Source: a virus
Taxonomy: Duplodnaviria > Heunggongvirae > Uroviricota > Caudoviricetes
IMG/VR virus record: IMGVR_UViG_2558309052_000002
Length of the DNA stretch: 40,896 nucleotides
Strand: one strand, 5' to 3'
Positions 1 through 40,896 of this stretch are shown here, piece by piece; the first letter of the stretch is position 1, and each line of letters starts with the position of its first letter. The notes beneath the pieces are model-generated. The model made no database searches. It was not told where the DNA came from and was given only the letters and a program-made list of their open reading frames with translations. The translations under genes were made by a program, and so were the position numbers.

Positions 1-1284
1 ATGGAATCCCTAACGTTACAACCCATCGCTCGTGTCGATGGCACTATTAATCTGCCCGGTTCCAAGAGCGTTTCTAACCGCGCTTTATTGCTGGCGGCAT
101 TAGCACACGGCAAAACAGTATTAACCAATCTGCTGGATAGCGATGACGTGCGCCATATGCTGAATGCATTAACAGCGTTAGGGGTAAGCTATACGCTTTC
201 AGCCGATCGTACGCGTTGCGAAATTATCGGTAACGGTGGTCCATTACACGCAGAAAGTGCCCGGGAGTTGTTCCTCGGTAACGCCGGAACGGCAATGCGT
301 CCGCTGGCGGCAGCACTTTGCCTGGGTAGCAATGATATTGTACTGAGCGGTGAACCGCGAATGAAAGAACGCCCGATTGGTCATCTGGTGGATGCGCTGC
401 GCCAGGGCGGGGCGAAGATCACTTACCTGGAACAAGAAAATTATCCGCCATTGCGTTTACAGGGCGGCTTTACTGGCGGCAACGTTGATGTTGATGGCTC
501 CGTTTCCAGCCAGTTCCTCACCGCACTGTTAATGACTGCGCCTCTTGCGCCGGAAGATACGGTGATTCGTATTAAAGGCGATCTGGTTTCTAAACCTTAT
601 ATCGATATCACCCTCAATCTGATGAAGACGTTTGGTGTTGAAATTGAAAATCAGCACTATCAACAATTTGTCGTAAAAGGGGGGCAGTCTTACCAGTCTC
701 CGGGCACTTATTTGGTTGAAGGCGATGCATCTTCGGCTTCTTATTTCCTGGCAGCAGCAGCAATCAGAGGCGGCACTGTAAAAGTGACCGGCATTGGACG
801 CAACAGTATGCAGGGTGATATTCGCTTTGCTGATGTTCTGGAAAAAATGGGCGCGACCATTTGCTGGGGCGATGATTATATTTCCTGCACGCGTGGTGAA
901 CTGAACGCCATTGATATGGATATGAACCATATTCCCGATGCGGCGATGACCATTGCCACCGCGGCGTTATTTGCAAAAGGCACCACCACGCTGCGCAATA
1001 TCTATAACTGGCGTGTTAAAGAGACCGATCGCCTGTTTGCGATGGCAACAGAACTGCGTAAAGTCGGTGCGGAAGTCGAAGAGGGGCATGATTTCATTCG
1101 CATTACGCCACCGGAAAAACTGAAATTTGCTGAGATCGCCACTTATAATGATCACCGGATGGCGATGTGTTTCTCGCTGGTCGCATTATCAGATACGCCT
1201 GTGACGATTCTTGATCCAAAATGTACCGCTAAAACTTTTCCAGACTATTTCGAGCAATTGGCGCGGATAAGTCAACCCGGCTGA
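1..1284 (+). CDS. aroA: 3-phosphoshikimate 1-carboxyvinyltransferase (EPSP synthase)
   Basis: 427-aa ORF, near-identical over its full length to the enterobacterial AroA sequence as I recall it ([41 protein letters not shown]..., [13 protein letters not shown] motif). Complete start and stop in window. Confidence 0.97.
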
Positions 1285-1328
1285 ATGAATAACGGGCGAT
1301 AACATAGACAATCCTTTCTTTTCAAAGA

Positions 1329-1355
1329 CGTCGGCACATTGCCGGCGTTTTTTTT
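1329..1355 (+). terminator. Rho-independent terminator of aroA
   Basis: GC-rich hairpin CGTCGGCA-cat-TGCCGGCG (one mismatch) followed by a T8 run, 45 nt after the aroA stop. Confidence 0.7.
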
Positions 1356-1445
1356 CGGACCTTGTGGGGTATTTTTATTAATGGTAGCGTTAATTATCAA
1401 TGTAACTTGTTGATACATAATGTTTATATATAATTAATCAACGGA

Positions 1446-1520
1446 TGATTCACATGAAGAATGATGCGCCGCGCGATAAATGCACTCTATCTTGTGCGAT
1501 AAATGGCATCCACGCGGCGT
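1446..1520. other. putative prophage terminus with repeated transposase-binding-like motifs
   Basis: TGATTCACATGAAG at 1446 resembles the Mu end TGTATTGATTCACTTGAAG. Two direct copies of GCGATAAATG(C/G) about 24 nt apart (about 1471-1510), then CGTTTCATTATTTGAAAAAG. Boundary is an inference; no second end available to confirm a 5-bp target duplication. Confidence 0.4.
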
Positions 1521-1539
1521 TTCATTATTTGAAAAAGAA

Positions 1540-2112
1540 TTACATTTCAGGTTGCGTTATGACAGTCCCAACAGGGTGATAGCGGTAGATCGTTGACAGT
1601 CCAATATCATAGATAATTGCCAGCCGCTTTCTGTCATACCCTTTCTGGAGCAATCTTGCGATCTGCTCATGCTGCTCCTTCGTCAGTTTCGGGCGACGTC
1701 CTCCAACTCTTCCTTGTGCTCGCGCAGCAGCCAGTCCAGCCAGCGTGCGCTCAACTATCAGTTCACGCTCCATTTCTGCCAGTGCACCCATCATATGAAA
1801 AAAGAACCTTCCCATCGGAGTGCTGGTATCGATTGAATCCGTCAGACTGCGAAAATTGACACCTTTTGCGCGTAGCTCTTCTGTGAGAGCAATGAGGTGT
1901 TTCATTCTTCTACCCAACCGATCCAGCTTCCAGACCACCAATGTATCCCCTCTTTTAAGGCACTTTAAAGCGCGTTTCAGGCCTGGTCGTTCCGACTTGG
2001 TTCCGCTCATTTTGTCCTCAAAAATCTGTTCACATCCTGCGCACATTAATGCATTGCGTTGCAAATCTGTGTTTTGGTCATTTGTTGACACACGTATGTA
2101 GCCAATCAGCAT
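1540..2112 (-). CDS. Gin/Pin/Hin-family serine DNA invertase
   Basis: 190-aa product from ATG at 2112 (RBS AGGGAG upstream): MLIGYIRVSTNDQNTDLQRNAL...GDTLVVWKLDRLGR...RSLTDSIDTSTPMGRFFFHMMGALAEMEREL..., co-linear with Mu Gin. The longer ORF in the track (to 2241) is an upstream frame extension. Confidence 0.93.
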   Translation of the reverse strand: MLIGYIRVSTNDQNTDLQRNALMCAGCEQIFEDKMSGTKSERPGLKRALKCLKRGDTLVVWKLDRLGRRMKHLIALTEELRAKGVNFRSLTDSIDTSTPMGRFFFHMMGALAEMERELIVERTLAGLAAARAQGRVGGRRPKLTKEQHEQIARLLQKGYDRKRLAIIYDIGLSTIYRYHPVGTVITQPEM

Positions 2113-2180
2113 TAAAAATACTCCCTTTTGAGTGGTTAAAGTACTGAGATAATGTGGGGAGGATTTGAGAGATAAACGTT

Positions 2181-2696
2181 GGTTTAGGAGAAGGCTCGGC
2201 GCTACCCGTTGGTGTGCCTGTTCCGTGGCCCACCGCCACACCGCCAGCAGGCTGGTTAAAGTGCGACGGGCGCGCCTTTACAAAAGAACAATATCCTGTT
2301 CTGGCCAGAGTCTACCCGACCCTCCGTCTTCCCGATTTACGCGGTGAGTTTATCCGTGGATGGGACGACGGGCGCAAAGTTGATACAGGACGTAAGTTGC
2401 TGTCCGCACAAGGGGCAACGCTGTTAAGAACAGCAATGCTGGATTATTATAACCAGGACACTACGGGAACCTCGGGGATAGTCGGCATGGGATTCAACAA
2501 TGAAGATTCCATTACAGACCTTCGTGAGGGCAGCTTTAAAATGCCGGACGGGACAACATTCAGCGATCCTGTCGTGGCAATGTCAGACAATGGTATGCAG
2601 GCTACTATTCTGACCTCTATCAGAAGCGGGTATGCGAAGGGTATCACTGTCAGACCCCGTAGCATTGCACTTAATTACATTGTGAGGGCAGTTTAA
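2181..2696 (+). CDS. alternative tail-fibre C-terminal variable cassette (A), currently silent
   Basis: Frame open from 2169 with no credible own start. Begins with the shared LGEGSALPVGVPVPWPTATPPAGWLKCDGRAFTKEQ block, then a unique region, ending ...RPRSIALNYIVRAV. Confidence 0.7.
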   Translation, partial: GLGEGSALPVGVPVPWPTATPPAGWLKCDGRAFTKEQYPVLARVYPTLRLPDLRGEFIRGWDDGRKVDTGRKLLSAQGATLLRTAMLDYYNQDTTGTSGIVGMGFNNEDSITDLREGSFKMPDGTTFSDPVVAMSDNGMQATILTSIRSGYAKGITVRPRSIALNYIVRAV

Positions 2697-3310
2697 TGAG
2701 TAACACTGCAGTTCTGGATGAAAACGGTATCGCCACTGTAGCGGGCGATATCACTGTATATCACTATGACGAGGAAACCCGGGAATACACCTCATCCTCT
2801 GTGGAGTATCTCGCCCTTGGGGTGGGTACTCCGGCACATTCGTGCGCCGATGCACCGCCGGAAGCAATTTCGGGTTACGTGGTTTGCCGGACTGCCACGC
2901 TGAACGGGTGGGAGCATGTGCCTGATCACCGCGGCGAGACGGTATACAGCACGGAGAACGGTAACCCCGTTCTGATTACCCAACCGGGTGATTACCCGGC
3001 GGACACCACCACAAAACAGCCAGCCACGCCATGGGATACCTGGAACGGTGAGGCGTGGGTAACCGATACTGAACGGCAGCGAGCCGCAGAACTGGAGGTT
3101 GCCAGACAGCAACGCCAGCAACGGGTGAAACAGGCGATGGCGTCCGTCGATCTTATCAACCTCAAACTGCGTGCTGGTCGCAGTCTGAAACCAGAAGAAA
3201 CGGCAAAACTGAACGCCGTGCTGGATTATATCGACGAGCTGAACGCACTGGATATCAGCAAGGCACCTGAAATCAGCTGGCCGGAAGCGCCACTGGCGCT
3301 TGCCGGCTGA
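2696..3310 (+). CDS. tail fibre assembly protein (chaperone) paired with cassette A
   Basis: 204 aa. ATG overlaps the cassette A stop (TAATG). Resembles phage tail-fibre assembly proteins (Mu U / P2 G type). Confidence 0.75.
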   Translation: MSNTAVLDENGIATVAGDITVYHYDEETREYTSSSVEYLALGVGTPAHSCADAPPEAISGYVVCRTATLNGWEHVPDHRGETVYSTENGNPVLITQPGDYPADTTTKQPATPWDTWNGEAWVTDTERQRAAELEVARQQRQQRVKQAMASVDLINLKLRAGRSLKPEETAKLNAVLDYIDELNALDISKAPEISWPEAPLALAG

Positions 3311-3316
3311 ACGGTA

Positions 3317-3778
3317 TCACGCCGCCCTCACGATATAGTTAAATGCGATATTGCGGGGGCGAGCTGATACATAAGCCCACCAGTCATATCTTTGTGCACC
3401 TTTAGAGGATGCATCAAATATCCACTTTTTGCCATTTAAGACCCCCAGTTGATTAGAGGTTAAAGCGTCACCAAATCCGTATTGTGTAGAGCCGAGCGAA
3501 CTGATATCTCCGGTATCATTATCATCAAAACCGGATACGATAGTCCCTTCCTGAAATGAAAGTAGCGCACGCCCGGTATCAACCTTGCGACCACCGTCCC
3601 ATCCACGGATAAACTCACCGCGCAAATCGGGAAGACGGAGGGTCGGGTAGACTCTGACCAGAACAGGATATTGTTCTTTGGTGAACGTAGCTCCGTTGCA
3701 CTGTAACCAGCCTGCTGGCGGTGTGGCGGTGGGCCATGGAACCGGTACACCAACAGGCAATGCAGAGCCTTCCCCCAA
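3317..3778 (-). CDS. alternative tail-fibre C-terminal variable cassette (B), silent, no ATG
   Basis: 153-codon frame beginning TTG-GGG-GAA (LGEGSALPVG...) 10 nt after the expressed fibre stop; ends ...RPRNIAFNYIVRAA. Diverged homology block (about 85% to A/C). No downstream assembly gene. Confidence 0.6.
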   Translation of the reverse strand: MGEGSALPVGVPVPWPTATPPAGWLQCNGATFTKEQYPVLVRVYPTLRLPDLRGEFIRGWDGGRKVDTGRALLSFQEGTIVSGFDDNDTGDISSLGSTQYGFGDALTSNQLGVLNGKKWIFDASSKGAQRYDWWAYVSARPRNIAFNYIVRAA

Positions 3779-3788
3779 ACCAACGTTT

Positions 3789-5042
3789 CTATGCCGCCCT
3801 TACGATGTAATTAAACGCAATGTTACGGGGACGAATGGTCACATAATTAACCCCATCGCCTCGCGAAGGACCTGCAAATGAAAAACGGGAGAATCCAGGT
3901 TGGTTGTCAACGATTTGGTCATAGTTATTGATTGAATGACCAGACCCAATGTCAAAATTACCTGCGTAATGAGAAAAACTTGTACCATCCTGCCGTGAAA
4001 GCAGATCGCGCCCTGTATCCACTTTTCGCCCGTCGTCCCATCCACGGATAAACTCACCGCGTAAATCGGGAAGACGGAGGGTCGGGTAGACTCTGGCCAG
4101 AACAGGATATTGTTCTTTTGTAAAGGCGCGCCCGTCGCACTTTAACCAGCCTGCTGGCGGTGTGGCAGTGGGCCACGGAACAGGTACACCAACGGGCAGC
4201 GCCGAGCCTTCCCCCAAACCAAGGTAATTGAGGACATCTTTTATACTGCCCTTAGCGATAATAGCGCGACCAATAGCTGTAAGGGTTGCCAGCTCTGCGC
4301 GGTCTGCTCCGGTAAAATAAGGCAACCGATCTGCTGCAGTGGCAAGTCCTGCCAGAGCAGTGAGCGTGGCATCTGCCGGTTGTTTTCCGTTTGCCAGATC
4401 GTATGCAGCCTTGACCGCTTTCGGTGTGGCGGCCAGTATTTCAGACGTGCTGTTGATGGCACTGCTCAATTGTACGGTGCCTTTTGCCGTCAGCGAGGCA
4501 GCAGGCACTCCCGTTATCTGACTCCACGGGTGAGTGTGGCTGACGGGCGCCTTGCCGGCTGCAAGGTCGTATGCAGCCTTGACCGCCTTCGGCGTGGCAG
4601 CCTCAGTTTCTGATTGACTGTCCGTGGCGCTGCTCAGTTGTACGGTGCCTTTTGCCGTCAGTGAAGCCGCAGGCACTCCCGTTATCTGACTCCACGGGTG
4701 AGTGTGGCTGGCAGGCGCCTTGCCGGCTGCCAGGTCGTATGCAGCCTTGACCGCTTTTGGTGTGGCGGCCAGCGTTTCAGAGGTGCTGTTGGTGGCACTG
4801 CTCAGTTGGGTGAACCCCTTAGCTGTCAGTGTCGCGTCCGGGTGGTTACGGGAACGTACGTGTTCAGCCAGTGACTGTGCGGCTTCCTCCGTTTTCTTCT
4901 TCAGCCATTTCGTCCTGTTTGCCAGTTGCCGGGGGGCTCGATTTGATATCCCGTCTGCACCACCCAGAACCGGATCTGATGTCTCCAGTTGATAGATATT
5001 TTCTTCCCACTTTTCTGTTTCATTCAGGTTTCCCATAATCAA
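3789..5042 (-). CDS. tail fibre protein (constant N-terminal part fused to variable cassette C)
   Basis: 417 aa. ATGA overlap with the upstream gpI-like gene; internal 56-aa tail-fibre repeats; C-terminal 140 aa is homology block C plus a unique tip ending ...NIAFNYIVRAA. Confidence 0.9.
   Translation of the reverse strand: MIMGNLNETEKWEENIYQLETSDPVLGGADGISNRAPRQLANRTKWLKKKTEEAAQSLAEHVRSRNHPDATLTAKGFTQLSSATNSTSETLAATPKAVKAAYDLAAGKAPASHTHPWSQITGVPAASLTAKGTVQLSSATDSQSETEAATPKAVKAAYDLAAGKAPVSHTHPWSQITGVPAASLTAKGTVQLSSAINSTSEILAATPKAVKAAYDLANGKQPADATLTALAGLATAADRLPYFTGADRAELATLTAIGRAIIAKGSIKDVLNYLGLGEGSALPVGVPVPWPTATPPAGWLKCDGRAFTKEQYPVLARVYPTLRLPDLRGEFIRGWDDGRKVDTGRDLLSRQDGTSFSHYAGNFDIGSGHSINNYDQIVDNQPGFSRFSFAGPSRGDGVNYVTIRPRNIAFNYIVRAA
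4388..4829 (-). repeat. in-frame tandem repeats (168 bp, about 2.6 copies) inside the tail fibre gene
   Basis: Protein repeat LTAKG(F/T)(T/V)QLSSA.(N/D)S.SE..AATPKAVKAAYDLA.GKAP.SHTHPWSQITGVPAAS occurs twice in full and once in part. Shadow ORFs on + at 4393 and 4729 (336 nt apart) share ARSYAALTAFGVAAS. Confidence 0.85.
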
Positions 5043-5617
5043 CTGCTCCCGTGGTTATAACTGCCATCATGGATGGCGGTATTGTTATAGCGAATGGCCA
5101 CAGACTGATACTCCAGGCTGGCCAGATGGCAGCGGGCCGGTGCAAATGCAGCCAGCGTCTGACGCAGCATCGCGGCCTGATCGTTAGTAATGGGCTGTTT
5201 CAGAATAACGCGATAAACTGCCCAGGCGGCTGCATCTCCATGAACAAACAGTCCGTTATAGCTGCGATTGCCGTCGTAACTGAGACGACCTGTGCCTTCA
5301 ATCAGATCCACTTCACCAAAGCCAAAACGGCGGATAACTTCCCGGATTGACCACGGCGTCCCTTTATACCGGTGCAGTTCGATGGCTGCTTTTATAAGCA
5401 TGCGGCGAACATCGTCCGATTCCGCCAGCTCCCAGCCATCGCCAGACAGTGAGAACTGCTCGCCCAGCCATGGCAGCGCGGAACTGTCGACGATATCGAC
5501 GAGAAAGACCATCAGTACGCTCAGGTCGATGTTATCCAGCCGTCCTGCCAGTCTTCCCAGCGTCCTGAGACTGATATCACCCTCAAGCGGTGGCGGGAGT
5601 TGTAATGGCTCAGTCAT
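5039..5617 (-). CDS. tail/baseplate protein, P2 gpI-like
   Basis: 192 aa; sits between the baseplate J-like gene and the tail fibre as in P2/Mu modules; ATGA-type overlaps on both sides. Confidence 0.7.
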   Translation of the reverse strand: MTEPLQLPPPLEGDISLRTLGRLAGRLDNIDLSVLMVFLVDIVDSSALPWLGEQFSLSGDGWELAESDDVRRMLIKAAIELHRYKGTPWSIREVIRRFGFGEVDLIEGTGRLSYDGNRSYNGLFVHGDAAAWAVYRVILKQPITNDQAAMLRQTLAAFAPARCHLASLEYQSVAIRYNNTAIHDGSYNHGSS

Positions 5618-6713
5618 CAGACACTCCAGTCATGTTAAGAGTGATTGCCGTACAGTTTGCCCATTCGTTTTCTGCCACCACCCGCAGTGCCGGTGTCACC
5701 AGTTCAACCTGGTACACCCCGGAAACGGACAATGCACTGATAATCTGGCTGGGGACAATATCGCGCCCCAGCGTGGCGGCACGTGATGCCACCCAGTTCT
5801 GTATGGCGCTGTTAGCGGCATCTTTTACAGACCTGGCATCCTGATCACGATAGATCGTAATCCTGGCTTCAATGGTGTAATCCACCTTCACTGGTGTTTT
5901 AGCCCGCACTGTATCAGTGAGTGGCCTGACTTTCTCATCAGAGCAGAAACTCTCTACCAGCGTGAGAACACCGCCGTCCGGCAGACCGGTACTGAGCAGC
6001 GGATACAGATCTACGGTCCCGGGAACCGGGGAAAGCACAGCAACATCGACAATGTTGGGATGGGCCTGCATGGCATGAAAGCGGTATGCGCCACGGCTTC
6101 CGGCATTGGTGAATGACTCCGGGGCCAGCCTGATACGCTCCCGGAGCCTGTCATCGTCTTCCTGTTCTGAACCGCCGGAACTGGCCATCAGATTGCTCAC
6201 CAGCAGGTTAACGTTATCAATCTCATCGAGTAACTGACTGACCTGCGCAGGTTGCCAGCCGTTACCAGCGGTACCGGGTTCGGTACAGGTGGCCGTGACA
6301 TTGACCAGCAGCAATCCGGCCTTCAGTACCACATCTGTATCGGTGGCAAAAATAACGCTGTCGGAAGCGCTGACGCGGGTGCCTGCCGGGATCAGCACAT
6401 CAATGGCCAGTGCCTCATCTACGGAGAACTGGAGCGTGGTGGTGGCAGGCTGCGCGGCAAGACGGTATACACCGACCAGTTCACCGAGGTAATCAATCAT
6501 CGGCTCACGGGCAAAGGCGACCAGATTCTGCTTTGCTGCCTCCTGTACCGCAACCCTGACCAGCATTTCGCGATAGGCCCACAGATCAATCAGCAGACGT
6601 TCTGCCTGTGCCGGGTACAGCGTTTTGCCGGTATCCGCTTCATACTTCGCAATCATTTCTGCCGTGATTTTGTCGGCATCGCGTTCAATAAAATCGGGTT
6701 CTGTCAGCGCCAT
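5610..6713 (-). CDS. baseplate protein J-like
   Basis: 367 aa; conserved position between gpW-like and gpI-like genes; overall resemblance to baseplate J family. Confidence 0.8.
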   Translation of the reverse strand: MALTEPDFIERDADKITAEMIAKYEADTGKTLYPAQAERLLIDLWAYREMLVRVAVQEAAKQNLVAFAREPMIDYLGELVGVYRLAAQPATTTLQFSVDEALAIDVLIPAGTRVSASDSVIFATDTDVVLKAGLLLVNVTATCTEPGTAGNGWQPAQVSQLLDEIDNVNLLVSNLMASSGGSEQEDDDRLRERIRLAPESFTNAGSRGAYRFHAMQAHPNIVDVAVLSPVPGTVDLYPLLSTGLPDGGVLTLVESFCSDEKVRPLTDTVRAKTPVKVDYTIEARITIYRDQDARSVKDAANSAIQNWVASRAATLGRDIVPSQIISALSVSGVYQVELVTPALRVVAENEWANCTAITLNMTGVSDD

Positions 6714-7051
6714 AGCAGCTCCTGAGTCCGGGTCTGTCCGTCTGAGCCTTTCCAGCTCACCCGGAGCGTAAGATGTTCGCCGTCGACGGCGGGTTTAACT
6801 GACATAAGCTGGCAGCGGGGCTCCCAGCGCCGGATGGCATCGACGGATTCGCGCACCACATGCGGAATGGCCCGGTCTACAGGCCAGTCGATATAAAGAT
6901 GCAGATTGCTGCCGAACTCCGGGCGATGCGGGTCGCTGCCGCGGGGAGTCCGCAGGATAATTTGAATCGCCTGCCGGATATCATCCAGCCCCCGGACAAT
7001 TTCGCCGGGAGCCTGCAGGGCTGGTTGCCAGAATACTGAGGTTGTTTTCAT
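6704..7051 (-). CDS. baseplate protein W-like (GPW/gp25 family)
   Basis: 115 aa, ...RGSDPHRPEFGSNLHLYIDWPVD... typical of the gpW/gp25 baseplate wedge family. Confidence 0.8.
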   Translation of the reverse strand: MKTTSVFWQPALQAPGEIVRGLDDIRQAIQIILRTPRGSDPHRPEFGSNLHLYIDWPVDRAIPHVVRESVDAIRRWEPRCQLMSVKPAVDGEHLTLRVSWKGSDGQTRTQELLWR

Positions 7052-7105
7052 GGGGGCAGTATTGCCCCCGTGCGGGAACGCTGATATTAAAGGCGTTTAA
7101 AAAGC

Positions 7106-7702
7106 TCAGTGGGAGTGGTGGCTGGAGTTTTCGCCATCAGACAACATACTGCCCGTGGCATGGACATTCCCTTTAATCTCGATATTGCCATGGATGGTCG
7201 CGGTAACACCTTCACCACCAGAACCCGCCATGCCTCCTTCGTAAATCAGCTTACCCCTGACACGCAGATCTCCGGTAAGTTCGGTTTCCGGTGCGTCAAT
7301 CGTGGCTTTCTGTGTTTTCAATACCACATCAGCACCACACTCAATGACAATATGCTCAATGCCGCCCCGGATGATCAGAGTGTGCGTCTTCCGGTTGTAG
7401 CTGTACTCTGCACCATCAGCAAACCGGGTTCCCCGGATATTTTTGTCACTGAACGGTGGTTTATCGACGTCTGAATACACCGCGCCCAGAATAACACCAT
7501 CCTCGCCGTTGGCATCGAGCAGCACCTCAACCTGCTCCCCCACGTCAGGGAGCCAGTAATCTTTGTTATCCTGGGTATTGCGCTGCAGCACGTTAAGCCA
7601 GTTTGTGCGCAGGTTATCGCATTCAGGCAGACGAACGCGGGCCTGAACCCTGTCGGCATCAACGGCACTGACCGTACCGACCTGACGAGTGACACCAGTC
7701 AT
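7106..7702 (-). CDS. baseplate assembly protein V-like (spike/hub)
   Basis: 198 aa with a glycine-rich C-terminal region; position between D-like and W-like genes. Confidence 0.75.
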   Translation of the reverse strand: MTGVTRQVGTVSAVDADRVQARVRLPECDNLRTNWLNVLQRNTQDNKDYWLPDVGEQVEVLLDANGEDGVILGAVYSDVDKPPFSDKNIRGTRFADGAEYSYNRKTHTLIIRGGIEHIVIECGADVVLKTQKATIDAPETELTGDLRVRGKLIYEGGMAGSGGEGVTATIHGNIEIKGNVHATGSMLSDGENSSHHSH

Positions 7703-8853
7703 TTTTTCTTCTCCTTAATCACCGTCGATGTACTGCCATCCGGGTGATAAACCGTGAGTTTCTGAGTTTTTTGTTTTTTCCCTCTTGTGACTGGCCCCCG
7801 TGCCACTTCCAGCTCTGTGGTGTAGCCGCTGTTACGGTCAAACGCATGGCGGGCAGTGGTTATGAGCCATGGCCCGGATAACTGCCCAAAACTCACCAGT
7901 TCAATTTTGTTGCCTGCTGTCAGTTGAGGTGTTCCCGTCAGCGTCAGGGAGCCGTTCTGCTGGTATTCGTTATGTCTGGCCAGTGCTGAATCCGCTTTAA
8001 TCCGGGCACTGTCCGGGTCGCTGACGCGGCTGTTAACTTTAAGTGAGTCAGCGCTGGTAACCTTACCACCTTTGAGCTTTTTGTCGCTTTCACGGGTACC
8101 ACCATCAGCTTCGTAGACGATCAGTTTTTTACTGCTGCTTTTCTGGTGTTTTACCTTTGCAGATTTATAGACCCGGTTGATGGTGTCACGCAGGGAAAAG
8201 CGGGCCACATCCTGCGGTTTTAACTGCCTGACCGGCTCCTGACTGCGCAGTGTGGCCAGATGAGAAAAAATCAGCTGGTCACTGACCACTTTCACTGCAT
8301 AACCATACTCGCTGGCCAGCCGGCGCAGAAAACCCACGTCGGTTTCAGCATACTGGGTCACCCGGTCGATTCTGATGGACTCAATGCTGCCCACCAGTTT
8401 CAGCCGGTGCTTTCTGGCAATCCGCCCCGCAACAGCTGCCAGCGTGGTGTTCTCAAAACCACGACTGGTTTTAGTCCGCAGGGCACTGTTAACCGAGGTG
8501 GCCACCCCACGGATAGAAACAACGGAAGCGGGCGAACTCACTTCGATCTCGTCTATAGAGAACGTACCGCAGGACAGCAGCTTCTCGCCCTGATAGCCCA
8601 TTTTCAGCGTCAGCGTGTCACCCTTGCCCGGATACCATTTATCCAGCCAGCGGCCATCGGTGTCGTCCAGCTCCACCTCAATGGTATCGGACTCATTTTT
8701 GATGTTATCGCTCCAGGTCACACGGGTGACATAAGGCGCGATATCAGAGGTGATGTTTTTCTGCAGATACCACAGAGTGAACACCGGTGTCAGCACATCG
8801 CTGACGCCGGTTAACGCTGATGTGACTTGCGCAGTGCTGTTTATCTCAGCCAT
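7699..8853 (-). CDS. tail protein, P2 gpD-like (Mu P-like)
   Basis: 384 aa; ATGA overlap with the downstream V-like gene; size and order match the P2 gpD / Mu gpP family. Confidence 0.75.
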   Translation of the reverse strand: MAEINSTAQVTSALTGVSDVLTPVFTLWYLQKNITSDIAPYVTRVTWSDNIKNESDTIEVELDDTDGRWLDKWYPGKGDTLTLKMGYQGEKLLSCGTFSIDEIEVSSPASVVSIRGVATSVNSALRTKTSRGFENTTLAAVAGRIARKHRLKLVGSIESIRIDRVTQYAETDVGFLRRLASEYGYAVKVVSDQLIFSHLATLRSQEPVRQLKPQDVARFSLRDTINRVYKSAKVKHQKSSSKKLIVYEADGGTRESDKKLKGGKVTSADSLKVNSRVSDPDSARIKADSALARHNEYQQNGSLTLTGTPQLTAGNKIELVSFGQLSGPWLITTARHAFDRNSGYTTELEVARGPVTRGKKQKTQKLTVYHPDGSTSTVIKEKKK

Positions 8854-9056
8854 GGGGCAATATCCTCTTCTGTACGGGCTTCTTCAGCCTCAATCACCGG
8901 GATCAGTAACAACAGCCCGGAGGGCAGCACCGGCGTGATGGCCACGTGCGGATTGGCGGCAATAATCCGGGGATAGCCCAGCGGGTCACCGTAGTACTGC
9001 CATGCCAGCGAATCCCAGCGCTCTCCGTCACGGGTAACATGTTCAAGAAACATCAC
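8841..9056 (-). CDS. tail protein X-like (small LysM-like tail protein)
   Basis: 71 aa (MMFLEHVTRDGERWDSLAWQYYGDP...); size, sequence character and position immediately upstream of the gpD-like gene. Confidence 0.65.
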   Translation of the reverse strand: MMFLEHVTRDGERWDSLAWQYYGDPLGYPRIIAANPHVAITPVLPSGLLLLIPVIEAEEARTEEDIAPWLR

Positions 9057-9937
9057 ACACTCCTCGTCAGTATTCTGGCGGCCATTGCACTTAATCCCGG
9101 AGACATGCGGTTGAATGCTGTGCCGACGGCGTTAAGCTGCCCGGAAACGGTATCCAGAGCACCTGCAATATTTCTTTTGTCCACACCACTCAGCGCAGAC
9201 TGTGCCTGCTGTACATACGTGGCTGCTTCGCTGGCTGTTCTGGCCAGACTGATGGCATCGGGCATGGATTCAGAGAGTGCGTTAAACGCCGGAACACTTT
9301 TCCCCAGAGCCCCGGAGATATTACCCAGTCCGCTCATCAGCCCCGGCACACGGGTCAGTGCGACAACGGGGTTATCCTTCATTTTCTGTGTCACCCGAAC
9401 GGCGCTGATAGTGGTCTGGAGTACAGACTGCGCCTGTTTCGCATAGTTGACGCCGTTGCGGATGAACTGCGCCACCCCTGAAGGTGAAGGTATGGCACCG
9501 GAGACCGCCCCGACACCCGGGAGCTTCGTGCGTATTGCCGGTGGTTGCAGAGGATTTTTCGGGTCACCGGTGTATTCCCGGAGAGACACGGTGGCACTGA
9601 CAGCCAGCACGTTGCCGGTACTGTCAGTCTGCTCGCTGGTTGCAGTCACATCGGTGATCACGAACCAGCCGCGATAGTCACCGTTGCCGAAGACCAGCGC
9701 CAGTGCCTGATGGGCTTTCATGGCTGTTCGCAGTCTCGCCAGCTCCACATCGGGTACACAATAATGCTGATGGAAAACCAGAGTTATCTGGATTTCGTCC
9801 AGCCTGTCGCCGACGAACTGCAGACCAGGCTTACCCCCGATGCGGGCATGCTCCGCATAATCGACGCCGAACGTGGCCTCGAAGCCGTCCCAGTAGGTAA
9901 TCAGCTCAAACTCAATATCACCCAGTACGGCAAACAT
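9053..9937 (-). CDS. tail protein (P2 gpU-like / Mu gpN-like position)
   Basis: 294 aa directly downstream of the tape measure gene; assignment is by gene order only. Confidence 0.5.
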   Translation of the reverse strand: MFAVLGDIEFELITYWDGFEATFGVDYAEHARIGGKPGLQFVGDRLDEIQITLVFHQHYCVPDVELARLRTAMKAHQALALVFGNGDYRGWFVITDVTATSEQTDSTGNVLAVSATVSLREYTGDPKNPLQPPAIRTKLPGVGAVSGAIPSPSGVAQFIRNGVNYAKQAQSVLQTTISAVRVTQKMKDNPVVALTRVPGLMSGLGNISGALGKSVPAFNALSESMPDAISLARTASEAATYVQQAQSALSGVDKRNIAGALDTVSGQLNAVGTAFNRMSPGLSAMAARILTRSV

Positions 9938-12888
9938 CAGCGGTACTCCTTACGTTGTTTCTGAGCCAGCAGACGCTCCAGCATTTTTTCCAGCTCATGC
10001 AGACTCATATTCAGGGCACCAGTCAGTCCTGCAGGCGCTGTGGTTTCCCTGCCATTGAGGAAAAACTGAGGATTAAAGCTGACCTGGATACCACCAGACG
10101 TTCCACCGCCGGTTGCAGCTGCACCACGGCCTGAATATCCGGCAGCCAGGATTTCAGGCGAGGGGATACGGGGAACATCCGGTGTCATCTCATTTGCCAG
10201 ACGTTGCCCTGGTAAAATCGATGCCCGGGTGGAGAGCGGAATAGCGGGCATGGAAGACAAACTATTGATTACGGCTCCGATCGCATTTTTAGCAGACGAC
10301 ATAAACCCATTGATATCGGGCAACGGCATACTGAAGCGAACACCTGAAGTGTTATCCCGTATTTCTGGCCCCTGAATGCTCACGGGCATTCTGGGGAGCA
10401 GTTCACTGGCCATTCGCTGCCCGGCCAGAGCTGCAAGCGGAGTGGTCCGCTGCAGGCCAATGGCGGCCCCCTGCGCGATATTGTCACCAAAGCCCATAAA
10501 CACGCGGCTCGGCGAATGAATGCCCAGCTTTTCGCTGAACCAGCCACTGATGCTGTCGCCCATTCCGGTTACACTGGATTTGAGCGACTCCCATTTGTTT
10601 TTGATACCGTTAATCAGACCATCGACAAGATGGCCACCGAAGTCGGTAAACTTTGCCGGCAGATCAACACCAAGATATTTCAGCGCAGCTGCAAAGGCTT
10701 TATAGAGCAGACCTGCCGGCGACCAGTTAATCAGCAGCTTACCAGTTCCCGCGATACCGCCGTTAAAGGCTTCCTGAATGTCAGCCCAGCATTGTTTAAA
10801 CCAGCTACTGATGCTGTCACCCATTCCGGTTACACTGGATTTGAGCGACCCCCATTTGTTTTTGATACCGTTAATCAAACCGTCGATAAGATGGCCACCG
10901 AAGTCGGTGAACTTTGCCGGCAGAGTAACGCCGAAATATTTCAGCGCAGCCGCAAAGGCTTTATAGAGCAGGCCTGCCGGCGACCAGTTAATCAGCAGCT
11001 TACCAGTTCCCGCGATACCGCCGTTAAAGGCTTCCTGAATGTCAGCCCAGCGCTGTTTAAACCAGCCACTGACTGCCCCCCAGTTGCGGTAGATAAGGTA
11101 AGCTGCTGCCGCGACAGCGGTGATAACGAGACCGATGGGATTCATCATCAGCGCTCGCCCAATCCAGAGAACGGCACGTGCAGCGCTCATAAAACCGCGA
11201 ACGAGGCTGCCCGCCAGAACTTTGCTGAGTTTCAGTCCTCCGCTGGTCAGTCGGCTGAATCCAGTGACAAGCCAGCGTAATTTGCCACCTTCTCCGAGTG
11301 CGGTAGTCAGTCGATGCCAGTTGGTCCGGAGTAAAACAGCAGTTTTCCAGACGTTCACAAAGGGGGAAATAAGGAGATTCAGCCCCAGTTTGAGACCAAC
11401 AGTCGCTATCTTAATCGCAAGGAGCGCACTGATGAGCTTAAAAGCCCCACTGACAAATTGCGGGTGAGTCGCCACCCAGTGTTTTGTCCCCTGAATGAGT
11501 GGGAGCAAGTCCTGAGTCAGAGAAATAAAAGATGGAGCTAATTGATCGCCCAGCGTAATTGCCAGATCGCGACTGCTGACCATAAGTGTTTTAGTGGCTT
11601 CAAGGGGAGATTTCAGCCGCTGATCATAAGCACTGGCAAGCAAATCGTTATCCGCAGCCCTGAGAGCACCGGCACGGATCTCTCGATATCTGTCCATGTT
11701 GGCCAGCATCGGGCGGATAAATGCCATGACCTGCATATCCGCGAACATATCGCCCAGACCAAAGTTTTTCGCCAGAGCCTGAAGTGCCTCATCTCTTGCC
11801 GTATCATTCTTTATTTTCATGGCTGATTTGAAGCCGGCCAGCGCTTCGGGGCTTTTGGCATTGAGGTAACGTTCTATAACACTCAACATCCCTTCAATCG
11901 GAGAGATCCCCGCAGCTTTATAACTCGCAATAGATCCCTGCAAATCAATACCCAGATCAGCAAACTGTTTCTGAGTATCGCGGGCAAAAATTTTGGTAAG
12001 AAAGTTTTTAAAATTATTGGCTGCTTCGTCGGTGGAACCTGCACCGATTTTTGCTATCTGGAGACTGGCCCCGATTTCAGCAACAGCCTCTTTTCCACTG
12101 GCAATACCCGCCATCATTGGGGCCAGGGACTGCATCCACTTGACCTGATCCGGGATTTCAAATGACCCCTGGTCACCGGCATAAGCCATAATATTCTGAA
12201 CGGCACCAAAATCTCTGGCCGCGCCTTTCAGGGAGTTTTGCCAGACTGCGGCCACTTTTGCCCAGTCCTGAGCAGACGTGCGTGTTGCCGTTGCCGCGCG
12301 GGCAATATCCGGCATCAGAAAACCGATATCTGACACATTATCAATATTGTCGCTGATGAGTGAACCCATCGCCTCCTGCAGCTCATCCTGATACTGATTG
12401 TATTTAAGCGCCCAGCCTTTTATCTGTCCGGCAAGTGCATCCCGCGTTTTATTGTCATATTTTGCGGTGATCGACATATCAATCATTTTGTCCTGAAAAG
12501 ACATGGACTGCTGAACGGCAGGGGAAACCGTATGATAAACAGTCTGTGCCATGCCATACGCTTCAATCCCCTGACCATACAGCGCCATGCGGTTAGCTTT
12601 CAGCGCATCACTGGTAGCGGATGCCGCTGACAGACGGCGCTGCTGGCGCTCAATTTGCTCCATGGTGCGGCTTACCCGCAGCAGCTCGCTGTTGAGATGC
12701 TGCATCCGGGAAGAACCCAGTTGACCATAACGTTCTGTTGCACGGGTTAAAGCGTTCTGACGTTCCTGCAGGCGGCGTGAGGTATCGCTCAGGGAATCAA
12801 GCGCACGGCGGGTACCGCTCATTGCAGAACGGAATGTGCTGCCAATCATCCCGCCGATAACAACGCCGACTGAAAACTGTCCCGACAT
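9937..12888 (-). CDS. tail tape measure protein
   Basis: 983 aa, alpha-helical and Gly/Ala-rich, downstream of the frameshifted tail chaperone; RBS GGAGG before the ATG at 12888; contains an internal 86-aa tandem duplication. Confidence 0.9.
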   Translation of the reverse strand: MSGQFSVGVVIGGMIGSTFRSAMSGTRRALDSLSDTSRRLQERQNALTRATERYGQLGSSRMQHLNSELLRVSRTMEQIERQQRRLSAASATSDALKANRMALYGQGIEAYGMAQTVYHTVSPAVQQSMSFQDKMIDMSITAKYDNKTRDALAGQIKGWALKYNQYQDELQEAMGSLISDNIDNVSDIGFLMPDIARAATATRTSAQDWAKVAAVWQNSLKGAARDFGAVQNIMAYAGDQGSFEIPDQVKWMQSLAPMMAGIASGKEAVAEIGASLQIAKIGAGSTDEAANNFKNFLTKIFARDTQKQFADLGIDLQGSIASYKAAGISPIEGMLSVIERYLNAKSPEALAGFKSAMKIKNDTARDEALQALAKNFGLGDMFADMQVMAFIRPMLANMDRYREIRAGALRAADNDLLASAYDQRLKSPLEATKTLMVSSRDLAITLGDQLAPSFISLTQDLLPLIQGTKHWVATHPQFVSGAFKLISALLAIKIATVGLKLGLNLLISPFVNVWKTAVLLRTNWHRLTTALGEGGKLRWLVTGFSRLTSGGLKLSKVLAGSLVRGFMSAARAVLWIGRALMMNPIGLVITAVAAAAYLIYRNWGAVSGWFKQRWADIQEAFNGGIAGTGKLLINWSPAGLLYKAFAAALKYFGVTLPAKFTDFGGHLIDGLINGIKNKWGSLKSSVTGMGDSISSWFKQCWADIQEAFNGGIAGTGKLLINWSPAGLLYKAFAAALKYLGVDLPAKFTDFGGHLVDGLINGIKNKWESLKSSVTGMGDSISGWFSEKLGIHSPSRVFMGFGDNIAQGAAIGLQRTTPLAALAGQRMASELLPRMPVSIQGPEIRDNTSGVRFSMPLPDINGFMSSAKNAIGAVINSLSSMPAIPLSTRASILPGQRLANEMTPDVPRIPSPEILAAGYSGRGAAATGGGTSGGIQVSFNPQFFLNGRETTAPAGLTGALNMSLHELEKMLERLLAQKQRKEYR
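10538..11053 (-). repeat. 258-bp perfect-frame tandem duplication inside the tape measure gene
   Basis: Two consecutive near-identical 258-bp units (10538-10795, 10796-11053) plus the start of a third. Protein shows WADIQEAFNGGIAGTGKLLINWSPAGLLYKAFAAALKY...GIKNKW.SLKSSVTGMGDSIS twice; near-identical shadow ORFs on + at 10520 and 10778. Confidence 0.9.
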
Positions 12889-12963
12889 AGTGGTTAACCT
12901 CCGGGGAAGGTGAAAAGACGTGAGGGGATAACGCAGAACAGCCGCTACTGGCGGCTGTCTGTA

Positions 12964-13381
12964 CTATGATTTGTCGCCGTACTCGCTTTTGATTTGCTCT
13001 TCAGCCTGCTCCAGCCACATCTCCAGATCGTCAGTATCGAGGGCATCAATCTCCCCCGGCTGAAACCGGAACCATCTCGCCAGCAGCCCCTGCGCCTGCG
13101 TCAGCGCCCTGGTTGCTCTCACCCATCCCCGTGATGAGCTGAAATCGTTTCTGTAACTGCAGGTAATCAGCCAGATCCATATTGTCGAGATCCTCCGGGA
13201 GAAGACCAGTACTGCGGGCAATCAGCGGTTCGTCCCAGTCTGCCGGGTTTTTGCTGATTTTGCGCACCTGCTTCAGGTCTTTTACCGTCAGGCGTTTCAG
13301 TTCAACCAGCTCAATTCTGGTGCCTGCAGCAGTGGTGAAGGGATAAGACAATTTAAAAGTATCGGATGGGGTCTGTGACAT
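12964..13381 (-). CDS. tail assembly chaperone, frameshift-extended form
   Basis: A second frame (stop at 12964) overlaps the 3' end of the chaperone ORF in a +1/-2 relationship. A G5 run (13053-13057) lies 5 nt before the zero-frame stop. Predicted fusion ...MVPVSAG/EIDALDTDDLEMWLEQAEEQIKSEYGDKS. Confidence 0.55.
13046..13381 (-). CDS. tail assembly chaperone (P2 gpE-like / Mu gp41-like)
   Basis: 111 aa, acidic C-terminal region; RBS AGGAG before the ATG at 13381; immediately upstream of the tape measure gene. Confidence 0.75.
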   Translation of the reverse strand: MSQTPSDTFKLSYPFTTAAGTRIELVELKRLTVKDLKQVRKISKNPADWDEPLIARSTGLLPEDLDNMDLADYLQLQKRFQLITGMGESNQGADAGAGAAGEMVPVSAGGD

Positions 13382-13402
13382 GATTGTGCTCCTGTGTAAG
13401 TT

Positions 13403-13442
13403 CAGGGCAGTATGTCGGGAGAAGCGCGTGACGGATATTAAA
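13403..13442 (-). promoter_or_regulatory. late-promoter-like motif (copy 3), upstream of the tail chaperone and tape measure genes
   Basis: TTTAATATC-N23-CTGCCCTG on the minus strand, same spacing as the two better copies at 19323-19361 and 26787-26825; preceded by a C-rich tract. Confidence 0.4.
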
Positions 13443-13471
13443 GGAGATTAAGAAGAAGGGGCCGGAGCCCC
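13440..13471 (-). terminator. putative intrinsic terminator after the small ORF in the tail operon
   Basis: Minus-strand hairpin GGGGC-TCCG-GCCCC followed by TTCTTCTTAATCTCCTTT, directly after the stop of ORF 13479-13760. Confidence 0.5.
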
Positions 13472-13478
13472 TGTGATG

Positions 13479-13760
13479 TCAGCAAGTGCGAAACCCCTTG
13501 CAGTTACGCAGGAAAGCGATGAGAAGCGTCTTTCCCTCAGATTTGCCGATGCCGGAGAACCAGTGGTCGGGAGGCTCCCATGCTTCAATCAAATCCGCCA
13601 GTTTGCGGGCCTTTGAACGTGTGCAGTCAATCGGGTCATTGGTTTTACGGGTATTAAAAAGGGTTTCCACCCCCGGAATATCAAGGAGGGTAAACCACGT
13701 ACCATTTGACATGCCCAGTGCCGCACATCGTCCTCCTTTATCCGTCAGTTCAACACTCAC
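13479..13760 (-). CDS. hypothetical protein (possible moron between tail tube and tail chaperone genes)
   Basis: 93-aa ORF (MSVELTDKGGRCAALGMSNGTWFTLLDIPGVETLFN...) with no family I recognise; followed by its own terminator-like hairpin; no counterpart at this position in canonical Mu or P2 gene order. Confidence 0.45.
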   Translation of the reverse strand: MSVELTDKGGRCAALGMSNGTWFTLLDIPGVETLFNTRKTNDPIDCTRSKARKLADLIEAWEPPDHWFSGIGKSEGKTLLIAFLRNCKGFRTC

Positions 13761-13762
13761 CG

Positions 13763-14284
13763 TCAGCCCCCGATATTGATACGGTAGTCAGTCAGTTGAT
13801 CAACACCGCCGACCCGGAAGATGTTGGCCAGATAGTCCAGTTGCAGCAGCTCTTCACCATCCAGTACCTGTCTGATATACGTGCAGGTGAAGCTACTGGA
13901 GAACTCGGCGTTCTCGTGCTGTTTGAACGTCCCCAGCGGGTTCTTCTTGAACATAATCGTCAGGAAGGTGACCAGCGGGATTTCGTCAATCAGCCCCTGC
14001 GAGCTGTAGCGCTGGACGCTGGAACGACACTGCAGTGCCAGCGACCTGTACGGGTTCGCGGCAGACAGCATCGCATCGCGGTAAAAGCTGTTCCATTTGA
14101 TTTCGCCTTCCAGTTTGTCAAAACCAGCCGGGAGTTCCACCTTACCCACCATCCCCAGCGCCTTGTGTTCCTGCATAATCATGGAGACATCGGGGAGTTT
14201 AACTTCCTCAGCCCGTCCCAGCAGGTTAGTACCATCCAGATAGATGTTGGCATTCGTGATGCGGTTTATCTCAATCTTTGACAT
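13763..14284 (-). CDS. tail tube protein (Mu M / P2 FII-like)
   Basis: 173 aa directly downstream of the sheath gene, start overlapping the sheath stop. Confidence 0.85.
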   Translation of the reverse strand: MSKIEINRITNANIYLDGTNLLGRAEEVKLPDVSMIMQEHKALGMVGKVELPAGFDKLEGEIKWNSFYRDAMLSAANPYRSLALQCRSSVQRYSSQGLIDEIPLVTFLTIMFKKNPLGTFKQHENAEFSSSFTCTYIRQVLDGEELLQLDYLANIFRVGGVDQLTDYRINIGG

Positions 14285-15711
14285 CAGTTGCCCCCTTTCA
14301 GGGTTAACAGGTATTCCGAGGTGATCTCAGTCTCAAACGTCAGTCGCTCCAGCGGCGGTGGTGGCGTATATTTGTAGCTCAGCAACAGGTGCCCGGCGGC
14401 CAGCTCCGTCTCCGGATTGCGGGCCGGATCAAACCAGCAACGGAAGCCCAGTACCGCACCATCACCAGTCATTTTGCGACCGTAGGCGTTGACCGACTCC
14501 GTCAGTGCATCAATCAGCGCCTGAGTAATCGGCATGTCGATGTACTGCTGGCTGAAATAACGAATGGACTCGTTGATCACATCACCGGTGCGGCGAACGT
14601 TCTCAAAGTTACGCATATGGGTGACCGTTGGCCATGCTGCCGTCCGGTTACCCCACAGACGAAGGCCGCTGCCGTAACTGCTGAATACCGTGGTGATCCC
14701 CTGTTCGTTAAGCAGGTTCACCTCACTCTGCGGGTCATCAATCATCGCGGACAGCTGGCGCTCCACGCCGGTGATCCCCAGAATCTCCTGATTGGAGGAT
14801 GACCACCAGTAGCCCTTGTCCAGATCGACTCTGGCACGCAGACCTGCTGCACGCTGGCTGAGCGGCTCCAGACGCTCTGTGTTTGTCACCGGGTCATATA
14901 CCTTCACATGCGGATAGCACAGACGGACGCGGTCGGAGCTGGTATTGAAGTTGATGGTGCCTTCCGGGCCACGACCTGCCAGAGCCTGTGCAAAGGTGGT
15001 ACCGACAGGCGCATCAATGTAGGTTACCGCGCCCAGCTTCTCTGCCATGGCGATAAGCTCAACTGCGACACTCTTCTGGGTGCAGAACACCGGCGCAATC
15101 AGAATTTTGGCGAAATAGCCGTACAGGTTGAAGCTGTCGTTAAGCAGCTTCATGCCGGTTCGGTTTCCGGCGCTGTTCACCCCGCCGATGATGTCCGCCG
15201 CAGTCACCTTCGACGGGTCCGCGTACTCATAGCTCACCTTCACGCTGCCACCGGCCTCAATAGCCTTGCCCAGGTTCGTGAGCACACCCGCCTGCGCATC
15301 AACACGGTAGTCCGTGTTCGCCGTGTGGGTGGTGCTGCCTTCACTGTTTTTCACCACCACATTAGCGACAACCGGATGCGCCAGTCTGGCCTGCCCTGTC
15401 GATTTGTCAAAGGTAACCACCTCATCCTCGATCGCCGTTTTATGTTTCGCCGGGTCGAGGACGTTAATGACCAGAACGGTGCCTGCACCATGGTCATAAA
15501 TCGCATCCAGCGCCTGCGGAATGGTAAAGCCGGTGAACTGGCTGCCAAATGCCGCTGCGTCTTTCTCAGACAGGCACTGTACCAGCGTATTGACATCCCC
15601 CATCGGGGCGGTACCAATCAGGCCAATAACGGCAGATTTCACCGTTTTAACCGGGCGGGCACCGTTTTCCACCTCAATGGTTTCGGGACCATGCAGATAG
15701 TTAGCTGCCAT
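14284..15711 (-). CDS. contractile tail sheath protein (Mu L / P2 FI-like)
   Basis: 475 aa; characteristic size and sequence character of sheath proteins; followed by the tube gene. Confidence 0.9.
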   Translation of the reverse strand: MAANYLHGPETIEVENGARPVKTVKSAVIGLIGTAPMGDVNTLVQCLSEKDAAAFGSQFTGFTIPQALDAIYDHGAGTVLVINVLDPAKHKTAIEDEVVTFDKSTGQARLAHPVVANVVVKNSEGSTTHTANTDYRVDAQAGVLTNLGKAIEAGGSVKVSYEYADPSKVTAADIIGGVNSAGNRTGMKLLNDSFNLYGYFAKILIAPVFCTQKSVAVELIAMAEKLGAVTYIDAPVGTTFAQALAGRGPEGTINFNTSSDRVRLCYPHVKVYDPVTNTERLEPLSQRAAGLRARVDLDKGYWWSSSNQEILGITGVERQLSAMIDDPQSEVNLLNEQGITTVFSSYGSGLRLWGNRTAAWPTVTHMRNFENVRRTGDVINESIRYFSQQYIDMPITQALIDALTESVNAYGRKMTGDGAVLGFRCWFDPARNPETELAAGHLLLSYKYTPPPPLERLTFETEITSEYLLTLKGGN

Positions 15712-15955
15712 GGGTGTCCTCCGTTTTCACTTCGCTGTCACTGCTGCTTCTGCGCTTTGGTGACTGCACAGCCGGTGTGCCGGCGGGTTTAGTCTCTTCA
15801 GGTACCGGCGTCAGATGTTTCAGCGCCACCAGTACCTTCACGTAGTCATGCTCCTCCGGCAGGGAAACCGTCTTCCCCGGCCAGAGCAGGATTTCGGTTC
15901 CGTCCGACAGCGTGACGCCGCTGGCCGGGCCGGAATAGCGGTATTCTTTCATCAC
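15701..15955 (-). CDS. Mu gp38-like small protein
   Basis: 84 aa; position between the gp37-like and sheath genes. Confidence 0.5.
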   Translation of the reverse strand: MMKEYRYSGPASGVTLSDGTEILLWPGKTVSLPEEHDYVKVLVALKHLTPVPEETKPAGTPAVQSPKRRSSSDSEVKTEDTHGS

Positions 15956-16416
15956 TCGCTTTCCTCATAGTTCACTTCGGTTAACAGCGGGCCGGACGGT
16001 AAATCGCTGTCTTCGATAAAGACGCTTTCAGTCGCGAAGTCGAGGGCGTACTGCCACAGCCCCCTGACTTCACCGATAAACACCTCGCGGGTCAGCCAGA
16101 TACGGCGGCGGCAGCCGGGCGGGGTGTGGCCACCGAGAATGCGGCGGACAGCATCCAGGACATTAATCGCCCCTTTTTTACCGTTGAGCTGGCGGAAGAC
16201 CACCGTGACGCAGAGCTGGATAGTCTGAGACTGGATCACCGCACCGGTATCATCCGGCCTGTCAAAGCGCGAACCGGCATAGCTCAACAGCAACGCGCCA
16301 ACCGGATGGTTCAGGCGATATTCAGCCGGTTTCTCCGGGAAGTACTCCACCTGCAGTTGCGGCAGCTTCTCGCGTAACCGGGCCAGTACCGCATCAAGGA
16401 CGGGCAGAACGTTCAT
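15952..16416 (-). CDS. Mu gp37-like head/tail completion protein
   Basis: 154 aa; gene order match to the Mu gp36-gp37-gp38 block. Confidence 0.6.
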   Translation of the reverse strand: MNVLPVLDAVLARLREKLPQLQVEYFPEKPAEYRLNHPVGALLLSYAGSRFDRPDDTGAVIQSQTIQLCVTVVFRQLNGKKGAINVLDAVRRILGGHTPPGCRRRIWLTREVFIGEVRGLWQYALDFATESVFIEDSDLPSGPLLTEVNYEESE

Positions 16417-16862
16417 CAGTATTTCTCCAGTAAACCGTCACGACCGCCGAAAGTGGCCGGGCGACTGCGTACACGAAACTCGCCAGGCTCAGGCACATCT
16501 TTCTGAGTGGACGGCAGCCCCAGCGTGAGCCTGTTATCACGTAACTCCCTGAGTTGCCGCAGCGCTTCTTTGTGGTCATCCTTCACCGTATCCGGGAGGT
16601 CACCTTCCGGGCGGCGGGCGTAGAGCCGGTAACGGACCAGCGTGATGGCAATGTCCCGCAGAACAGTCGGTATCTCTGCCAGTGGCAGGATATAGCGTCC
16701 GCGCAGATGGGCATCAATCAGCTCGTCGGCATAGCGGATACAGCTGTCCACCACACGGGTATTCACTGTTGCAGGTGAGTCGAAGTCCATCTCTTCACTG
16801 GTGAGCTCGATAAGCGTCCGCTCCGGCACCTGCGCAAGCAAATCCTCCAGGGTGCAGTACAT
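16416..16862 (-). CDS. Mu gp36-like head completion protein
   Basis: 149 aa from the ATG at 16862 (MYCTLEDLLAQVPERTLIELT...); directly follows the upstream gene stop. Confidence 0.6.
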   Translation of the reverse strand: MYCTLEDLLAQVPERTLIELTSEEMDFDSPATVNTRVVDSCIRYADELIDAHLRGRYILPLAEIPTVLRDIAITLVRYRLYARRPEGDLPDTVKDDHKEALRQLRELRDNRLTLGLPSTQKDVPEPGEFRVRSRPATFGGRDGLLEKY

Positions 16863-16863
16863 G

Positions 16864-17202
16864 TCACACCCCGCGCAGGATACGAATGACGTCGCCTTCA
16901 CCCCCGGCTTCATCAAGTGCAATACCACAGGATTTACCGTCGCCGGACTGCGGCACGGCTCTGGCCTGAGCATCTGACTGAACAGCCACACCACGGCTGA
17001 CAGCGGCCCCGGCCTCGACAGCAATAATGCCCAGAACGCTCACCGGCGTGCTGTCGCCGGTAACAGCATCCACTTCGGCAACCCCGAGCGCTGCGGCACC
17101 GGCTTTACAGGGGGTATTATCTGCCCCGACAAAACGCTGCTGTGCCAGTGCTGCCCCTGCCGTTACGGTTGTGATCAGAATGACCTGCTGAGTGGTTCCC
17201 AT
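16864..17202 (-). CDS. Mu gp35-like small head protein
   Basis: 112 aa, Ala/Gly/Val-rich, immediately downstream of the major capsid gene. Confidence 0.55.
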   Translation of the reverse strand: MGTTQQVILITTVTAGAALAQQRFVGADNTPCKAGAAALGVAEVDAVTGDSTPVSVLGIIAVEAGAAVSRGVAVQSDAQARAVPQSGDGKSCGIALDEAGGEGDVIRILRGV

Positions 17203-17211
17203 AACGCCTCC

Positions 17212-18165
17212 TTATTTACTGATACCGGTAATGAGATACCCGGCATCGCCACCAACCACGGCGACTTTGTAGATATCGGTATAACGGCAGTACTTCACCT
17301 TGCCACCGGCTCCGTCGTATTTGTCGGCAACAGGCATCCCCTTACGACGCAGGGTGTAGCCGAAGGACGGCTCGTTCTCGTCCGCGCTGTCCGCCCCCGG
17401 CTGCGGTTTGCCGACATAGTGCAGCATCAGATTGTCTCCCCAGATATCCGCCGGCACGCTGTTCTTATCCATTGCCGCTTTCATGGACGGCAGGGAGACT
17501 GGGGCACCGATGACGATCTCTTCGATCTGAAAGAGGTCCTGCAGGATTTCTGTGGTGATGCGCTTGCGTTCGTTGGCTCCGATGGCGGCCTGAATCGCCG
17601 GGTGGAACTTCAGCAGCGCCATCACGCCGGCCCCCATGGTCATCAGGTTAGGACGCAGCCCCGTGGCCGTACGGACCGCTTCCATACCGGCTTCAATCAC
17701 CCCGATGGGGTCCCCCTTACCACCGGCCCAGCGATCACTGGCTGTCAGTTTTTTGACGTGCCCGGTACGGTAGACCTTTTCATCCTGAGCCAGACGGGCA
17801 GCGATAAGTTCACGGCGCAGGTTCACGCCATTCGTGGCGCGACGGATGGCCTTGCTCTCTTCGTTAAACATGGACTCCGCCTGCTCGCGATAGTCCACCG
17901 GCGCAGCCAGATCGTGTTCACCCAGCACCAGGTCCAGCGTGCCTGTTTTTTCACGGACCAGAACATTGCTGTCCGCCCCGACGGCACGCTCGGTGTCATA
18001 TTCCACAAAGGCGGTTTTCCCGAAGGTCGGTACACGCACGCCTTCCTTGTCCGTCAGCACGACGGGGAAAATACGTTCGCCGATGAATGCGGCATTTTTA
18101 TAGCCACGGGCGATACTGGTCAGTACCGGATCAACGACACGTTTACCTTTTAAGTAATCAGACAT
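17212..18165 (-). CDS. major capsid protein (Mu T-like)
   Basis: 317 aa; follows the protease/scaffold gene in the same order as Mu I/Z then T. Confidence 0.85.
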   Translation of the reverse strand: MSDYLKGKRVVDPVLTSIARGYKNAAFIGERIFPVVLTDKEGVRVPTFGKTAFVEYDTERAVGADSNVLVREKTGTLDLVLGEHDLAAPVDYREQAESMFNEESKAIRRATNGVNLRRELIAARLAQDEKVYRTGHVKKLTASDRWAGGKGDPIGVIEAGMEAVRTATGLRPNLMTMGAGVMALLKFHPAIQAAIGANERKRITTEILQDLFQIEEIVIGAPVSLPSMKAAMDKNSVPADIWGDNLMLHYVGKPQPGADSADENEPSFGYTLRRKGMPVADKYDGAGGKVKYCRYTDIYKVAVVGGDAGYLITGISK

Positions 18166-18179
18166 GCTCTCTCCTTAAA

Positions 18180-19295
18180 TTACAGGCAGCGTGCGACAGC
18201 AGCCTCATAGCTGATGCCTTCTTTTTTGGACAGGGCCACTGCTTTCTGATGCAGGGCCAGACGCTCAGGATCGGCTTCCGCAAACTCTGCCACATCCACC
18301 TTCACCGTGTCGCCGACACGCTCTTTTGTGGCCTGTTCGGCGAAATTCATCACCGGCTCCCCGTCGGAGAGCAATGAACGAAAGGCGGTGGCCAGCGGTG
18401 TGCGGCTTTCCCCCTCAGCAAACTCCACCGGCTTGTCGCCACCGGCGACGGCATCCAGCAGGGCAACCACCACGGAGGAGGCGCGGGGAGCCAGACGGCC
18501 CTCTGCGACCAGTTTTTCTGCAAAGGCCACATTGTCCTTATGCAGTTGCTCCTGTCTGACCTGTGCATCACGCGCATCGCGATCAGCAGCCTGCTGCTTC
18601 AGGCGGCGGTTCTCCTCCTGAAGGGCTTCAATCTCTTCTTTTGTCATCGATGATTCCTCGTTACTTGCGGAAGACGGCCCCGGGCCTGTCTCACTGAATT
18701 GTGCACCTGCTGCATCCTGCGACAGTGTGTCGCGGTACGCCTCTTCGCGCAGACTGTTGAGCTGCCATTCCGGCAGGACTTTTTCTGCCTCGTCCAGACT
18801 GAAGCGGGCGATCAGAAAATCGCGCAGCTTTCCCCACAGGGAGGCATTCGTGATGGCCTGCCAGTCGGCGAACTCCACCACACCTTCTTCCTGCTCACTG
18901 AAGGACACCTGTTTCAGCCCCTTGACGGAAGGTGGCTGTGCCCCGAGAAAGCCCACATGGCGAAGGTAGAGCACGCCGGGCTTCGGATTGGACGGTGAAT
19001 CCGGGAGGTAGAAAGAGGCGGACACTTTTTTGAATCGTCCGTCGGTGACCATCTCAGCAAACTGCGGGTCCAGCTGGGCAGGCTCTGCCATCAGATCGAC
19101 GCCGCTGAGCGACAGGGCTTTCACCCAGCCCCACGCCGGGTCTTCCGTTCTGGGATGACCAATCACGAGTGGTGCTTCATGGACGGACGGGTCATAGGCT
19201 TTCACGCAGGCGGCAAGATCGTCTGGCGTGAACGGCAGTTTTTTGCCGTGCATATCGGTATGAGTACCGGCTTTAAAAATGTGAATGGCTGACAT
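18180..19295 (-). CDS. head maturation protease / scaffold (Mu I-like)
   Basis: 371 aa, MSAIHIFKAGTHTDMHGKKLPFTPDDLAACVKAYDP... with an acidic coiled-coil C-terminal half typical of Mu I with nested scaffold Z. Confidence 0.85.
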   Translation of the reverse strand: MSAIHIFKAGTHTDMHGKKLPFTPDDLAACVKAYDPSVHEAPLVIGHPRTEDPAWGWVKALSLSGVDLMAEPAQLDPQFAEMVTDGRFKKVSASFYLPDSPSNPKPGVLYLRHVGFLGAQPPSVKGLKQVSFSEQEEGVVEFADWQAITNASLWGKLRDFLIARFSLDEAEKVLPEWQLNSLREEAYRDTLSQDAAGAQFSETGPGPSSASNEESSMTKEEIEALQEENRRLKQQAADRDARDAQVRQEQLHKDNVAFAEKLVAEGRLAPRASSVVVALLDAVAGGDKPVEFAEGESRTPLATAFRSLLSDGEPVMNFAEQATKERVGDTVKVDVAEFAEADPERLALHQKAVALSKKEGISYEAAVARCL

Positions 19296-19322
19296 TTTGC
19301 TGTCCCGCGTTATGTTGTCGGA

Positions 19323-19361
19323 GACAGTTTGTGAGAAATGCAGGCCCGGCGATTTTAATCT
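19323..19361 (-). promoter_or_regulatory. late-promoter-like motif (copy 2), upstream of the protease/scaffold gene
   Basis: ATTAAAATC-N23-CTGTCTCC on the minus strand inside the 214-bp gap between the gpG-like and protease genes; preceded by TCCCC and CTAAA tracts. Position corresponds to Mu P-I. Confidence 0.55.
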
Positions 19362-19509
19362 GCTTTAGAAAACATCAGGGGAGAAGGACAGGGAAAGCAA
19401 TGCGGTGAACCGGAGGCGGTTATAAAACAGAGGCTGTAAAGCCTTTATAAAGGTAATACAGCCCCTCATTCGCTGGCAATGATAAATCACCCGCCTGAAG
19501 AGAGAAAAC

Positions 19510-19968
19510 TCAGCGACGGGCCGCTGATTCAAGATGGCGGACAATGGTATCGAGGATGGGGATTACCACTTCAGGCTGTAGTTCTCCATCCCCCGTCACC
19601 GGCAGGAACGGGCGGGCCGGAAGTTCAACAGACTCATTACGCCCCGTTTTACCCCCGAACTGGTGAATGGCACCGTAAACAACGTTGGTCCCCACAACAG
19701 CCTGCCGGTCGTCATGGTCGGTTGATACTGACCCCATCAGACGCCCGGTATCCTGCAGTGTCTGCCCGTCACGTTCTTCCGCTGCCAGCGAGGGCATCCA
19801 CCCCGGACGCCCCTCATCAAGAAAGTTAAACTGTGTTTCCGCCAGCAGGGTTCCGGCGATTTTGCGCATCGCGGGCTCCAGGTCTGTGGCAGCAAGATCC
19901 AGCGCACGGAGGCTCCGGCGCAGGGACTTATCGTTAATGGTGATACTGACCAGGTTATCGGAAGCCAT
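19510..19968 (-). CDS. virion morphogenesis protein (Mu G-like)
   Basis: 152 aa; located between the F-like and I-like genes as in Mu. Confidence 0.75.
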   Translation of the reverse strand: MASDNLVSITINDKSLRRSLRALDLAATDLEPAMRKIAGTLLAETQFNFLDEGRPGWMPSLAAEERDGQTLQDTGRLMGSVSTDHDDRQAVVGTNVVYGAIHQFGGKTGRNESVELPARPFLPVTGDGELQPEVVIPILDTIVRHLESAARR

Positions 19969-19970
19969 TG

Positions 19971-20792
19971 TTATCCTCTCAGTTCCTGTTGTGCCAGTGG
20001 CTGAAGCGTACCCTGATAGCGGGCCAGGTCGGGACGGTATGCTGCCCCCGGAGCATAAGACCAGCCGACGTCGGTGGTCACCTTCGTGGTGCCGGTATTA
20101 AAGGTGGCCACGTTCCGCATTTCGCCGGTTTTCTCTGAGACCAGTTTCAGTTCCTGGCCCATGGCAGAGCCGGAGCTGATAACCTTCAGGCCACGGGCAC
20201 GTACATCCGCCGCACTCAGGGCAATAACACTACAGCGGCAGCGCCAGCCGTTCGGCGGGTAAAATGCCTGCCAGAACGGGTCATCCCAGCGCAGCACCAG
20301 ACCATGCAGCGCCAGATGGCTCCTGCGGGTATGGCTGTCGTTGATGCCGGTATACATCCAGTACGGCCTGTCGTCGACGTTTTCCATCTGTTCCGCCCAA
20401 CGACCGGCGCTGTAGAGTACGGACATATTGGTGCGAAAGATGGTATCGAGCCGCCACGGACTGCCCTGCTGAATGGTGACCGGCTCACCCGTTACCGGGT
20501 CAGTCGTGTCACGTGGTCCCCACCATCCCTTACGCTTCAGCACCGGCTCCAGCTCCTGCCGGAACCAGCGATCGGTTTTTCCTTCATCGACAGCCTGCTG
20601 CAGTGCCCCGCGAATATCTTCCAGGATATCCAGGCGGGTCACTTTAGCAACGGTAAAGGCGCGGGCATGGGCCTCCTGCCACATTTCTTCCCAGTCCCAG
20701 GTAATCTGATATCCTTTGGACTTCAGGTAGTTGATTGCCCGCTTCGGGGGAAGCGTCATGCAGTACGCCAGTTCAGCCGTTGTCACGCTCAT
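19971..20792 (-). CDS. head morphogenesis protein (Mu F-like)
   Basis: About 273 aa from the ATG at 20792 (MSVTTAELAYCM...); contains ...GWRCRCSV... typical of the Mu F / SPP1 gp7 family; follows the portal gene. Confidence 0.8.
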   Translation of the reverse strand: MSVTTAELAYCMTLPPKRAINYLKSKGYQITWDWEEMWQEAHARAFTVAKVTRLDILEDIRGALQQAVDEGKTDRWFRQELEPVLKRKGWWGPRDTTDPVTGEPVTIQQGSPWRLDTIFRTNMSVLYSAGRWAEQMENVDDRPYWMYTGINDSHTRRSHLALHGLVLRWDDPFWQAFYPPNGWRCRCSVIALSAADVRARGLKVISSGSAMGQELKLVSEKTGEMRNVATFNTGTTKVTTDVGWSYAPGAAYRPDLARYQGTLQPLAQQELRG

Positions 20793-22269
20793 GCAGACGT
20801 CCCCGGATATTTGCCACAAAGAGAATGCGGGCCAGCCGCTCCTGCAGATCGTCCGTGTTCATCTGAGGGTAGAGCTCCGCCAGTTCGCCCAGCAGCTCAG
20901 ACGGGTTAACCCCGTTTTCGACCCGCCTGAACAGAGGTGCCAGGACGGGTTCCAGCGTGCCATTTAACGCGCCTCCGTTCATCAGAATGTCCAGCGCGTC
21001 GTCAAGCTGCTGCTGAGCCTGAATATCAGCATCAATCGCCTCGGCAAATGACAGCGGCAGCATGTTATTCTGGCGTTCCGACGGTGGTGTCTCGTCAATA
21101 TCGCCGTCCTGCAGTTGGTACTCACGCTTGAAGTACTGCGGGGTCAGACGCAGACCCGCCCGGGTGAGTTTTTCGTCGCGGGTGGCACGGGTGTCATCAA
21201 TGGCCTCCTGTTCCCACATGGCCCAGACCGGACACGGCACATCGCCGAAGTTCAGGGTGACCACCGTTCTGATGACCTGATTCACTGCCGCCTGAATGAT
21301 GTCCGCATCCGCATCGCGGATATCAGCCGTTACCTCCAGCCCGGCCTGTGCAGAGGCCTTGTTACTGTTCGCTTCCGTGGTCTGATTCTGACCGAGTAAT
21401 GCAATGGAGATCTCACTGCGTGACAGTGTGATCAGCTCGCGAAATACCTCGCTGCTGTCTGCCTTGCCATCCGCTGCCCTGAGCTCAATACTGCTGTCAT
21501 CGGGGATGGCGGCCACCGCGTCCTCCACCATCTGCTCCATGGAGTCCAGCAGTTTTTCAATCTCTGCATCATTTGCGCCCCTCGGGTGCTTACCGATCAC
21601 CCACGGGGAGCCAAACTTTTCGGCAAAGCGGAGCCAGAATTTCATCCCGCCTTTCTTGAAGGCGACCGGCCAGAAGCACATGGACAGGTCCGGGAAACCG
21701 TAAGGATTGTCATACGAGGCATCCTGTGCCGGCACCACGAATTTTGACGGTGACAGCAGCTCACCCTCCACACCCGCATCACGCGCCCGAAAGCGCAGGC
21801 AGTTGTCCGTATCAAACTGAAACCACTCAGGCGGTTTGCCGACAATATCCGTCACCGCCCACGACCTGACCGAACGGCCCCACATGATTTCACAGGGCTG
21901 ATACCCGTAGAGCACGGCATCGCTCATTTCACCGATGATGCGGGACAGATCCAGATCGTCGAGCATGTCGCGGATGAAACGGAAGACCCGGGCAGAGGCG
22001 TGACCACGCTCCAGTCCACGCTCCAGCGATTTGAGCGCTGCTTTACGTCTGCGGATACAGCCCCCGACCAGCGGGTCGGTGCGCAGTTCGCGGTAGATAC
22101 GGATATCCCGTCCCTGAGCCTTGAGAATGGGATCAGGATTGGGCAGATACATGCCCAGTCCGTAAAAGTCGATCGCGCGGCTGCGGGAGGCAATCTGCGC
22201 GGTCAGTGATTTCTGAGGCTCAGAAAAAGCAACAAATTCATCGGGTGAAACCCAGATACCCCTCGCCAT
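20773..22269 (-). CDS. portal protein (Mu gp29-like)
   Basis: 498 aa; start overlaps the large terminase stop; size and order match the Mu portal. Confidence 0.85.
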   Translation of the reverse strand: MARGIWVSPDEFVAFSEPQKSLTAQIASRSRAIDFYGLGMYLPNPDPILKAQGRDIRIYRELRTDPLVGGCIRRRKAALKSLERGLERGHASARVFRFIRDMLDDLDLSRIIGEMSDAVLYGYQPCEIMWGRSVRSWAVTDIVGKPPEWFQFDTDNCLRFRARDAGVEGELLSPSKFVVPAQDASYDNPYGFPDLSMCFWPVAFKKGGMKFWLRFAEKFGSPWVIGKHPRGANDAEIEKLLDSMEQMVEDAVAAIPDDSSIELRAADGKADSSEVFRELITLSRSEISIALLGQNQTTEANSNKASAQAGLEVTADIRDADADIIQAAVNQVIRTVVTLNFGDVPCPVWAMWEQEAIDDTRATRDEKLTRAGLRLTPQYFKREYQLQDGDIDETPPSERQNNMLPLSFAEAIDADIQAQQQLDDALDILMNGGALNGTLEPVLAPLFRRVENGVNPSELLGELAELYPQMNTDDLQERLARILFVANIRGRLHERDNG

Positions 22270-23864
22270 CAGAATCCCTCCAGCATACGGGCCGCCTGAC
22301 GACGACGGCGTGAGCTTGCCTTCACCGGCCCTTTGTTAATTTCACGGCTGGCGAAATACGCCAGCGCCAGTGCGATGGCTGAATCCCCGTGGCGTTTACC
22401 ACCGTCAGCCTTTGCTTTTGAGCGTTGCTCCGGTACGCGGGGGACACCGTTCACCACCTGAACGGCCCGCAGGTCATCCAGTGTGTCTTCATCCTTTGGT
22501 AAGTCCACCAGGTTGCCGTCTTCCAGTGCAGCTTTGACCGGAGGCATATGCTCCCGGTACCAGCCTTCGGTTGGCATCACCTGCTGAACCCGGCCGGAGC
22601 CGTAGCGCTGCATGGCGTATTCAGCCAGATAGGCACCATTACCACGGGCATCAAACGCTGCACCCAGCAGACCGGGCAGGCCATCCATCAGATACCAGGT
22701 GATTTGCTCCTGCTGTCTGAACGGCACGTTACGCAGCTCCAGTACGAATGGCACGCGTCGTACCAGGTTCTTCTCCTGCAGCAGGGGATAGTCCACCGAC
22801 AAATCACCGCTACGGCCAAAGTCGCGCCCCAGGAAAGAGCGGGCATCAGTGGGGAGTGCCTCCAGCAATGGTTTCAGATACTCATCAAGCCAGTCCTGCG
22901 TCTCGCGGAAGCGAACCTCATCAGACAGCAGTTCATAACCTTCCTTGCAGGTCAGACGCAATACCGGCGTATCAGCGGACATGCGGGACTCTATCAGGGC
23001 ACGGGACAGCCAGGCACCGCCACCGTTGGCCGGAATACAGTCAAGCTCTTCGGATGCGCCGGCACCGTAGAATTTGTACACCGATGCCATCCAGGCCTGC
23101 TCGGATGCCTCCGACCATTCCTTCCCGGTGCGCAGACAGACGCGCCGGAACAGCCCCTCAGATACGGCTTCCCGGAAAGTGATGCGATGTATGCTGCCTC
23201 CCTGACGTCCGGCACGGATATCCCCGATAAGCGTATTGAACGGATTGTCGTCACCGTCATGGGTGGAGATAACGCGTACCTTTCCCCCCCAGATAAGCAT
23301 CGCCAGCGCCGCTTTCAGCAGTTCGTCCAGTTGCTCATGGAACGCCGCTTCGTCGATAACAATAATACCCTGACGGCCACGCAGGTTAGACGGGCGGCTG
23401 GAGAGCGCAACAATACGAAAGCCGGAGTCAGGAAATTTGATGGTGTAAGTCTTGATGTGTTTGTCGTCGTCGTCCTCTTCCCAGAATCCTTCTTCAATTT
23501 CACTGGCCGCATAGTTGAATGCCCGTGCCCACATCGCACACGCCTGAATGTATTCGACGGTCATGTCCTGGTTATAAGCGATGTAATACACATTCATCCC
23601 GCCTGCTGGCGCAGAAGAGGCGGCGGTCAGTACGTTATCGGATGCCTCAGCCCATGTAATACCGGTACGACGGCTCTTTTCTATCACCTTAAGCGGAGAG
23701 GTGTCTGCCACCCAGCGCTGCTGGTAAGGCAACAGAACGGGAGGGGCATCCAGCGCCGAGGTATCAGGCAAAACGGGAGCAAGGTTATTCCTCCCGTCCA
23801 TGGGACTCATCCCTTCGGGGCCGCCGCCAGCGGCGTTTAAAATCACTCCGGATGATTTTGTCAT
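22269..23864 (-). CDS. terminase large subunit (Mu gp28-like)
   Basis: 531 aa; ATGA overlap with the upstream gp27-like gene; position before the portal gene. Confidence 0.85.
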   Translation of the reverse strand: MTKSSGVILNAAGGGPEGMSPMDGRNNLAPVLPDTSALDAPPVLLPYQQRWVADTSPLKVIEKSRRTGITWAEASDNVLTAASSAPAGGMNVYYIAYNQDMTVEYIQACAMWARAFNYAASEIEEGFWEEDDDDKHIKTYTIKFPDSGFRIVALSSRPSNLRGRQGIIVIDEAAFHEQLDELLKAALAMLIWGGKVRVISTHDGDDNPFNTLIGDIRAGRQGGSIHRITFREAVSEGLFRRVCLRTGKEWSEASEQAWMASVYKFYGAGASEELDCIPANGGGAWLSRALIESRMSADTPVLRLTCKEGYELLSDEVRFRETQDWLDEYLKPLLEALPTDARSFLGRDFGRSGDLSVDYPLLQEKNLVRRVPFVLELRNVPFRQQEQITWYLMDGLPGLLGAAFDARGNGAYLAEYAMQRYGSGRVQQVMPTEGWYREHMPPVKAALEDGNLVDLPKDEDTLDDLRAVQVVNGVPRVPEQRSKAKADGGKRHGDSAIALALAYFASREINKGPVKASSRRRRQAARMLEGF

Positions 23865-24406
23865 GTGGCAATCCCCAGAATCTCGCGACGAAGCGCCTGT
23901 ACTGCGTCGCTTGACAGTCCCCCCTTACGGGCAATTTTCTCGGCGTTGCTGGCTGCCTGCTGCGCTCTGGCCCGTACTTCAGACTGGAACTTTTTGAGGT
24001 TGACGGACGCGCGGGACAGCGTAGCCACATTCTTCGCCACCTTCGACAGCAGGGCCACGCGTTCTTTAGGATCGACTTCGCCTTCTTCCGCCTCCTGCAA
24101 CTGGACAATACTCTCGAACAGCTCGGTCTGAATAAGGGCTATCACAGCCTCCGAACGCGCATCCTGATCGTCTGCTGCGCCTTCGGTCAGCATGCGGGCC
24201 GCTTCTGTTGCCGCACGGATAGCACCATAGCGGCGCTCAATCTTCTGTCCATAGCGATGGATAGCGGATTTGCTGATGACGTACCCCCGCTCACGCAACA
24301 GTGACTCCAGCTCGTTATACCCGCTGAAGCCGGATTCAGTCAGCGCCCGTTCAAGCCAGCGGCGCACGTCTTCCGGCAGCTTTTCTATTGTGCTGCGTCT
24401 GGCCAT
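23861..24406 (-). CDS. Mu gp27-like DNA-binding protein (putative terminase small subunit)
   Basis: 181 aa, MARRSTIEKLPEDVRRWLERAL..., basic, coiled-coil C-terminus; immediately upstream of the large terminase. Confidence 0.7.
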   Translation of the reverse strand: MARRSTIEKLPEDVRRWLERALTESGFSGYNELESLLRERGYVISKSAIHRYGQKIERRYGAIRAATEAARMLTEGAADDQDARSEAVIALIQTELFESIVQLQEAEEGEVDPKERVALLSKVAKNVATLSRASVNLKKFQSEVRARAQQAASNAEKIARKGGLSSDAVQALRREILGIAT

Positions 24407-24717
24407 TATTCACTCCAGTACTTTTCCGGGCGGGCAATACCCGGACCACATTCCACGGTGTATTCCACCAGGTCTACGCCGAGGCGGGTCAGGTCAGCAA
24501 ACCAGTCGCCAGAAGGTTTTTTCTCCAGCTCAACCATTTTACGGTCAGCCAGATAATCCAGTTCGCGGCGCAGTTCCAGCGGTGTGGTGTCCGGGTAGAT
24601 GGCACGGGACACATCCAGCAGCAGCGTCTCGCTGGCGGTGTAAGGGCGGGTCTTGTTCAGGGCAACCAGCAGACTCCAGCGCAGGGATTCGCGGCGTACC
24701 CGGGTAATATCGACCAT
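24406..24717 (-). CDS. hypothetical protein (Mu gp26-like position)
   Basis: 103-aa ORF between the lysis cassette and the terminase genes; order-based call. Confidence 0.45.
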   Translation of the reverse strand: MVDITRVRRESLRWSLLVALNKTRPYTASETLLLDVSRAIYPDTTPLELRRELDYLADRKMVELEKKPSGDWFADLTRLGVDLVEYTVECGPGIARPEKYWSE

Positions 24718-25043
24718 TATTGACCTCCGGTATTGCGGTACTGCTGTACCACTTCCAGTTTGTTATAAAGCGCGTCCAGTTTGGCCTCAATGACTGTCTG
24801 GCCACGGATATAATCCTCTCGACGGACATAATTCAGCGGTAAATCCGCTTTAAATCGCATAAATTCTTTTTCCAGCTCGCCCCAGTTGGAGGCGGATTGT
24901 TGCAGGGCCTGTTCAAGGGAGGCGAATCGTGCCGCCTGGCGTTCTTCTGTTTTACTGAACAACCATTTGGCGAGCCCTCCCACAAACCTCATGAAGGTGA
25001 GCAGAAAACTCACCACCGTCCAGAATTCAACCTGCAGTGTCAT
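24717..25043 (-). CDS. small membrane protein (Mu gp25-like position), lysis-associated?
   Basis: 108 aa with one N-terminal hydrophobic helix (FWTVVSFLLTFMRFVGGLA) then a coiled-coil; start overlaps the spanin stop. Confidence 0.45.
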   Translation of the reverse strand: MTLQVEFWTVVSFLLTFMRFVGGLAKWLFSKTEERQAARFASLEQALQQSASNWGELEKEFMRFKADLPLNYVRREDYIRGQTVIEAKLDALYNKLEVVQQYRNTGGQ

Positions 25044-25690
25044 TTCTGTAATCCTTCCCGTTCATCCAGCAGCGCGTTTATCTGGTTCCGCCAGCGACGA
25101 CATTGCCATGCGTTGTCGATGATGTTGGCGAGAACGTCACGCTGGGAGACACCCGAATCGCGTAACCGGGTGTCAGTGGTTTCAGGTTGCCCGGTCGCTG
25201 TGCCAGAGCGGGTGCCAGTGGCGGCAACTGAGTCTGAATGACCGGTGTCGACGGATGCGTTGTCATATCCGAGTGCGGCGTTGTACTGGCGCACGAAACC
25301 GCGAGTAAACACGCACTCAATGGGATGACTCTTACCTTTTTCATCAATCCAGCGCTGTGTGACATCGTTAATTTGCCCCTGTAGTTGTTTGTTCCGGCTC
25401 TCCAGTTGAGCAATCTGCTCAAGATAACCGGCTTCAGCCCGCTGCCCGGCGGCCACCTGCTCCTGATACCGTCTGGCCCAGGCCCGCAGCGCAGCATTCT
25501 CAAGCGTTGCCTGCTCCGTTTTGTACGCGTCAAATGCTGACTGCAACTGACTTAGCGCGGTATCACCGTCACGCTTTGCAGAGTCATGACCACTTCTGTA
25601 TCCCATGGCATACAGGCCGACCAGAAAGGCATTGATAAGAATGGCCAGCAGAATGCCGCGCCACGGCAGCTTTTTAACCAGATGCCACAC
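25040..25690 (-). CDS. i-spanin (Rz-like inner-membrane spanin subunit)
   Basis: N-terminal TM helix (WRGILLAILINAFLVGLYAMGY) followed by a long coiled-coil; candidate GTG start at 25690 with GGAGG 7 nt upstream; contains an embedded +1-frame lipoprotein gene. Confidence 0.7.
   Translation of the reverse strand: MWHLVKKLPWRGILLAILINAFLVGLYAMGYRSGHDSAKRDGDTALSQLQSAFDAYKTEQATLENAALRAWARRYQEQVAAGQRAEAGYLEQIAQLESRNKQLQGQINDVTQRWIDEKGKSHPIECVFTRGFVRQYNAALGYDNASVDTGHSDSVAATGTRSGTATGQPETTDTRLRDSGVSQRDVLANIIDNAWQCRRWRNQINALLDEREGLQK
25078..25344 (-). CDS. o-spanin (Rz1-like outer-membrane lipoprotein) embedded in the i-spanin gene
   Basis: Embedded ORF starting MKKVRVIPLSACLLAVSCAS (signal peptide with lipobox-like LAVSC) followed by a proline-rich segment; entirely inside the i-spanin gene in another frame. 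Confidence 0.65.
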   Translation of the reverse strand: MKKVRVIPLSACLLAVSCASTTPHSDMTTHPSTPVIQTQLPPLAPALAQRPGNLKPLTPGYAIRVSPSVTFSPTSSTTHGNVVAGGTR

Positions 25691-26294
25691 AACTGCTGCC
25701 TCCCCATGTGAGATATCGCGGTGCCAGTTCGCGCAGGATGCGCTGCGGATAATGGCGGTTCTCCCGCCAGCTGGCCGCATTGCGTCCGGCATTCACCGTG
25801 GCGACATGTCCGAACCAGCGGGTGCTGTCCAGACCTTTCTGTGATGCAAGCCGCCTGTCCCGTTGTACCCAGCCCAGACCACCGTTATAGCCCGACAGTG
25901 TCATGGCCATACGCTCGCAGTCACTGGCGGCGCTGACACGCTGCCACAGCCAGCGGTCATAGCTGACCAGCGCCCGGATAGCCCATGCCGGATTAAACGG
26001 CTCACGACTGCTCAGCATCGGTATCAACTGGCTTATCCAGTCGGCAGTGGCAGGCATGAACTGCGCCAGTCCCTGAGCGCCAGCCGGCGAGATCGCATCA
26101 GGTCGCCAGCCGCTTTCCTGATGCAGTTGCGCGGCGAAATCGGCCACCGGCGCAGACAGTCCCCATTCAAGCCGGGCATTACGGATCACATCATCGCGAT
26201 ACTGCAGCGCAGCCTGCGGAGGTTGTGCTGCGCATGCCTGGCTGAAAAAGCCGCCACACCAGAGCAACATTGCGACAAAGAATACCCATGCCAT
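25674..26294 (-). CDS. endolysin, SLT-domain lytic transglycosylase with N-terminal signal/anchor
   Basis: From the ATG at 26294: MAWVFFVAMLLWCGGFFSQACAA... then ...LHQESGWRPDAISPAGAQGLAQFMPATA... (soluble lytic transglycosylase catalytic motif). The longer ORF in the track overlaps the holin gene and is less likely. Confidence 0.8.
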   Translation of the reverse strand: MAWVFFVAMLLWCGGFFSQACAAQPPQAALQYRDDVIRNARLEWGLSAPVADFAAQLHQESGWRPDAISPAGAQGLAQFMPATADWISQLIPMLSSREPFNPAWAIRALVSYDRWLWQRVSAASDCERMAMTLSGYNGGLGWVQRDRRLASQKGLDSTRWFGHVATVNAGRNAASWRENRHYPQRILRELAPRYLTWGGSSCVASG

Positions 26295-26416
26295 ATGAAC
26301 CAGAAAGGTCCCGGCGCGGACTGACAGGCGTTCGGTTCTGATGAAGACCCGAAAGGCTTCGAAAGCCAGTTTCAGGGACATGCATACAATCCAGGTGATC
26401 TGCGGCCAGTTCATGA

Positions 26417-26767
26417 TTAAAGCCCCATCGCAACAGCCAGGCAGACCGCTGCAACAATCAGTGCACGGCGGATTAACGCAGCAGAAAACACCAGGTGAAG
26501 GCCGGTCTGTACCGGGAAACGCCCTTCAGCCATCAGCCTGTCGTCATGTTTCAGGTACTGACCGGGACGGGCTTTGGGGAAGAGCGAACGGTCAAGCCAG
26601 TAACCCAGCACTGCTGCCAGCGTGATGAGTGCCAGCTTGTAGATCACAACAGGCAGCTGCTGTGGTGAGACCAGAGCGATGGTGCCCAGCAACAGCACTG
26701 AGGTCAGCAGCCAGCCGCTGAGGCGAGGTTTTTTAACAGGGGGAATGAATTTTTTCAGGTTTTTCAT
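26417..26767 (-). CDS. putative holin (three predicted TM helices)
   Basis: From the ATG at 26767 (RBS AAGGAG): MKNLKKFIPPVKKPRLSGWLLTSVLLLGTIALV... with three hydrophobic segments; first gene of the lysis cassette. Confidence 0.6.
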   Translation of the reverse strand: MKNLKKFIPPVKKPRLSGWLLTSVLLLGTIALVSPQQLPVVIYKLALITLAAVLGYWLDRSLFPKARPGQYLKHDDRLMAEGRFPVQTGLHLVFSAALIRRALIVAAVCLAVAMGL

Positions 26768-26786
26768 GTGTGTCTCCTTATCTGGT

Positions 26787-26825
26787 GGAGACAGCATCAC
26801 AAATACAGGGCGCGAAGGATTTTAA
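26787..26825 (-). promoter_or_regulatory. late-promoter-like motif (copy 1), upstream of the lysis cassette
   Basis: TTTAAAATC-N23-CTGTCTCC on the minus strand, 19 nt upstream of the holin ATG; C-rich tract upstream; the CTGTCTCC box can pair with the RBS region (GGAGACA). Confidence 0.55.
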
Positions 26826-26962
26826 AGCGCGTTAAGAGAGCCGGGGATACGGGATGTGCAGGATAAACGATGAATTATTCACAGAGGAGAATACGATATG
26901 ACGCAGACACTGAATCCGGTCATCACTGTCACCGTGTCCGGTCCTGTGGGCAGCGGTAAAAG

Positions 26963-26990
26963 TTACCGTACTGGCGCGAATAGAGGTAAG
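26963..26990. repeat. 28-bp direct repeat, left copy, flanking the IS66-family element
   Basis: TTACCGTACTGGCGCGAATAGAGGTAAG, identical to 29514-29541. The last 5 nt overlap the IS terminus GTAAG. Confidence 0.9.
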
Positions 26991-27015
26991 CGTCAACGGA
27001 GCACCGTATTGACGC

Positions 27016-28629
27016 TTATTTATTGGTGAGTACTACGTTCCATGGCAGGAGTTCGTCAACTCGGTTGGAAGGCCATTCCGGCAGTACGCTCAGGATATGG
27101 CGCAGATACGCTTCCGGATCGATACCGTTCAGACGGCAGGTGCCGATCAGCCCGTACAACAGTGCTCCACGCTCGCCGCCGTGATCGCTGCCAAAGAACA
27201 TAAAGTTTTTCTTTCCGAGACAGACTGCACGAAGCGCTCTTTCCGCAGCATTATTATCCGCCTCCGCCAGACCGTCATCACTGTAATAACAGAGGGCATC
27301 CCACTGATTCAGTACATAGCTGAACGCTTCGCCCAGTCTGGATTTTTTCGACAGCGTACCATTCTTCTCCACCATCCATTCATGCAGCGACGTCAGTAAC
27401 ACTTTGCTTCGCTGCTGCCTGACGGCAAGACGCTCTGACTCCGGTAATCCCCGTATTTCATCCTCGATGGCGTACAGTTCACTGATTCGCTTCAGGGCTT
27501 CTTCTGCCGTCGCACTTTTGCTGCTGATGTATACATCGTGGATTTTTCGCCGGGCATGGGCCCAGCACGCAACTTCTGTCAGTGCACCACCTTCACGTTC
27601 TGCACTGAACAACCTGTCGTAACCTGTGAACGCATCCGCCTGCAGGATACCCCGGAAGGGGCGGAGGTGTTGCTCCGGGTGTTTCCCCTGCCGGTTCGGC
27701 GAGTACGCGAACCAGACCGCTGGAGGAGATGACGAACCCACATTGCGATCATCCCGGACATACGTCCAGATACGCCCTGTTTTCGCCTTTTTCTGACCCG
27801 GTGCCAGTACCTTTACCGGTGTGTCATCAGTGTGAACCTTGCGGGTGTTCATTACATAACGGTACAGGGCATCATTCACCGGTGTCATTAACTGGCAGCA
27901 CGCGTCAACCCAGTTGGAGAGTAAGGCCCGGCTCAGTTCGACACCCTGGCGGGCAAAGATTTCACTCTGACGATACAGTGGCAGATGTTCGCAGTATTTT
28001 CCCGTTAACACGCGGGCAAGTAATCCGGGGCCCGCGATACCACGCTCTATCGGGCGGGACGGCGCCGGTGCTTCAACAATACAGTCACATTTTGTACAGG
28101 CTTTTTTTACCCGTTCTGTGCGGATCACTTTCAGGGCACTGCTCACCAGTTCCAGCTGTTCAGCGCTGACTTCCCCCAGATAATCCAGCTCACCGCCACA
28201 CTCCGGGCAACAGCTTTCTTCTGGCTCCAGGCGGTGTATTTCACGGGGAAGGTGTGCCGGTAACGGACGACGATGGCGCGACTGTCGCAACTGGCGGGGA
28301 ACCTGAGGATCGTCTTCCCGCCCACTGTAACGATCGCTGTCCTGTTCACGTTGTTTCAGCAGAGCCTCAGCCAGTTCAACTTCACGACGCAGTTTTTCAG
28401 AACGGGTACCGAACAGCATCCGGCGCAGTTTTTCTATCTGAGCCCGCAGATGTTCTATTTCCCGTTCATCTTCTTCGATCTTTTCTTCGGCACGTGTCAG
28501 TGCAGAGCGCAGGAAGGCTTCCGTCTCTTCAACCAGACTCAGTTGCTGGTCTTTCTGACGGAGGGCTTCAGCCTGCTCAGAGAGCAACCTTTCCAGCTCT
28601 GCGATGCGAATGAGGTATTTCTGACTCAT
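27016..28629 (-). CDS. IS66-family transposase (TnpC / orf3)
   Basis: 537 aa, N-terminal coiled coil, CxxC...CxxC zinc-ribbon region and DDE-type core; typical IS66 transposase architecture. Confidence 0.9.
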   Translation of the reverse strand: MSQKYLIRIAELERLLSEQAEALRQKDQQLSLVEETEAFLRSALTRAEEKIEEDEREIEHLRAQIEKLRRMLFGTRSEKLRREVELAEALLKQREQDSDRYSGREDDPQVPRQLRQSRHRRPLPAHLPREIHRLEPEESCCPECGGELDYLGEVSAEQLELVSSALKVIRTERVKKACTKCDCIVEAPAPSRPIERGIAGPGLLARVLTGKYCEHLPLYRQSEIFARQGVELSRALLSNWVDACCQLMTPVNDALYRYVMNTRKVHTDDTPVKVLAPGQKKAKTGRIWTYVRDDRNVGSSSPPAVWFAYSPNRQGKHPEQHLRPFRGILQADAFTGYDRLFSAEREGGALTEVACWAHARRKIHDVYISSKSATAEEALKRISELYAIEDEIRGLPESERLAVRQQRSKVLLTSLHEWMVEKNGTLSKKSRLGEAFSYVLNQWDALCYYSDDGLAEADNNAAERALRAVCLGKKNFMFFGSDHGGERGALLYGLIGTCRLNGIDPEAYLRHILSVLPEWPSNRVDELLPWNVVLTNK

Positions 28630-28659
28630 GACCGTTTTTATAATGCGGTCAGGAGTTTT

Positions 28660-29010
28660 TTACAACATTGTCAGTGAGTTACGGCTGGATGTTTTTGGCT
28701 GACGCCAGTCCAGCTTATCGAGGAGCATTGCCAGTTGCGAGCGGGTAATGGATACCTTGCCGTCACGTACCGCAGGCCAGATAAACTGGCCTTCCTCCAG
28801 GCGTTTGGTGAACAGGCACAGACCATCAGCATCAGCCCAAAGAATTTTGACGGTGTCACCCCGTCGGCCACGGAAGATAAACAGGTGACCGGAGAAGGGA
28901 TTATCATTCAGCACATGTTGTACCTGTTCTCCCAGTCCGTTGAAGGATTTACGCATATCGGTAACGCCGGCAACGAGCCAGATACGGGTACCTGATGGGA
29001 GTGAGATCAT
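28660..29010 (-). CDS. IS66-family accessory protein TnpB (orf2)
   Basis: 116 aa, MISLPSGTRIWLVAGVTDMRKSFNGLGEQV...; recognisable IS66 Orf2 family. Confidence 0.9.
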   Translation of the reverse strand: MISLPSGTRIWLVAGVTDMRKSFNGLGEQVQHVLNDNPFSGHLFIFRGRRGDTVKILWADADGLCLFTKRLEEGQFIWPAVRDGKVSITRSQLAMLLDKLDWRQPKTSSRNSLTML

Positions 29011-29432
29011 CTTCCCCTCCCGGTCAGTTCACGGATCAACACTGTGAGCAGCTCTGGCGATGGATTTTCCAGCGTCATGTTACCGTGACGGAATTCCACC
29101 TTGCAGGAACTGGCACTGACTCTGGTCTGAGTGGAAGTGGATAAAGACGGCGCAATGGCCGCCACAGGTTCTTTCTGCTCATCCGGCGTTATTTCTACAG
29201 GTAATAATTCAACGCCAGTGTCAGAAGAGGTCGTTACCGGAAGACGCCGCGAAACACGCCCTTCGTTCTGCCAGAGCCTGAGCCATTTGAAAATAACATT
29301 ATCATTGACGCCATTTTCACGTGCAATCTGTGCAACACAAGCTCCAGGTTGTGATGCCAGTTCCACCATACGAAGTTTGAATTCATTCGAATAGTTTTTA
29401 CGAGGTTCTTTTCGCCAGTCCTGTAATTCCAT
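29007..29432 (-). CDS. IS66-family accessory protein TnpA (orf1)
   Basis: 141 aa, helix-turn-helix-like N-terminus (MVELASQPGACVAQIARENGVNDNVIFKWLR); overlaps orf2 by 4 nt. Confidence 0.85.
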   Translation of the reverse strand: MELQDWRKEPRKNYSNEFKLRMVELASQPGACVAQIARENGVNDNVIFKWLRLWQNEGRVSRRLPVTTSSDTGVELLPVEITPDEQKEPVAAIAPSLSTSTQTRVSASSCKVEFRHGNMTLENPSPELLTVLIRELTGRGR

Positions 29433-29513
29433 ACTTAGATGTCCGTCTATATCAGATGGGCGTCTAAGTTACCAATTCTCGTCTGATGGCTACATACGGC
29501 GGTCAGTTTACGC

Positions 29514-29541
29514 TTACCGTACTGGCGCGAATAGAGGTAAG
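29514..29541. repeat. 28-bp direct repeat, right copy, flanking the IS66-family element
   Basis: TTACCGTACTGGCGCGAATAGAGGTAAG, identical to 26963-26990. The first 4 nt overlap the IS terminus ...CTTAC. Confidence 0.9.
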
Positions 29542-30179
29542 TGGTGAAACAGGAATTCGGAAACAGCGTCATTGTCGACGCCGCAGACGTGGACGGTGAG
29601 CGCCGTATGAGTGGGGATGATCTGAGCACATGGCAGAAACCACGGGCTGGCACAGTGATCAGGCTGGAGGAATACACGGGACAGGGCCTGTTGTCATACG
29701 GCGAGGAGCGTATCTGTCGGACGAATGAGCTGCTGGATGTTATATGCCCCACGGGCCGGCAACCCTGGATACTGCCCGATGCACTGCATGCCACCATTGC
29801 GGCACTGATGACAGTTTACGATCAGGAGCTGCTCATGAAGGAGTTACGTAAACTCACTGGTCAGTCAACAGAATGTTGTTCGTCCCCGAAGTACGGCAAA
29901 CAGGAACACATCCCGATTAACCAGCCTCCCCGGTTCTTCGACGAATACCTTCTGACACCGGAAAATAAAGCTGAGCATGAAGAGATCAAAGCGGCGTTGT
30001 TCCGGGAAATCAGGAAGATTGCTGAAATGCAACTGGAGGGCGGGCTGGACAGAGTGATGGCGAGAGGAGAATGGGCATCGCTGTTTGAAAGAGTTTCCCC
30101 GGAATTACTTCCCCTCGCACTGGCTATCGGGATTATGCAGACAGCGGATAAACCTCACTTACGTTCATTAAACACGTAA
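29541..30179 (+). CDS. hypothetical protein
   Basis: 212-codon ORF from GTG at 29541 (alternative ATG at 29607); no family I recognise. Start lies inside the right flanking repeat of the IS, so its native 5' context is disrupted. Confidence 0.45.
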   Translation: MVKQEFGNSVIVDAADVDGERRMSGDDLSTWQKPRAGTVIRLEEYTGQGLLSYGEERICRTNELLDVICPTGRQPWILPDALHATIAALMTVYDQELLMKELRKLTGQSTECCSSPKYGKQEHIPINQPPRFFDEYLLTPENKAEHEEIKAALFREIRKIAEMQLEGGLDRVMARGEWASLFERVSPELLPLALAIGIMQTADKPHLRSLNT

Positions 30180-30559
30180 CGCATAATCCGGGATACGCAT
30201 TCAGCGATGACTGCATTTTCACCGGTTTTTACTGCATCCAGAAGTGACTCTTTAAATGGTACGGGCCGGGGCTGCAGAAAGGTCGGCATGGCATTGAGCA
30301 GACAGAGCGTTTTTTCCGTGAGGACGACATCAGCCGCTCCCACAGCCAGCAACTGAGAGTAACGAATATAGCTGTTATCCCGAAGCCATATCAGCGTATC
30401 AATAAAACACCGGCACTTTTTCTGGTCGTGATCAACCTGGTCCGGGATATCGAAAAAACCAGAATAAATCAAAACCTGAGGTGCCGGATGCGTGTTCAGT
30501 AATCGGCAGAATATTTTGCCGGTGAGTACATAAAAATCATCATTTAAGGAGTGCATCAT
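30155..30559 (-). CDS. hypothetical protein
   Basis: 134-aa ORF convergent with the previous ORF (25-nt overlap); weak GGGGA RBS; no recognisable motif. Confidence 0.35.
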   Translation of the reverse strand: MMHSLNDDFYVLTGKIFCRLLNTHPAPQVLIYSGFFDIPDQVDHDQKKCRCFIDTLIWLRDNSYIRYSQLLAVGAADVVLTEKTLCLLNAMPTFLQPRPVPFKESLLDAVKTGENAVIAECVSRIMRYVFNERK

Positions 30560-30773
30560 GAATCCCCGATTAACGTTAACAGAACATCAGCGCCGTGCTG
30601 AAGCAGTGAACAATGTTCTGGAAGATATTATCCGGTTATACCGCGGAGAACTGAGTGTCTGTCGTGCCGCTTTTCATTTTCAGGGAATACAAAAGCAGTT
30701 TGATACTTCTGTTTTTGCAGAAGGTATTACTTATGCCCTGGACCGGATAAGGTCAGAAAATCGCCCCGGATAA
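30558..30773 (+). CDS. hypothetical small protein
   Basis: 71-aa ORF with a strong RBS (AAGGAG, 6 nt spacing); predicted helical; no recognisable family. Confidence 0.45.
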   Translation: MNPRLTLTEHQRRAEAVNNVLEDIIRLYRGELSVCRAAFHFQGIQKQFDTSVFAEGITYALDRIRSENRPG

Positions 30774-30827
30774 TCCCTAAACCACATTAACAGAAATCCC
30801 GCCATCCCTGCCGCATCATGAAAGAAC

Positions 30828-30859
30828 GACCAGCCCGGCACCCGAAAGCCGGGCTGGTC
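30828..30859. other. perfect 12-bp stem-loop
   Basis: GACCAGCCCGGC-acccgaaa-GCCGGGCTGGTC, between the 71-aa ORF and the methyltransferase gene; no U-tract on the + side, weak U-rich tract on the - side. Confidence 0.5.
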
Positions 30860-30963
30860 ATCGCCCCACAGGAATGCGCTGTGAGCCGACCAAGGTTCAG
30901 TCAGTCTCGCGAGACCTGACCAGACTGCCATATTTTTTAATAATTGTAAAAGGCTTGCAGATT

Positions 30964-31728
30964 ATGAAAATGCAGACATTACCCATCGTGCCGTGGATTG
31001 GTGGCAAACGCCGCCTTGCAAAACACATTCTGCCGCTGTTTCCGGCGCATGAATGTTATGTGGAGCCGTTTTGTGGGGCAGCAGCGCTCTATTTTCTTAA
31101 GACACCCGGCAAGATCGAAGTCATCAATGATATCAACGGTGAACTGGTGAATCTGTACCGGGTGGTAAAGCATCACCTGGAAGAATTTGTCCGCCAGTTC
31201 AAATGGGCGCTGGTCAGCCGTCAGATCTACAAATGGCTGCAGATCACCCCGGAAGAAACACTGACGGATATCCAGCGTGCGGCACGGTTCTACTACCTTC
31301 AGAAGCAGGCGTTTGGCGGCAAGGTGGCAGAGCACAGCTTCGGTACCTCCACCACATCCCCGCCACGCTTCAACCTGCTACGTATTGAAGAAGAACTGTC
31401 AGCGGCACACCTGCGGCTTTCCAGAACAGTCATAGAACACATGGACTGGCAACAGTGCATTGAGCGTTATGATCGTCCGCACACGCTGTTCTACTGCGAC
31501 CCACCGTACCTGGGTACGGAAGGCTATGGTGTGGATTTTCCTGAAGGGAACTACTCGCGGCTGGCAGAGCTGGCCCGGTGCATCAGAGGAAAAATGATAA
31601 TTTCGGTGAACGACATCCCGCAGATGCGCGAGGTGTTCACTGGACTGAACATACAGACAGTGAATATCAACTACAGTCTGGCGGGTAAACCCACGCCGCG
31701 CCGTGAACTGCTAATCTGCAACTTCTGA
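30964..31728 (+). CDS. DNA adenine methyltransferase (Dam-family, N6-adenine)
   Basis: From the ATG at 30964: MKMQTLPIVPWIGGKRRLAKHILPLFPAHECYVEPFCGAAALYF... (AdoMet-binding region) and ...FYCDPPYLGTEGYG... (DPPY catalytic motif), co-linear with E. coli Dam. Target sequence cannot be read from the protein. Confidence 0.85.
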   Translation: MKMQTLPIVPWIGGKRRLAKHILPLFPAHECYVEPFCGAAALYFLKTPGKIEVINDINGELVNLYRVVKHHLEEFVRQFKWALVSRQIYKWLQITPEETLTDIQRAARFYYLQKQAFGGKVAEHSFGTSTTSPPRFNLLRIEEELSAAHLRLSRTVIEHMDWQQCIERYDRPHTLFYCDPPYLGTEGYGVDFPEGNYSRLAELARCIRGKMIISVNDIPQMREVFTGLNIQTVNINYSLAGKPTPRRELLICNF

Positions 31729-31734
31729 AACAAA

Positions 31735-31759
31735 ACCGGAAAGCACAATGCTTTCCGGT
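31735..31759 (-). terminator. putative terminator downstream of the repressor gene
   Basis: Hairpin ACCGGAAAGC-acaat-GCTTTCCGGT; on the minus strand it is followed by TTTGTTTC. Confidence 0.45.
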
Positions 31760-31844
31760 AAACCAAACAACTTCCACTATGTCACTGGCGATGTTTTCTG
31801 AAAGCATCCAGATCAACCACCTGTCCTTTGTGTCCGGGTCAGTA

Positions 31845-32201
31845 TCAGCCTGCGATTTTTCCTGGTTTTGGCTGAGTATAGAATCGCCCAATCTCAAGAA
31901 ATGAGCGTTGTTGGTCTGGTGTCATGTCGTCAAAAGTATCTATTAGTTTTTGTTTTTCTGGGGAAATTTGATTCTGGTTTCTAGTCATACCATCTGTGCT
32001 CATTCCAGTGAGCAACCAATTTACATCAACATTAAACTCTTGATGCATCTTTAACAGAAACTCCCCTCCAGGCATCGCCTTTCCATTTTCAATCTGACTG
32101 ATACCACCATTAGAAATACCTAAACGAGCTGCAAATTCTCTCTGGTTCAACCCTGCTTTCTTCCTCACAGAAATAACGCGCTCTCCTATATCTTTGCTCA
32201 T
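31845..32201 (-). CDS. CI-like phage repressor (XRE-family helix-turn-helix)
   Basis: 118 aa, MSKDIGERVISVRKKAGLNQREFAARLGISNGGISQIENGK... canonical XRE HTH; divergent from the early operon; operator half-site overlaps its start codon. Confidence 0.85.
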   Translation of the reverse strand: MSKDIGERVISVRKKAGLNQREFAARLGISNGGISQIENGKAMPGGEFLLKMHQEFNVDVNWLLTGMSTDGMTRNQNQISPEKQKLIDTFDDMTPDQQRSFLEIGRFYTQPKPGKIAG

Positions 32202-32218
32202 AAAAGTGAATCTCTATC

Positions 32219-32248
32219 TTGATATGCTCATAATTATGAGCAATAATC
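32219..32248 (+). promoter_or_regulatory. early promoter candidate (TTGATA-N18-ATAATC)
   Basis: -35-like TTGATA (32219-32224) and -10-like ATAATC (32243-32248); the 18-nt spacer is exactly the operator palindrome; sits between the repressor and the early operon. Confidence 0.5.
32225..32242. promoter_or_regulatory. operator: perfect 18-bp palindrome
   Basis: TGCTCATAATTATGAGCA is its own reverse complement; an additional half-site TGCTCATAA lies at 32195-32203 across the repressor start codon. Confidence 0.7.
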
Positions 32249-32294
32249 TAACACATATAAGGCAAACATCATTGCATCAACAAAGGAGACAACG

Positions 32295-32483
32295 ATGACT
32301 GCAGAACAAGTCAAAGCTCTCTTCCGCCAGCGCGGGATCACTTTCACCCGCTGGGCAGAAGAAAACGGCTACAACCGCAATGAGGTATACCGCGTTCTCA
32401 ACGGGCAGACCAAAGCCCGTTACGGTAAATCCCATGAAATCGCCGTGAAGTTGGGACTGAAATCAACAGCTCAGGCGGCCTAA
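32295..32483 (+). CDS. Ner-like / Cro-like small DNA-binding regulator
   Basis: 62 aa, first gene of the early operon (RBS AGGAG); ...FTRWAEENGYNRNEVYRVLNGQ...HEIAVKLGL... resembles the Ner/Nlp family pattern. Confidence 0.6.
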   Translation: MTAEQVKALFRQRGITFTRWAEENGYNRNEVYRVLNGQTKARYGKSHEIAVKLGLKSTAQAA

Positions 32484-32529
32484 ATATTTTGAGTCTTTGT
32501 AAAAGGTTATCACATATCGCAAAAGAGGT

Positions 32530-32844
32530 ATGCAGATGAGTAAGACGAATGTTTCAAGCTCCGGCAGTCGCATCCTCCGGGTACTCAAAGCGCTGCGCGG
32601 TCATGCCCTGAACGGTATTTCTAACGGTGAACTGGCGACAGCACTGCACGAGTCACCGGCAAACATCAACCGGGCACTCAACACCCTCATTGAAGAAGGG
32701 CTGGCTCTGAAACTGGAGAACGGACGTTTTGCACCGGGCATCCAGTTACTGCAGATCGCCATGGCCCACAGTAACGAGATGGCACGTGCACAGGATCGTA
32801 TTAACGAAATTAACCAACGTGTCATTTCAGGTAGTCGTTTGTAA
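32530..32844 (+). CDS. hypothetical DNA-binding protein (winged-helix-like)
   Basis: 104 aa, RILRVLKALRGHALNGISNGELATALHESPANINRALNTLIEEGLA suggests a winged-helix HTH; no counterpart between ner and A in canonical Mu. Confidence 0.4.
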   Translation: MQMSKTNVSSSGSRILRVLKALRGHALNGISNGELATALHESPANINRALNTLIEEGLALKLENGRFAPGIQLLQIAMAHSNEMARAQDRINEINQRVISGSRL

Positions 32845-32854
32845 GGAGTAATCA

Positions 32855-33775
32855 ATGGGACGTACCAAATCACCGATTAACACTGAACTGAACGCCGATG
32901 TACCGCTGTCGGATGATCTCAACGTCAGCCTGAATGCCATGACACAGCATCGCATGGAGATCATGCAGCAGTTTGGTGATGGACTGCCTTATGAACGTGA
33001 ACGCATCGTTCACGAAGCACGTTTTTATATGGCGCAGAGTGCTGAATCTATGTTGGAAGCGGGTAAGCGGCTGATCATCTTAAAAGAAAATGAACCGCAT
33101 GGTGATTTCACAAATATTCTGGAAAACGACCTCGGATTAGCACCACAGGTAGCTCGTCGCATGATGCAGGCCAGCGTGAAATTTCTCGGCAATGGAGATG
33201 AACAGCCAAAACGCTCAGCGCTGAGCGTTTTGGGAAAAACCAAGTTATATGAACTGATGGTTCTGGATGACGAAGAACTCGACGCATTAGCTGATGGTGG
33301 AACCGTCGCCGGTGCAACGCTTGATGATATTGATCGCATGACCAGCCGCGAACTGAAGGCCGCCCTGCGTGAAGCGCGCGAAACCAACGCAGCTCAGCAA
33401 CAGGTGCTTGCCGGAAAGGACGAAAAAATCAACGAACTGGCCACAAAACTGGAGAAGAAATCGCGCCTGCAACCTCCGCCGCCAGACGAAGAACTGAAAA
33501 AATTGCGGGCGGAAGTGACGGCATTAGCGGTTGAGGCCGAATCGGCTATCGCCGTCCGGCTGTCCAGTGTTTTTGAGACCCTGTGTGAATACTGCACCAA
33601 AAACATGATCGATACCCCCAGAGATTTCATGGCCGGTCTGGTCTGCCAGATTGAACGCAGTGTTCATGCATTACGTGAGACGTTTGACCTTGAGGCCGCT
33701 CCATCGGGTAACGATGCCCCCGCCTGGCTGACCGAACCGGAACCTGAAATCAACCGACCGGAGGATATGCAGTAA
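32855..33775 (+). CDS. hypothetical protein (early region)
   Basis: 306 aa with a central coiled-coil and acidic C-terminus; no family I can name. Confidence 0.5.
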   Translation: MGRTKSPINTELNADVPLSDDLNVSLNAMTQHRMEIMQQFGDGLPYERERIVHEARFYMAQSAESMLEAGKRLIILKENEPHGDFTNILENDLGLAPQVARRMMQASVKFLGNGDEQPKRSALSVLGKTKLYELMVLDDEELDALADGGTVAGATLDDIDRMTSRELKAALREARETNAAQQQVLAGKDEKINELATKLEKKSRLQPPPPDEELKKLRAEVTALAVEAESAIAVRLSSVFETLCEYCTKNMIDTPRDFMAGLVCQIERSVHALRETFDLEAAPSGNDAPAWLTEPEPEINRPEDMQ

Positions 33776-34092
33776 TGAATACGAATAACACACAAAATAC
33801 CCTGATGGACAGCCCGGAGGCACTGGGGCACGCACTGTGTAATCTGCTGCCGGAGATGGTGCAGGGTTTCCGCGTGGTGACCCCTTCCGGTGAAATCTGC
33901 GTACCCGCACAGGAGACGCACCCGTTTGTACTGACGATGGAGGTGATGCTGATGCAGCAGATAAGACGTCTGCAGAATCAGTCAGCATTACGCCCGGTAG
34001 TTGCACCGCAACCGGTAAATACCGTGGTGAAAACCTGCGATGGCGAAACACTGTGCGACCTCGCCAGAAAAATTGCCGCCAGAATCGGATAA
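33775..34092 (+). CDS. hypothetical protein (early region)
   Basis: 105-aa ORF whose ATG overlaps the upstream stop; immediately upstream of the transposase gene. Confidence 0.45.
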   Translation: MNTNNTQNTLMDSPEALGHALCNLLPEMVQGFRVVTPSGEICVPAQETHPFVLTMEVMLMQQIRRLQNQSALRPVVAPQPVNTVVKTCDGETLCDLARKIAARIG

Positions 34093-34107
34093 CAGGGAAG
34101 ACAAGCT

Positions 34108-35877
34108 ATGACCCCGGCACTGACTGAAAAACTGGTTGAAACAGCCCGCGCGGCACGTGACGCGGGGCATGGTAAACGCGGTGCAATATACGACGCTGCC
34201 TGTGCTGAACTTGGCATGTCCCGCGCCACTCTGCTGCGCAGGCTGAAGGAGGTATCTGTGACTGATAAACGCAAAAAACGCGCCGATGCCGGGCGCAGCG
34301 CCCTGACCCGCGACGAAGCCGCGCTGATATCTGCCACACTGCGTGAGGCCACCCGCAAGAACGGTAAGCGTCTCTATTCCATCGCAGATGCAGTGGAAAC
34401 CCTGCGGGCTAACGGCTTTATCACCGCAGGCAGAACAGATGAAACCACCAGTGAGTTTTTCCCGTTGTCTGAAGATGCCATCAGCCGTGCTCTGCGTAAC
34501 TATGGCCTGCACCCGGAACAACTGGATGCCCCTGCACCACATACCGAAGTGGCCAGTCTGCATCCCAATCATGTCTGGCAGATTGACGCCTCACTCTGCA
34601 CGCTTTACTACCTGAGCAATGGACATAAAGGGCTGCAGGTGATGGACAGCGCGAAGTTCTACAAGAACAAGCCCGCTAACCTTGCCCGTATCGCCAGTGA
34701 CCGCGTGTGGAGTTACGAGATTACCGACCATGCCAGCGGCTGGATTTACGTTGAGTATGTGACGGGCGCGGAATCAGGTGAGAACCTGTGTTCTGTGCTT
34801 ATCAACGCCATGCAGGAGCGTGGCGGCGCAGACGTGCTGCACGGCGTGCCGAAAATACTCTATCTCGACCCCGGCTCGGCAAACACCGCGGGTATGACGA
34901 AAAACATGTGCCGCTCACTGGGCATCGACCTGATAGCGCACAAGCCGCATAACGCCCGCGCCACCGGACAGGTGGAAAAGGCGCGTGACATTATCGAACG
35001 CAAGCTGGAGCCGGGTCTGAAGTTCCGGCCGGTTCACAGTCTGGAAGAACTCAACGCGCTGGCCGCGAAATGGCGCAGCCACTTTAACGCCACGGCTGTT
35101 CACAGCCGCCACGGTAAAACCCGCACGGATATCTGGCTGAAGATTACTGCTGAGCAGCTGAAAAAAGCGCCTTCCGTTGAGGTATGTCGTGAACTGGCTG
35201 TGGCGGCACCAGAACTCCGCAAAGTCACGCCAAAACTTCGTGTCTCGTTCCGGGGCACTGAATTTGACGTATCAACGGTACCGGGCGTACTGGTTGGTGA
35301 AAAACTGATGATTACCCGTAACCCATGGCGCAGCGATGTGGCACAGGTGGTTCTGACCGGTGAGGACGGCCACGAGACGTTCTTCCTGGTCGAAGAGGTC
35401 AGAAAGAACGAGTTTGGCTTTGCTGAAGGCGCGGCGGTATTTGGCGAAAGTTACAAAGCCCTGCCGGAAACCCCGGCACAGATGGCGGCAAAAGAAACCG
35501 AAGCGCTGGTTACCGGTACAGACAACGCCGCAGATGCAGCCGCCGCACGCAAGGCGAAGGCGCTGCCGTTCGGCGGGCGGCTTGACCCGTATAAACATAT
35601 CGACGACACCACACTTCCGGCCTATATGCCGAAGCGTGGTCAGGCCTCTGACGTACGCGGGCCGCGCACTGAACAACGTCCCATGACTCATGTGGAGGCC
35701 GCGAAAGCCCTGCGCGATAAGTTCAGCGCCGACGGCCTTACCTGGACGCCGGAACATTACCGCCAGTTAACGGCACAGTACCCGGACGGCGTACCGGAAG
35801 CCGCACTGGATGAAGTCATGGCCACGCTGACCACACCGGCCCGCAGCAGTGTTATCAGCATTGTTAACGGCAACTGA
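34108..35877 (+). CDS. DDE transposase (MuA-like function, rve-type core)
   Basis: 589 aa; N-terminal HTH-like region, candidate catalytic acidic residues (HVWQIDAS, YLDPGSANT) and gene order directly before an AAA+ MuB-like ATPase. Shorter than MuA (663 aa). Confidence 0.8.
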   Translation: MTPALTEKLVETARAARDAGHGKRGAIYDAACAELGMSRATLLRRLKEVSVTDKRKKRADAGRSALTRDEAALISATLREATRKNGKRLYSIADAVETLRANGFITAGRTDETTSEFFPLSEDAISRALRNYGLHPEQLDAPAPHTEVASLHPNHVWQIDASLCTLYYLSNGHKGLQVMDSAKFYKNKPANLARIASDRVWSYEITDHASGWIYVEYVTGAESGENLCSVLINAMQERGGADVLHGVPKILYLDPGSANTAGMTKNMCRSLGIDLIAHKPHNARATGQVEKARDIIERKLEPGLKFRPVHSLEELNALAAKWRSHFNATAVHSRHGKTRTDIWLKITAEQLKKAPSVEVCRELAVAAPELRKVTPKLRVSFRGTEFDVSTVPGVLVGEKLMITRNPWRSDVAQVVLTGEDGHETFFLVEEVRKNEFGFAEGAAVFGESYKALPETPAQMAAKETEALVTGTDNAADAAAARKAKALPFGGRLDPYKHIDDTTLPAYMPKRGQASDVRGPRTEQRPMTHVEAAKALRDKFSADGLTWTPEHYRQLTAQYPDGVPEAALDEVMATLTTPARSSVISIVNGN

Positions 35878-35887
35878 GGAGGGAAAC

Positions 35888-37054
35888 ATGCTGGTACTGA
35901 AGCAGCAACTGAAAGAGGCCCGTATTCCACAGGCGGTGGTGGCGAGAGCTGTCGATGTTTCTGAGGCCACGCTGGCCCAGATTGTGAATCATAACGCGTG
36001 GCCCCGCACCAGCCCCGGAGAAGTGCGCCGGCGTCTTGCGTCCTGGCTGGAAAGTCAGGGGATTGATACAACGAAGAGTTTTGATGCTGTACAGGGCGCG
36101 GCCACGCCCCGTACAGCGGGTACCACAGATAAAACGAGCCTCAGTGAGGAAGAGAATATGTTACTCAAAAAACAGGTGTTATTTCCAGCAACCAAAAAAG
36201 CGTTTGGTCTTTTCCGTGACCCGTTCGCCGACGAAGCCATGCAGGGTTCTGATGATGTGTTCACCACCCCGGACATTCGCTACGTGCGTGAGGCGCTGTA
36301 CCAGACAGCCCGTCATGGTGGGTTTATGGCCGTCATCGGTGAGTCCGGTGCGGGTAAATCCACGCTGCGCCGCGACCTGACTGAACGTATCAACCGCGAG
36401 AATGCGCCGGTAATTGTTATCGAGCCATACATCATCGCTATGGAAGACAACGATGTGAAAGGGAAAACCCTGAAGGCAGCAGCTATTGCCGAAGCCATTA
36501 TCAGTACCATCGCACCACTGGAAAGCATCAGACGCAGTCAGGACGCCCGTTTTCGCCAGTTGCATCGCGTCCTGAAAGACAGCAGCCAGGCGGGGTTCAG
36601 CCACGTTCTGGTGATTGAGGAGGCCCACAGTCTGCCCATTCCGACACTGAAACACCTCAAACGCTTTTTTGAGCTGGAGTCCGGTTTCAAAAAACTGCTG
36701 TCCATCGTGCTGATTGGCCAGCCGGAACTGGCGACAAAACTGTCTGAACGCAATATGGAAGTCCGTGAAGTCGTTCAGCGCTGTGAGGTGGTCGAACTTC
36801 TGCCTCTGGACAATAACCTTGAAGAATTTCTGACGTTCAAACTGCAACGGGCCGGTAAACAGCTGACGGACATTATGGACGCCGGTGCAGTGGATGCCAT
36901 ACGTGCCCGCCTGAGCAATCCGGGAAGTCACCGTAAAAATATGGTCAGCCTGCTGTATCCGCTGGCCGTCAGTAACCTGGTAATAGCCGCCATGAATCTG
37001 GCCGCTGAAATCGGGGTTCCACAGGTCAACGCTGACGTTGTCAAAGGGGTTTAA
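35888..37054 (+). CDS. MuB-like transposition ATPase (AAA+)
   Basis: ATG at 35888 with RBS GGAGG; Walker A GESGAGKST and Walker B-like VLVIEEAH; follows the transposase gene as in Mu A-B. Confidence 0.8.
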   Translation: MLVLKQQLKEARIPQAVVARAVDVSEATLAQIVNHNAWPRTSPGEVRRRLASWLESQGIDTTKSFDAVQGAATPRTAGTTDKTSLSEEENMLLKKQVLFPATKKAFGLFRDPFADEAMQGSDDVFTTPDIRYVREALYQTARHGGFMAVIGESGAGKSTLRRDLTERINRENAPVIVIEPYIIAMEDNDVKGKTLKAAAIAEAIISTIAPLESIRRSQDARFRQLHRVLKDSSQAGFSHVLVIEEAHSLPIPTLKHLKRFFELESGFKKLLSIVLIGQPELATKLSERNMEVREVVQRCEVVELLPLDNNLEEFLTFKLQRAGKQLTDIMDAGAVDAIRARLSNPGSHRKNMVSLLYPLAVSNLVIAAMNLAAEIGVPQVNADVVKGV

Positions 37055-37056
37055 TA

Positions 37057-37326
37057 ATGAAATCCACCACAGGTATCAACCAGCAAATCAGCAAAGTGCA
37101 GTCAGCCATTATGGCGCTTAAGGCGACGAACACGGATGTACAAAGCATCACCATCAGGGGTAACAAACCTGTCATCCGCGTTTCCCGGAGTGCGCATTGC
37201 ATGCGCATGCTTGAGCAGGGAAAGGCCTGTTATCTGTATACCGGACATGACCACAGGGGATATTTCCGTCAGGGCGTTTTCGAACTGCACGGCTGTCGCG
37301 TCGTGTGGCCGGAATCTTTGTGGTAA
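37057..37326 (+). CDS. hypothetical protein (position of Mu kil)
   Basis: 89-aa ORF starting 2 nt after the B-like stop; order-based only. Confidence 0.4.
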   Translation: MKSTTGINQQISKVQSAIMALKATNTDVQSITIRGNKPVIRVSRSAHCMRMLEQGKACYLYTGHDHRGYFRQGVFELHGCRVVWPESLW

Positions 37327-37353
37327 TCAGCACAACTGGAGAAATCATAAAAA

Positions 37354-37884
37354 ATGGCAAAAAGTACAAAAGGTGCAAAACGTATCAAGGCCGCAGCAGC
37401 ACTCTGGGTGCCGGGGACACGTGAAGAGGTCATTGAGGGAATCAGACTACTCGGTGACGCACAACGTGAACTGGTCAGGGCTGAAACAGAAATGAATGAC
37501 GCCATTGGCGATATCACCGCACGTTATGCCCCGCTCACCGAGAGCCTGAAAAAACGCATGGCCGAACTGCAGTCCGGTATTCAGACATGGTGTGAGGCAC
37601 ACCGTGATGAACTGACCGGCAACGGGAAGGTGAAGTTCGCTAACCTCACCACCGGCGAGGTGCAGTGGCGAAACCGTCCGCCATCAGTCAGTATCCGTGG
37701 GGCGGATAATGTTATTGAATTACTGAGACGTCTGGGGCTTGAGCGCTTTATTCGTGTAAAAGAGGAAATAAATAAAGACGCTATCCTGAATGAAAAAGAG
37801 GCCGTGAAAAATATTCCCGGTATTTCCATTAAAAGCGACATTGAGGATTTTTCAATAATTCCTTTTGAGCAGGATGTGCAGTAA
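37354..37884 (+). CDS. gam: host-nuclease inhibitor Gam (Mu Gam family)
   Basis: 176 aa, MAKSTKGAKRIKAAAALWVPGTREEVIEGIRLLGDAQRE...RPPSVSIRG...LGLERFIRVKEEINKDAIL...IEDFSIIPFEQ, strongly co-linear with Mu Gam as I recall it. Confidence 0.9.
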   Translation: MAKSTKGAKRIKAAAALWVPGTREEVIEGIRLLGDAQRELVRAETEMNDAIGDITARYAPLTESLKKRMAELQSGIQTWCEAHRDELTGNGKVKFANLTTGEVQWRNRPPSVSIRGADNVIELLRRLGLERFIRVKEEINKDAILNEKEAVKNIPGISIKSDIEDFSIIPFEQDVQ

Positions 37885-37981
37885 ACACACCACGTTAATT
37901 ATTTAATAAAAACATTTTCTTTTTTATTCCGACGTCAGCGCCGCGGGCTTCTGCACGCCGGAAACAGAGGAGAATTAAATC

Positions 37982-38176
37982 ATGATATTTAAATGTATTC
38001 AGTGCGAGAGGGATATAACAGCCCTGCGTTTTCACAGCGCCATCGCCGTGATGTCCGGTAAATACCACATCCCTGCGGTACGCGTCACCCTGGTCTGCCC
38101 GTACTGCAGCCAGCATTTTTCGGCAGACGTGCCCGTCATGGAATTCTCCCGCCCTGACAGGGAGGACTCGCAATGA
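37982..38176 (+). CDS. small zinc-ribbon-like protein
   Basis: 64 aa with two Cys pairs (CIQC ... CPYC); RBS GGAG upstream. Confidence 0.45.
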   Translation: MIFKCIQCERDITALRFHSAIAVMSGKYHIPAVRVTLVCPYCSQHFSADVPVMEFSRPDREDSQ

Positions 38177-38445
38177 TTACCCCACAGGAAGCACGACAGC
38201 GCACCCGAACCCTTGTTGAACACTATGTCAACGAGTGTGAATGCCGCGACCTCACCGATGTGAAGCACGTCCTGACGGCGCTAATCAGCATGGCCACACA
38301 GGCCATTGTGGCGACCAACGGAAAGGAGGCTGCCCTGCAGGTACTGATGAACACACTCACCCACACGGCAGAGCATGAGGTGCCGTACCGGATGGAAACC
38401 ACTGCAGAAGGCGGCCTGCACATCACCGTCAGCCGGAAGCACTGA
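38173..38445 (+). CDS. hypothetical protein
   Basis: 90-aa ORF; ATG overlaps the previous stop (ATGA). Confidence 0.45.
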   Translation: MITPQEARQRTRTLVEHYVNECECRDLTDVKHVLTALISMATQAIVATNGKEAALQVLMNTLTHTAEHEVPYRMETTAEGGLHITVSRKH

Positions 38446-38454
38446 GGGCGCGGC

Positions 38455-38751
38455 ATGACACGAAACACCGAACTCACCCGCACCGCCCTCTACCGTCTGG
38501 CCCTGCAGCGTTTCGGGCCGGACGCACAGGCCCTGAAACTGGCAGAAGAGGCCGCTGAACTGGCGGCCAGTGCCGCCCGCAACCTGAACGGACAGGGCAG
38601 CGAAAGTGACCTCGCGGCAGAGCTGGCAGACGTGGAAATCATGACAGAGCAACTGCGCCTTCAGGGGATGGACCGGCTGATTGACTTCCACAAACAGAAA
38701 AAACTGGAACGTCTGGCTGCACGACTGGGCGTGATTTACACGAACGAGTAA
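38455..38751 (+). CDS. possible MazG-like nucleotide pyrophosphohydrolase
   Basis: 98 aa; LKLAEEAAELAASAARNL...DLAAELADVEIMTEQL matches the E-x2-E ... E-L-A-D-V pattern of small MazG-type NTP pyrophosphohydrolases. Motif-level only. Confidence 0.4.
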   Translation: MTRNTELTRTALYRLALQRFGPDAQALKLAEEAAELAASAARNLNGQGSESDLAAELADVEIMTEQLRLQGMDRLIDFHKQKKLERLAARLGVIYTNE

Positions 38752-38765
38752 CCGGGAGGCATTCA

Positions 38766-38981
38766 ATGGCTGACATACTCAGGGAAATCACCGCATGGAC
38801 ACTGATTCTTACTGGCCTGGCGACATGCCTCAGTGCGGGGGCAGCCCTGGCTGCCCTGCTGATGCACATAACAACACAGTGGTTATGGGAAAAGCTTAAA
38901 GCAGCATACAGCCTGAAAGAGCTGTCCGACGCTGTCCGGGCATGGAAACGGCAGAAAAATACCGGAGATACAGAACAATGA
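38766..38981 (+). CDS. small membrane protein
   Basis: 71 aa with one hydrophobic helix (ITAWTLILTGLATCLSAGAALAALLM). Confidence 0.45.
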   Translation: MADILREITAWTLILTGLATCLSAGAALAALLMHITTQWLWEKLKAAYSLKELSDAVRAWKRQKNTGDTEQ

Positions 38982-39661
38982 CAGACCAGAATAAACACAT
39001 TGAGAAACTGAAAAAGTTGCTGGCGCTGGCCGCATCCGGCAACCCGCACGAGGCCGCTCTGGCACTGCGCCGAGCCCGTAAACTGATGGATGTTCACGGC
39101 ATCACACATTCCGACATTGCTATGAGTGATATTGATGAAACCATCAGTCACTACTGGCCGACAGGCAGTCTCCGTCCACCGCGCTACATGCTGGGCCTGA
39201 TGAACATCATCCGCGAGGTATTTGGTGTTAACTCCATCATTCACCCCGGCACGCATCCGTCTGTGGGGTTCTACGGCAACCGGGAACGTGCGGCACTGGC
39301 TGCATACACCTGGGAAGTGCTGGCCCGTCAGCTGAAAAAGGCGCGTCAGCAGTATATCAGTGCACAGAACAAAAGAATAAAAACCGCCACCCGCACCAGC
39401 CGTGGAGACCAGTTTGCCGAAGGCTGGGTGCTGGCCGTTATCAGTGAAATACAGTCCTTTGCCCTGACCGATGATGAGCGTGAACTGATGCAGCAGTGGC
39501 TGGAACATAAATACCCGCAGACGCAAACCACCAGGGCGCGTAAACCGGGAAGAAGCCGCAATGGCGACGCCTCGCGCTATGCGGGGTTTCGTGAAGGGCA
39601 GAACGTCAGACTGCACCGCCCGGTCAGTGGGCAGGAACAACAGAAACTGGAGGCCAGATGA
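38978..39661 (+). CDS. DUF2786-like prophage protein
   Basis: ATG at 38978 overlapping the upstream stop; N-terminus KHIEKLKKLLALAASGNPHEAALALRRARKLMDVHGIT is the signature I associate with DUF2786 proteins. Confidence 0.5.
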   Translation: MTDQNKHIEKLKKLLALAASGNPHEAALALRRARKLMDVHGITHSDIAMSDIDETISHYWPTGSLRPPRYMLGLMNIIREVFGVNSIIHPGTHPSVGFYGNRERAALAAYTWEVLARQLKKARQQYISAQNKRIKTATRTSRGDQFAEGWVLAVISEIQSFALTDDERELMQQWLEHKYPQTQTTRARKPGRSRNGDASRYAGFREGQNVRLHRPVSGQEQQKLEAR

Positions 39662-39888
39662 TTACGCTATCAGGTAAAAGCCGGAAATTAAAAGCCTGCC
39701 GAATATCTGCCAGATACCTTTTTGCCCGCGCCTTTTTTAAGAACGTCAGGCCGGGGATCACAATTGGTGTTATTGCCGGACGCGAACAGGTTGAAAAATA
39801 CATGTCAGGTGCATGGTGGAATAACGACCCTGTCATTGCTGCCCGTAATATTCATATCGAATGGGGAGGTATTCAGAATGACTACTGA
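39658..39888 (+). CDS. hypothetical small protein
   Basis: 76-aa ORF, ATGA overlap with the upstream gene. Confidence 0.4.
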   Translation: MITLSGKSRKLKACRISARYLFARAFFKNVRPGITIGVIAGREQVEKYMSGAWWNNDPVIAARNIHIEWGGIQNDY

Positions 39889-40084
39889 AACCATTGTCTG
39901 TTTTCTTTTCTGGTATATGTACGCAGGATCATGCAGCGCAAGACTTCATCGTTCCCTGGGCTATGGCAGGCACTACGACACCGCGCATTACATCCTGTAC
40001 ATGACCGCCGTCATGTTGTTCTGGCCAGTCACCCTGCCAGCTGCAACCGACATTGTTGCCGACAGACTGAAAAAAAGGAGATGA
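39878..40084 (+). CDS. small membrane protein
   Basis: 68 aa from ATG at 39878; two hydrophobic segments (IVCFLFWYMYAG, ILYMTAVMLFWPV). Confidence 0.4.
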   Translation: MTTETIVCFLFWYMYAGSCSARLHRSLGYGRHYDTAHYILYMTAVMLFWPVTLPAATDIVADRLKKRR

Positions 40085-40085
40085 T

Positions 40086-40535
40086 ATGCAGAAAAAACGC
40101 CTGATACAGCTTATCCATATTGCCCGTAATGAACTGGGTATGGATGAAGACACCTACCGCCAGATGTTACAGGGGCTGACCGGTAAAGCCTCAACCAAAG
40201 GAATGGATACCACACAACTAAACTGCGTGCTGGAATCCATGAAAAAGAAAGGCTTTCGCGTTAAACCAGCCAGAAAAGCCAGCTCCGGTTTACCGCTTGA
40301 TAACCATCCGCAGTCCAGGAAAATTCGTGCGCTATGGCTTGAAATGGCTGCTGCCGGCATTGTTCGTGACCGTTCAGAAAATGCATTAGCGAGGTGGATC
40401 AAGCGGGAAACGGGCATCAGCGCCCTGCGCTGGCTCAGTACTGAACAGGCAAGCAGTGTTATTGAGAAACTGAAGAAGTGGCAGCGCAGAGCTGCGGGAG
40501 TCAAACATGAGCGACCTGAATCAGTTTCGAAGTAA
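40086..40535 (+). CDS. GemA-like protein (Mu gp16 family)
   Basis: 149 aa, MQKKRLIQLIHIARNELGMDEDTYRQMLQGLTGKAS...; immediately upstream of the Mor-family gene, as gemA precedes mor in Mu. Confidence 0.6.
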   Translation: MQKKRLIQLIHIARNELGMDEDTYRQMLQGLTGKASTKGMDTTQLNCVLESMKKKGFRVKPARKASSGLPLDNHPQSRKIRALWLEMAAAGIVRDRSENALARWIKRETGISALRWLSTEQASSVIEKLKKWQRRAAGVKHERPESVSK

Positions 40536-40896
40536 GGGGCCGGAACTCCTGGTGGAACTGGCACAGCATACCTCTGAGACCGTTCGCGAGATTATTGATA
40601 TTGAGCCCGAAGTTGCCGACCAGATTGGTCAGGCCGTCGCGAACCGAATGATGCAGGTCTGGGGCGGGCAAAACGTTTATTTCCCGATGGGCATGGTATG
40701 GAAGGTCAGTCAGCGCGACCGGGAAATCTTCAGGGAGTTTAACGGACGCAACCACCACGAACTGGCCCGCAAATTTGGTGTTTCGCTTCAGTGGGTCTAC
40801 AGCGTGGTTAAGCGGGTAAGAAAAGAAGAACTGGATCGGATGCAGGGCAAGCTATTTGCTGATGAACCCGATGCAGATACGGAGAAAAAAGAGTAA
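40507..40896 (+). CDS. mor: Mor/C-family transcription activator
   Basis: 129 aa; core ...WGGQNVYFPMG...SQRDREIFREFNGRNHHELARKFGVSLQWVYSVVKRVRK... matches the Mor/C activator family (HTH at C-terminus). Stop codon is the last triplet of the window. Confidence 0.8.
   Translation: MSDLNQFRSKGPELLVELAQHTSETVREIIDIEPEVADQIGQAVANRMMQVWGGQNVYFPMGMVWKVSQRDREIFREFNGRNHHELARKFGVSLQWVYSVVKRVRKEELDRMQGKLFADEPDADTEKKE

Follow-up and report, generated by a model that had tools for sequence, protein, structure and literature searches.

Four predicted late promoters with a Mor-like dyad operator in a BcepMu-like prophage of E. coli

In bacteriophage Mu, the dyad bound by the activator Mor in promoter Pm is located at -51 to -36 (PMC4287176). 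Since positions -57 to -52 of Pm read GTAAAC (PMC4390567, Table 3), this dyad can be fixed in the Mu genome as AGTAAAGCCGGTTAAT, which is followed by 22 nt and then by TATCCT (hexamer at -13 to -8). The operator of the other Mu activator, C, has the consensus TTAT-N5-6-ATAA (PMC12867686). A different kind of late promoter has been described for the phage T4 genes e, soc, 49 and I-TevI, in which the ribosome-binding site can be sequestered in a hairpin and the promoter lies in the DNA encoding the 5' strand of that hairpin; longer transcripts coming from upstream fold and hide the Shine-Dalgarno sequence or the AUG, and those initiated at the promoter lack that arm (PMC3014915).

The DNA analysed here (IMGVR_UViG_2558309052_000002; 40,896 nt, hereafter the window) is a BcepMu-like transposable prophage of E. 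coli. A preliminary description had noticed in it three minus-strand copies of TT(T/A)AA(A/T)ATC, followed after exactly 23 nt by CTG(T/C)C(T/C)(C/T)(C/G), before the lysis cassette, the protease/scaffold gene and the tail chaperone gene. A scan of both strands of the whole window with the generalised pattern WTTAAWATC-N23-CTGYCYYS rendered four matches, all on the minus strand:

26826-26787, minus strand: site 1 (S1) motif match, given earlier as 26825-26787
19359-19320, minus strand: site 2 (S2) motif match, given earlier as 19361-19323
13442-13403, minus strand: site 3 (S3) motif match, in agreement with the earlier coordinates
7091-7052, minus strand: site 4 (S4) motif match, within the 54 bp that separate baseplate genes V and W

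All three sites previously noted are present, and the 23-nt spacing is exact at each of them, but the coordinates were slightly off for two and the fourth site had been missed. The 9-mer of site 2 is ATTAAAATC, so that the first position has to be written as W and the TT(T/A) start does not hold. The view that such identical spacing is unlikely by chance is borne out: no match to the generalised pattern was found in 100 shuffles of the window, and a pattern content of ca. 28 bits corresponds to ca. 3e-4 further matches expected in 2 x 40.9 kb. When the window was scanned with a position weight matrix to which only relatives had contributed, the four sites scored 39.5-43.5 bits, the next best position 10.9 and the maximum in random sequence was 11.0; with any one promoter left out of the matrix, all four still ranked top. 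All of them are intergenic, on the late-gene strand and directly before an operon. It had been considered that the motif might be equally frequent inside coding regions, and neither the pattern nor the matrix scan found a copy inside any coding region of the window.

We consider it highly probable (about 85%) that the motif marks four late promoters of this BcepMu-like prophage, activated via a dyad by a single Mor/C-family protein. The operons so controlled would be lysis plus terminase/portal (S1), protease/capsid/sheath/tube (S2), tail chaperone/tape measure/hub (S3) and baseplate W-J-I/tail fibre (S4). The presumed activator is encoded on the opposite strand:

40507-40896, plus strand: Mor/C-family gene (129 aa), last gene of the early operon, presumed activator of S1-S4

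The product of 40507-40893 matches the Pfam Mor family (PF08765; 147.8 bits, E 1.3e-43), and that of 40507-40896 is 30% identical to Mu Mor and 37% identical over 79 aa to Mu C; as its distance to both is equal, the sequence does not tell which specificity the protein has. No second Mor/C homologue was found within the window, and this single protein is the most likely switch for the four promoters, to judge from the sequence. It would bind the dyad and recruit or activate the host RNA polymerase. The assignment of the promoters to the Mu-type class is supported: they stand before late operons, have a -10 and no -35, and the prophage carries a Mor-family gene.

Orthologous sites were found in relatives, a scan of which had been suggested. 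Footprinting was carried out on ca. 95 loci of Enterobacterales and Burkholderia (KP12, Phi06_2974 B, BcepMu, 12 Enterobacterales genomes and 80 IMG/VR contigs), and Pasteurella phage AFS-2018a was read separately. The pattern N5-N6-TTAAW-N3-N19-NANNNT is present in 61/61 distinct holin, 54/54 protease, 60/60 chaperone and 49/55 gpW upstream regions, the remaining gpW regions having a 20-nt spacer. Positions free of the anchor are nearly invariant, namely the distal T-A-A, A16, C42 (127/132) and G44 (130/132), and the 19-nt spacer carries almost no information, its sequence drifting among relatives while dyad, spacing and hexamer stay. Comparable sites number four in KP12 and three clear plus one diverged in BcepMu, and the Pasteurella phage has the same four. 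Sites, uniqueness, conservation and geometry are, like the Mor-family gene, read directly from sequence and comparison.

A 'CT(T/A)AA box' had been placed 25-30 nt upstream of the 9-mer as a separate element. Such a box does exist. It begins, however, 10 nt before the 9-mer (in register, it reads TCTAA at site 2) and is the distal half-site of the same dyad: together with TTAAW it makes up one 16-bp imperfect dyad, yTTAA-N6-TTAAw, with a 5+6+5 layout:

26821-26836, minus strand: S1 dyad of the lysis operon, CTTAA-CGCGCT-TTAAA; TAA-N6-TTAA core invariant in 33 distinct orthologous cores
19354-19369, minus strand: S2 dyad of the protease/scaffold-capsid operon, TCTAA-AGCAGA-TTAAA; conserved in 31 distinct orthologous cores
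13437-13452, minus strand: S3 dyad of the tail chaperone/tape-measure operon, CTTAA-TCTCCT-TTAAT; conserved in 38 distinct cores
7086-7101, minus strand: S4 dyad of the baseplate W-J-I/tail-fibre operon, TTTAA-ACGCCT-TTAAT; conserved in 27 distinct cores

Some gpW promoters of relatives are 20-nt spacer variants, beside the 27 cores. The TAA...TTAA core is invariant across 132 distinct orthologous cores, and the G+C content of the 6-bp spacer (5/6, 3/6, 3/6 and 4/6 at S1-S4) is moderate in comparison with the G/C-rich spacer of the Mor/C type. The model taken from Mu P-lys, P-I and P-P would call for a C-type operator, but the dyads of the window are Mor-like (TAA-N6-TTA), as in Mu Pm; TTAT/ATAA in the half-site register is absent from three of the four window sites and from nearly all sites of relatives, and TATAA was seen only as the distal half-site of the KP12-type holin promoter. 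By homology to Mu Pm, the S1-S4 dyads are predicted to be the binding sites of the Mor-family activator, extending from -51 to -36 with their centre at -43.5. At all four sites 22 nt separate the dyad from the predicted -10 hexamer and the hexamer begins 30.5 bp after the dyad centre, exactly as in Mu Pm; the centre would be at -42.5, not -43.5, if +1 is the 7th nt after the hexamer. Activator binding, start sites and late timing at S1-S4 are inferred.

The sequences previously regarded as the -10, TAAAAT/TAATAT, are the promoter-proximal half of the dyad, and in 40 of 129 distinct orthologous promoters the base at the would-be T(-7) is G, A or C; among the protease promoters it is G in 28 of 31, including those of KP12, Xenorhabdus/Photorhabdus and BcepMu. 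The downstream CTGYC box would not be a feature at about +20 but consist of the last two bases of the true -10, which is predicted to be nAnnCT, plus the discriminator:

26793-26798, minus strand: S1 predicted -10 GATGCT; discriminator GTCTCC 26787-26792, predicted +1 A 26786, holin ATG 26767
19326-19331, minus strand: S2 predicted -10 CAAACT; discriminator GTCTCC 19320-19325, predicted +1 19319 (G)/19318 (A), ATG 19295
13409-13414, minus strand: S3 predicted -10 CATACT; discriminator GCCCTG 13403-13408, predicted +1 A 13402, ATG 13381
7058-7063, minus strand: S4 predicted -10 AATACT; flanked by the inverted repeat GGGGGC/GCCCCC 7052-7069, gpW ATG 7051

Each promoter would thus present, after the dyad, a 22-bp unconserved spacer and a weak sigma-70 -10 without a -35. 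The hexamers match TATAAT at 3-4 of 6 positions, that of S2 (CAAACT) being identical to the hexamer read at the corresponding position in Mu PI. A sigma-70 scan reported no -35/-10 pair at any of the four sites, in keeping with the earlier remark that a good -35 is missing. A2 and T6 of the hexamer were required by the anchoring pattern, which nevertheless matched nearly all orthologous regions once (of the 61 holin upstream regions, 60 gave a single match and one gave two); C5 was not forced and is present in 127 of 132 distinct orthologous cores. Transcription would start 7-8 nt past the hexamer, where the 7th nt is A in 29 of 35 variants at S1 and in 34 of 39 at S3, and a purine in most variants overall. 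The only related data set found, a dRNA-seq analysis of uninduced B. cenocepacia J2315, which carries BcepMu, contains no late start sites; it places a primary start site of the prophage 21 nt before gp20 (BCAS0535) (PMC4603805, Table S3). The 3' end of gp20 falls inside the holin promoter dyad, and the gene is oriented towards that of the holin.

A TCCCC-containing C-rich tract does exist near the sites, as had been reported, but not at a constant 25-30 nt, its distance being variable. At S3 the tract is the 3' arm of the first of the following terminator-like structures, and its S4 counterpart is the end of gene V:

13457-13472, minus strand: terminator-like hairpin AGGGGCTCCGGCCCCT with T-rich tail, directly upstream of the S3 dyad; top-ranked terminator-like site
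19431-19527, minus strand: a pair of terminator-like hairpins (19527-19510 and 19444-19431) in the interval from gene G to the S2 promoter

With terminator-like hairpins just upstream, new promoters are needed at S2 and S3. No terminator precedes S4, where read-through RNA must therefore be present. The gpW ATG (7051) lies 6 nt after the S4 hexamer, no Shine-Dalgarno sequence was found within 12 nt of it, and the distance is 6-7 nt in all relatives (6 nt in BcepMu, 7 nt in Pasteurella phage AFS-2018a); these features predict that the gpW mRNA made from S4 would be leaderless. In BcepMu gp32, the arrangement is GATGAT, 7 nt and ATG.

These data leave little room for the anatomy initially proposed, in which TAAAAT/TAATAT would be the -10, the activator would sit at the C-rich tract and CTWAA box, transcription would start ca. 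7 nt after the 9-mer and CTGYC would lie in a 50-60 nt leader. It is true that TAAAAT and TAATAT are closer to TATAAT than the hexamers proposed here, and a start at that point would put the whole covarying hairpin described below inside the mRNA leader. Besides the changes at T(-7) and the inconstancy of the C-rich tract, however, that anatomy does not account for an A...T hexamer that is invariant and strictly 19-20 nt away although the sequence in between is otherwise not conserved, for the near-identity between CTWAA-N6-TTAAW and the Mor operator as mapped, or for the gpW ATG 6-7 nt past the downstream hexamer without a Shine-Dalgarno sequence, and we regard it as very improbable.

In addition to the dyad and the -10, each predicted promoter is associated with a hairpin:

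26772-26794, minus strand: S1 inverted repeat (CT)GTCTCC ... GGAGAC, pairing the -10/discriminator with the holin Shine-Dalgarno; -10.5 kcal/mol, z -2.9
19300-19327, minus strand: S2 hairpin CTGTC(T)CC ... GGGACAG, covering the Shine-Dalgarno region; -10.7 kcal/mol, z -2.9
13388-13409, minus strand: S3 hairpin TGCCCTG ... CAGG(A)GCA, over the Shine-Dalgarno; -8.3 kcal/mol, z -1.8
7052-7069, minus strand: S4 hairpin GGGGGC/GCCCCC, abutting the AUG; -15.8 kcal/mol, z -3.6, with stem covariation

The predicted MFE structures of S1-S3 pair GGAGAC, GGGACAG and CAGGAGC. By RNAalifold and pair counts, the S1 hairpin is 95% paired among relatives versus at most 59% for slid controls, with compensatory GCCTCC/GGAGGC; at S2, 93% of cells are paired (slid controls at most 57%), with 21 double-change cells versus 7.0 +/- 3.4 in shuffles. 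At S3, inspection by eye showed that in some lineages the hexamer itself is paired (GATACT/AGTATC) and in others other arms are used (GTCCTCA/TGAGGAC); RNAalifold gave no consensus for S3, because the variable loops were misaligned by MAFFT. Of the six most structured among 29 late-gene starts, four are those of the promoter-proximal genes, a placement with a chance of C(6,4)/C(29,4) = 6e-4. The same hairpin arrangement can be read in the sequence of Mu Pm, PI and Plys, and in Pm the 5' arm, CCTGTGATGA, lies wholly upstream of the published +1.

The covariation indicates selection to pair on RNA (or DNA) containing the -10 region; taken alone, it would also fit a start site further upstream. 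At S1-S3 the end of the hexamer already belongs to the 5' arm, whose position with respect to the start follows from the -10 assignment only. With the arm upstream of the predicted +1, only read-through RNA coming from upstream would fold. We would give even odds to the view that the conserved bases right behind the -10 form a 5' hairpin arm, the hairpin occluding the Shine-Dalgarno sequence at S1-S3 and abutting the AUG at S4, in which case read-through RNA would be folded and silent and promoter-initiated RNA open for translation. More tentatively, Mor/C-family-dependent promoters of BcepMu-like phages, the Pasteurella Mu-like phage and Mu (Pm, PI and Plys) may be composite modules, in which the -10/discriminator doubles as the 5' arm of a hairpin silencing translation of the first gene on RNA that arrives from upstream, and only activator-started transcripts are translated, leaderless in the case of gpW.

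It could also be argued that the conserved feature is mainly an RNA element, a leader hairpin acting on translation or stability of a polycistronic late RNA, with no promoters and with A/T boxes that are incidental or belong to another DNA-binding protein. The hairpins do covary and are significantly stable, and the read-through RNA at S4 fits this idea. A hairpin, however, does not explain an invariant dyad 30 bp upstream at a fixed distance or its match to the Mor operator; the terminator-like hairpins before S2 and S3 call for new promoters; the arms change completely from one lineage to another, but neither the dyad nor the hexamer's A...T does; and no Rfam family matches anywhere in the window. 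We hold this explanation to be quite unlikely. Least probable of all is that the A/T boxes bind, instead of the Mor-family protein, a host nucleoid protein or a transposition/packaging factor such as IHF or HU. In favour of this are the A/T-richness of the half-sites and an HU-like protein encoded by BcepMu. Against it, the sites are confined to positions exactly in front of late operons, all on one strand and in promoter geometry with a -10; the dyad equals the mapped Mor operator and by inspection bears no resemblance to the IHF consensus, WATCAANNNNTTR.

Four late promoters under one Mor-family activator would provide a testable complete transcription map, with predicted starts and operon boundaries, applicable to the widespread Mu-like prophages of Enterobacterales, Burkholderia and Pasteurella, as well as a rule for searching late promoters in them (TAA-N6-TTAAW-N22-nAnnCT) and the correction of likely mis-annotated gene starts such as that of BcepMu gp32. 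The operator mapped for Mor is conserved well outside Mu itself and would here serve the late genes directly, which implies a shorter regulatory cascade, of two steps (early to late) versus the three of Mu. If true, the composite module would protect late genes that are lethal or sensitive to stoichiometry against transcription entering from outside. Such transcription is a real problem for a transposable prophage, which inserts at random in host operons. Fold-back together with leaderless initiation, should these predictions hold, would constitute a layer of translational insulation, none having been described for Mu-type phages in the literature that we found.

A Mor-type late promoter is an expected kind of element, to which these sites add a member. 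As in Mu Pm (AGTAA-AGCCGG-TTAAT), the 16-bp dyad has 5-bp inverted repeats, a 6-bp spacer and a TAA-N6-TTA core, the dyad of the BcepMu protease promoter (CGTAA-AGCCGA-TTAAA) matching that of Pm at 13 of 16 positions; 22 bp lead to a weak -10 followed by G, with no -35 and a T-rich or A/T-rich stretch just upstream; and the activator belongs to the Mor family. In Mu, however, one Pm drives a middle operon encoding the second activator, C, whereas here four sites stand directly before late operons and there is a single activator gene, the product of which is only ca. 30% identical to Mor. The late promoters of Mu are also four, with a -10, no -35 and a dyad centred near -43.5 (PMC2582627). Two of them, preceding the lysis genes and the protease/scaffold gene I, occupy the same genomic positions as ours, and their -10s are similar (TAGACT and CAAACT, each followed by G). 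They differ in that, by our own reading, the C operator lies 23 bp from the hexamer, in contrast to TAA-N6-TTA at 22 bp in the window, and the third and fourth promoters here precede the tail chaperone gene and gpW instead of P and mom, no mom gene being present. A known example of a leaderless phage mRNA is that of lambda cI from PRM, and, as in cI, the AUG of gpW is at the expected transcription start without a Shine-Dalgarno sequence; the gpW case follows from geometry only and, unlike cI, concerns a baseplate gene in the middle of the late cluster that is also reached by read-through RNA. With T4 gene e, finally, S1-S3 share the predicted geometry, S1 preceding a lysis gene as e is, but sigma-70 and a Mor-family activator would take the place of gp55/gp33, and the arrangement is predicted at every late promoter of the phage, so that the composite module, if true, would extend the principle of gene e to a whole promoter family.

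The motif WTTAAWATC-N23-CTGYCYYS is present four times in the window, each time on the minus strand; 100 shuffled sequences contained no match. The preliminary description had reported three sites, all of which are present, two of them with small coordinate offsets; its total, however, was one short, since an additional match (7091-7052) lies in the 54 bp that separate baseplate genes V and W, its end directly abutting the ATG of W. With a weight matrix for which only relatives were used as input, the four sites scored 39.5-43.5 bits, as compared with 10.9 for the runner-up position and at most 11.0 in random sequence; all four were still recovered after any one promoter class was omitted from the matrix. 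This separation and the absence of matches in shuffled sequences indicate that the motif is real, specific and located outside coding sequence. A sigma-70 promoter scan detected no promoter at any of the four, which is the outcome to be expected if a -35 is lacking. The relevant features are:

26821-26836, minus strand, dyad of S1, before the holin gene; predicted -10 hexamer GATGCT
19354-19369, minus strand, dyad of S2, before the protease gene; predicted -10 hexamer CAAACT
13437-13452, minus strand, dyad of S3, before the tail chaperone gene; predicted -10 hexamer CATACT
7086-7101, minus strand, dyad of S4, before gpW; predicted -10 hexamer AATACT
~26.8 kb down to ~3.8 kb, minus strand, late genes
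plus strand, early genes (transposase, Gam, GemA), the last being 40507-40896, which encodes a 129-aa Mor-family protein

A fifth candidate at 30776-30819 (+), CCTAA-ACCACA-TTAAC ... CATCAT, located before a dam-like methylase gene and reminiscent of Pmom, was discarded: its 10.9 bits equal the random maximum and it is missing in Klebsiella phage KP12, so that it is probably a chance match.

Over its late region, the window shows 100% identity to Escherichia phage PhiKM, classified as a Bcepmuvirus, and ~85% identity to KP12 and Phi06_2974 B; strain S931B of E. coli has this prophage adjoining ycaL. The product of 40507-40896 matches Pfam Mor (PF08765; E 1e-43). It shares 30% identity with Mu Mor and, over 79 aa, 37% with Mu C; for BcepMu gp01 the value is 53% in a four-sequence alignment and 54% by tblastn. 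No second activator homologue was found within the window. When recognition helices were compared to infer operator specificity, the residues differed among Mor, C and the window protein, and no specificity could be read from them. According to a recent study (PMC12867686), MuC and the Mor/C family carry a C-terminal clamp-binding motif; the C-terminus of the window protein, ...RMQGKLFADE, resembles this motif (QPDLF, consensus QL[SD]LF), the BcepMu gp01 counterpart is QRDLF, and the N-terminal motif, SDLNQF, is less clear. The right end of the window (40896) coincides exactly with the stop codon of this gene, and in S931B the host gene ycaL lies ~140 bp beyond it, so that the activator gene is the last one at that prophage end.

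Alignment of the four sites showed that the CTWAA box of the preliminary description and the first five bases of its 9-mer make up one dyad, yTTAA-N6-TTAAw. The published operators of Mor and C are 16-bp imperfect dyads in which a G/C-rich spacer of 6 bp separates inverted repeats of 5 bp; their centre is at -43.5, and the promoters concerned possess a -10 and lack a -35 (PMC2582627, PMC4390567, PMC4287176). Since positions -57 to -52 of Mu Pm are GTAAAC (Table 3, PMC4390567), the Mor dyad could be placed in the Mu genome: AGTAA-AGCCGG-TTAAT (-51 to -36), followed by 22 nt and TATCCT. The window sites share with it the TAA-N6-TTA core, the layout and exactly 22 nt to the hexamer, from which the CT of the downstream box would be the end of the -10 and the following G the first discriminator base. 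Mu C-dependent promoters, in contrast, have a different operator, TTAT-N5-6-ATAA (PMC12867686), and a spacing one base longer, as read from the Mu genome; by sequence and spacing, the window sites are thus assigned to the Mor-operator type. The earlier choice of TAAAAT as the -10 fails: its would-be T(-7) is not T in 40 out of 129 cores, including 28 of 31 protease promoters, which rules it out, and the operator match and the spacing contradict it as well. The C-rich TCCCC tract proposed as a further element is only weakly conserved in position ("cc" at about -10/-9 as counted from the dyad) and is partly accounted for by a terminator arm or coding sequence, so its role is neither supported nor excluded. 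Terminator-like hairpins directly upstream of S2 and S3 mark operon boundaries.

Regions upstream of orthologues of the four promoter-proximal genes were extracted from 12 Enterobacterales prophage loci, 80 IMG/VR contigs, KP12, Phi06_2974 B and BcepMu. The architecture was found in 61/61 distinct regions for the holin, 54/54 for the protease, 60/60 for the chaperone and 49/55 for gpW, the other gpW regions deviating by the spacer alone (20 nt vs 19 nt). The 20-nt spacer from dyad tail to -10 occurs at the gpW promoter only, in loci L026, L028, L030, L037-L039, L045, L093 and L098. Among 132 distinct cores, the distal T-A-A and aligned positions A16, C42 and G44, all outside the requirements of the anchoring pattern, are invariant or nearly so, and the 19-nt spacer is nearly unconstrained. 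KP12 has exactly four sites, and BcepMu three clear ones and one diverged. Pasteurella phage AFS-2018a (MH238466.1), with a Mu-like, collinear gene order and an activator 46% identical, has the same four promoters (9609, 16819, 22250 and 28202), each with the dyad TTTAA-N6-TTAAA plus 22 nt; their hexamers are TATACT, TATTCT, TAAACT and TAATAT. No described late promoters of BcepMu-like phages were found in the open-access literature, an earlier mention in Summer et al. 2004 being possible.

ISEc23, an IS66-family element (tnpA, tnpB, transposase), occupies ~26972-29519 (-) in the window (20900-23316 in locus L002); it separates the early/immunity region from the lysis promoter and lies ~135 bp ahead of the S1 dyad. 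S931B carries it 117 bp closer, ~20 nt upstream of the dyad; the different points imply two independent insertions in this intergenic region, both of which left the promoter core intact.

At S1-S3, the hexamer is followed by six bases complementary to the first gene's Shine-Dalgarno region (GTCTCC/GGAGAC at S1, CTGTC(T)CC/GGGACAG at S2, GC-CCTG/CAGG(A)GC at S3). With the hexamer included, the RNAs reach -8.3 to -10.7 kcal/mol (z -1.8 to -2.9), and those starting at the seventh base past it fold weakly, no better than shuffled sequence, with a residual -5.9 kcal/mol stem involving the start codon at S2. The arms at S1 and S2 change in compensatory fashion between lineages: 95% of cells are paired at S1 (slid controls <=59%) and 93% at S2 (<=57%), where 21 cells changed on both sides vs 7.0 +/- 3.4 in shuffles. 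Arm sequences are wholly different in the L093-L098 group and in AFS-2018a, the latter having perfect 10-11 bp arms with the -10 region paired to GGAG. RNAalifold rendered no consensus for S3 leaders, whose variable loops were misaligned by MAFFT, and the S3 hairpin is therefore predicted from single-sequence folds and lineage comparison by eye. S4 is without a Shine-Dalgarno, and its hexamer is flanked by GGGGGC/GCCCCC (-15.8 kcal/mol, z -3.6), a stem that covaries (GGGGAT/GTCCCC in Photorhabdus, GCGGC/GCCGC in BcepMu, GCCCTG/CAGGGC in Pasteurella). Across 29 late-gene starts, z ranges from -2.2 to -3.9 at the four promoter-proximal ones and drops below -2 at just 2 of the remaining 25. An Rfam search of the whole window detected no RNA family.

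In every relative the gpW ATG lies 6-7 nt past the hexamer (7 instead of 6 in a few); in AFS-2018a it is 7 nt past TAATAT, flanked by GCCCTG/CAGGGC. We predict that the gpW mRNA is leaderless. The annotated start of BcepMu gp32 (protease; NC_005882.1, 18811-18870), at 18850, falls within the predicted -10 GATGAT and is probably wrong; the ATG at 18862 (ATGAAC...), 7 nt past the hexamer and without a Shine-Dalgarno, aligns with the N-terminus of the window protein, and this mRNA may also be leaderless.

The best-supported reading is that a single Mor-family activator would switch on four sigma-70 promoters, in a cascade that would pass directly from early to late and skip a middle step; we infer binding, start sites and timing by homology. 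Transcription is predicted to start near 26786, 19319/19318, 13402 and 7051 on the minus strand; the anatomy of the preliminary description would put the starts near 26811, 19344, 13427 and 7076. A purely RNA-level element, for which the covarying arms might speak, would leave unexplained an invariant dyad at a fixed distance, and a binding site for a host nucleoid protein would explain neither strand, nor positions, nor geometry. The preliminary description was right as to the kind of element, Mu-type late promoters, and wrong in the assignment of its parts. On top of activator-dependent initiation, RNA coming from upstream is predicted to fold back, as at T4 e, and promoter-initiated RNA to be translated. 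Upstream transcription is suggested by dRNA-seq of uninduced biofilm cells of the BcepMu-carrying strain B. cenocepacia J2315 (PMC4603805 Table S3): a primary start at chromosome 3, 598712 (-), lies 21 nt before gp20 (BCAS0535), a small gene whose end falls inside the dyad of the holin promoter and which is directed toward the holin/lysis genes. Late start sites are absent from that list.

Mu Pm, Plys and PI show the same hairpin arrangement (NC_000929.1; 9150-9250, 10400-10480 and 17980-18056; -14.9, -10.3 and -14.7 kcal/mol; z -2.7, -1.8 and -4.7, respectively), the 5' arm beginning in or right after the -10 and the 3' arm covering the start codon or Shine-Dalgarno of the first gene; at Pm the 5' arm, CCTGTGATGA, is entirely upstream of the published +1. 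For the hairpins predicted here, T4 genes e, soc, 49 and I-TevI offer the closest documented mechanism: a late promoter is embedded in the sequence encoding the 5' strand of an RBS-sequestering hairpin, and translation takes place from promoter-initiated RNA only (PMC3014915). We place these elements as new members in the established class of promoters that depend on Mor/C. Judged from their operators, the late operons would use the Mor-type operator directly, with a conserved fold-back and leaderless layer predicted on top.

Follow-up and report, generated by a model that had tools for sequence, protein, structure and literature searches.

The 28-bp perfect direct repeat that flanks an ISEc23 element in a Mu-like prophage of E. 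coli JJ1886 is not the product of one transposition, and it is most likely a by-product of the assembly of the JJ1886 genome rather than a new transposition type. The element itself is an ordinary, already known insertion sequence, and its insertion has split a conserved 242-aa prophage gene with a Walker-A motif at a target, GAATAGAG, that is repeatedly used by ISEc23 in other strains with a normal 8-bp duplication. The window, by which we mean the whole stretch of 40,896 nucleotides that was analysed, comes from GenBank CP006784 (E. coli JJ1886). The Mu-like character of the host element is seen in a Mu-type portal, gp27, Mor, Gam, a DDE transposase with an AAA+ partner and an invertible tail-fibre segment; these genes were taken from the annotation of the collinear region of isolate JJ1887, between the host genes aroA and ycaL, and are backed by the Pfam matches Portal_Mu, Phage_Mu_Gp27 and rve. 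JJ1887 is a near-clonal sister isolate of JJ1886 and carries no insertion sequence (IS) at the corresponding locus. Outside the IS locus and the invertible segment, the window and JJ1887 can be aligned over about 36 kb with no SNPs and no indels.

The complete ISEc23 element (2,532 bp) occupies positions 26986–29517 on the minus strand and shows 0 differences (100% identity) from the copies in L087, L002, L003 and L034; its transposase is labelled by PGAP as 'IS66-like element ISEc23 family'. All three ORFs of an IS66 element are present with Pfam scores far above the cutoffs, and all lie on the minus strand: tnpC at 27016–28629, encoding a DDE transposase of 537 aa (PF03050, E=9e-98) that also contains zf-IS66, LZ_Tnp_IS66 and IS66_C domains above cutoff (PF13005, PF13007 and PF13817); tnpB at 28660–29010, encoding the Orf2-like IS66 accessory protein of 116 aa (PF05717, E=1e-36); and tnpA at 29007–29432, encoding an HTH accessory protein of 141 aa (PF01527, E=5e-12). 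The termini read GTAAGCG...CGCTTAC and form the imperfect inverted repeat, starting 5'-GTAAGCG, of the IS66 family, with the tnpC-proximal end at 26986–27010 (GTAAGCGTCAACGG...) pairing with the tnpA-proximal end at 29493–29517 (...CAGTTTACGCTTAC), so that 20 of the 25 terminal bases are inverted-repeated (GTAAGCGTCAACGG... against GTAAGCGTAAACTG...). The domains, the termini and the identity to other copies all confirm the IS66-family assignment that had been made in the sequence-only reading.

The duplications made by ISEc23 are exactly 8 bp long at all 13 distinct insertion sites that show one (two alleles at the present insertion point plus 11 other sites), and none is longer. These sites share only an AT-rich centre, and for this reason a general taste of ISEc23 for targets that mimic its own ends was rejected. 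A search for related loci in the genome contigs yielded few usable ISEc23 copies. Nineteen other full copies end in GTAAGCG/CGCTTAC and have unrelated flanks, so the 28 bp are not part of the IS. The first 70 bp at the 5' end of the interrupted gene, which belongs to the phrog_3787 family, form a regional ISEc23 hot spot that has been hit at three or more positions, so that a further copy close by is plausible. Because this gene end is a recurrent target of ISEc23, whether the IS is found there is a homoplasic character and an unreliable lineage marker.

The uninterrupted site is found in about 580 E. coli genomes, including JJ1887, as a single copy of the 26-bp sequence TTACGTACTGGCGCGAATAGAGGAAG within an intact 242-aa ORF. 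In L087 (GCA_016389245.2) and L090 (LVRW01000125), ISEc23 shares both the exact insertion nucleotide and the orientation of the window copy, with GAATAGAG as its target site duplication (TSD) and otherwise identical flanks; the canonical junction strings are AAAAGTTACGTACTGGCGCGAATAGAGGTAAGCG and ACGCTTACGAATAGAGGAAGTGG. This canonical allele is also carried by the genome that encodes SYN47535.1. The same 8 bp are duplicated in L002, L091 and L095, where the element is inverted at the same point. The window shares with the canonical allele of L087 and L090 the insertion point, the orientation, the gene, all 2,532 bp of the IS and a left junction in which GAATAGAG is joined to GTAAGCG, whereas it differs from that allele by an extra C in the left flank, 11 extra nt on the right and an extra T, and its repeat measures 28 instead of 8 bp. 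A 28-bp target duplication by ISEc23, which the sequence-only reading had implied, is contradicted by the 26-bp empty site and by the same IS occurring elsewhere at this very nucleotide with an ordinary 8-bp GAATAGAG duplication.

The repeat unit, TTACCGTACTGGCGCGAATAGAGGTAAG, occurs exactly twice in the window, at 26963–26990 and 29514–29541, and cannot be extended on either side; it is the only perfect long direct repeat of the window, with about 1e-8 such pairs expected by chance. It consists of TTAC, 19 bp of left flank and GTAAG, so that only 4–5 nt at each outer edge coincide with an IS terminus: the last 5 nt of copy 1 are the terminal GTAAG and the first 4 nt of copy 2 are the terminal TTAC. 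The perfect repeat and its 19 bp per copy outside the IS were thus described correctly at the outset, and the element and the repeat do lie within the span 26898–29607 proposed for them, although copy 2 begins at 29514 and the end of that span at 29607 belongs to the downstream flank. As deposited, the window copy does not have a plain 8-bp TSD; the canonical GAATAGAG is nested inside the repeat on both sides (26978–26985 on the left, 29529–29536 on the right), and this departure concerns the flanks in the CP006784 record and not the ISEc23 element. Between the IS end and the right copy of GAATAGAG lie the 11 nt CGTACTGGCGC (29518–29528), a second copy of left-flank sequence that is missing from the canonical allele of L087 and L090. 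Two further single bases have no counterpart in the empty site or in any other insertion allele. The extra C at 26967 (one of the CC at 26966–26967) converts GTTAC|G to TTACC, matching the right junction of the IS, and the extra T at 29538 converts GAGGAAG to GAGGTAAG, matching the left junction. The 28 bp are therefore made up of the 8-bp canonical duplication, 11 bases copied a second time from the flank, two unique single bases and IS-terminal bases, and relative to the empty site the window duplicates only 19–20 bp of target. The outer junctions as deposited in CP006784 read AAAAGTTACCGTACTGG and GAATAGAGGTAAGTGGTG.

Several simple origins of these bases were considered and rejected. A random sequencing error was rejected in view of the agreement with JJ1887 over about 36 kb, which makes the anomalies junction-specific, and of the fact that both extra bases lengthen the repeat. 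Neither the extra C nor the extra T occurs a second time in 5,426 E. coli genomes, IMG/VR or the JGI metagenomes, and no pre-existing allele with either base was found in these collections. If the canonical allele underwent one double template switch, the repeat would be 27 bp long and lack the C, an incomplete match, while an IS circle (19-bp spacer) that integrated by a Campbell-type crossover cannot put both extra bases into both copies. With fill-in errors at an insertion staggered by 19 nt, the extra bases would lie on opposite strands and segregate into different daughter cells, and a mixed culture of two single-IS alleles would produce a 19-bp repeat without the extra bases.

We consider the chances about even that an ordinary hot-spot insertion, possibly a tandem pair of ISEc23 elements, was mis-finished in the 2013 assembly. 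The strain would then carry two ISEc23 copies 19 bp apart, or else abundant circle or dimer junction molecules, with a head-to-tail junction in which the right end of one IS is followed by CGTACTGGCGCGAATAGAG and then by the left end of the next (junction string ACGCTTACCGTACTGGCGCGAATAGAGGTAAGCG). Reads from this junction may have been merged onto the two true outer junctions under a consensus in which a base beats a gap, and such merging would yield exactly the three differences from the canonical allele that are seen, namely the C, the 11 nt and the T. Alignment of the head-to-tail junction with either true outer junction opens an 11-nt gap at 29518–29528, besides gaps of one base exactly at 26967 and 29538. 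Closure in silico together with hand curation would finally have reduced the pair to a single IS with a copy of the junction on each side; at a minimum, the two unique bases would be finishing artefacts and not biology if a tandem pair was collapsed. According to the JJ1886 genome paper, the inputs were HiSeq, 454 and short PacBio RS reads, several assemblers and PBJelly/PAGIT were used, and in the 2013 assembly, with its IS-sized gaps, "gaps were closed in silico ... with manual curation". The genome whose mis-assembly is described in the EC958 paper is NA114, not JJ1886.

Set beside the gap-closure and collapsed-repeat artefacts of early hybrid 'finished' genomes, the anomaly coincides exactly with the edges of a 2.5-kb repeat present in several copies, and the odd bases are unique to CP006784 and make the two sides artificially identical, while elsewhere the window agrees with JJ1887 base for base. 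This last point shows that the assembly was generally accurate and counts against an artefact. A simulated consensus from naive global alignment reproduced the junction-proximal sequence together with spurious gaps further out, and as such shows plausibility only. Since read mappers with standard gap penalties would soft-clip the 11-nt insertion, the explanation also needs an overlap or consensus step with lenient settings, or else an edit by hand. Since JJ1887 has no IS at the locus, a tandem pair in JJ1886 could only be of very recent origin. Head-to-tail pairs of IS66-family elements do exist, and the pair in L096 is bounded by a single 8-bp TSD; a head-to-tail ISEc23 junction with a 19-bp spacer was found in no other assembly searched, nor in any read or contig. 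The partial junction ORFs predicted for the alternative structures were also missing from the protein collection, where their absence is uninformative. As a practical consequence, the reference genome CP006784, on which many ST131 studies draw, probably has an IS junction that was wrongly finished, giving rise to two spurious ORFs (43 and 211 aa) and perhaps concealing a second copy of ISEc23.

Head-to-tail (IS)2 dimers and IS-circle junctions are formed by the copy-out-paste-in elements IS30, IS21, IS911/IS3 and IS256, with spacers of about 2–10 bp. The 28-bp unit resembles these junctions in its composition, with 4–5 nt of a right and of a left IS terminus around a short spacer derived from sequence that flanks the other end. 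It differs from them in the length of the spacer (19 bp) and in its position at the outer flanks rather than between two IS copies. Literature searches found nothing on the transposition mechanism of the IS66 family or on the accessions JAEJUC and LVRW.

It is also conceivable, if somewhat unlikely, that the deposited sequence is correct and records an aberrant or multi-step ISEc23 event with a real 19–20-bp duplication and two single-base additions. By one route, the usual spacing of the two strand transfers would have been widened by about one helical turn (8+11 bp); by another, two nearby insertions, each with an 8-bp TSD (CGTACTGG and GAATAGAG), would have been followed by unequal exchange, in which case the left-junction string of the second insertion would be GTTACGTACTGGGTAAGCG. 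Either route requires later gene conversion or template switching that homogenised the copies with the adjacent IS ends. A correct deposit agrees with the canonical left junction, with an 11-nt excess close to one helical turn, with the multi-site hot spot and with the otherwise perfect match of the assembly to JJ1887, and reads of a plain canonical allele could not have given rise to a join between the IS right end and CGTACTGG. Against this, the 13 other measured ISEc23 sites all have 8 bp, no single known step gives both extra bases, and neither base recurs in any other data set searched. We regard as unlikely the specific proposal that an IS66-family transposase made its strand transfers about one helical turn further apart (19–20 instead of 8 bp), with IS-terminal bases copied into the edges of the duplication; if true, it points to a replicative template-switching step or to a head-to-tail intermediate that carries flanking sequence. 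Were the junction real, its sequence would give a rare indication of the way in which IS66-family elements transpose, resting on one record.

An improbable third account is that JJ1886 has the same plain canonical allele as L087, one IS between two 8-bp copies of GAATAGAG, and that the 13 extra bases arose by hand editing or gap filling without any head-to-tail junction, for example when an apparent deletion, anchored on the TTAC common to both, was filled in from a reference. The canonical allele does occur with identical IS and flanks in several other assemblies, and if an alignment of IS end and flank were filled from a reference with the empty site, GTACTGGCGC would be inserted behind TTAC. 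This route yields 10 nt without the extra C, however, and leaves unexplained both the T and the C, the latter 2.5 kb away in the left flank. Moreover, no read from the canonical allele contains TTACCGTACTGG.

The interrupted gene is represented by two fragments on the plus strand. The 5' fragment (26898–26985) is identical, apart from the one extra C, to the start of WP_000194951.1, the 242-aa protein encoded at empty sites, and the 3' part (29541–30179), a GTG-started ORF of 212 aa (211 aa in GenBank), is identical to residues 31–242 of the intact protein. Together the fragments make up WP_000194951.1 except for the frameshift due to the two extra bases. In the window, the ATG at 26898 opens a frame reading MTQTLNPVITVTVSGPVGSGKS... 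that runs into the IS as a 43-aa ORF (26898–27029). This ATG frame had been recognised previously, as had the 32-codon ORF ending in GTGGTGA that is obtained when the IS and one repeat copy are removed. A short leader ORF, one of the two origins then offered, did not hold, since a single 242-aa ORF spans both parts at empty sites, whereas the other, destruction of a longer gene with a P-loop motif, agrees with the intact ORF in hundreds of genomes and the frameshifted site in the window. It is exceedingly improbable that a genuine 32-codon leader upstream of a separate 212-aa gene was hit, or that the 28 bp belong to the IS: the former has only the appearance of the reconstructed ORF with its overlapping GTGGTGA in its favour, against a protein that matches phrog_3787 end to end, and the latter is opposed by the GTAAGCG/CGCTTAC ends and unrelated flanks of the other copies.

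No Pfam family matches the intact protein at cutoff (the best, AAA_30, scores 16.5 bits where the cutoff is 27), and PADLOC gave only E ~3e-3. The AF2 model places a strand at residues 8–14, a loop, a helix at 21–36 and a strand at 41–46 with a mean pLDDT of 49.9, a confidence too low for a fold search from the model. The protein therefore has neither a significant match to a P-loop family profile nor a confident P-loop fold, but a Walker-A motif of the form GxxxxGK[ST] follows a beta-strand as GPVGSGKS at residues 15–22 (codons 15–22 of the 5' fragment) and is invariant in 11 homologues. The gene order around the locus (lysis cassette, phrog_3787 gene, phrog_2266, phrog_4490, Dam methylase, repressor) is like that of WP_000194951.1/phrog_3787, a hypothetical protein with a P-loop motif from Mu-like prophages of Enterobacteriaceae, whereas the gene in the window is split and frameshifted. 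The frameshifted 43-aa product forms a singleton cluster that comes from the JJ1886 GenBank record only, and the junction ORF without the extra C (P0002) is found in 6 contigs, some of them from Logan read assemblies.

The insertion sequence occupies positions 26986–29517 of the window (2,532 bp, with ends GTAAGCG...CGCTTAC that are inverted repeats at 20 of the 25 terminal bases) and carries its three open reading frames on the minus strand. These encode a 141-residue HTH protein, a 116-residue TnpB_IS66 protein and a 537-residue DDE_Tnp_IS66 transposase that also has zinc-finger, leucine-zipper and C-terminal domains. In PGAP annotation the identical transposase is called "IS66-like element ISEc23 family", and none of the 2,532 positions differs from copies at four unrelated loci. 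From this identity, the name and the set of ORFs it follows that the element is a complete, ordinary ISEc23. The perfect 28-bp direct repeat reported around it in the sequence-only reading was confirmed: the 28-mer TTACCGTACTGGCGCGAATAGAGGTAAG occurs exactly twice in the window, at 26963–26990 and 29514–29541, with the complete ISEc23 between the copies. The match cannot be extended on either side and has a chance expectation of about 1e-8. No other long direct repeat in the 40.9 kb is perfect.

Each flank of the insertion was matched in about 580–630 complete E. coli genomes, and in nearly all of these the flanks share a 26-bp overlap that marks the empty site. In strain 4/1-1 this site reads ...AAAAGTTACGTACTGGCGCGAATAGAGGAAGTGGTG... 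and lies inside a single 242-residue ORF, WP_000194951.1 (MTQTLNPVITVTVSGPVGSGKSYVLARIEEVVKQEFG...), so that of the two possibilities raised from the sequence, a short leader ORF hit by the element or a longer P-loop-motif gene destroyed by it, the former was wrong and the latter right. The 32-codon ORF obtained on reconstruction results from the +2 frameshift introduced by an extra C and an extra T in the flanks. The gene belongs to a Mu-like prophage that occupies a site between aroA and ycaL, with the lysis cassette to one side of it and the Dam methylase/repressor region to the other. Its product matches phrog_3787, a family of unknown function, from end to end, and its relatives are all close ones, from E. 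coli, Salmonella and Enterobacter. No Pfam cutoff was reached (the top match, AAA_30, scored 16.5 bits against a cutoff of 27), and PADLOC gave no convincing match. The AlphaFold model is poor (pLDDT 49.9), its recognisable part being only an N-terminal strand, P-loop, helix, strand unit. In CP183699.1 (L088/L094), AATCC[C]GGTCATC, roughly 60 bp upstream of where the element inserts, has an extra C that frameshifts this gene, and a gene with the same 211-residue product, matched at product level, was called on 15–16 further contigs grouped with that record. Two small genes of phage families of unknown function lie downstream, at 30155–30559 on the minus strand (phrog_2266, antisense to, and overlapping, the 3' end of the interrupted gene) and at 30558–30773 on the plus strand (phrog_4490).

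A conserved prophage gene is thus split by an ordinary ISEc23, and the target is a recurrent one. Strain MB1341 (L002) carries ISEc23 in this gene in the opposite orientation with the target duplication GAATAGAG, an arrangement shared by L091, L095 and L089. In GCA_016389245.2 (L087) and LVRW01000125 (L090) the element has the orientation and exact nucleotide position seen in the window, again with GAATAGAG, and IS and flanks are identical. Further insertions are seen in L098, about 20 bp upstream and following AAAAGT, and in L099/L100 and P0004, about 30 bp downstream and following CATTGTC, where both orientations occur. With insertions upstream of, at and downstream of GAATAGAG, the first ~70 bp of the gene constitute a regional ISEc23 hot spot, within which the element keeps its 8-bp rule (window 26898–27000 and 29529–29600; L098, L099, L100, L002 and L087). 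Other truncated products, for example P0048 and P0055, suggest further elements. At the right junction of L089 (Logan ERR4781808), AAATAGAG adjoins the IS end instead of GAATAGAG, reflecting a mutated copy of the duplication or an independent event in a prophage variant. Among 19 full ISEc23 copies taken from IMG/VR and other loci, the duplication was exactly 8 bp at 12 distinct sites, absent in six copies and never longer than 8 bp; across the 13 sites obtained by including L087, an AT-rich centre is the only visible target preference. The empty-site comparison proposed in the sequence-only reading yielded a single 26-bp version, and the ISEc23 copies from IMG/VR and other loci offered no parallel for an over-long duplication, all being 8 bp where present.

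Compared with the empty site, the window duplicates just CGTACTGGCGCGAATAGAG(G), 19–20 bp, and contains two additional bases, one per flank: C at 26966/26967 on the left (GTTAC[C]GTACTGG) and T at 29538 on the right (GAGG[T]AAGTGG). Through each extra base, the outer edge of one repeat copy reproduces the IS terminus adjoining the other copy (TTAC/C and G/GTAAG). Relative to the canonical same-orientation allele there are exactly three differences: the C (26967), the 11 nt CGTACTGGCGC that follow the IS right end (29518–29528), and the T (29538). The 28-bp repeat does not belong to the IS and is not a normal target duplication. The 43-residue ORF spanning the left junction was seen in CP006784.1 (E. 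coli JJ1886) alone, which identifies the window as this record. Both extra bases are unique to it: searches of 5,426 complete E. coli genomes, of IMG/VR and of JGI metagenome contigs yielded neither. The frameshifted product is a singleton in a collection of 15 billion proteins, in which six contigs, some of them derived from Logan assemblies of reads, carry the junction ORF lacking the extra C (P0002). Leaving aside the IS locus and a flipped invertible tail-fibre segment, the near-clonal sister isolate JJ1887 shows no SNPs and no indels over ~36 kb, which ties the three differences to the IS junctions and rules out random base-calling errors as their source.

We consider it an even chance that the 28-bp repeat is a finishing artefact in which a head-to-tail IS junction was folded onto both flanks. 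The starting molecule would read IS right end, CGTACTGGCGCGAATAGAG, IS left end, and merging it with the true left and right outer junctions, bases beating gaps, would produce all three differences in one operation. Pairwise alignment of head-to-tail and outer junctions places gaps exactly at 26967, 29518–29528 and 29538; since a naive global consensus also gives spurious gaps further out, this merging argument is one of plausibility only. The junction could come from two tandem ISEc23 copies 19 bp apart in JJ1886, formed when the hot spot was struck a second time or when a circle that had taken up 19 nt of left flank re-integrated, with ~1.6-kb reads unable to resolve the 2.5-kb tandem repeat and collapsing it; or it could come from abundant junction molecules in the DNA preparation. 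Head-to-tail IS66-family pairs do occur, as in strain 2015C-3905 (NZ_CP027371.1; L096 776–5807, 5,032 bp), where a related IS without its last 5 nt (CTTAC) directly abuts ISEc23 (...GTTTACG/GTAAGCG...). A single 8-bp duplication, TAATGAAG, bounds this pair, whose flanks look as if it had moved as a unit. The same junction is also found on plasmid NZ_CP027372.1 of that strain.

It seems rather improbable that the record is accurate and the sequence arose in a rare event, either aberrant or in several steps. None of the known processes tried, starting from the empty site or from the canonical allele, could account for both extra bases of the window. A staggered insertion of 19 nt (8 + 11, roughly an additional helical turn) explains the duplication only; fill-in errors, being on opposite strands, would be parted when the DNA was next replicated. 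If two insertions with 8-bp duplications (CGTACTGG and GAATAGAG, 3 bp apart) underwent unequal exchange, the repeat would be 19 bp long and lack the extra bases. A double template switch that began with the canonical allele and used TTAC and AAG microhomologies would yield a 27-bp repeat without the C, and Campbell-type integration of a circle is unable to put both extra bases in both copies. Less probable still is that the strain has the plain canonical allele seen in L087 and L090, in which case the 13 extra bases would all stem from faulty editing. On present evidence, both the element and the genome are known and the junction is doubtful; researchers studying the IS66 family may wish to note the hot spot and the possible head-to-tail junction.

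Elsewhere in the window, the Mu G-segment-like invertible tail-fibre region (2174–4225, with a recombinase gene at ~1540–2112) is flipped relative to JJ1887, and all 15 apparent SNPs between the two fall within its ~220-bp inverted boundary repeats. In-frame tandem repeats are found in the tail-fibre region (4384–4887, three units of 168 nt) and in the tape-measure gene (10538–11059, two units of 261 nt, 94% identical).

What the first reader, a model, noticed from the sequence alone, without database searches (positions are those of the whole stretch)
29541..30963. Uncharacterised three-ORF module between the IS element and the methyltransferase gene
Three ORFs (212, 134 and 71 aa) with no recognisable family sit between the lysis promoter and the immunity region, the place where Mu-like and P2-like prophages tend to carry lysogen-expressed accessory genes such as exclusion or anti-defence functions. 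The 134-aa and 71-aa ORFs are divergent with overlapping start codons, and only the 71-aa ORF has a strong RBS. A perfect 12-bp hairpin (30828-30859) closes the module. With Dam next door this may be a defence or counter-defence island; I cannot assign function from sequence.
Basis: inference. Interest (0 to 1): 0.6.

Follow-up and report, generated by a model that had tools for sequence, protein, structure and literature searches.

The report
Head-to-head phage accessory gene cassette
The three ORFs are real, conserved prophage genes of unknown function: two form a widespread two-gene phage cassette whose genes sit start-to-start on opposite strands, and the third is a small P-loop gene that the insertion sequence has cut in two in this window.

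Summary
The window is a BcepMu-type transposable prophage of E. coli next to aroA.

- **ORF1.** The "212-aa ORF" is residues 31-242 of a 242-aa gene. ISEc23 has split it. The first 23 codons, with a Walker A motif GPVGSGKS and a strong RBS, lie left of the IS at 26898-26966.
- **ORF2.** It is a confidently modelled winged-helix protein (pLDDT 91). It belongs to a large, acidic, Pfam-less phage family (phrog_2266).
- **ORF3.** It belongs to a small, basic partner family.
- **Pairing.** The two genes lie start-to-start (CATG overlap or 1-4 nt apart) in Serratia BcepMu-like prophages, P2-like phages (gpA-gpQ defence hotspot) and about 56 of 80 other viral contigs. The winged-helix gene is usually the only antisense gene in a co-directional array. 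Each Shine-Dalgarno lies inside the other gene, so the two mRNAs must be complementary over at least 22 nt.
- **Hairpin.** It is real, but it is a terminator for the ORF2 strand, upstream of the cassette. It does not close ORF3.

There is no match to known defence models. Function is untested. I favour an either/or (lysogen versus lytic) expression switch with a protein-antagonist pair.

The parts
26898..26966 (+). 5' fragment of ORF1 (native codons 1-23, MTQTLNPVITVTVSGPVGSGKSY, with Walker A GPVGSGKS). Its RBS GAGGAG lies just upstream. The IS cuts it off from the rest of the gene.
   Evidence: The IS-free allele is L001 5936-6664.
26986..29517 (-). ISEc23 (IS66 family; tnpA 29007-29432, tnpB 28660-29010, tnpC 27016-28629; ends GTAAGCG...CGCTTAC), inserted inside ORF1.
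26967..26985 (.). Left copy of a 19-bp direct repeat, CGTACTGGCGCGAATAGAG, flanking the IS. The right copy is at 29518-29536. This is not the 8-bp target duplication that the same IS has in strain S931B.
   Evidence: The junction is absent from 5426 complete E. coli genomes.
29541..30179 (+). 3' fragment of ORF1 (native residues 31-242). It holds the rest of the small alpha/beta region, a low-complexity linker, and a C-terminal helical domain (about residues 177-228) shared with an 89-aa Serratia protein.
   Evidence: dN/dS is 0.19-0.32 between alleles.
30155..30559 (-). ORF2: a winged-helix protein with a C-terminal helical hairpin (phrog_2266). The probable start is the second ATG, at 30556. 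Its 3' end overlaps ORF1 by 25 nt.
30558..30773 (+). ORF3: a 71-aa helical partner protein (phrog_4490), homologous to the partner family of other carriers (phrog_25421).
30546..30567 (.). Obligatory overlap of the two mRNAs. The ORF3 SD (AAGGAG, 30546-30551) lies inside ORF2 codons. The ORF2 SD (GGGGA on the - strand, 30563-30567) lies inside ORF3 codons. Both start codons lie between them.
   Evidence: Read from the sequence. The same layout occurs in Serratia, P2-like and other loci.
30828..30859 (-). 12-bp perfect GC-rich hairpin followed by GTTCTTTC on the - strand. It looks like an intrinsic terminator for leftward transcription, placed upstream of the ORF2 unit.
30964..31728 (+). Dam-type N6-adenine DNA methyltransferase. 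It is a neighbour, co-directional with ORF1 and ORF3.
31735..31759 (-). Terminator-like hairpin between the convergent Dam and repressor genes.

Best explanation
**What it is (shown).** The region is the accessory slot of a BcepMu-type prophage. It holds two separate things.

(a) ORF2 and ORF3 are one copy of a widespread two-gene phage cassette. One gene encodes an acidic winged-helix protein of about 135-150 aa. The other encodes a small, mostly basic helical partner of about 65-90 aa. The genes are head-to-head, with start codons overlapping or 1-4 nt apart. The winged-helix gene is typically the only antisense gene in an otherwise co-directional array. Here that array is ORF1, ORF3 and Dam. 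Elsewhere it is TerL-partner-gpW-portal, or gpA-DinI-partner.

(b) ORF1 is a lineage-specific gene under purifying selection. It has an N-terminal Walker A motif and a conserved C-terminal helical domain. In this window ISEc23 has inactivated it.

**How it most likely works (inferred).**
- Each gene's ribosome-binding site lies inside the other gene. The two mRNAs are therefore necessarily complementary over both translation-initiation regions, and their promoters must face each other.
- Expression should then be either/or. Transcription of the surrounding operon makes the partner and silences the winged-helix gene by collision and antisense pairing.
- When that operon is quiet, the winged-helix gene is expressed from its own promoter. 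That promoter would lie downstream of the conserved insulating terminator (30828-30859).
- The opposite charges and co-divergence of the two proteins suggest that the partner binds and neutralises the winged-helix protein, or the reverse.
- The biological output is probably an accessory, moron-type function acting in the cytoplasm, such as exclusion of other phages or control of a host or phage process. It has not been identified.
For: **Conservation and reality of the genes**
- 474 of 5426 complete E. coli genomes carry at least 80% of the region at about 99.9% identity.
- The identical trio is in phage PhiKM, a Bcepmuvirus.
- dN/dS is below 1 for all three genes.
- The Serratia trio is homologous: ORF2 53% identity, ORF3 31% (E 3e-11), ORF1 C-terminus 46% (E 2e-11).

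**ORF2 family and fold**
- 195 representatives at E<=1e-3 in the 50%-identity library.
- No Pfam hit.

**Head-to-head pairing**
- P2-like loci: 36 of 45 by script. The remaining 9 have no automatic start call; the one I re-checked, L051, has the same layout.
- About 56 of 80 loci of another subfamily have a 58-106-aa partner with a gap of -2 to +4 nt.
- 49 of 50 distinct partners form one BLAST-connected family.
- The ORF3 family is homologous to that family (hhalign probability 93.6%, E 2e-7).

**Embedded antisense layout**
- In 61 of 67 tight pairs the gene beyond the winged-helix 3' end is on the partner's strand. In 39 of 67 both flanks are.
- The flanking genes are TerL, TerS, portal, gpW, sheath and tube.
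- The SDs sit inside the partner's first codons in every subfamily.

**Other**
- The terminator on the winged-helix strand, upstream of the cassette, is conserved between E. coli and Serratia.
- Median pI is 5.1 for the winged-helix family and 8.2 for the partners.
- The ISEc23 split of ORF1 is shown.
Against: - No transcript data exist, and no convincing sigma-70 promoter was found for either gene. The direction and timing of expression are therefore inferred only.
- The winged-helix model lacks a clear helix 2, and the family is acidic. DNA binding is therefore doubtful, and the molecular activity is unknown.
- The P2-like partners are not significantly similar to the other partners.
- Some carriers have the winged-helix gene without a partner: 5 loci lie directly next to gpW. 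Nine others have a 152-aa partner instead. The pair is therefore not obligatory.
- Physical interaction between the two proteins could not be modelled.
- The ORF1 model has low confidence (pLDDT 46.5).
Confidence: 0.4

Rival explanations
1. One reading: an anti-phage defence or superinfection-exclusion system. The lysogen-expressed winged-helix protein senses or blocks an incoming phage. The partner, made from the phage's own lytic operon, acts as self-immunity. ORF1, a P-loop protein, would be an additional component in the enteric BcepMu lineage.
For: - The cassette occupies variable accessory slots, including the P2 gpA-gpQ hotspot where many defence systems reside (PMC9122126).
- It is inserted against the grain of late operons, as morons are.
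- ORF2 and ORF3 have lower G+C than the prophage.
- In a 2026 study most unknown genes tested from the analogous P4 hotspot proved defensive (PMC13586616).
Against: - No PADLOC hit for any family member.
- No nuclease, NTPase, TIR, SIR2 or membrane effector in the conserved pair.
- ORF1 is not part of the conserved cassette, and its P-loop region looks too small for a full NTPase fold.
- The P2 hotspot also holds non-defence cargo.
Confidence: 0.25
2. A counter-defence or host-takeover pair, analogous to acr-aca loci. The small basic partner, expressed with lytic operons, inhibits a host factor or immune system. The winged-helix protein regulates it or acts as its antidote.
For: - The partner is co-directional with lytic operons.
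- The pair combines a small partner protein with a winged-helix protein.
- Dam, itself a restriction-evasion function, is adjacent in the enteric BcepMu lineage.
Against: - The partners form one homologous family rather than a set of unrelated inhibitors.
- ORF2 matches no Pfam HTH model, and I did not compare it with the published Aca sequences directly.
- The genes are divergent, not in one operon.
- ORF2's helix-turn-helix is atypical and acidic.
Confidence: 0.15
3. A developmental regulator of the phage itself: a secondary switch that tunes late, lysis or replication gene expression or lysogeny maintenance, comparable to an immI-like second immunity region.
For: - In the BcepMu lineage it lies between the repressor/Dam and the late lysis promoter.
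- In other phages it lies at operon junctions.
- It has a winged-helix fold and facing-promoter geometry.
Against: - BcepMu itself and many relatives lack it.
- It moves between unrelated phage types and positions, which argues for a self-contained accessory function rather than an integrated core regulator.
Confidence: 0.15

Closest known systems
Phage morons (independent transcription units inserted between core genes, e.g. in HK97 and lambda late operons)
   Same: A small cassette inserted between core genes of several unrelated temperate phage types. It is on the opposite strand to its neighbours, has lower G+C, and has a terminator at its upstream edge.
   Different: Here only one of the two genes is antisense. 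The other reads with the host operon. No promoter could be identified.
Excludons and noncontiguous operons (an operon interrupted by an oppositely oriented gene, giving mutual antisense control). This comparison rests on my own knowledge.
   Same: One antisense gene is embedded in a co-directional gene array, and complementarity between the transcripts is unavoidable.
   Different: Those were described in Listeria and Staphylococcus chromosomes, not as a mobile phage cassette. Here the overlap is at the two translation-initiation regions. Transcripts were not measured.
Face-to-face promoter switches of P2/186 (Pe/Pc, pR/pL). This comparison rests on my own knowledge.
   Same: Divergent genes whose promoters must face each other, so that transcription of one interferes with the other.
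   Different: In P2/186 the promoters lie in an intergenic region and the proteins are the immunity repressor and Cox/Apl. Here there is no intergenic region and the proteins are unrelated.
Winged-helix proteins (MarR/PadR regulators, Z-alpha/Z-beta domains, kleisin and ScpB/MukE winged-helix domains)
   Different: There is no sequence-family match. Foldseek E-values are all above 0.03. Helix 2 is poorly defined, the family is acidic, and there is an extra conserved C-terminal helical hairpin.
Anti-phage systems of the P2 gpA-gpQ hotspot (old, tin, retrons, Rst systems; Rousset et al. 2022, PMC9122126)
   Same: P2-like homologues of the ORF2 pair lie in that hotspot, next to variable cargo.
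   Different: No homology to any modelled system. No phenotype is known.

Membership tests
Winged-helix fold | H1-B1-(H2)-H3-B2-wing-B3 topology, superposable on solved winged-helix domains | tested here: met
MarR/PadR/DUF2513-type wHTH transcription regulators | Significant match to the family's sequence profile | tested here: not met
   No Pfam hit for ORF2 or for 68 family members. The profile against PDB gives only non-significant hits: AspA 0.27, YjcQ 0.53.
MarR/PadR/DUF2513-type wHTH transcription regulators | DNA binding through a basic recognition helix or wing | not testable with these tools
   The family is acidic (median pI 5.1), and no basic residues are conserved in H3. This weighs against DNA binding but is not decisive.
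P-loop NTPase (ORF1) | Walker A motif GxxxxGK[ST] | tested here: met
   GPVGSGKS at residues 15-22 is invariant in the full-length alleles. Only the P-loop region gives weak hits. In the window the motif is separated from the rest of the gene by the IS.
P-loop NTPase (ORF1) | Walker B motif and a complete five-stranded alpha/beta core | tested here: inconclusive
   Candidates are VIVDAAD and VIRLEE. The model predicts only three strands at pLDDT 46.5. 182-aa alleles delete residues 52-124.
Known anti-phage defence systems (PADLOC-DB 2.0) | Match to any model of a known or candidate defence protein | tested here: not met
   ORF2, ORF3 and their homologues have none. ORF1 has only P-loop noise at E>=0.003.
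Type II toxin-antitoxin pair | Two small co-directional genes in one operon, with a recognisable toxin or antitoxin fold | tested here: not met
   The genes are divergent. There are no toxin or antitoxin Pfam hits.
acr-aca locus | Variable, unrelated small inhibitors upstream of a conserved Aca HTH in one operon | tested here: not met
   The partners form one homologous family. The genes are divergent. ORF2 matches no Pfam HTH model. It was not compared directly with published Aca families.
Intrinsic terminator closing ORF3 (+ strand) | GC-rich hairpin followed by a U-run on the transcribed strand | tested here: not met
   The hairpin is present, but on the + strand it is followed by AUCGCCCC. 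The T-run is on the - strand, as in Serratia.
IS66 family (ISEc23) | tnpA-tnpB-tnpC, GTAAGCG terminal repeats, 8-bp target duplication | tested here: inconclusive
   The genes and ends are met. The flanks show a 19-bp repeat plus two extra bases instead of 8 bp.
Excludon / noncontiguous operon | An antisense gene embedded in a co-directional array, with overlapping transcripts that control each other | tested here: inconclusive
   The gene layout is met, and the SDs lie within each other's coding sequence. Transcripts and regulation cannot be tested here.
T7 gp5.5/gp5.7 (lead from the phage Midge annotation) | Profile similarity to gp5.5 or gp5.7 | tested here: not met
   hhalign probability is 0.06% and 0.9%.

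The most novel reading that the evidence does not exclude
The winged-helix/partner cassette is a previously unrecognised class of prophage switch. A lysogen-expressed effector (the acidic winged-helix protein) is hard-wired, by obligatory antisense overlap of the two translation-initiation regions, to an antagonist that is made only when the phage's own lytic operon fires. The prophage could then act on invaders or on the host while sparing its own lytic growth.
Probability: 0.15. Interest if true: 0.75.

Novelty: new variant of a known kind. Interest (0 to 1): 0.5.

Why it matters
The pair is not an E. coli oddity. The winged-helix family has at least 195 representatives at 50% identity. The same start-to-start layout recurs in BcepMu-like, P2-like and lambda-head/myovirus-type prophages with G+C from 41% to 69%. 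The family has no Pfam entry, no literature mention that I could find, and no assigned function.

The layout is highly conserved and forces the two mRNAs to be antisense over both ribosome-binding sites. That makes it a compact, testable model for either/or gene control in prophages. It also points to a candidate accessory function, defence or counter-defence, carried in the pandemic ST131-type E. coli lineage.

For annotation, the practical points are:
- ORF1 here is an IS-disrupted pseudogene.
- ORF2 is missed in at least one deposited phage record (PhiKM).
- The hairpin belongs to the other strand.

Tried and rejected
1. **Curated libraries.** Pfam, NCBIfam and PADLOC gave nothing beyond P-loop noise for ORF1.
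2. **Solved structures by sequence.** Only non-significant hits, apart from a repetitive de novo design.
3. **Fold searches with the ORF2 model.** Only generic winged-helix matches. Nothing reached E<1e-3 in BFVD or PDB by Foldseek. afdb50 was unavailable.
4. **ORF1 structure.** pLDDT was 46.5, so no fold search was attempted.
5. **T7 gp5.5/5.7 similarity.** The Midge annotators suggested it. hhalign does not support it.
6. **'DUF2513' name.** One UniRef homologue carries it, but no Pfam match supports it.
7. **BcepMu gp13-20.** No homology to ORF1-3.
8. **ORF1 homologues near P2-like pairs.** None found, and Midge gp47 is unrelated.
9. **Promoters.** No convincing sigma-70 site for ORF2 or ORF3 in E. 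coli, Serratia or P2-like loci.
10. **Rfam.** No hit in 26700-32600.
11. **Literature.** Accession and PHROG identifiers returned nothing. The P2 hotspot papers do not mention this pair.
12. **Locus scans.** The genome-contig scan found only 3 loci. The broad alignment A5 was too diverse for a locus scan.
13. **First dN/dS run for ORF1.** It was misaligned by a 15-nt indel and was redone codon-aware.
Full report
**Context.** The window starts in the host gene aroA (1-1284). It then runs through a Mu-like prophage with BcepMu-type organisation.
- A Gin-like invertase and invertible tail-fibre segment lie at the left end. Late genes run leftward, ending with SLT endolysin and holin (26417-26767).
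- After the region under study come Dam, an HTH repressor on the minus strand (31845-32201), and rightward early genes: Ner-like, DUF3102, DDE transposase, MuB-like, Gam, GemA.
- About 99.9%-identical DNA covering at least 80% of 29400-31000 is present in 474 of 5426 complete E. coli genomes, many of them ST131-type.
- The isolated phage PhiKM, classified as Bcepmuvirus, carries identical proteins.

**The observation.** The three ORFs, the shared CATG at the ORF2/ORF3 starts, the AAGGAG in front of ORF3 and the 12-bp hairpin are all present. Four points need correcting.

1. *The 212-aa ORF is a fragment.* In IS-free genomes the gene is 242 aa (WP_000194951.1). It starts at an ATG that corresponds to window 26898, preceded by GAGGAG. 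Its N-terminus is MTQTLNPVITVTVSGPVGSGKSY..., a Walker A motif. ISEc23 (26986-29517) sits inside the gene.
2. *The ORF2 start.* ORF2 most likely starts at its second ATG (30556). Homologues begin MHS/MTS, and the GGGGA Shine-Dalgarno is 6 nt from that ATG. The two starts are then 1 nt apart, as in Serratia.
3. *The hairpin.* It has no U-run on the + strand. The T-run follows it on the - strand. The Serratia locus has a canonical terminator (14-bp stem plus TTTTTT) in the same position and orientation.
4. *PHROG membership.* All three proteins belong to PHROGs of unknown function.

**Are the genes real?** Yes.
- Between the 242-aa and 247-aa alleles, ORF1 has dN/dS 0.19-0.32.
- ORF2 and ORF3 give 0.2-0.6 on few substitutions.
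- All three have protein-level homologues in Serratia BcepMu-like prophages, in the same slot and orientation: holin | 89 aa | 139 aa | 73 aa | Dam.
- Identities are ORF2 53%; ORF3 31% over 55 residues (E 3e-11); and ORF1 residues 177-228 at 46% (E 2e-11).
- The N-terminal P-loop part of ORF1 is therefore an E. coli-lineage addition to a conserved C-terminal helical domain.
- ORF1 homologues were found only in E. coli. Alleles of 247, 182 and 141 aa all keep the Walker A motif.
- The ORF1 structure prediction failed (pLDDT 46.5). Only P-loop-level similarities exist.

**ORF2.**
- A profile search of 1.84 billion representative proteins found 195 relatives at E<=1e-3, mostly 125-150 aa. Conserved motifs are N-x3-F, FP-x-P, WL-x3-GYI, VLT-x-KGL-x2-L-x-A-x-P-x-SL and A-x-K-x-G. 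None matches Pfam.
- With this alignment AlphaFold gives a confident model (pLDDT 90.9, pTM 0.85): a winged-helix domain followed by a helical hairpin.
- The family is acidic (median pI 5.1), and helix 2 is not well formed. A classical DNA-binding regulator is therefore not assured.
- The T7 gp5.5/5.7 similarity mentioned in the phage Midge annotation is not reproduced.

**The pair is a family trait.**
- *P2-like phages and prophages.* In Midge, FSL SP-004, Klebsiella ST147-VIM1phi7.1 and the IMG/VR and GTDB loci, the ORF2 homologue (143 aa, about 31% identity) always has a 63-64-aa divergent ORF sharing CATG with its start.
- These pairs lie between gpQ and gpA/DinI. That is the cos-proximal hotspot described by Rousset et al. 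(PMC9122126), and variable cargo sits on either side.
- *A third subfamily.* It has 143 viral-contig hits, of which 80 were fetched. About 56 loci have a 58-106-aa partner with a gap of -2 to +4 nt. Nine have a 152-aa partner in the same position. A few have no partner.
- Forty-nine of 50 distinct partners form one BLAST-connected family, phrog_25421.
- The ORF3 family is homologous to that family (hhalign 93.6%, E 2e-7). The P2-like partners align in register but not significantly.
- The partners are mostly basic (median pI 8.2).

**Layout.**
- In these loci the flanking genes are TerL, TerS, gpW-like adaptor, portal, sheath or tube, and they lie on the partner's strand. In 61 of 67 tight pairs the gene beyond the winged-helix 3' end is convergent with it. 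In 39 of 67 both flanks are on the partner's strand.
- The winged-helix gene is therefore the single antisense gene embedded in an operon-like array that includes the partner. The window repeats this: ORF1(+), ORF2(-), ORF3(+), Dam(+).
- In every subfamily each gene's Shine-Dalgarno lies within the first codons of the other. In the window these are AAGGAG at 30546-30551 and GGGGA at 30563-30567.
- Any translatable mRNA of one gene must therefore be complementary to the initiation region of the other over at least 22 nt, and the promoters must face each other.
- BcepMu itself carries unrelated genes (gp18-20) in the slot. ORF2 and ORF3 have lower G+C than the prophage. Both facts fit a mobile accessory cassette.

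**Mechanism.**
- *Shown:* conservation, fold, pairing geometry, embedding, terminator orientation, charge complementarity, and IS disruption of ORF1.
- *Inferred:* either/or expression through transcriptional interference and antisense pairing. The winged-helix gene would be expressed on its own (probably in the lysogen), downstream of the insulating terminator. The partner would be expressed with the surrounding operon. The two proteins would act as an antagonist pair.
- No promoter could be identified, and nothing about the biological output is shown.
- Defence, counter-defence and phage-internal regulation remain open. None of the proteins matches PADLOC models. No paper in the library mentions the accessions or PHROG identifiers.

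**Verdict.** The finding is real but was partly misread. ORF1 is an IS-broken P-loop gene. ORF2 and ORF3 are one copy of a widespread, undescribed head-to-head cassette. The hairpin belongs to the ORF2 strand. The defence-island idea is plausible from location only. Interest is moderate. The unusual and strongly conserved gene geometry is the most notable point, and it can be tested directly.

Noticed in passing
window 26967-26985 and 29518-29536 (flanks of ISEc23, 26986-29517): The IS is flanked by a 19-bp direct repeat, CGTACTGGCGCGAATAGAG, not the 8-bp duplication seen for the same IS in strain S931B (GGATAAAC). Compared with the IS-free allele there is also an extra C before each copy and an extra T after the right copy, so the 28-mer TTACCGTACTGGCGCGAATAGAGGTAAG occurs twice. 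Recombination between two nearby insertions could explain the repeat, but not the extra bases. None of 5426 complete E. coli genomes has this junction.
   Followed up: partly
L002 (NZ_CP196521.1, strain S931B), corresponding to window about 26861-26869: An independent ISEc23 insertion lies about 120 bp away in the same prophage, in the holin-ORF1 intergenic region. The short region between the late lysis promoter and ORF1 has therefore been hit at least twice.
   Followed up: partly
window 1540-5042: A Gin-like serine invertase (1540-2241, -) lies next to oppositely oriented tail-fibre C-terminal (Collar domain) and tail-fibre assembly genes (2214-3310 + and 3317-5042 -). This looks like an invertible host-range segment at the prophage end, beside aroA (1-1284).
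   Followed up: no
L003 (phage PhiKM, PQ738613.1) 31077-31478: The ORF2 homologue (100% identical) is not annotated as a CDS in the deposited PhiKM record, although ORF1 and ORF3 are. The antisense gene is easy for annotators to miss.
   Followed up: yes
L022 (IMGVR_UViG_3300018478_000099) 3393-3794: In this E. coli-type variant the ORF2 reading frame contains a stop after 40 codons, while ORF3 and ORF1 stay open.
   Followed up: no
partner proteins in L078-L157 (alignment A11): Many small partners end in a cysteine-rich tail (for example PRCRCCRTS, CQCHCCRHC). ORF3 and the Serratia and P2-like partners lack it. This may be a metal-binding or modification site.
   Followed up: no
L122-L128, L131, L133 (about 3004): In nine loci the head-to-head partner of the winged-helix gene is a 152-aa protein (MKGSSEGLKQGFAYRAEGYW...) rather than the usual partner of about 75 aa.
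   Followed up: no
window 30561-30584 versus 30772-30795, and 30553-30562 versus 30813-30822: The sequence around the ORF3 start (GCATCATGAA / AATCCCCGATTAACGTTAACAGAA) is partly repeated just after the ORF3 stop. This includes an exact 10-mer, GCATCATGAA, that opens a 33-codon ORF running through the hairpin. A perfect palindrome, TTAACGTTAA, lies at 30569-30578. These may be chance.
   Followed up: no
window 30943-30970 (- strand): A promoter-like site (TTTTCA-16-TACAAT) points leftward from the Dam upstream region toward the hairpin terminator. It could give a short RNA of about 100 nt antisense to the Dam leader. This is a consensus match only.
   Followed up: no
L073 (JGI 3300027412) 2596-3357: One distant ORF2-family member lies two genes from an anti-Pycsar Apyc1-like metallo-beta-lactamase-fold gene, a known counter-defence function, in a metagenomic phage-like contig.
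   Followed up: no

Follow-up and report, generated by a model that had tools for sequence, protein, structure and literature searches.

In the com-mom system of phage Mu, an adenine modification that serves anti-restriction is made late, under the control of an activator, and is gated at the level of translation; the locus described here is predicted to resemble it in these respects. Mom itself is an acetamido-transferase of the acyltransferase superfamily and not a methyltransferase (PMC3299994), and cases are known in which a methylase takes the place of mom behind com (Drozdz et al. 2012, PMC3299994). Hin1523, Hia5 and Nma1821, from FluMu-like prophages, are mom-replacing methylases of this kind which, like the enzyme analysed here, carry a DPPY motif and are distantly related to Dam (PMC3299994). 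Hin1523 and Hia5 protect phage DNA against restriction, as Mom does in Mu, and near non-specific activity has been proven for all three enzymes. In the Mu-like Pseudomonas phage B3, ORF48 (a putative methyltransferase as of 2011) was read as a stand-in for mom, according to those passages of PMC3299994 that cite Braid et al. 2004; ORF48 was not among the 1000 best matches of Hia5 (PMC3299994).

The gene that is the subject of this work lies in a prophage within a 40,896-nt stretch of DNA (IMG/VR record IMGVR_UViG_2558309052_000002), which we refer to as the window. Its product has been named M.EcoMIV and classed as an orphan type II D12 methylase carried by Phi2 (Forde 2015, PMC4659465), in a paper that gave no specificity, regulation or family context. 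The methylase gene itself is thus ordinary and already catalogued, as M.EcoMIV of the E. coli ST131 Mu-like prophage. What looks to be new here is the reading of the methylase as a likely late-expressed counterpart of mom, together with the leader RNA that stands in front of it. This leader RNA is previously undescribed, and is both the new point of the analysis and the interesting part of the locus.

An orphan D12-class methylase in a BcepMu-like prophage

The methylase ORF extends on the + strand from an ATG at 30964 to a TGA at 31728 and encodes a protein of 254 aa (WP_000783854.1), an accession also annotated in EC958 Phi2 and in strain S931B. The preliminary description of this DNA had proposed a complete D12-class N6-adenine methyltransferase with a DPPY motif, and profile searches bore this out. 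The PF02086 (MethyltransfD12) profile, aligned from position 1 to 248 out of 253, matches residues 11-234 with E = 6e-29 and a score of 102 bits (cutoff 22), and the TIGR00571 ‘Dam family’ model is passed narrowly (116.6 bits against a cutoff of 114.85). On the strength of this full-domain match above the cutoff, we assign the protein to the D12-class/Dam family, for which methyl transfer to N6-adenine is the predicted reaction.

In its PF02086 fold family, motif order and DPPY, the protein resembles E. coli Dam, T4 Dam and DpnM, all of them GATC methyltransferases of solved structure, with weak similarity to T4 Dam (E = 0.004). When aligned to Dam and DpnM, its motifs take the alpha-class order of motif I, recognition hairpin (residues 117-136) and motif IV. 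Motif I, the SAM-binding loop EPFCGAAA (31063-31086, + strand, residues 34-41), aligns with EPFVGAGS in E. coli Dam and EPFVGGGA in DpnM, and is highly conserved across 78 distinct family sequences. The catalytic motif IV, DPPY (31498-31509, + strand, residues 179-182), aligns with the DPPY of both enzymes. The alignments therefore show a catalytic core that, as judged from its motifs, is intact. A 284-aa version of the protein that uses an in-frame start at 30874 (GenBank PQ738613) was rejected, as in-frame stops are present there in 17 of 19 related loci; since the upstream extension is not conserved, 30964 is taken to be the correct start. An AlphaFold2 model of the methylase, built from an alignment of 19 sequences that were 85-89% identical, had a mean pLDDT of 50 and was discarded.

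The prophage, which lies between aroA and ycaL, is BcepMu-like (Bcepmuvirus) and corresponds to Phi2 of E. coli ST131 EC958. Its late and early genes diverge from the centre, and it is not organised like Mu. Compared with M.EcoMIV (EC958_1101, Phi2), the protein, the prophage and its aroA-ycaL site are all the same in the window; relative to EC958 Phi2 it adds a nearby IS66 insertion and an inverted tail-fibre segment, while the gene shows no difference. The ‘accessory module’ beside the methylase, as it had been called, contains an IS66-family insertion. In all 17 enterobacterial BcepMu-like loci the methylase occupies the same slot in the same orientation, with variable cargo genes around it, and BcepMu itself has neither a methylase in the corresponding slot nor a TTAA-N6-TTAA dyad.

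Downstream of the methylase by 116 nt, and convergent with it, is a gene for a Cro/CI-type HTH repressor (31845-32201, - strand; HTH_3 E = 4.6e-15, Phage_CI_repr), which agrees with the placement of the methylase beside the immunity region in the preliminary description. The intrinsic terminator of the repressor gene (31735-31759, - strand), an 11-bp stem followed by TTTTGTTT, lies between the two. The claim that no mom-like gene follows gin also stands: aroA comes directly after the invertase (‘gin’, 1540-2112, - strand), the final gene of the prophage, with nothing in between.

The methylase is an orphan, with no adjacent cognate endonuclease in the window or in its relatives, in line with what had been claimed for the window. 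The three neighbouring ORFs (29541-30179, + strand; 30155-30559, - strand; 30558-30773, + strand) belong to PHROGs families of unknown function; they have no Pfam, NCBIfam or PADLOC match, and none was found to be a nuclease. Nor was a conserved neighbour or partner of the methylase found among the 590 neighbouring ORFs (410 clusters) of 61 more distant family loci, in which the recurrent neighbours are phage structural genes and, elsewhere, baseplate, capsid or protease genes. As the neighbours in the window are not conserved with the methylase and lack matches of these kinds, they were rejected as a hidden endonuclease or defence partner.

Members of the methylase family are phage-borne and highly conserved, with 62-87% identity across gamma- and beta-proteobacteria. 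Close relatives are found in prophages across the Enterobacterales and Betaproteobacteria, and the gene itself is present in 525 of 5426 complete E. coli genomes, including those of the pandemic ST131 clade C lineage. B3 ORF48 is 64% identical to the methylase over its full length (E = 3e-124). In 17 of 80 related loci a zinc-finger com gene (PF10122, 53-70 bits) is situated between leader and methylase, and in B3 the Com homologue ORF47 precedes ORF48; no Com-like ORF was found in the window by tblastn. The family moves between phage types as a cassette comprised of a structured leader of about 140 nt, an optional com and the methylase. B3 has the same leader RNA upstream (25.6 bits, E = 2e-4), but with com between leader and methylase and with the cassette set among siphovirus tail genes, whereas the window lacks com and carries the cassette beside the immunity region.

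The likeness to Mu com-mom extends to the presence of a true Com homologue in some relatives of the window methylase. The window itself has no Com ORF, no modification gene in the position after the invertase and no Mom-type acetamidation enzyme: mom lies at the right end of Mu after gin, whereas in this prophage no gene comes after the invertase, modification would be by a methyltransferase, and gating is apparently exerted by a long structured leader. The family probably also represents a different branch from Hia5.

Promoter architecture upstream of the methylase

As for C/Mor in Mu, the activator dyad predicted for the methylase lies about 43 bp upstream of the predicted transcription start. 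This putative activator-dependent, late-type promoter (30777-30819, + strand) consists of a CTAA-N6-TTAA dyad (30777-30790), a 23-nt spacer and a -10-like hexamer, CATCAT (30814-30819), with transcription predicted to start at about 30826. The reference for this architecture is the late promoter of the lysis operon, where a TTAA-N6-TTAA dyad (26822-26835, - strand) is followed after 23 nt by GATGCT, a layout that relatives retain in front of the holin gene. The same dyad is found upstream of the tail assembly / tape-measure genes (13438-13451, - strand), where it is followed after 23 nt by CATACT, and upstream of the baseplate genes (7087-7100, - strand), where it is followed after 23 nt by AATACT. 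The promoter architecture is therefore common to the methylase and three late promoters.

Perfect dyads occur four times in the window, against 0.16 expected, and three of them stand 23 nt before the -10-like hexamer of late genes. The remaining one (1955-1968) is inside the invertase gene, has no -10-like hexamer at the right distance and was treated as unrelated. The methylase dyad carries one mismatch, and its -10, CATCAT, is weak. When up to one mismatch is allowed, 17 of 18 enterobacterial relatives have a dyad upstream of the leader; in Photorhabdus and Xenorhabdus a single dyad serves divergent holin and methylase genes, and in Klebsiella-type relatives the dyad is separated from the -10-like hexamer by 30 nt, not 23 nt. 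There is also a weak sigma-70-like promoter within the leader (30916-30944), which could give leaderless-type expression.

The candidate factor for the dyad sites is a Mor-family late transcription activator (40507-40896, + strand), the gene for which is cut by the end of the window; the homologous position in EC958 is annotated ‘Mor transcription activator family protein’. From these features we infer that expression of the methylase would depend on Mor and would be late.

A conserved structured leader RNA

The mRNA of the methylase is predicted to begin with a conserved structured 5′ leader of about 140 nt (about 30826-30963, + strand), which directly precedes the gene. A covariance model of this leader (R1) scores 141 bits on the window, with a match that spans 30819-30975, and about 50 further loci, as well as phage B3, carry the same leader directly upstream of the methyltransferase gene or com. 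The model matches upstream of this methylase family only, with all strong matches on the + strand, and in every case the leader runs up to the start codon of whichever gene, methylase or com, comes first in the cassette. When a leader-only DNA pattern was used, 24 viral contigs were recovered, in 23 of which the methylase is immediately downstream. Compensatory changes were observed in 35 of 39 pairs; 88.6% of alignment cells are paired, compared with 37-45% for slid controls. In covariation the leader scores 0.435, whereas controls of the same type reach 0.077 at most. The leader thus has a conserved secondary structure backed by covariation, and a consistent position as a coding-strand 5′ UTR.

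Hairpin H1 (GACCAGCCCGGC...GCCGGGCTGGTC, 30828-30859, + strand) forms the 5′ end of the predicted transcript, and all 12 of its pairs covary. When H1 is read on the - strand, a U-rich tract comes after it, and A-C mismatches (65) outnumber G-U pairs (29), which suggests that part of the leader may act on the other strand. Hairpin H2 (CACAG-N7-CUGUG, 30867-30883, + strand) has 92% of cells paired and compensatory changes in four of five pairs, though it was outside the model used to build the alignment. The 3′ arm of H2 is shared with a helix predicted by RNAalifold, P2, the 5′ strand of which, CUGUGAGCC (30879-30887, + strand), is complementary to the stretch that reaches from the ribosome-binding site as far as the start codon. 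At 30950-30960 on the + strand, the Shine-Dalgarno sequence AAGG (30950-30953) overlaps the 3′ strand of P2, GGCUUGCAG (30952-30960), and compensatory changes are found in eight of the nine P2 pairs (57 sequences).

H2 and P2 are therefore mutually exclusive helices around the ribosome-binding site. Folds of the single sequence are close in energy, at -54.8 kcal/mol with H2 enforced, -52.4 kcal/mol with P2 enforced and -55.8 kcal/mol without constraint, and the AUG is mostly paired; enforcing P2 costs the window's own sequence 3.4 kcal/mol of stability relative to the unconstrained fold, in which the Shine-Dalgarno sequence sits in a loop. Just upstream of the ribosome-binding site lies hairpin H4 (UUUUUA...UGUAAAA, 30934-30951, + strand), with 100% of cells paired in the enterobacterial set and five of six pairs covarying in the wide set.

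Hairpin H3 (30893-30926, + strand), which also covaries, is capped by a perfect palindrome, GTCTCGCGAGAC (30904-30915). Of 49 distinct relatives, 37 have a zero-spacer palindrome of 8 nt or more at this position, compared with about 16% of shuffles. A simple RNA hairpin does not explain a perfect palindrome at the apex. The 12-bp palindrome was also considered as a common activator site and rejected; because it occurs once in the window, we regard it as part of H3 and not as a promoter element.

The D12-methyl RNA motif, which lies ahead of D12 methylase genes, is a candidate for cis-regulation, and the leader is similar to it in being a structured RNA that precedes a D12-class methylase. When window positions 30500-32400 were compared with Rfam 15, there was no relevant match at E <= 1, and the leader is thus not a recognisable member of any curated family. 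For six relatives, there was no relevant match to Rfam 15 at E <= 10, except for weak sub-threshold matches to antisense RNAs.

As a tentative proposal, the leader may define a new class of regulatory RNA, in which H2 and P2 would form a two-state translational switch that senses a signal borne by the cassette, while the palindromic apex of H3 would have a second role. Such an RNA would gate a methylase of non-GATC, possibly relaxed, specificity, which would be dangerous to the host and would need multi-layer control of the kind seen for mom. Candidates for the signal would be the methylase protein, SAM/SAH or an antisense transcript, and candidates for the role of the H3 apex would be RNA dimerisation or a DNA dyad site.

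Alternatively, the conserved element might control the methylase without being an mRNA leader, either as a separate or antisense small RNA that ends at H1 on the - strand, or at the level of DNA, for instance as a dyad bound by a dimeric protein. The U-tract that follows H1 on the - strand and the excess of A-C over G-U positions in H1 would both fit this idea, as would sub-threshold matches that the - strand of H1-H2 gives in two relatives to the antisense RNA families ctRNA_pGA1 (30.7 bits) and SymR (28.4 bits), and a perfect zero-spacer palindrome at the H3 apex at a frequency far above chance. We nevertheless consider it unlikely, as P2, H3 and H4 together have 139 G-U against 59 A-C positions, which favours the + strand, as the long-range helix P2 pairs with sequence proximal to the Shine-Dalgarno and covaries, and as the start codon of the first cassette gene is invariably where the element stops. 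In addition, a promoter-like site for a - strand small RNA in the window (30970-30943) was rejected because its -10 is not conserved in the alignment. As an mRNA leader, the element would provide a new, easily testable case of RNA-level control over a DNA-modification enzyme, one that would complement the Com-mom paradigm, and its sequence and structure offer a signature for spotting such cassettes in phage genomes.

Role and target of the methylase

On balance, we think it probable that the methylase is a late, tightly gated protector of phage DNA and, in this, a functional analogue of mom; both the translational gating and the anti-restriction role are predictions. Under this proposal, the methylase gene would be essentially off in the lysogen. 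Upon induction, binding of a Mor-type activator to the CTAA-N6-TTAA dyad would switch on the late-type promoter, and the transcript would start at hairpin H1. The leader would then gate translation, with the alternative helices H2 and P2 competing for one strand and embedding the ribosome-binding region. Once made, the methylase would modify adenines of replicating phage DNA, and as a result packaged genomes would resist restriction in the next host. Several observations weigh against this proposal: the lack of com in the window, the mismatch in the methylase dyad and its weak -10, the 30-nt distance in Klebsiella-type relatives, the absence of methylase and dyad from BcepMu, the sigma-70-like promoter within the leader, the lower stability of the P2-enforced fold, the A-C excess in H1 and the palindrome at the H3 apex.

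Three roles had been suggested earlier, of which protection of phage DNA is the best supported, given the kinship with B3 ORF48, the frequent presence of Com upstream and the late-type promoter. A change of host methylation in the lysogen is disfavoured by data for EC958, which carries the identical gene: in that lysogen, transcription of the methylase was significantly below that of dam in mid-log LB (Forde 2015, PMC4659465), and SMRT sequencing assigned no motif to M.EcoMIV (PMC4659465). A late, tightly gated anti-restriction methylase would explain why its motif is absent from lysogen methylomes. If this is true, phage particles and transduced DNA would carry methylation that helps them to cross restriction barriers between strains. 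A comparison of the methylomes of lysogen and cured strain would be uninformative for a late methylase, and equally for one that targets GATC in a Dam+ host. The preliminary description was thus sound as to the D12/Dam orphan, its location and the lack of mom, and missed the identity with M.EcoMIV, the BcepMu-like type of the prophage and the likely role of the methylase as a mom analogue.

With regard to the target, the predicted DNA-recognition beta-hairpin, FGGKVAEHSFGTSTTSPPRF (31312-31371, + strand, residues 117-136), aligns with Dam 119-138. At the positions of Dam Y119, N120, L122, R124, P134, R137 and Y138, the residues that read GATC in the Dam-DNA structures, the methylase has F, G, K, A, S, R and F, so that the aromatic and Arg positions alone are kept. 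The hairpin is conserved family-wide, including in B3, and departs from the signature common to the GATC enzymes Dam and DpnM. Since the GATC-reading residues of Dam are not conserved, a GATC target should not be assumed. The part of the literature that we covered holds no experimentally determined specificity for any family member. If specificity turned out to be relaxed, the family might be of interest for footprinting of the Hia5 or EcoGII type.

It remains to weigh the proposed protective role against other readings of the gene. The methylase could be a GATC-specific Dam isoenzyme that tops up Dam methylation on fast-replicating phage DNA, whether as a guard against, for instance, MutH nicking or restriction of the DpnII type, or to serve a phage regulation that depends on methylation. 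Such an enzyme would be redundant and invisible in Dam+ E. coli, and the lack of an extra motif in EC958 is what it would also give; the TIGR00571 pass, the structure matches to Dam (E = 5.5e-14) and DpnM (E = 6.5e-17) and the database label ‘DNA adenine methylase’ fit as well. Were GATC the target, this would count against an anti-restriction role, as its methylation would add nothing in a Dam+ host. The methylase, however, scores 67 bits on the E. coli Dam equivalog NF008152, for which the cutoff is 441. In addition, [FY]NG[LM]xRxN...FNVPxGRY is replaced by FGGKVAEH...TTSPPRF, with Ala at Dam R124, a replacement that is conserved family-wide, and members of the family are often found in Burkholderia and other beta-proteobacteria and are linked with Com in the manner of broad-protection modifiers; on this evidence we regard a GATC isoenzyme as improbable. 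A lysogenic-conversion gene, expressed from the prophage to re-program host expression or to vaccinate the chromosome via new methylation, would suit both the weak sigma-70-like promoter and the variable cargo slot by the immunity region, convergent with the repressor, which is a typical moron position. It is, however, made quite implausible by the low transcription relative to dam and the lack of an assignable motif in the EC958 lysogen, by the late-type promoter architecture and structured leader, and by the link of relatives to Com. Finally, the fact that no activity was detected in EC958, the unknown function of the neighbours and the splitting of ORF242 by the IS66 element in the window might be taken to mean that the gene is a remnant, inactive or in decay, or that it supplies the modification function of an unrecognised restriction or defence pair whose other half is a neighbouring ORF. 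There is very little to be said for this, as the neighbours lack nuclease or PADLOC matches and are not conserved with the methylase, the catalytic motifs are intact, and identity is maintained at 62-87% from E. coli to Cupriavidus, with complete matches free of frameshifts in the kept loci.

The methylase and its family

The methylase at 30964–31728 (+) is an intact ORF of 254 codons. In a Pfam profile search, PF02086 (the D12-class N6-adenine methyltransferase domain) covers it nearly end to end (E = 6e-29), and sequence and alignment place motif I (EPFCGAAA) at residues 34–41 and DPPY at residues 179–182, bearing out the complete D12-class gene given in the preliminary description. Among NCBIfam models, the protein scores narrowly above the TIGR00571 Dam-family cutoff (116.6 bits versus 114.85) and far below that for the E. 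coli Dam equivalog (67 versus 441). Its closest solved structures are DpnM (E = 6.5e-17) and then E. coli Dam (E = 5.5e-14), with marginal similarity to the structure of T4 Dam. An alternative 284-residue frame starting at 30874 was rejected because stops occur within that stretch in 17 of 19 related loci.

The matching RefSeq protein, WP_000783854.1, is the one annotated in Phi2, a prophage of strain EC958 (E. coli ST131). Forde et al. 2015 named this Phi2-borne type II orphan D12 methylase M.EcoMIV (EC958_1101), and found it to be transcribed significantly below dam in EC958 in mid-log LB, kept in ST131 clade C and missing from clade A (PMC4659465). Of 5426 complete E. coli genomes, 525 carry the gene, and 392 records are at least 99% identical. 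The initial observation holds up but is in itself ordinary, for the gene encodes an orphan phage methylase already known and catalogued.

The first gene of the window is aroA (1–1284). All the rest belongs to a single prophage that is 99.9% identical to ‘Escherichia phage PhiKM’ (Bcepmuvirus) and collinear with the EC958 element between aroA and ycaL. The layout is BcepMu-like, not Mu-like. Lysis, head and tail genes are transcribed leftwards from ~26.8 kb and early genes rightwards from ~32.3 kb (a BcepMu gp16-family regulator, DDE transposase, ExeA-type ATPase, Gam and Mor), with a variable cargo slot between the two blocks holding, from left to right, ORF242, two small uncharacterised ORFs, the methylase and a convergent HTH repressor that carries its own terminator. 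Searches with Pfam, NCBIfam and PADLOC found no nuclease-like or known defence protein among the methylase's neighbours in the window, in agreement with the earlier claim that no restriction endonuclease adjoins it; nor does a mom-like gene follow gin, as had also been proposed, since this invertase is the last gene before aroA.

Close homologues sharing 85–89% identity are frequent in Salmonella, Citrobacter, Klebsiella, Enterobacter, Serratia, Yersinia, Pectobacterium and Erwinia. A search of one-genome-per-species data gave 571 stretches that code for relatives; the best 80, with identities from 62 to 87%, extend to Burkholderia, Cupriavidus, Chromobacterium, Nitrosomonas, Methylophaga and Pseudomonas. 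Each of the 17 loci with ≥80% identity is a BcepMu-like prophage in which the slot and orientation of the methylase are constant and nearby cargo genes vary. BcepMu itself lacks the gene. Members farther away in sequence belong to prophages of other types, where they lie beside baseplate, tail, protease or capsid genes, with no conserved neighbour (590 ORFs fell into 410 clusters). Relatives in isolated phages include Burkholderia phi1026b gp26 (65.5%), Halomonas phiHAP-1 (62%) and Acinetobacter phages (58%), and more distant ones (~35%) occur in Campylobacter and Helicobacter phage records. The family is therefore truly orphan and carried by phages, and strong purifying selection acts on it.

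A structured leader RNA upstream of the methylase

In the 150 nt 5′ of the methylase start, E. coli and Klebsiella phages are more alike than in the coding region, with a mean column identity of 90% (~270 aligned columns) versus ~82% DNA identity in the methylase gene region. Compensatory changes were found in the upstream hairpins in an alignment of 18 enterobacterial loci, and a covariance model built from these loci matches ~50 further loci of very different phage types, directly 5′ of the methylase or, where that gene exists, of com, which in Mu encodes the zinc-finger translational activator of the com-mom anti-restriction operon. Strong matches are all on the coding strand. In an alignment of 57 sequences, whose fitting to the model inflates pairing and covariation figures, compensatory changes appear at 35 of 39 pairs, the paired share of cells is 88.6% versus 37–45% with slid partners, and the covariation score is 0.435 versus at most 0.077 in slid controls. 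Hairpin H2, which lies outside the model, covaries too (CACAG/CUGUG, GCAG/CUGC, CACUG/CAGUG, ACGG/CCGU). The element is present in 10 of 11 viral contigs tested, and a leader-only DNA pattern retrieved 24 viral contigs, 23 of which have the methylase at most ~100 nt downstream. No Rfam 15 family matches the leader in the window (E ≤ 1) or in six relatives searched (E ≤ 10), weak sub-threshold antisense-RNA matches apart. Comparative evidence thus leaves the leader well supported as a conserved structure, and such an element travelling with this methylase family is previously undescribed.

Viral contig L102 has a partial leader (7679–7801, model positions 10–141) with no methylase downstream, an apparent deletion remnant of the cassette. 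The model also matches Pseudomonas phage B3 (L094 5728–5875; record 25727–25874) just 5′ of com (ORF47); because this match overlaps two tiny annotated ORFs, the hypothetical ORF45 and ORF46, these are probably not genes.

The leader comprises hairpins H1 (30828–30859), H2 (30867–30883), H3 (30893–30926) and H4 (30934–30951), together with a long-range helix, P2, that pairs 30879–30887 with GGCUUGCAG at 30952–30960. The 3′ strand of P2 overlaps the Shine-Dalgarno AAGG at 30950–30953, shortly before the start codon at 30964. Because H2 and P2 share the nucleotides CUGUG and both helices covary, they are alternative states, the usual signature of a translational switch. It is this leader, with its apparent two-state design, that raises interest, more than the catalogued methylase gene. 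From the window sequence alone, alternative folds lie within 3.4 kcal/mol, and the unconstrained fold pairs the AUG, not the Shine-Dalgarno. The initiation region is thus embedded in structure, though computation does not say which fold is on and which is off.

Counts of G-U versus A-C point to the coding strand for P2, H3 and H4 together (139 versus 59) and do not for H1 (29 versus 65), and there is a U-tract 3′ of H1 on the opposite strand. Sub-threshold Rfam antisense-RNA matches opposite H1–H2 (ctRNA_pGA1, 30.7 bits, L034 4845–4923 (−); SymR, 28.4 bits, L076 4702–4765 (−)) hint at a possible cis-antisense RNA terminating at H1. The apex of H3 (30904–30915) is a perfect zero-spacer palindrome. 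Among 49 distinct relatives, 37 likewise have one there of 8 nt or more, with very different sequences. This is beyond what an RNA hairpin alone requires, and may come from dimerisation of the RNA, a dyad site in the DNA or correction templated by the hairpin.

Predicted expression, the proposed mom niche and target specificity

The dyad TTAA-N6-TTAA occurs four times in the window versus 0.16 expected. Three copies, upstream of the holin/lysis (26822–26835), tail assembly (13438–13451) and baseplate (7087–7100) genes, are followed after exactly 23 nt by the −10-like hexamers GATGCT, CATACT and AATACT, respectively; the fourth (1955–1968) is inside the invertase gene and has no −10 element. 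With this spacing the centre of the dyad falls near −43, as it does for activators of the Mu C/Mor type. With a Mor-family protein encoded by the prophage and the holin dyad promoter kept in relatives, the three are putative late promoters, dependent on Mor, of BcepMu-like phages of enterobacteria. Upstream of the methylase, CTAA-N6-TTAA (30777–30790), 23 nt and CATCAT (30814–30819) predict that transcription starts at the base of H1. Of 18 enterobacterial relatives, 17 have the dyad with no more than one mismatch. Photorhabdus and Xenorhabdus have one perfect dyad between their divergently oriented holin and methylase genes, and a −10-like hexamer lies 23 nt from it on either side. The late-promoter inference is not uniform, because the spacing in the Klebsiella-type group is 30 nt.

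In several relatives, a small ORF of MNTDIRCGHCGRK...IKCPRCRTLNH type lies directly before the methylase and scores 53–70 bits (cutoff 22.9) with Pfam Zn_ribbon_Com, described as ‘Mu-like prophage protein Com’. Such an ORF was found in 17 of the best 80 of the 571 loci. In the Mu-like phage B3, ORF47, ‘similar to Mu Com’, is followed by ORF48, 64% identical to the window methylase over its full length (E = 3e-124). According to Drozdz et al. (PMC3299994), B3 carries this methylase in Mom's place, its activity not having been assayed by then. They showed that Dam-like methylases behind com in FluMu-type prophages, unrelated to ORF48, modify adenines with almost no specificity and make DNA resistant to many restriction enzymes. 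Unlike Mu and B3, the window prophage has no com. Its methylase nevertheless belongs to a family repeatedly occupying the mom role. The com-methylase cassette in phage context lies on seven scaffolds of the Methylophaga thiooxydans DMS010 assembly (L076, L077, L079, L081, L084, L085, L091) and at three chromosomal sites of one Paludibacterium denitrificans genome (L053, L064, L066), which fits a transposable phage present in several copies.

A beta-hairpin reads GATC in Dam, DpnM and T4 Dam, with the signature [FY]NG[LM]xRxN...FNVPxGRY. At that place the window methylase has FGGKVAEHSFGTSTTSPPRF, in which G, K, A and S replace N120, L122, R124 and P134 of Dam in the alignment. Since this variant is conserved in 78 distinct family sequences, including B3, the family probably shares one recognition mode, different from that of Dam; no experimental motif for any member was found in the literature. 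These family-wide replacements count against the main rival explanation, that the methylase is a redundant GATC Dam. In the SMRT methylome of EC958, no motif could be attributed to M.EcoMIV (PMC4659465), a result compatible with GATC specificity, but which taken alone fits a silent enzyme equally, and the low transcription in EC958 favours silence. We consider a redundant Dam unlikely, and regard as likeliest, with moderate confidence, a methylase that would be expressed late and tightly controlled, its product protecting phage DNA and filling the mom niche in a BcepMu-like phage.

Other features of the prophage

The strongest sigma-70-like promoter of the region (32219–32247, TTGATA-17-AATAAT, 10/12 matches) lies between the divergent repressor and BcepMu gp16-family genes, a likely early promoter and operator region. 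The PhiKM GenBank record (L001, PQ738613.1), a permuted ‘partial genome’, annotates the methylase with the non-conserved 284-residue start, lacks a CDS for the repressor found in the window at 31845–32201, and labels one tail-fibre-region ORF ‘Fe2+ ABC transporter permease’.

ORF242 (WP_000194951.1, 242 residues) is interrupted by an IS66-family, ISEc23-like element at 26984–29517, with tnpA (29007–29432), tnpB (28660–29010) and tnpC (27016–28629) all on the minus strand. Its first ~30 codons are at ~26900–26990 and the remainder at 29514–30179. The flanking direct repeat is unusually long (19–28 bp; 8 bp is usual for IS66), and both EC958 and PhiKM lack the insertion. The tail-fibre segment at 2179–4225 (invertase at 1540–2112, −) is bounded by inverted repeats of ~210 bp (2179–2389 and 4009–4225). 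It runs opposite to its counterpart in EC958 and looks like an active host-range switch of the Gin/Cin type.
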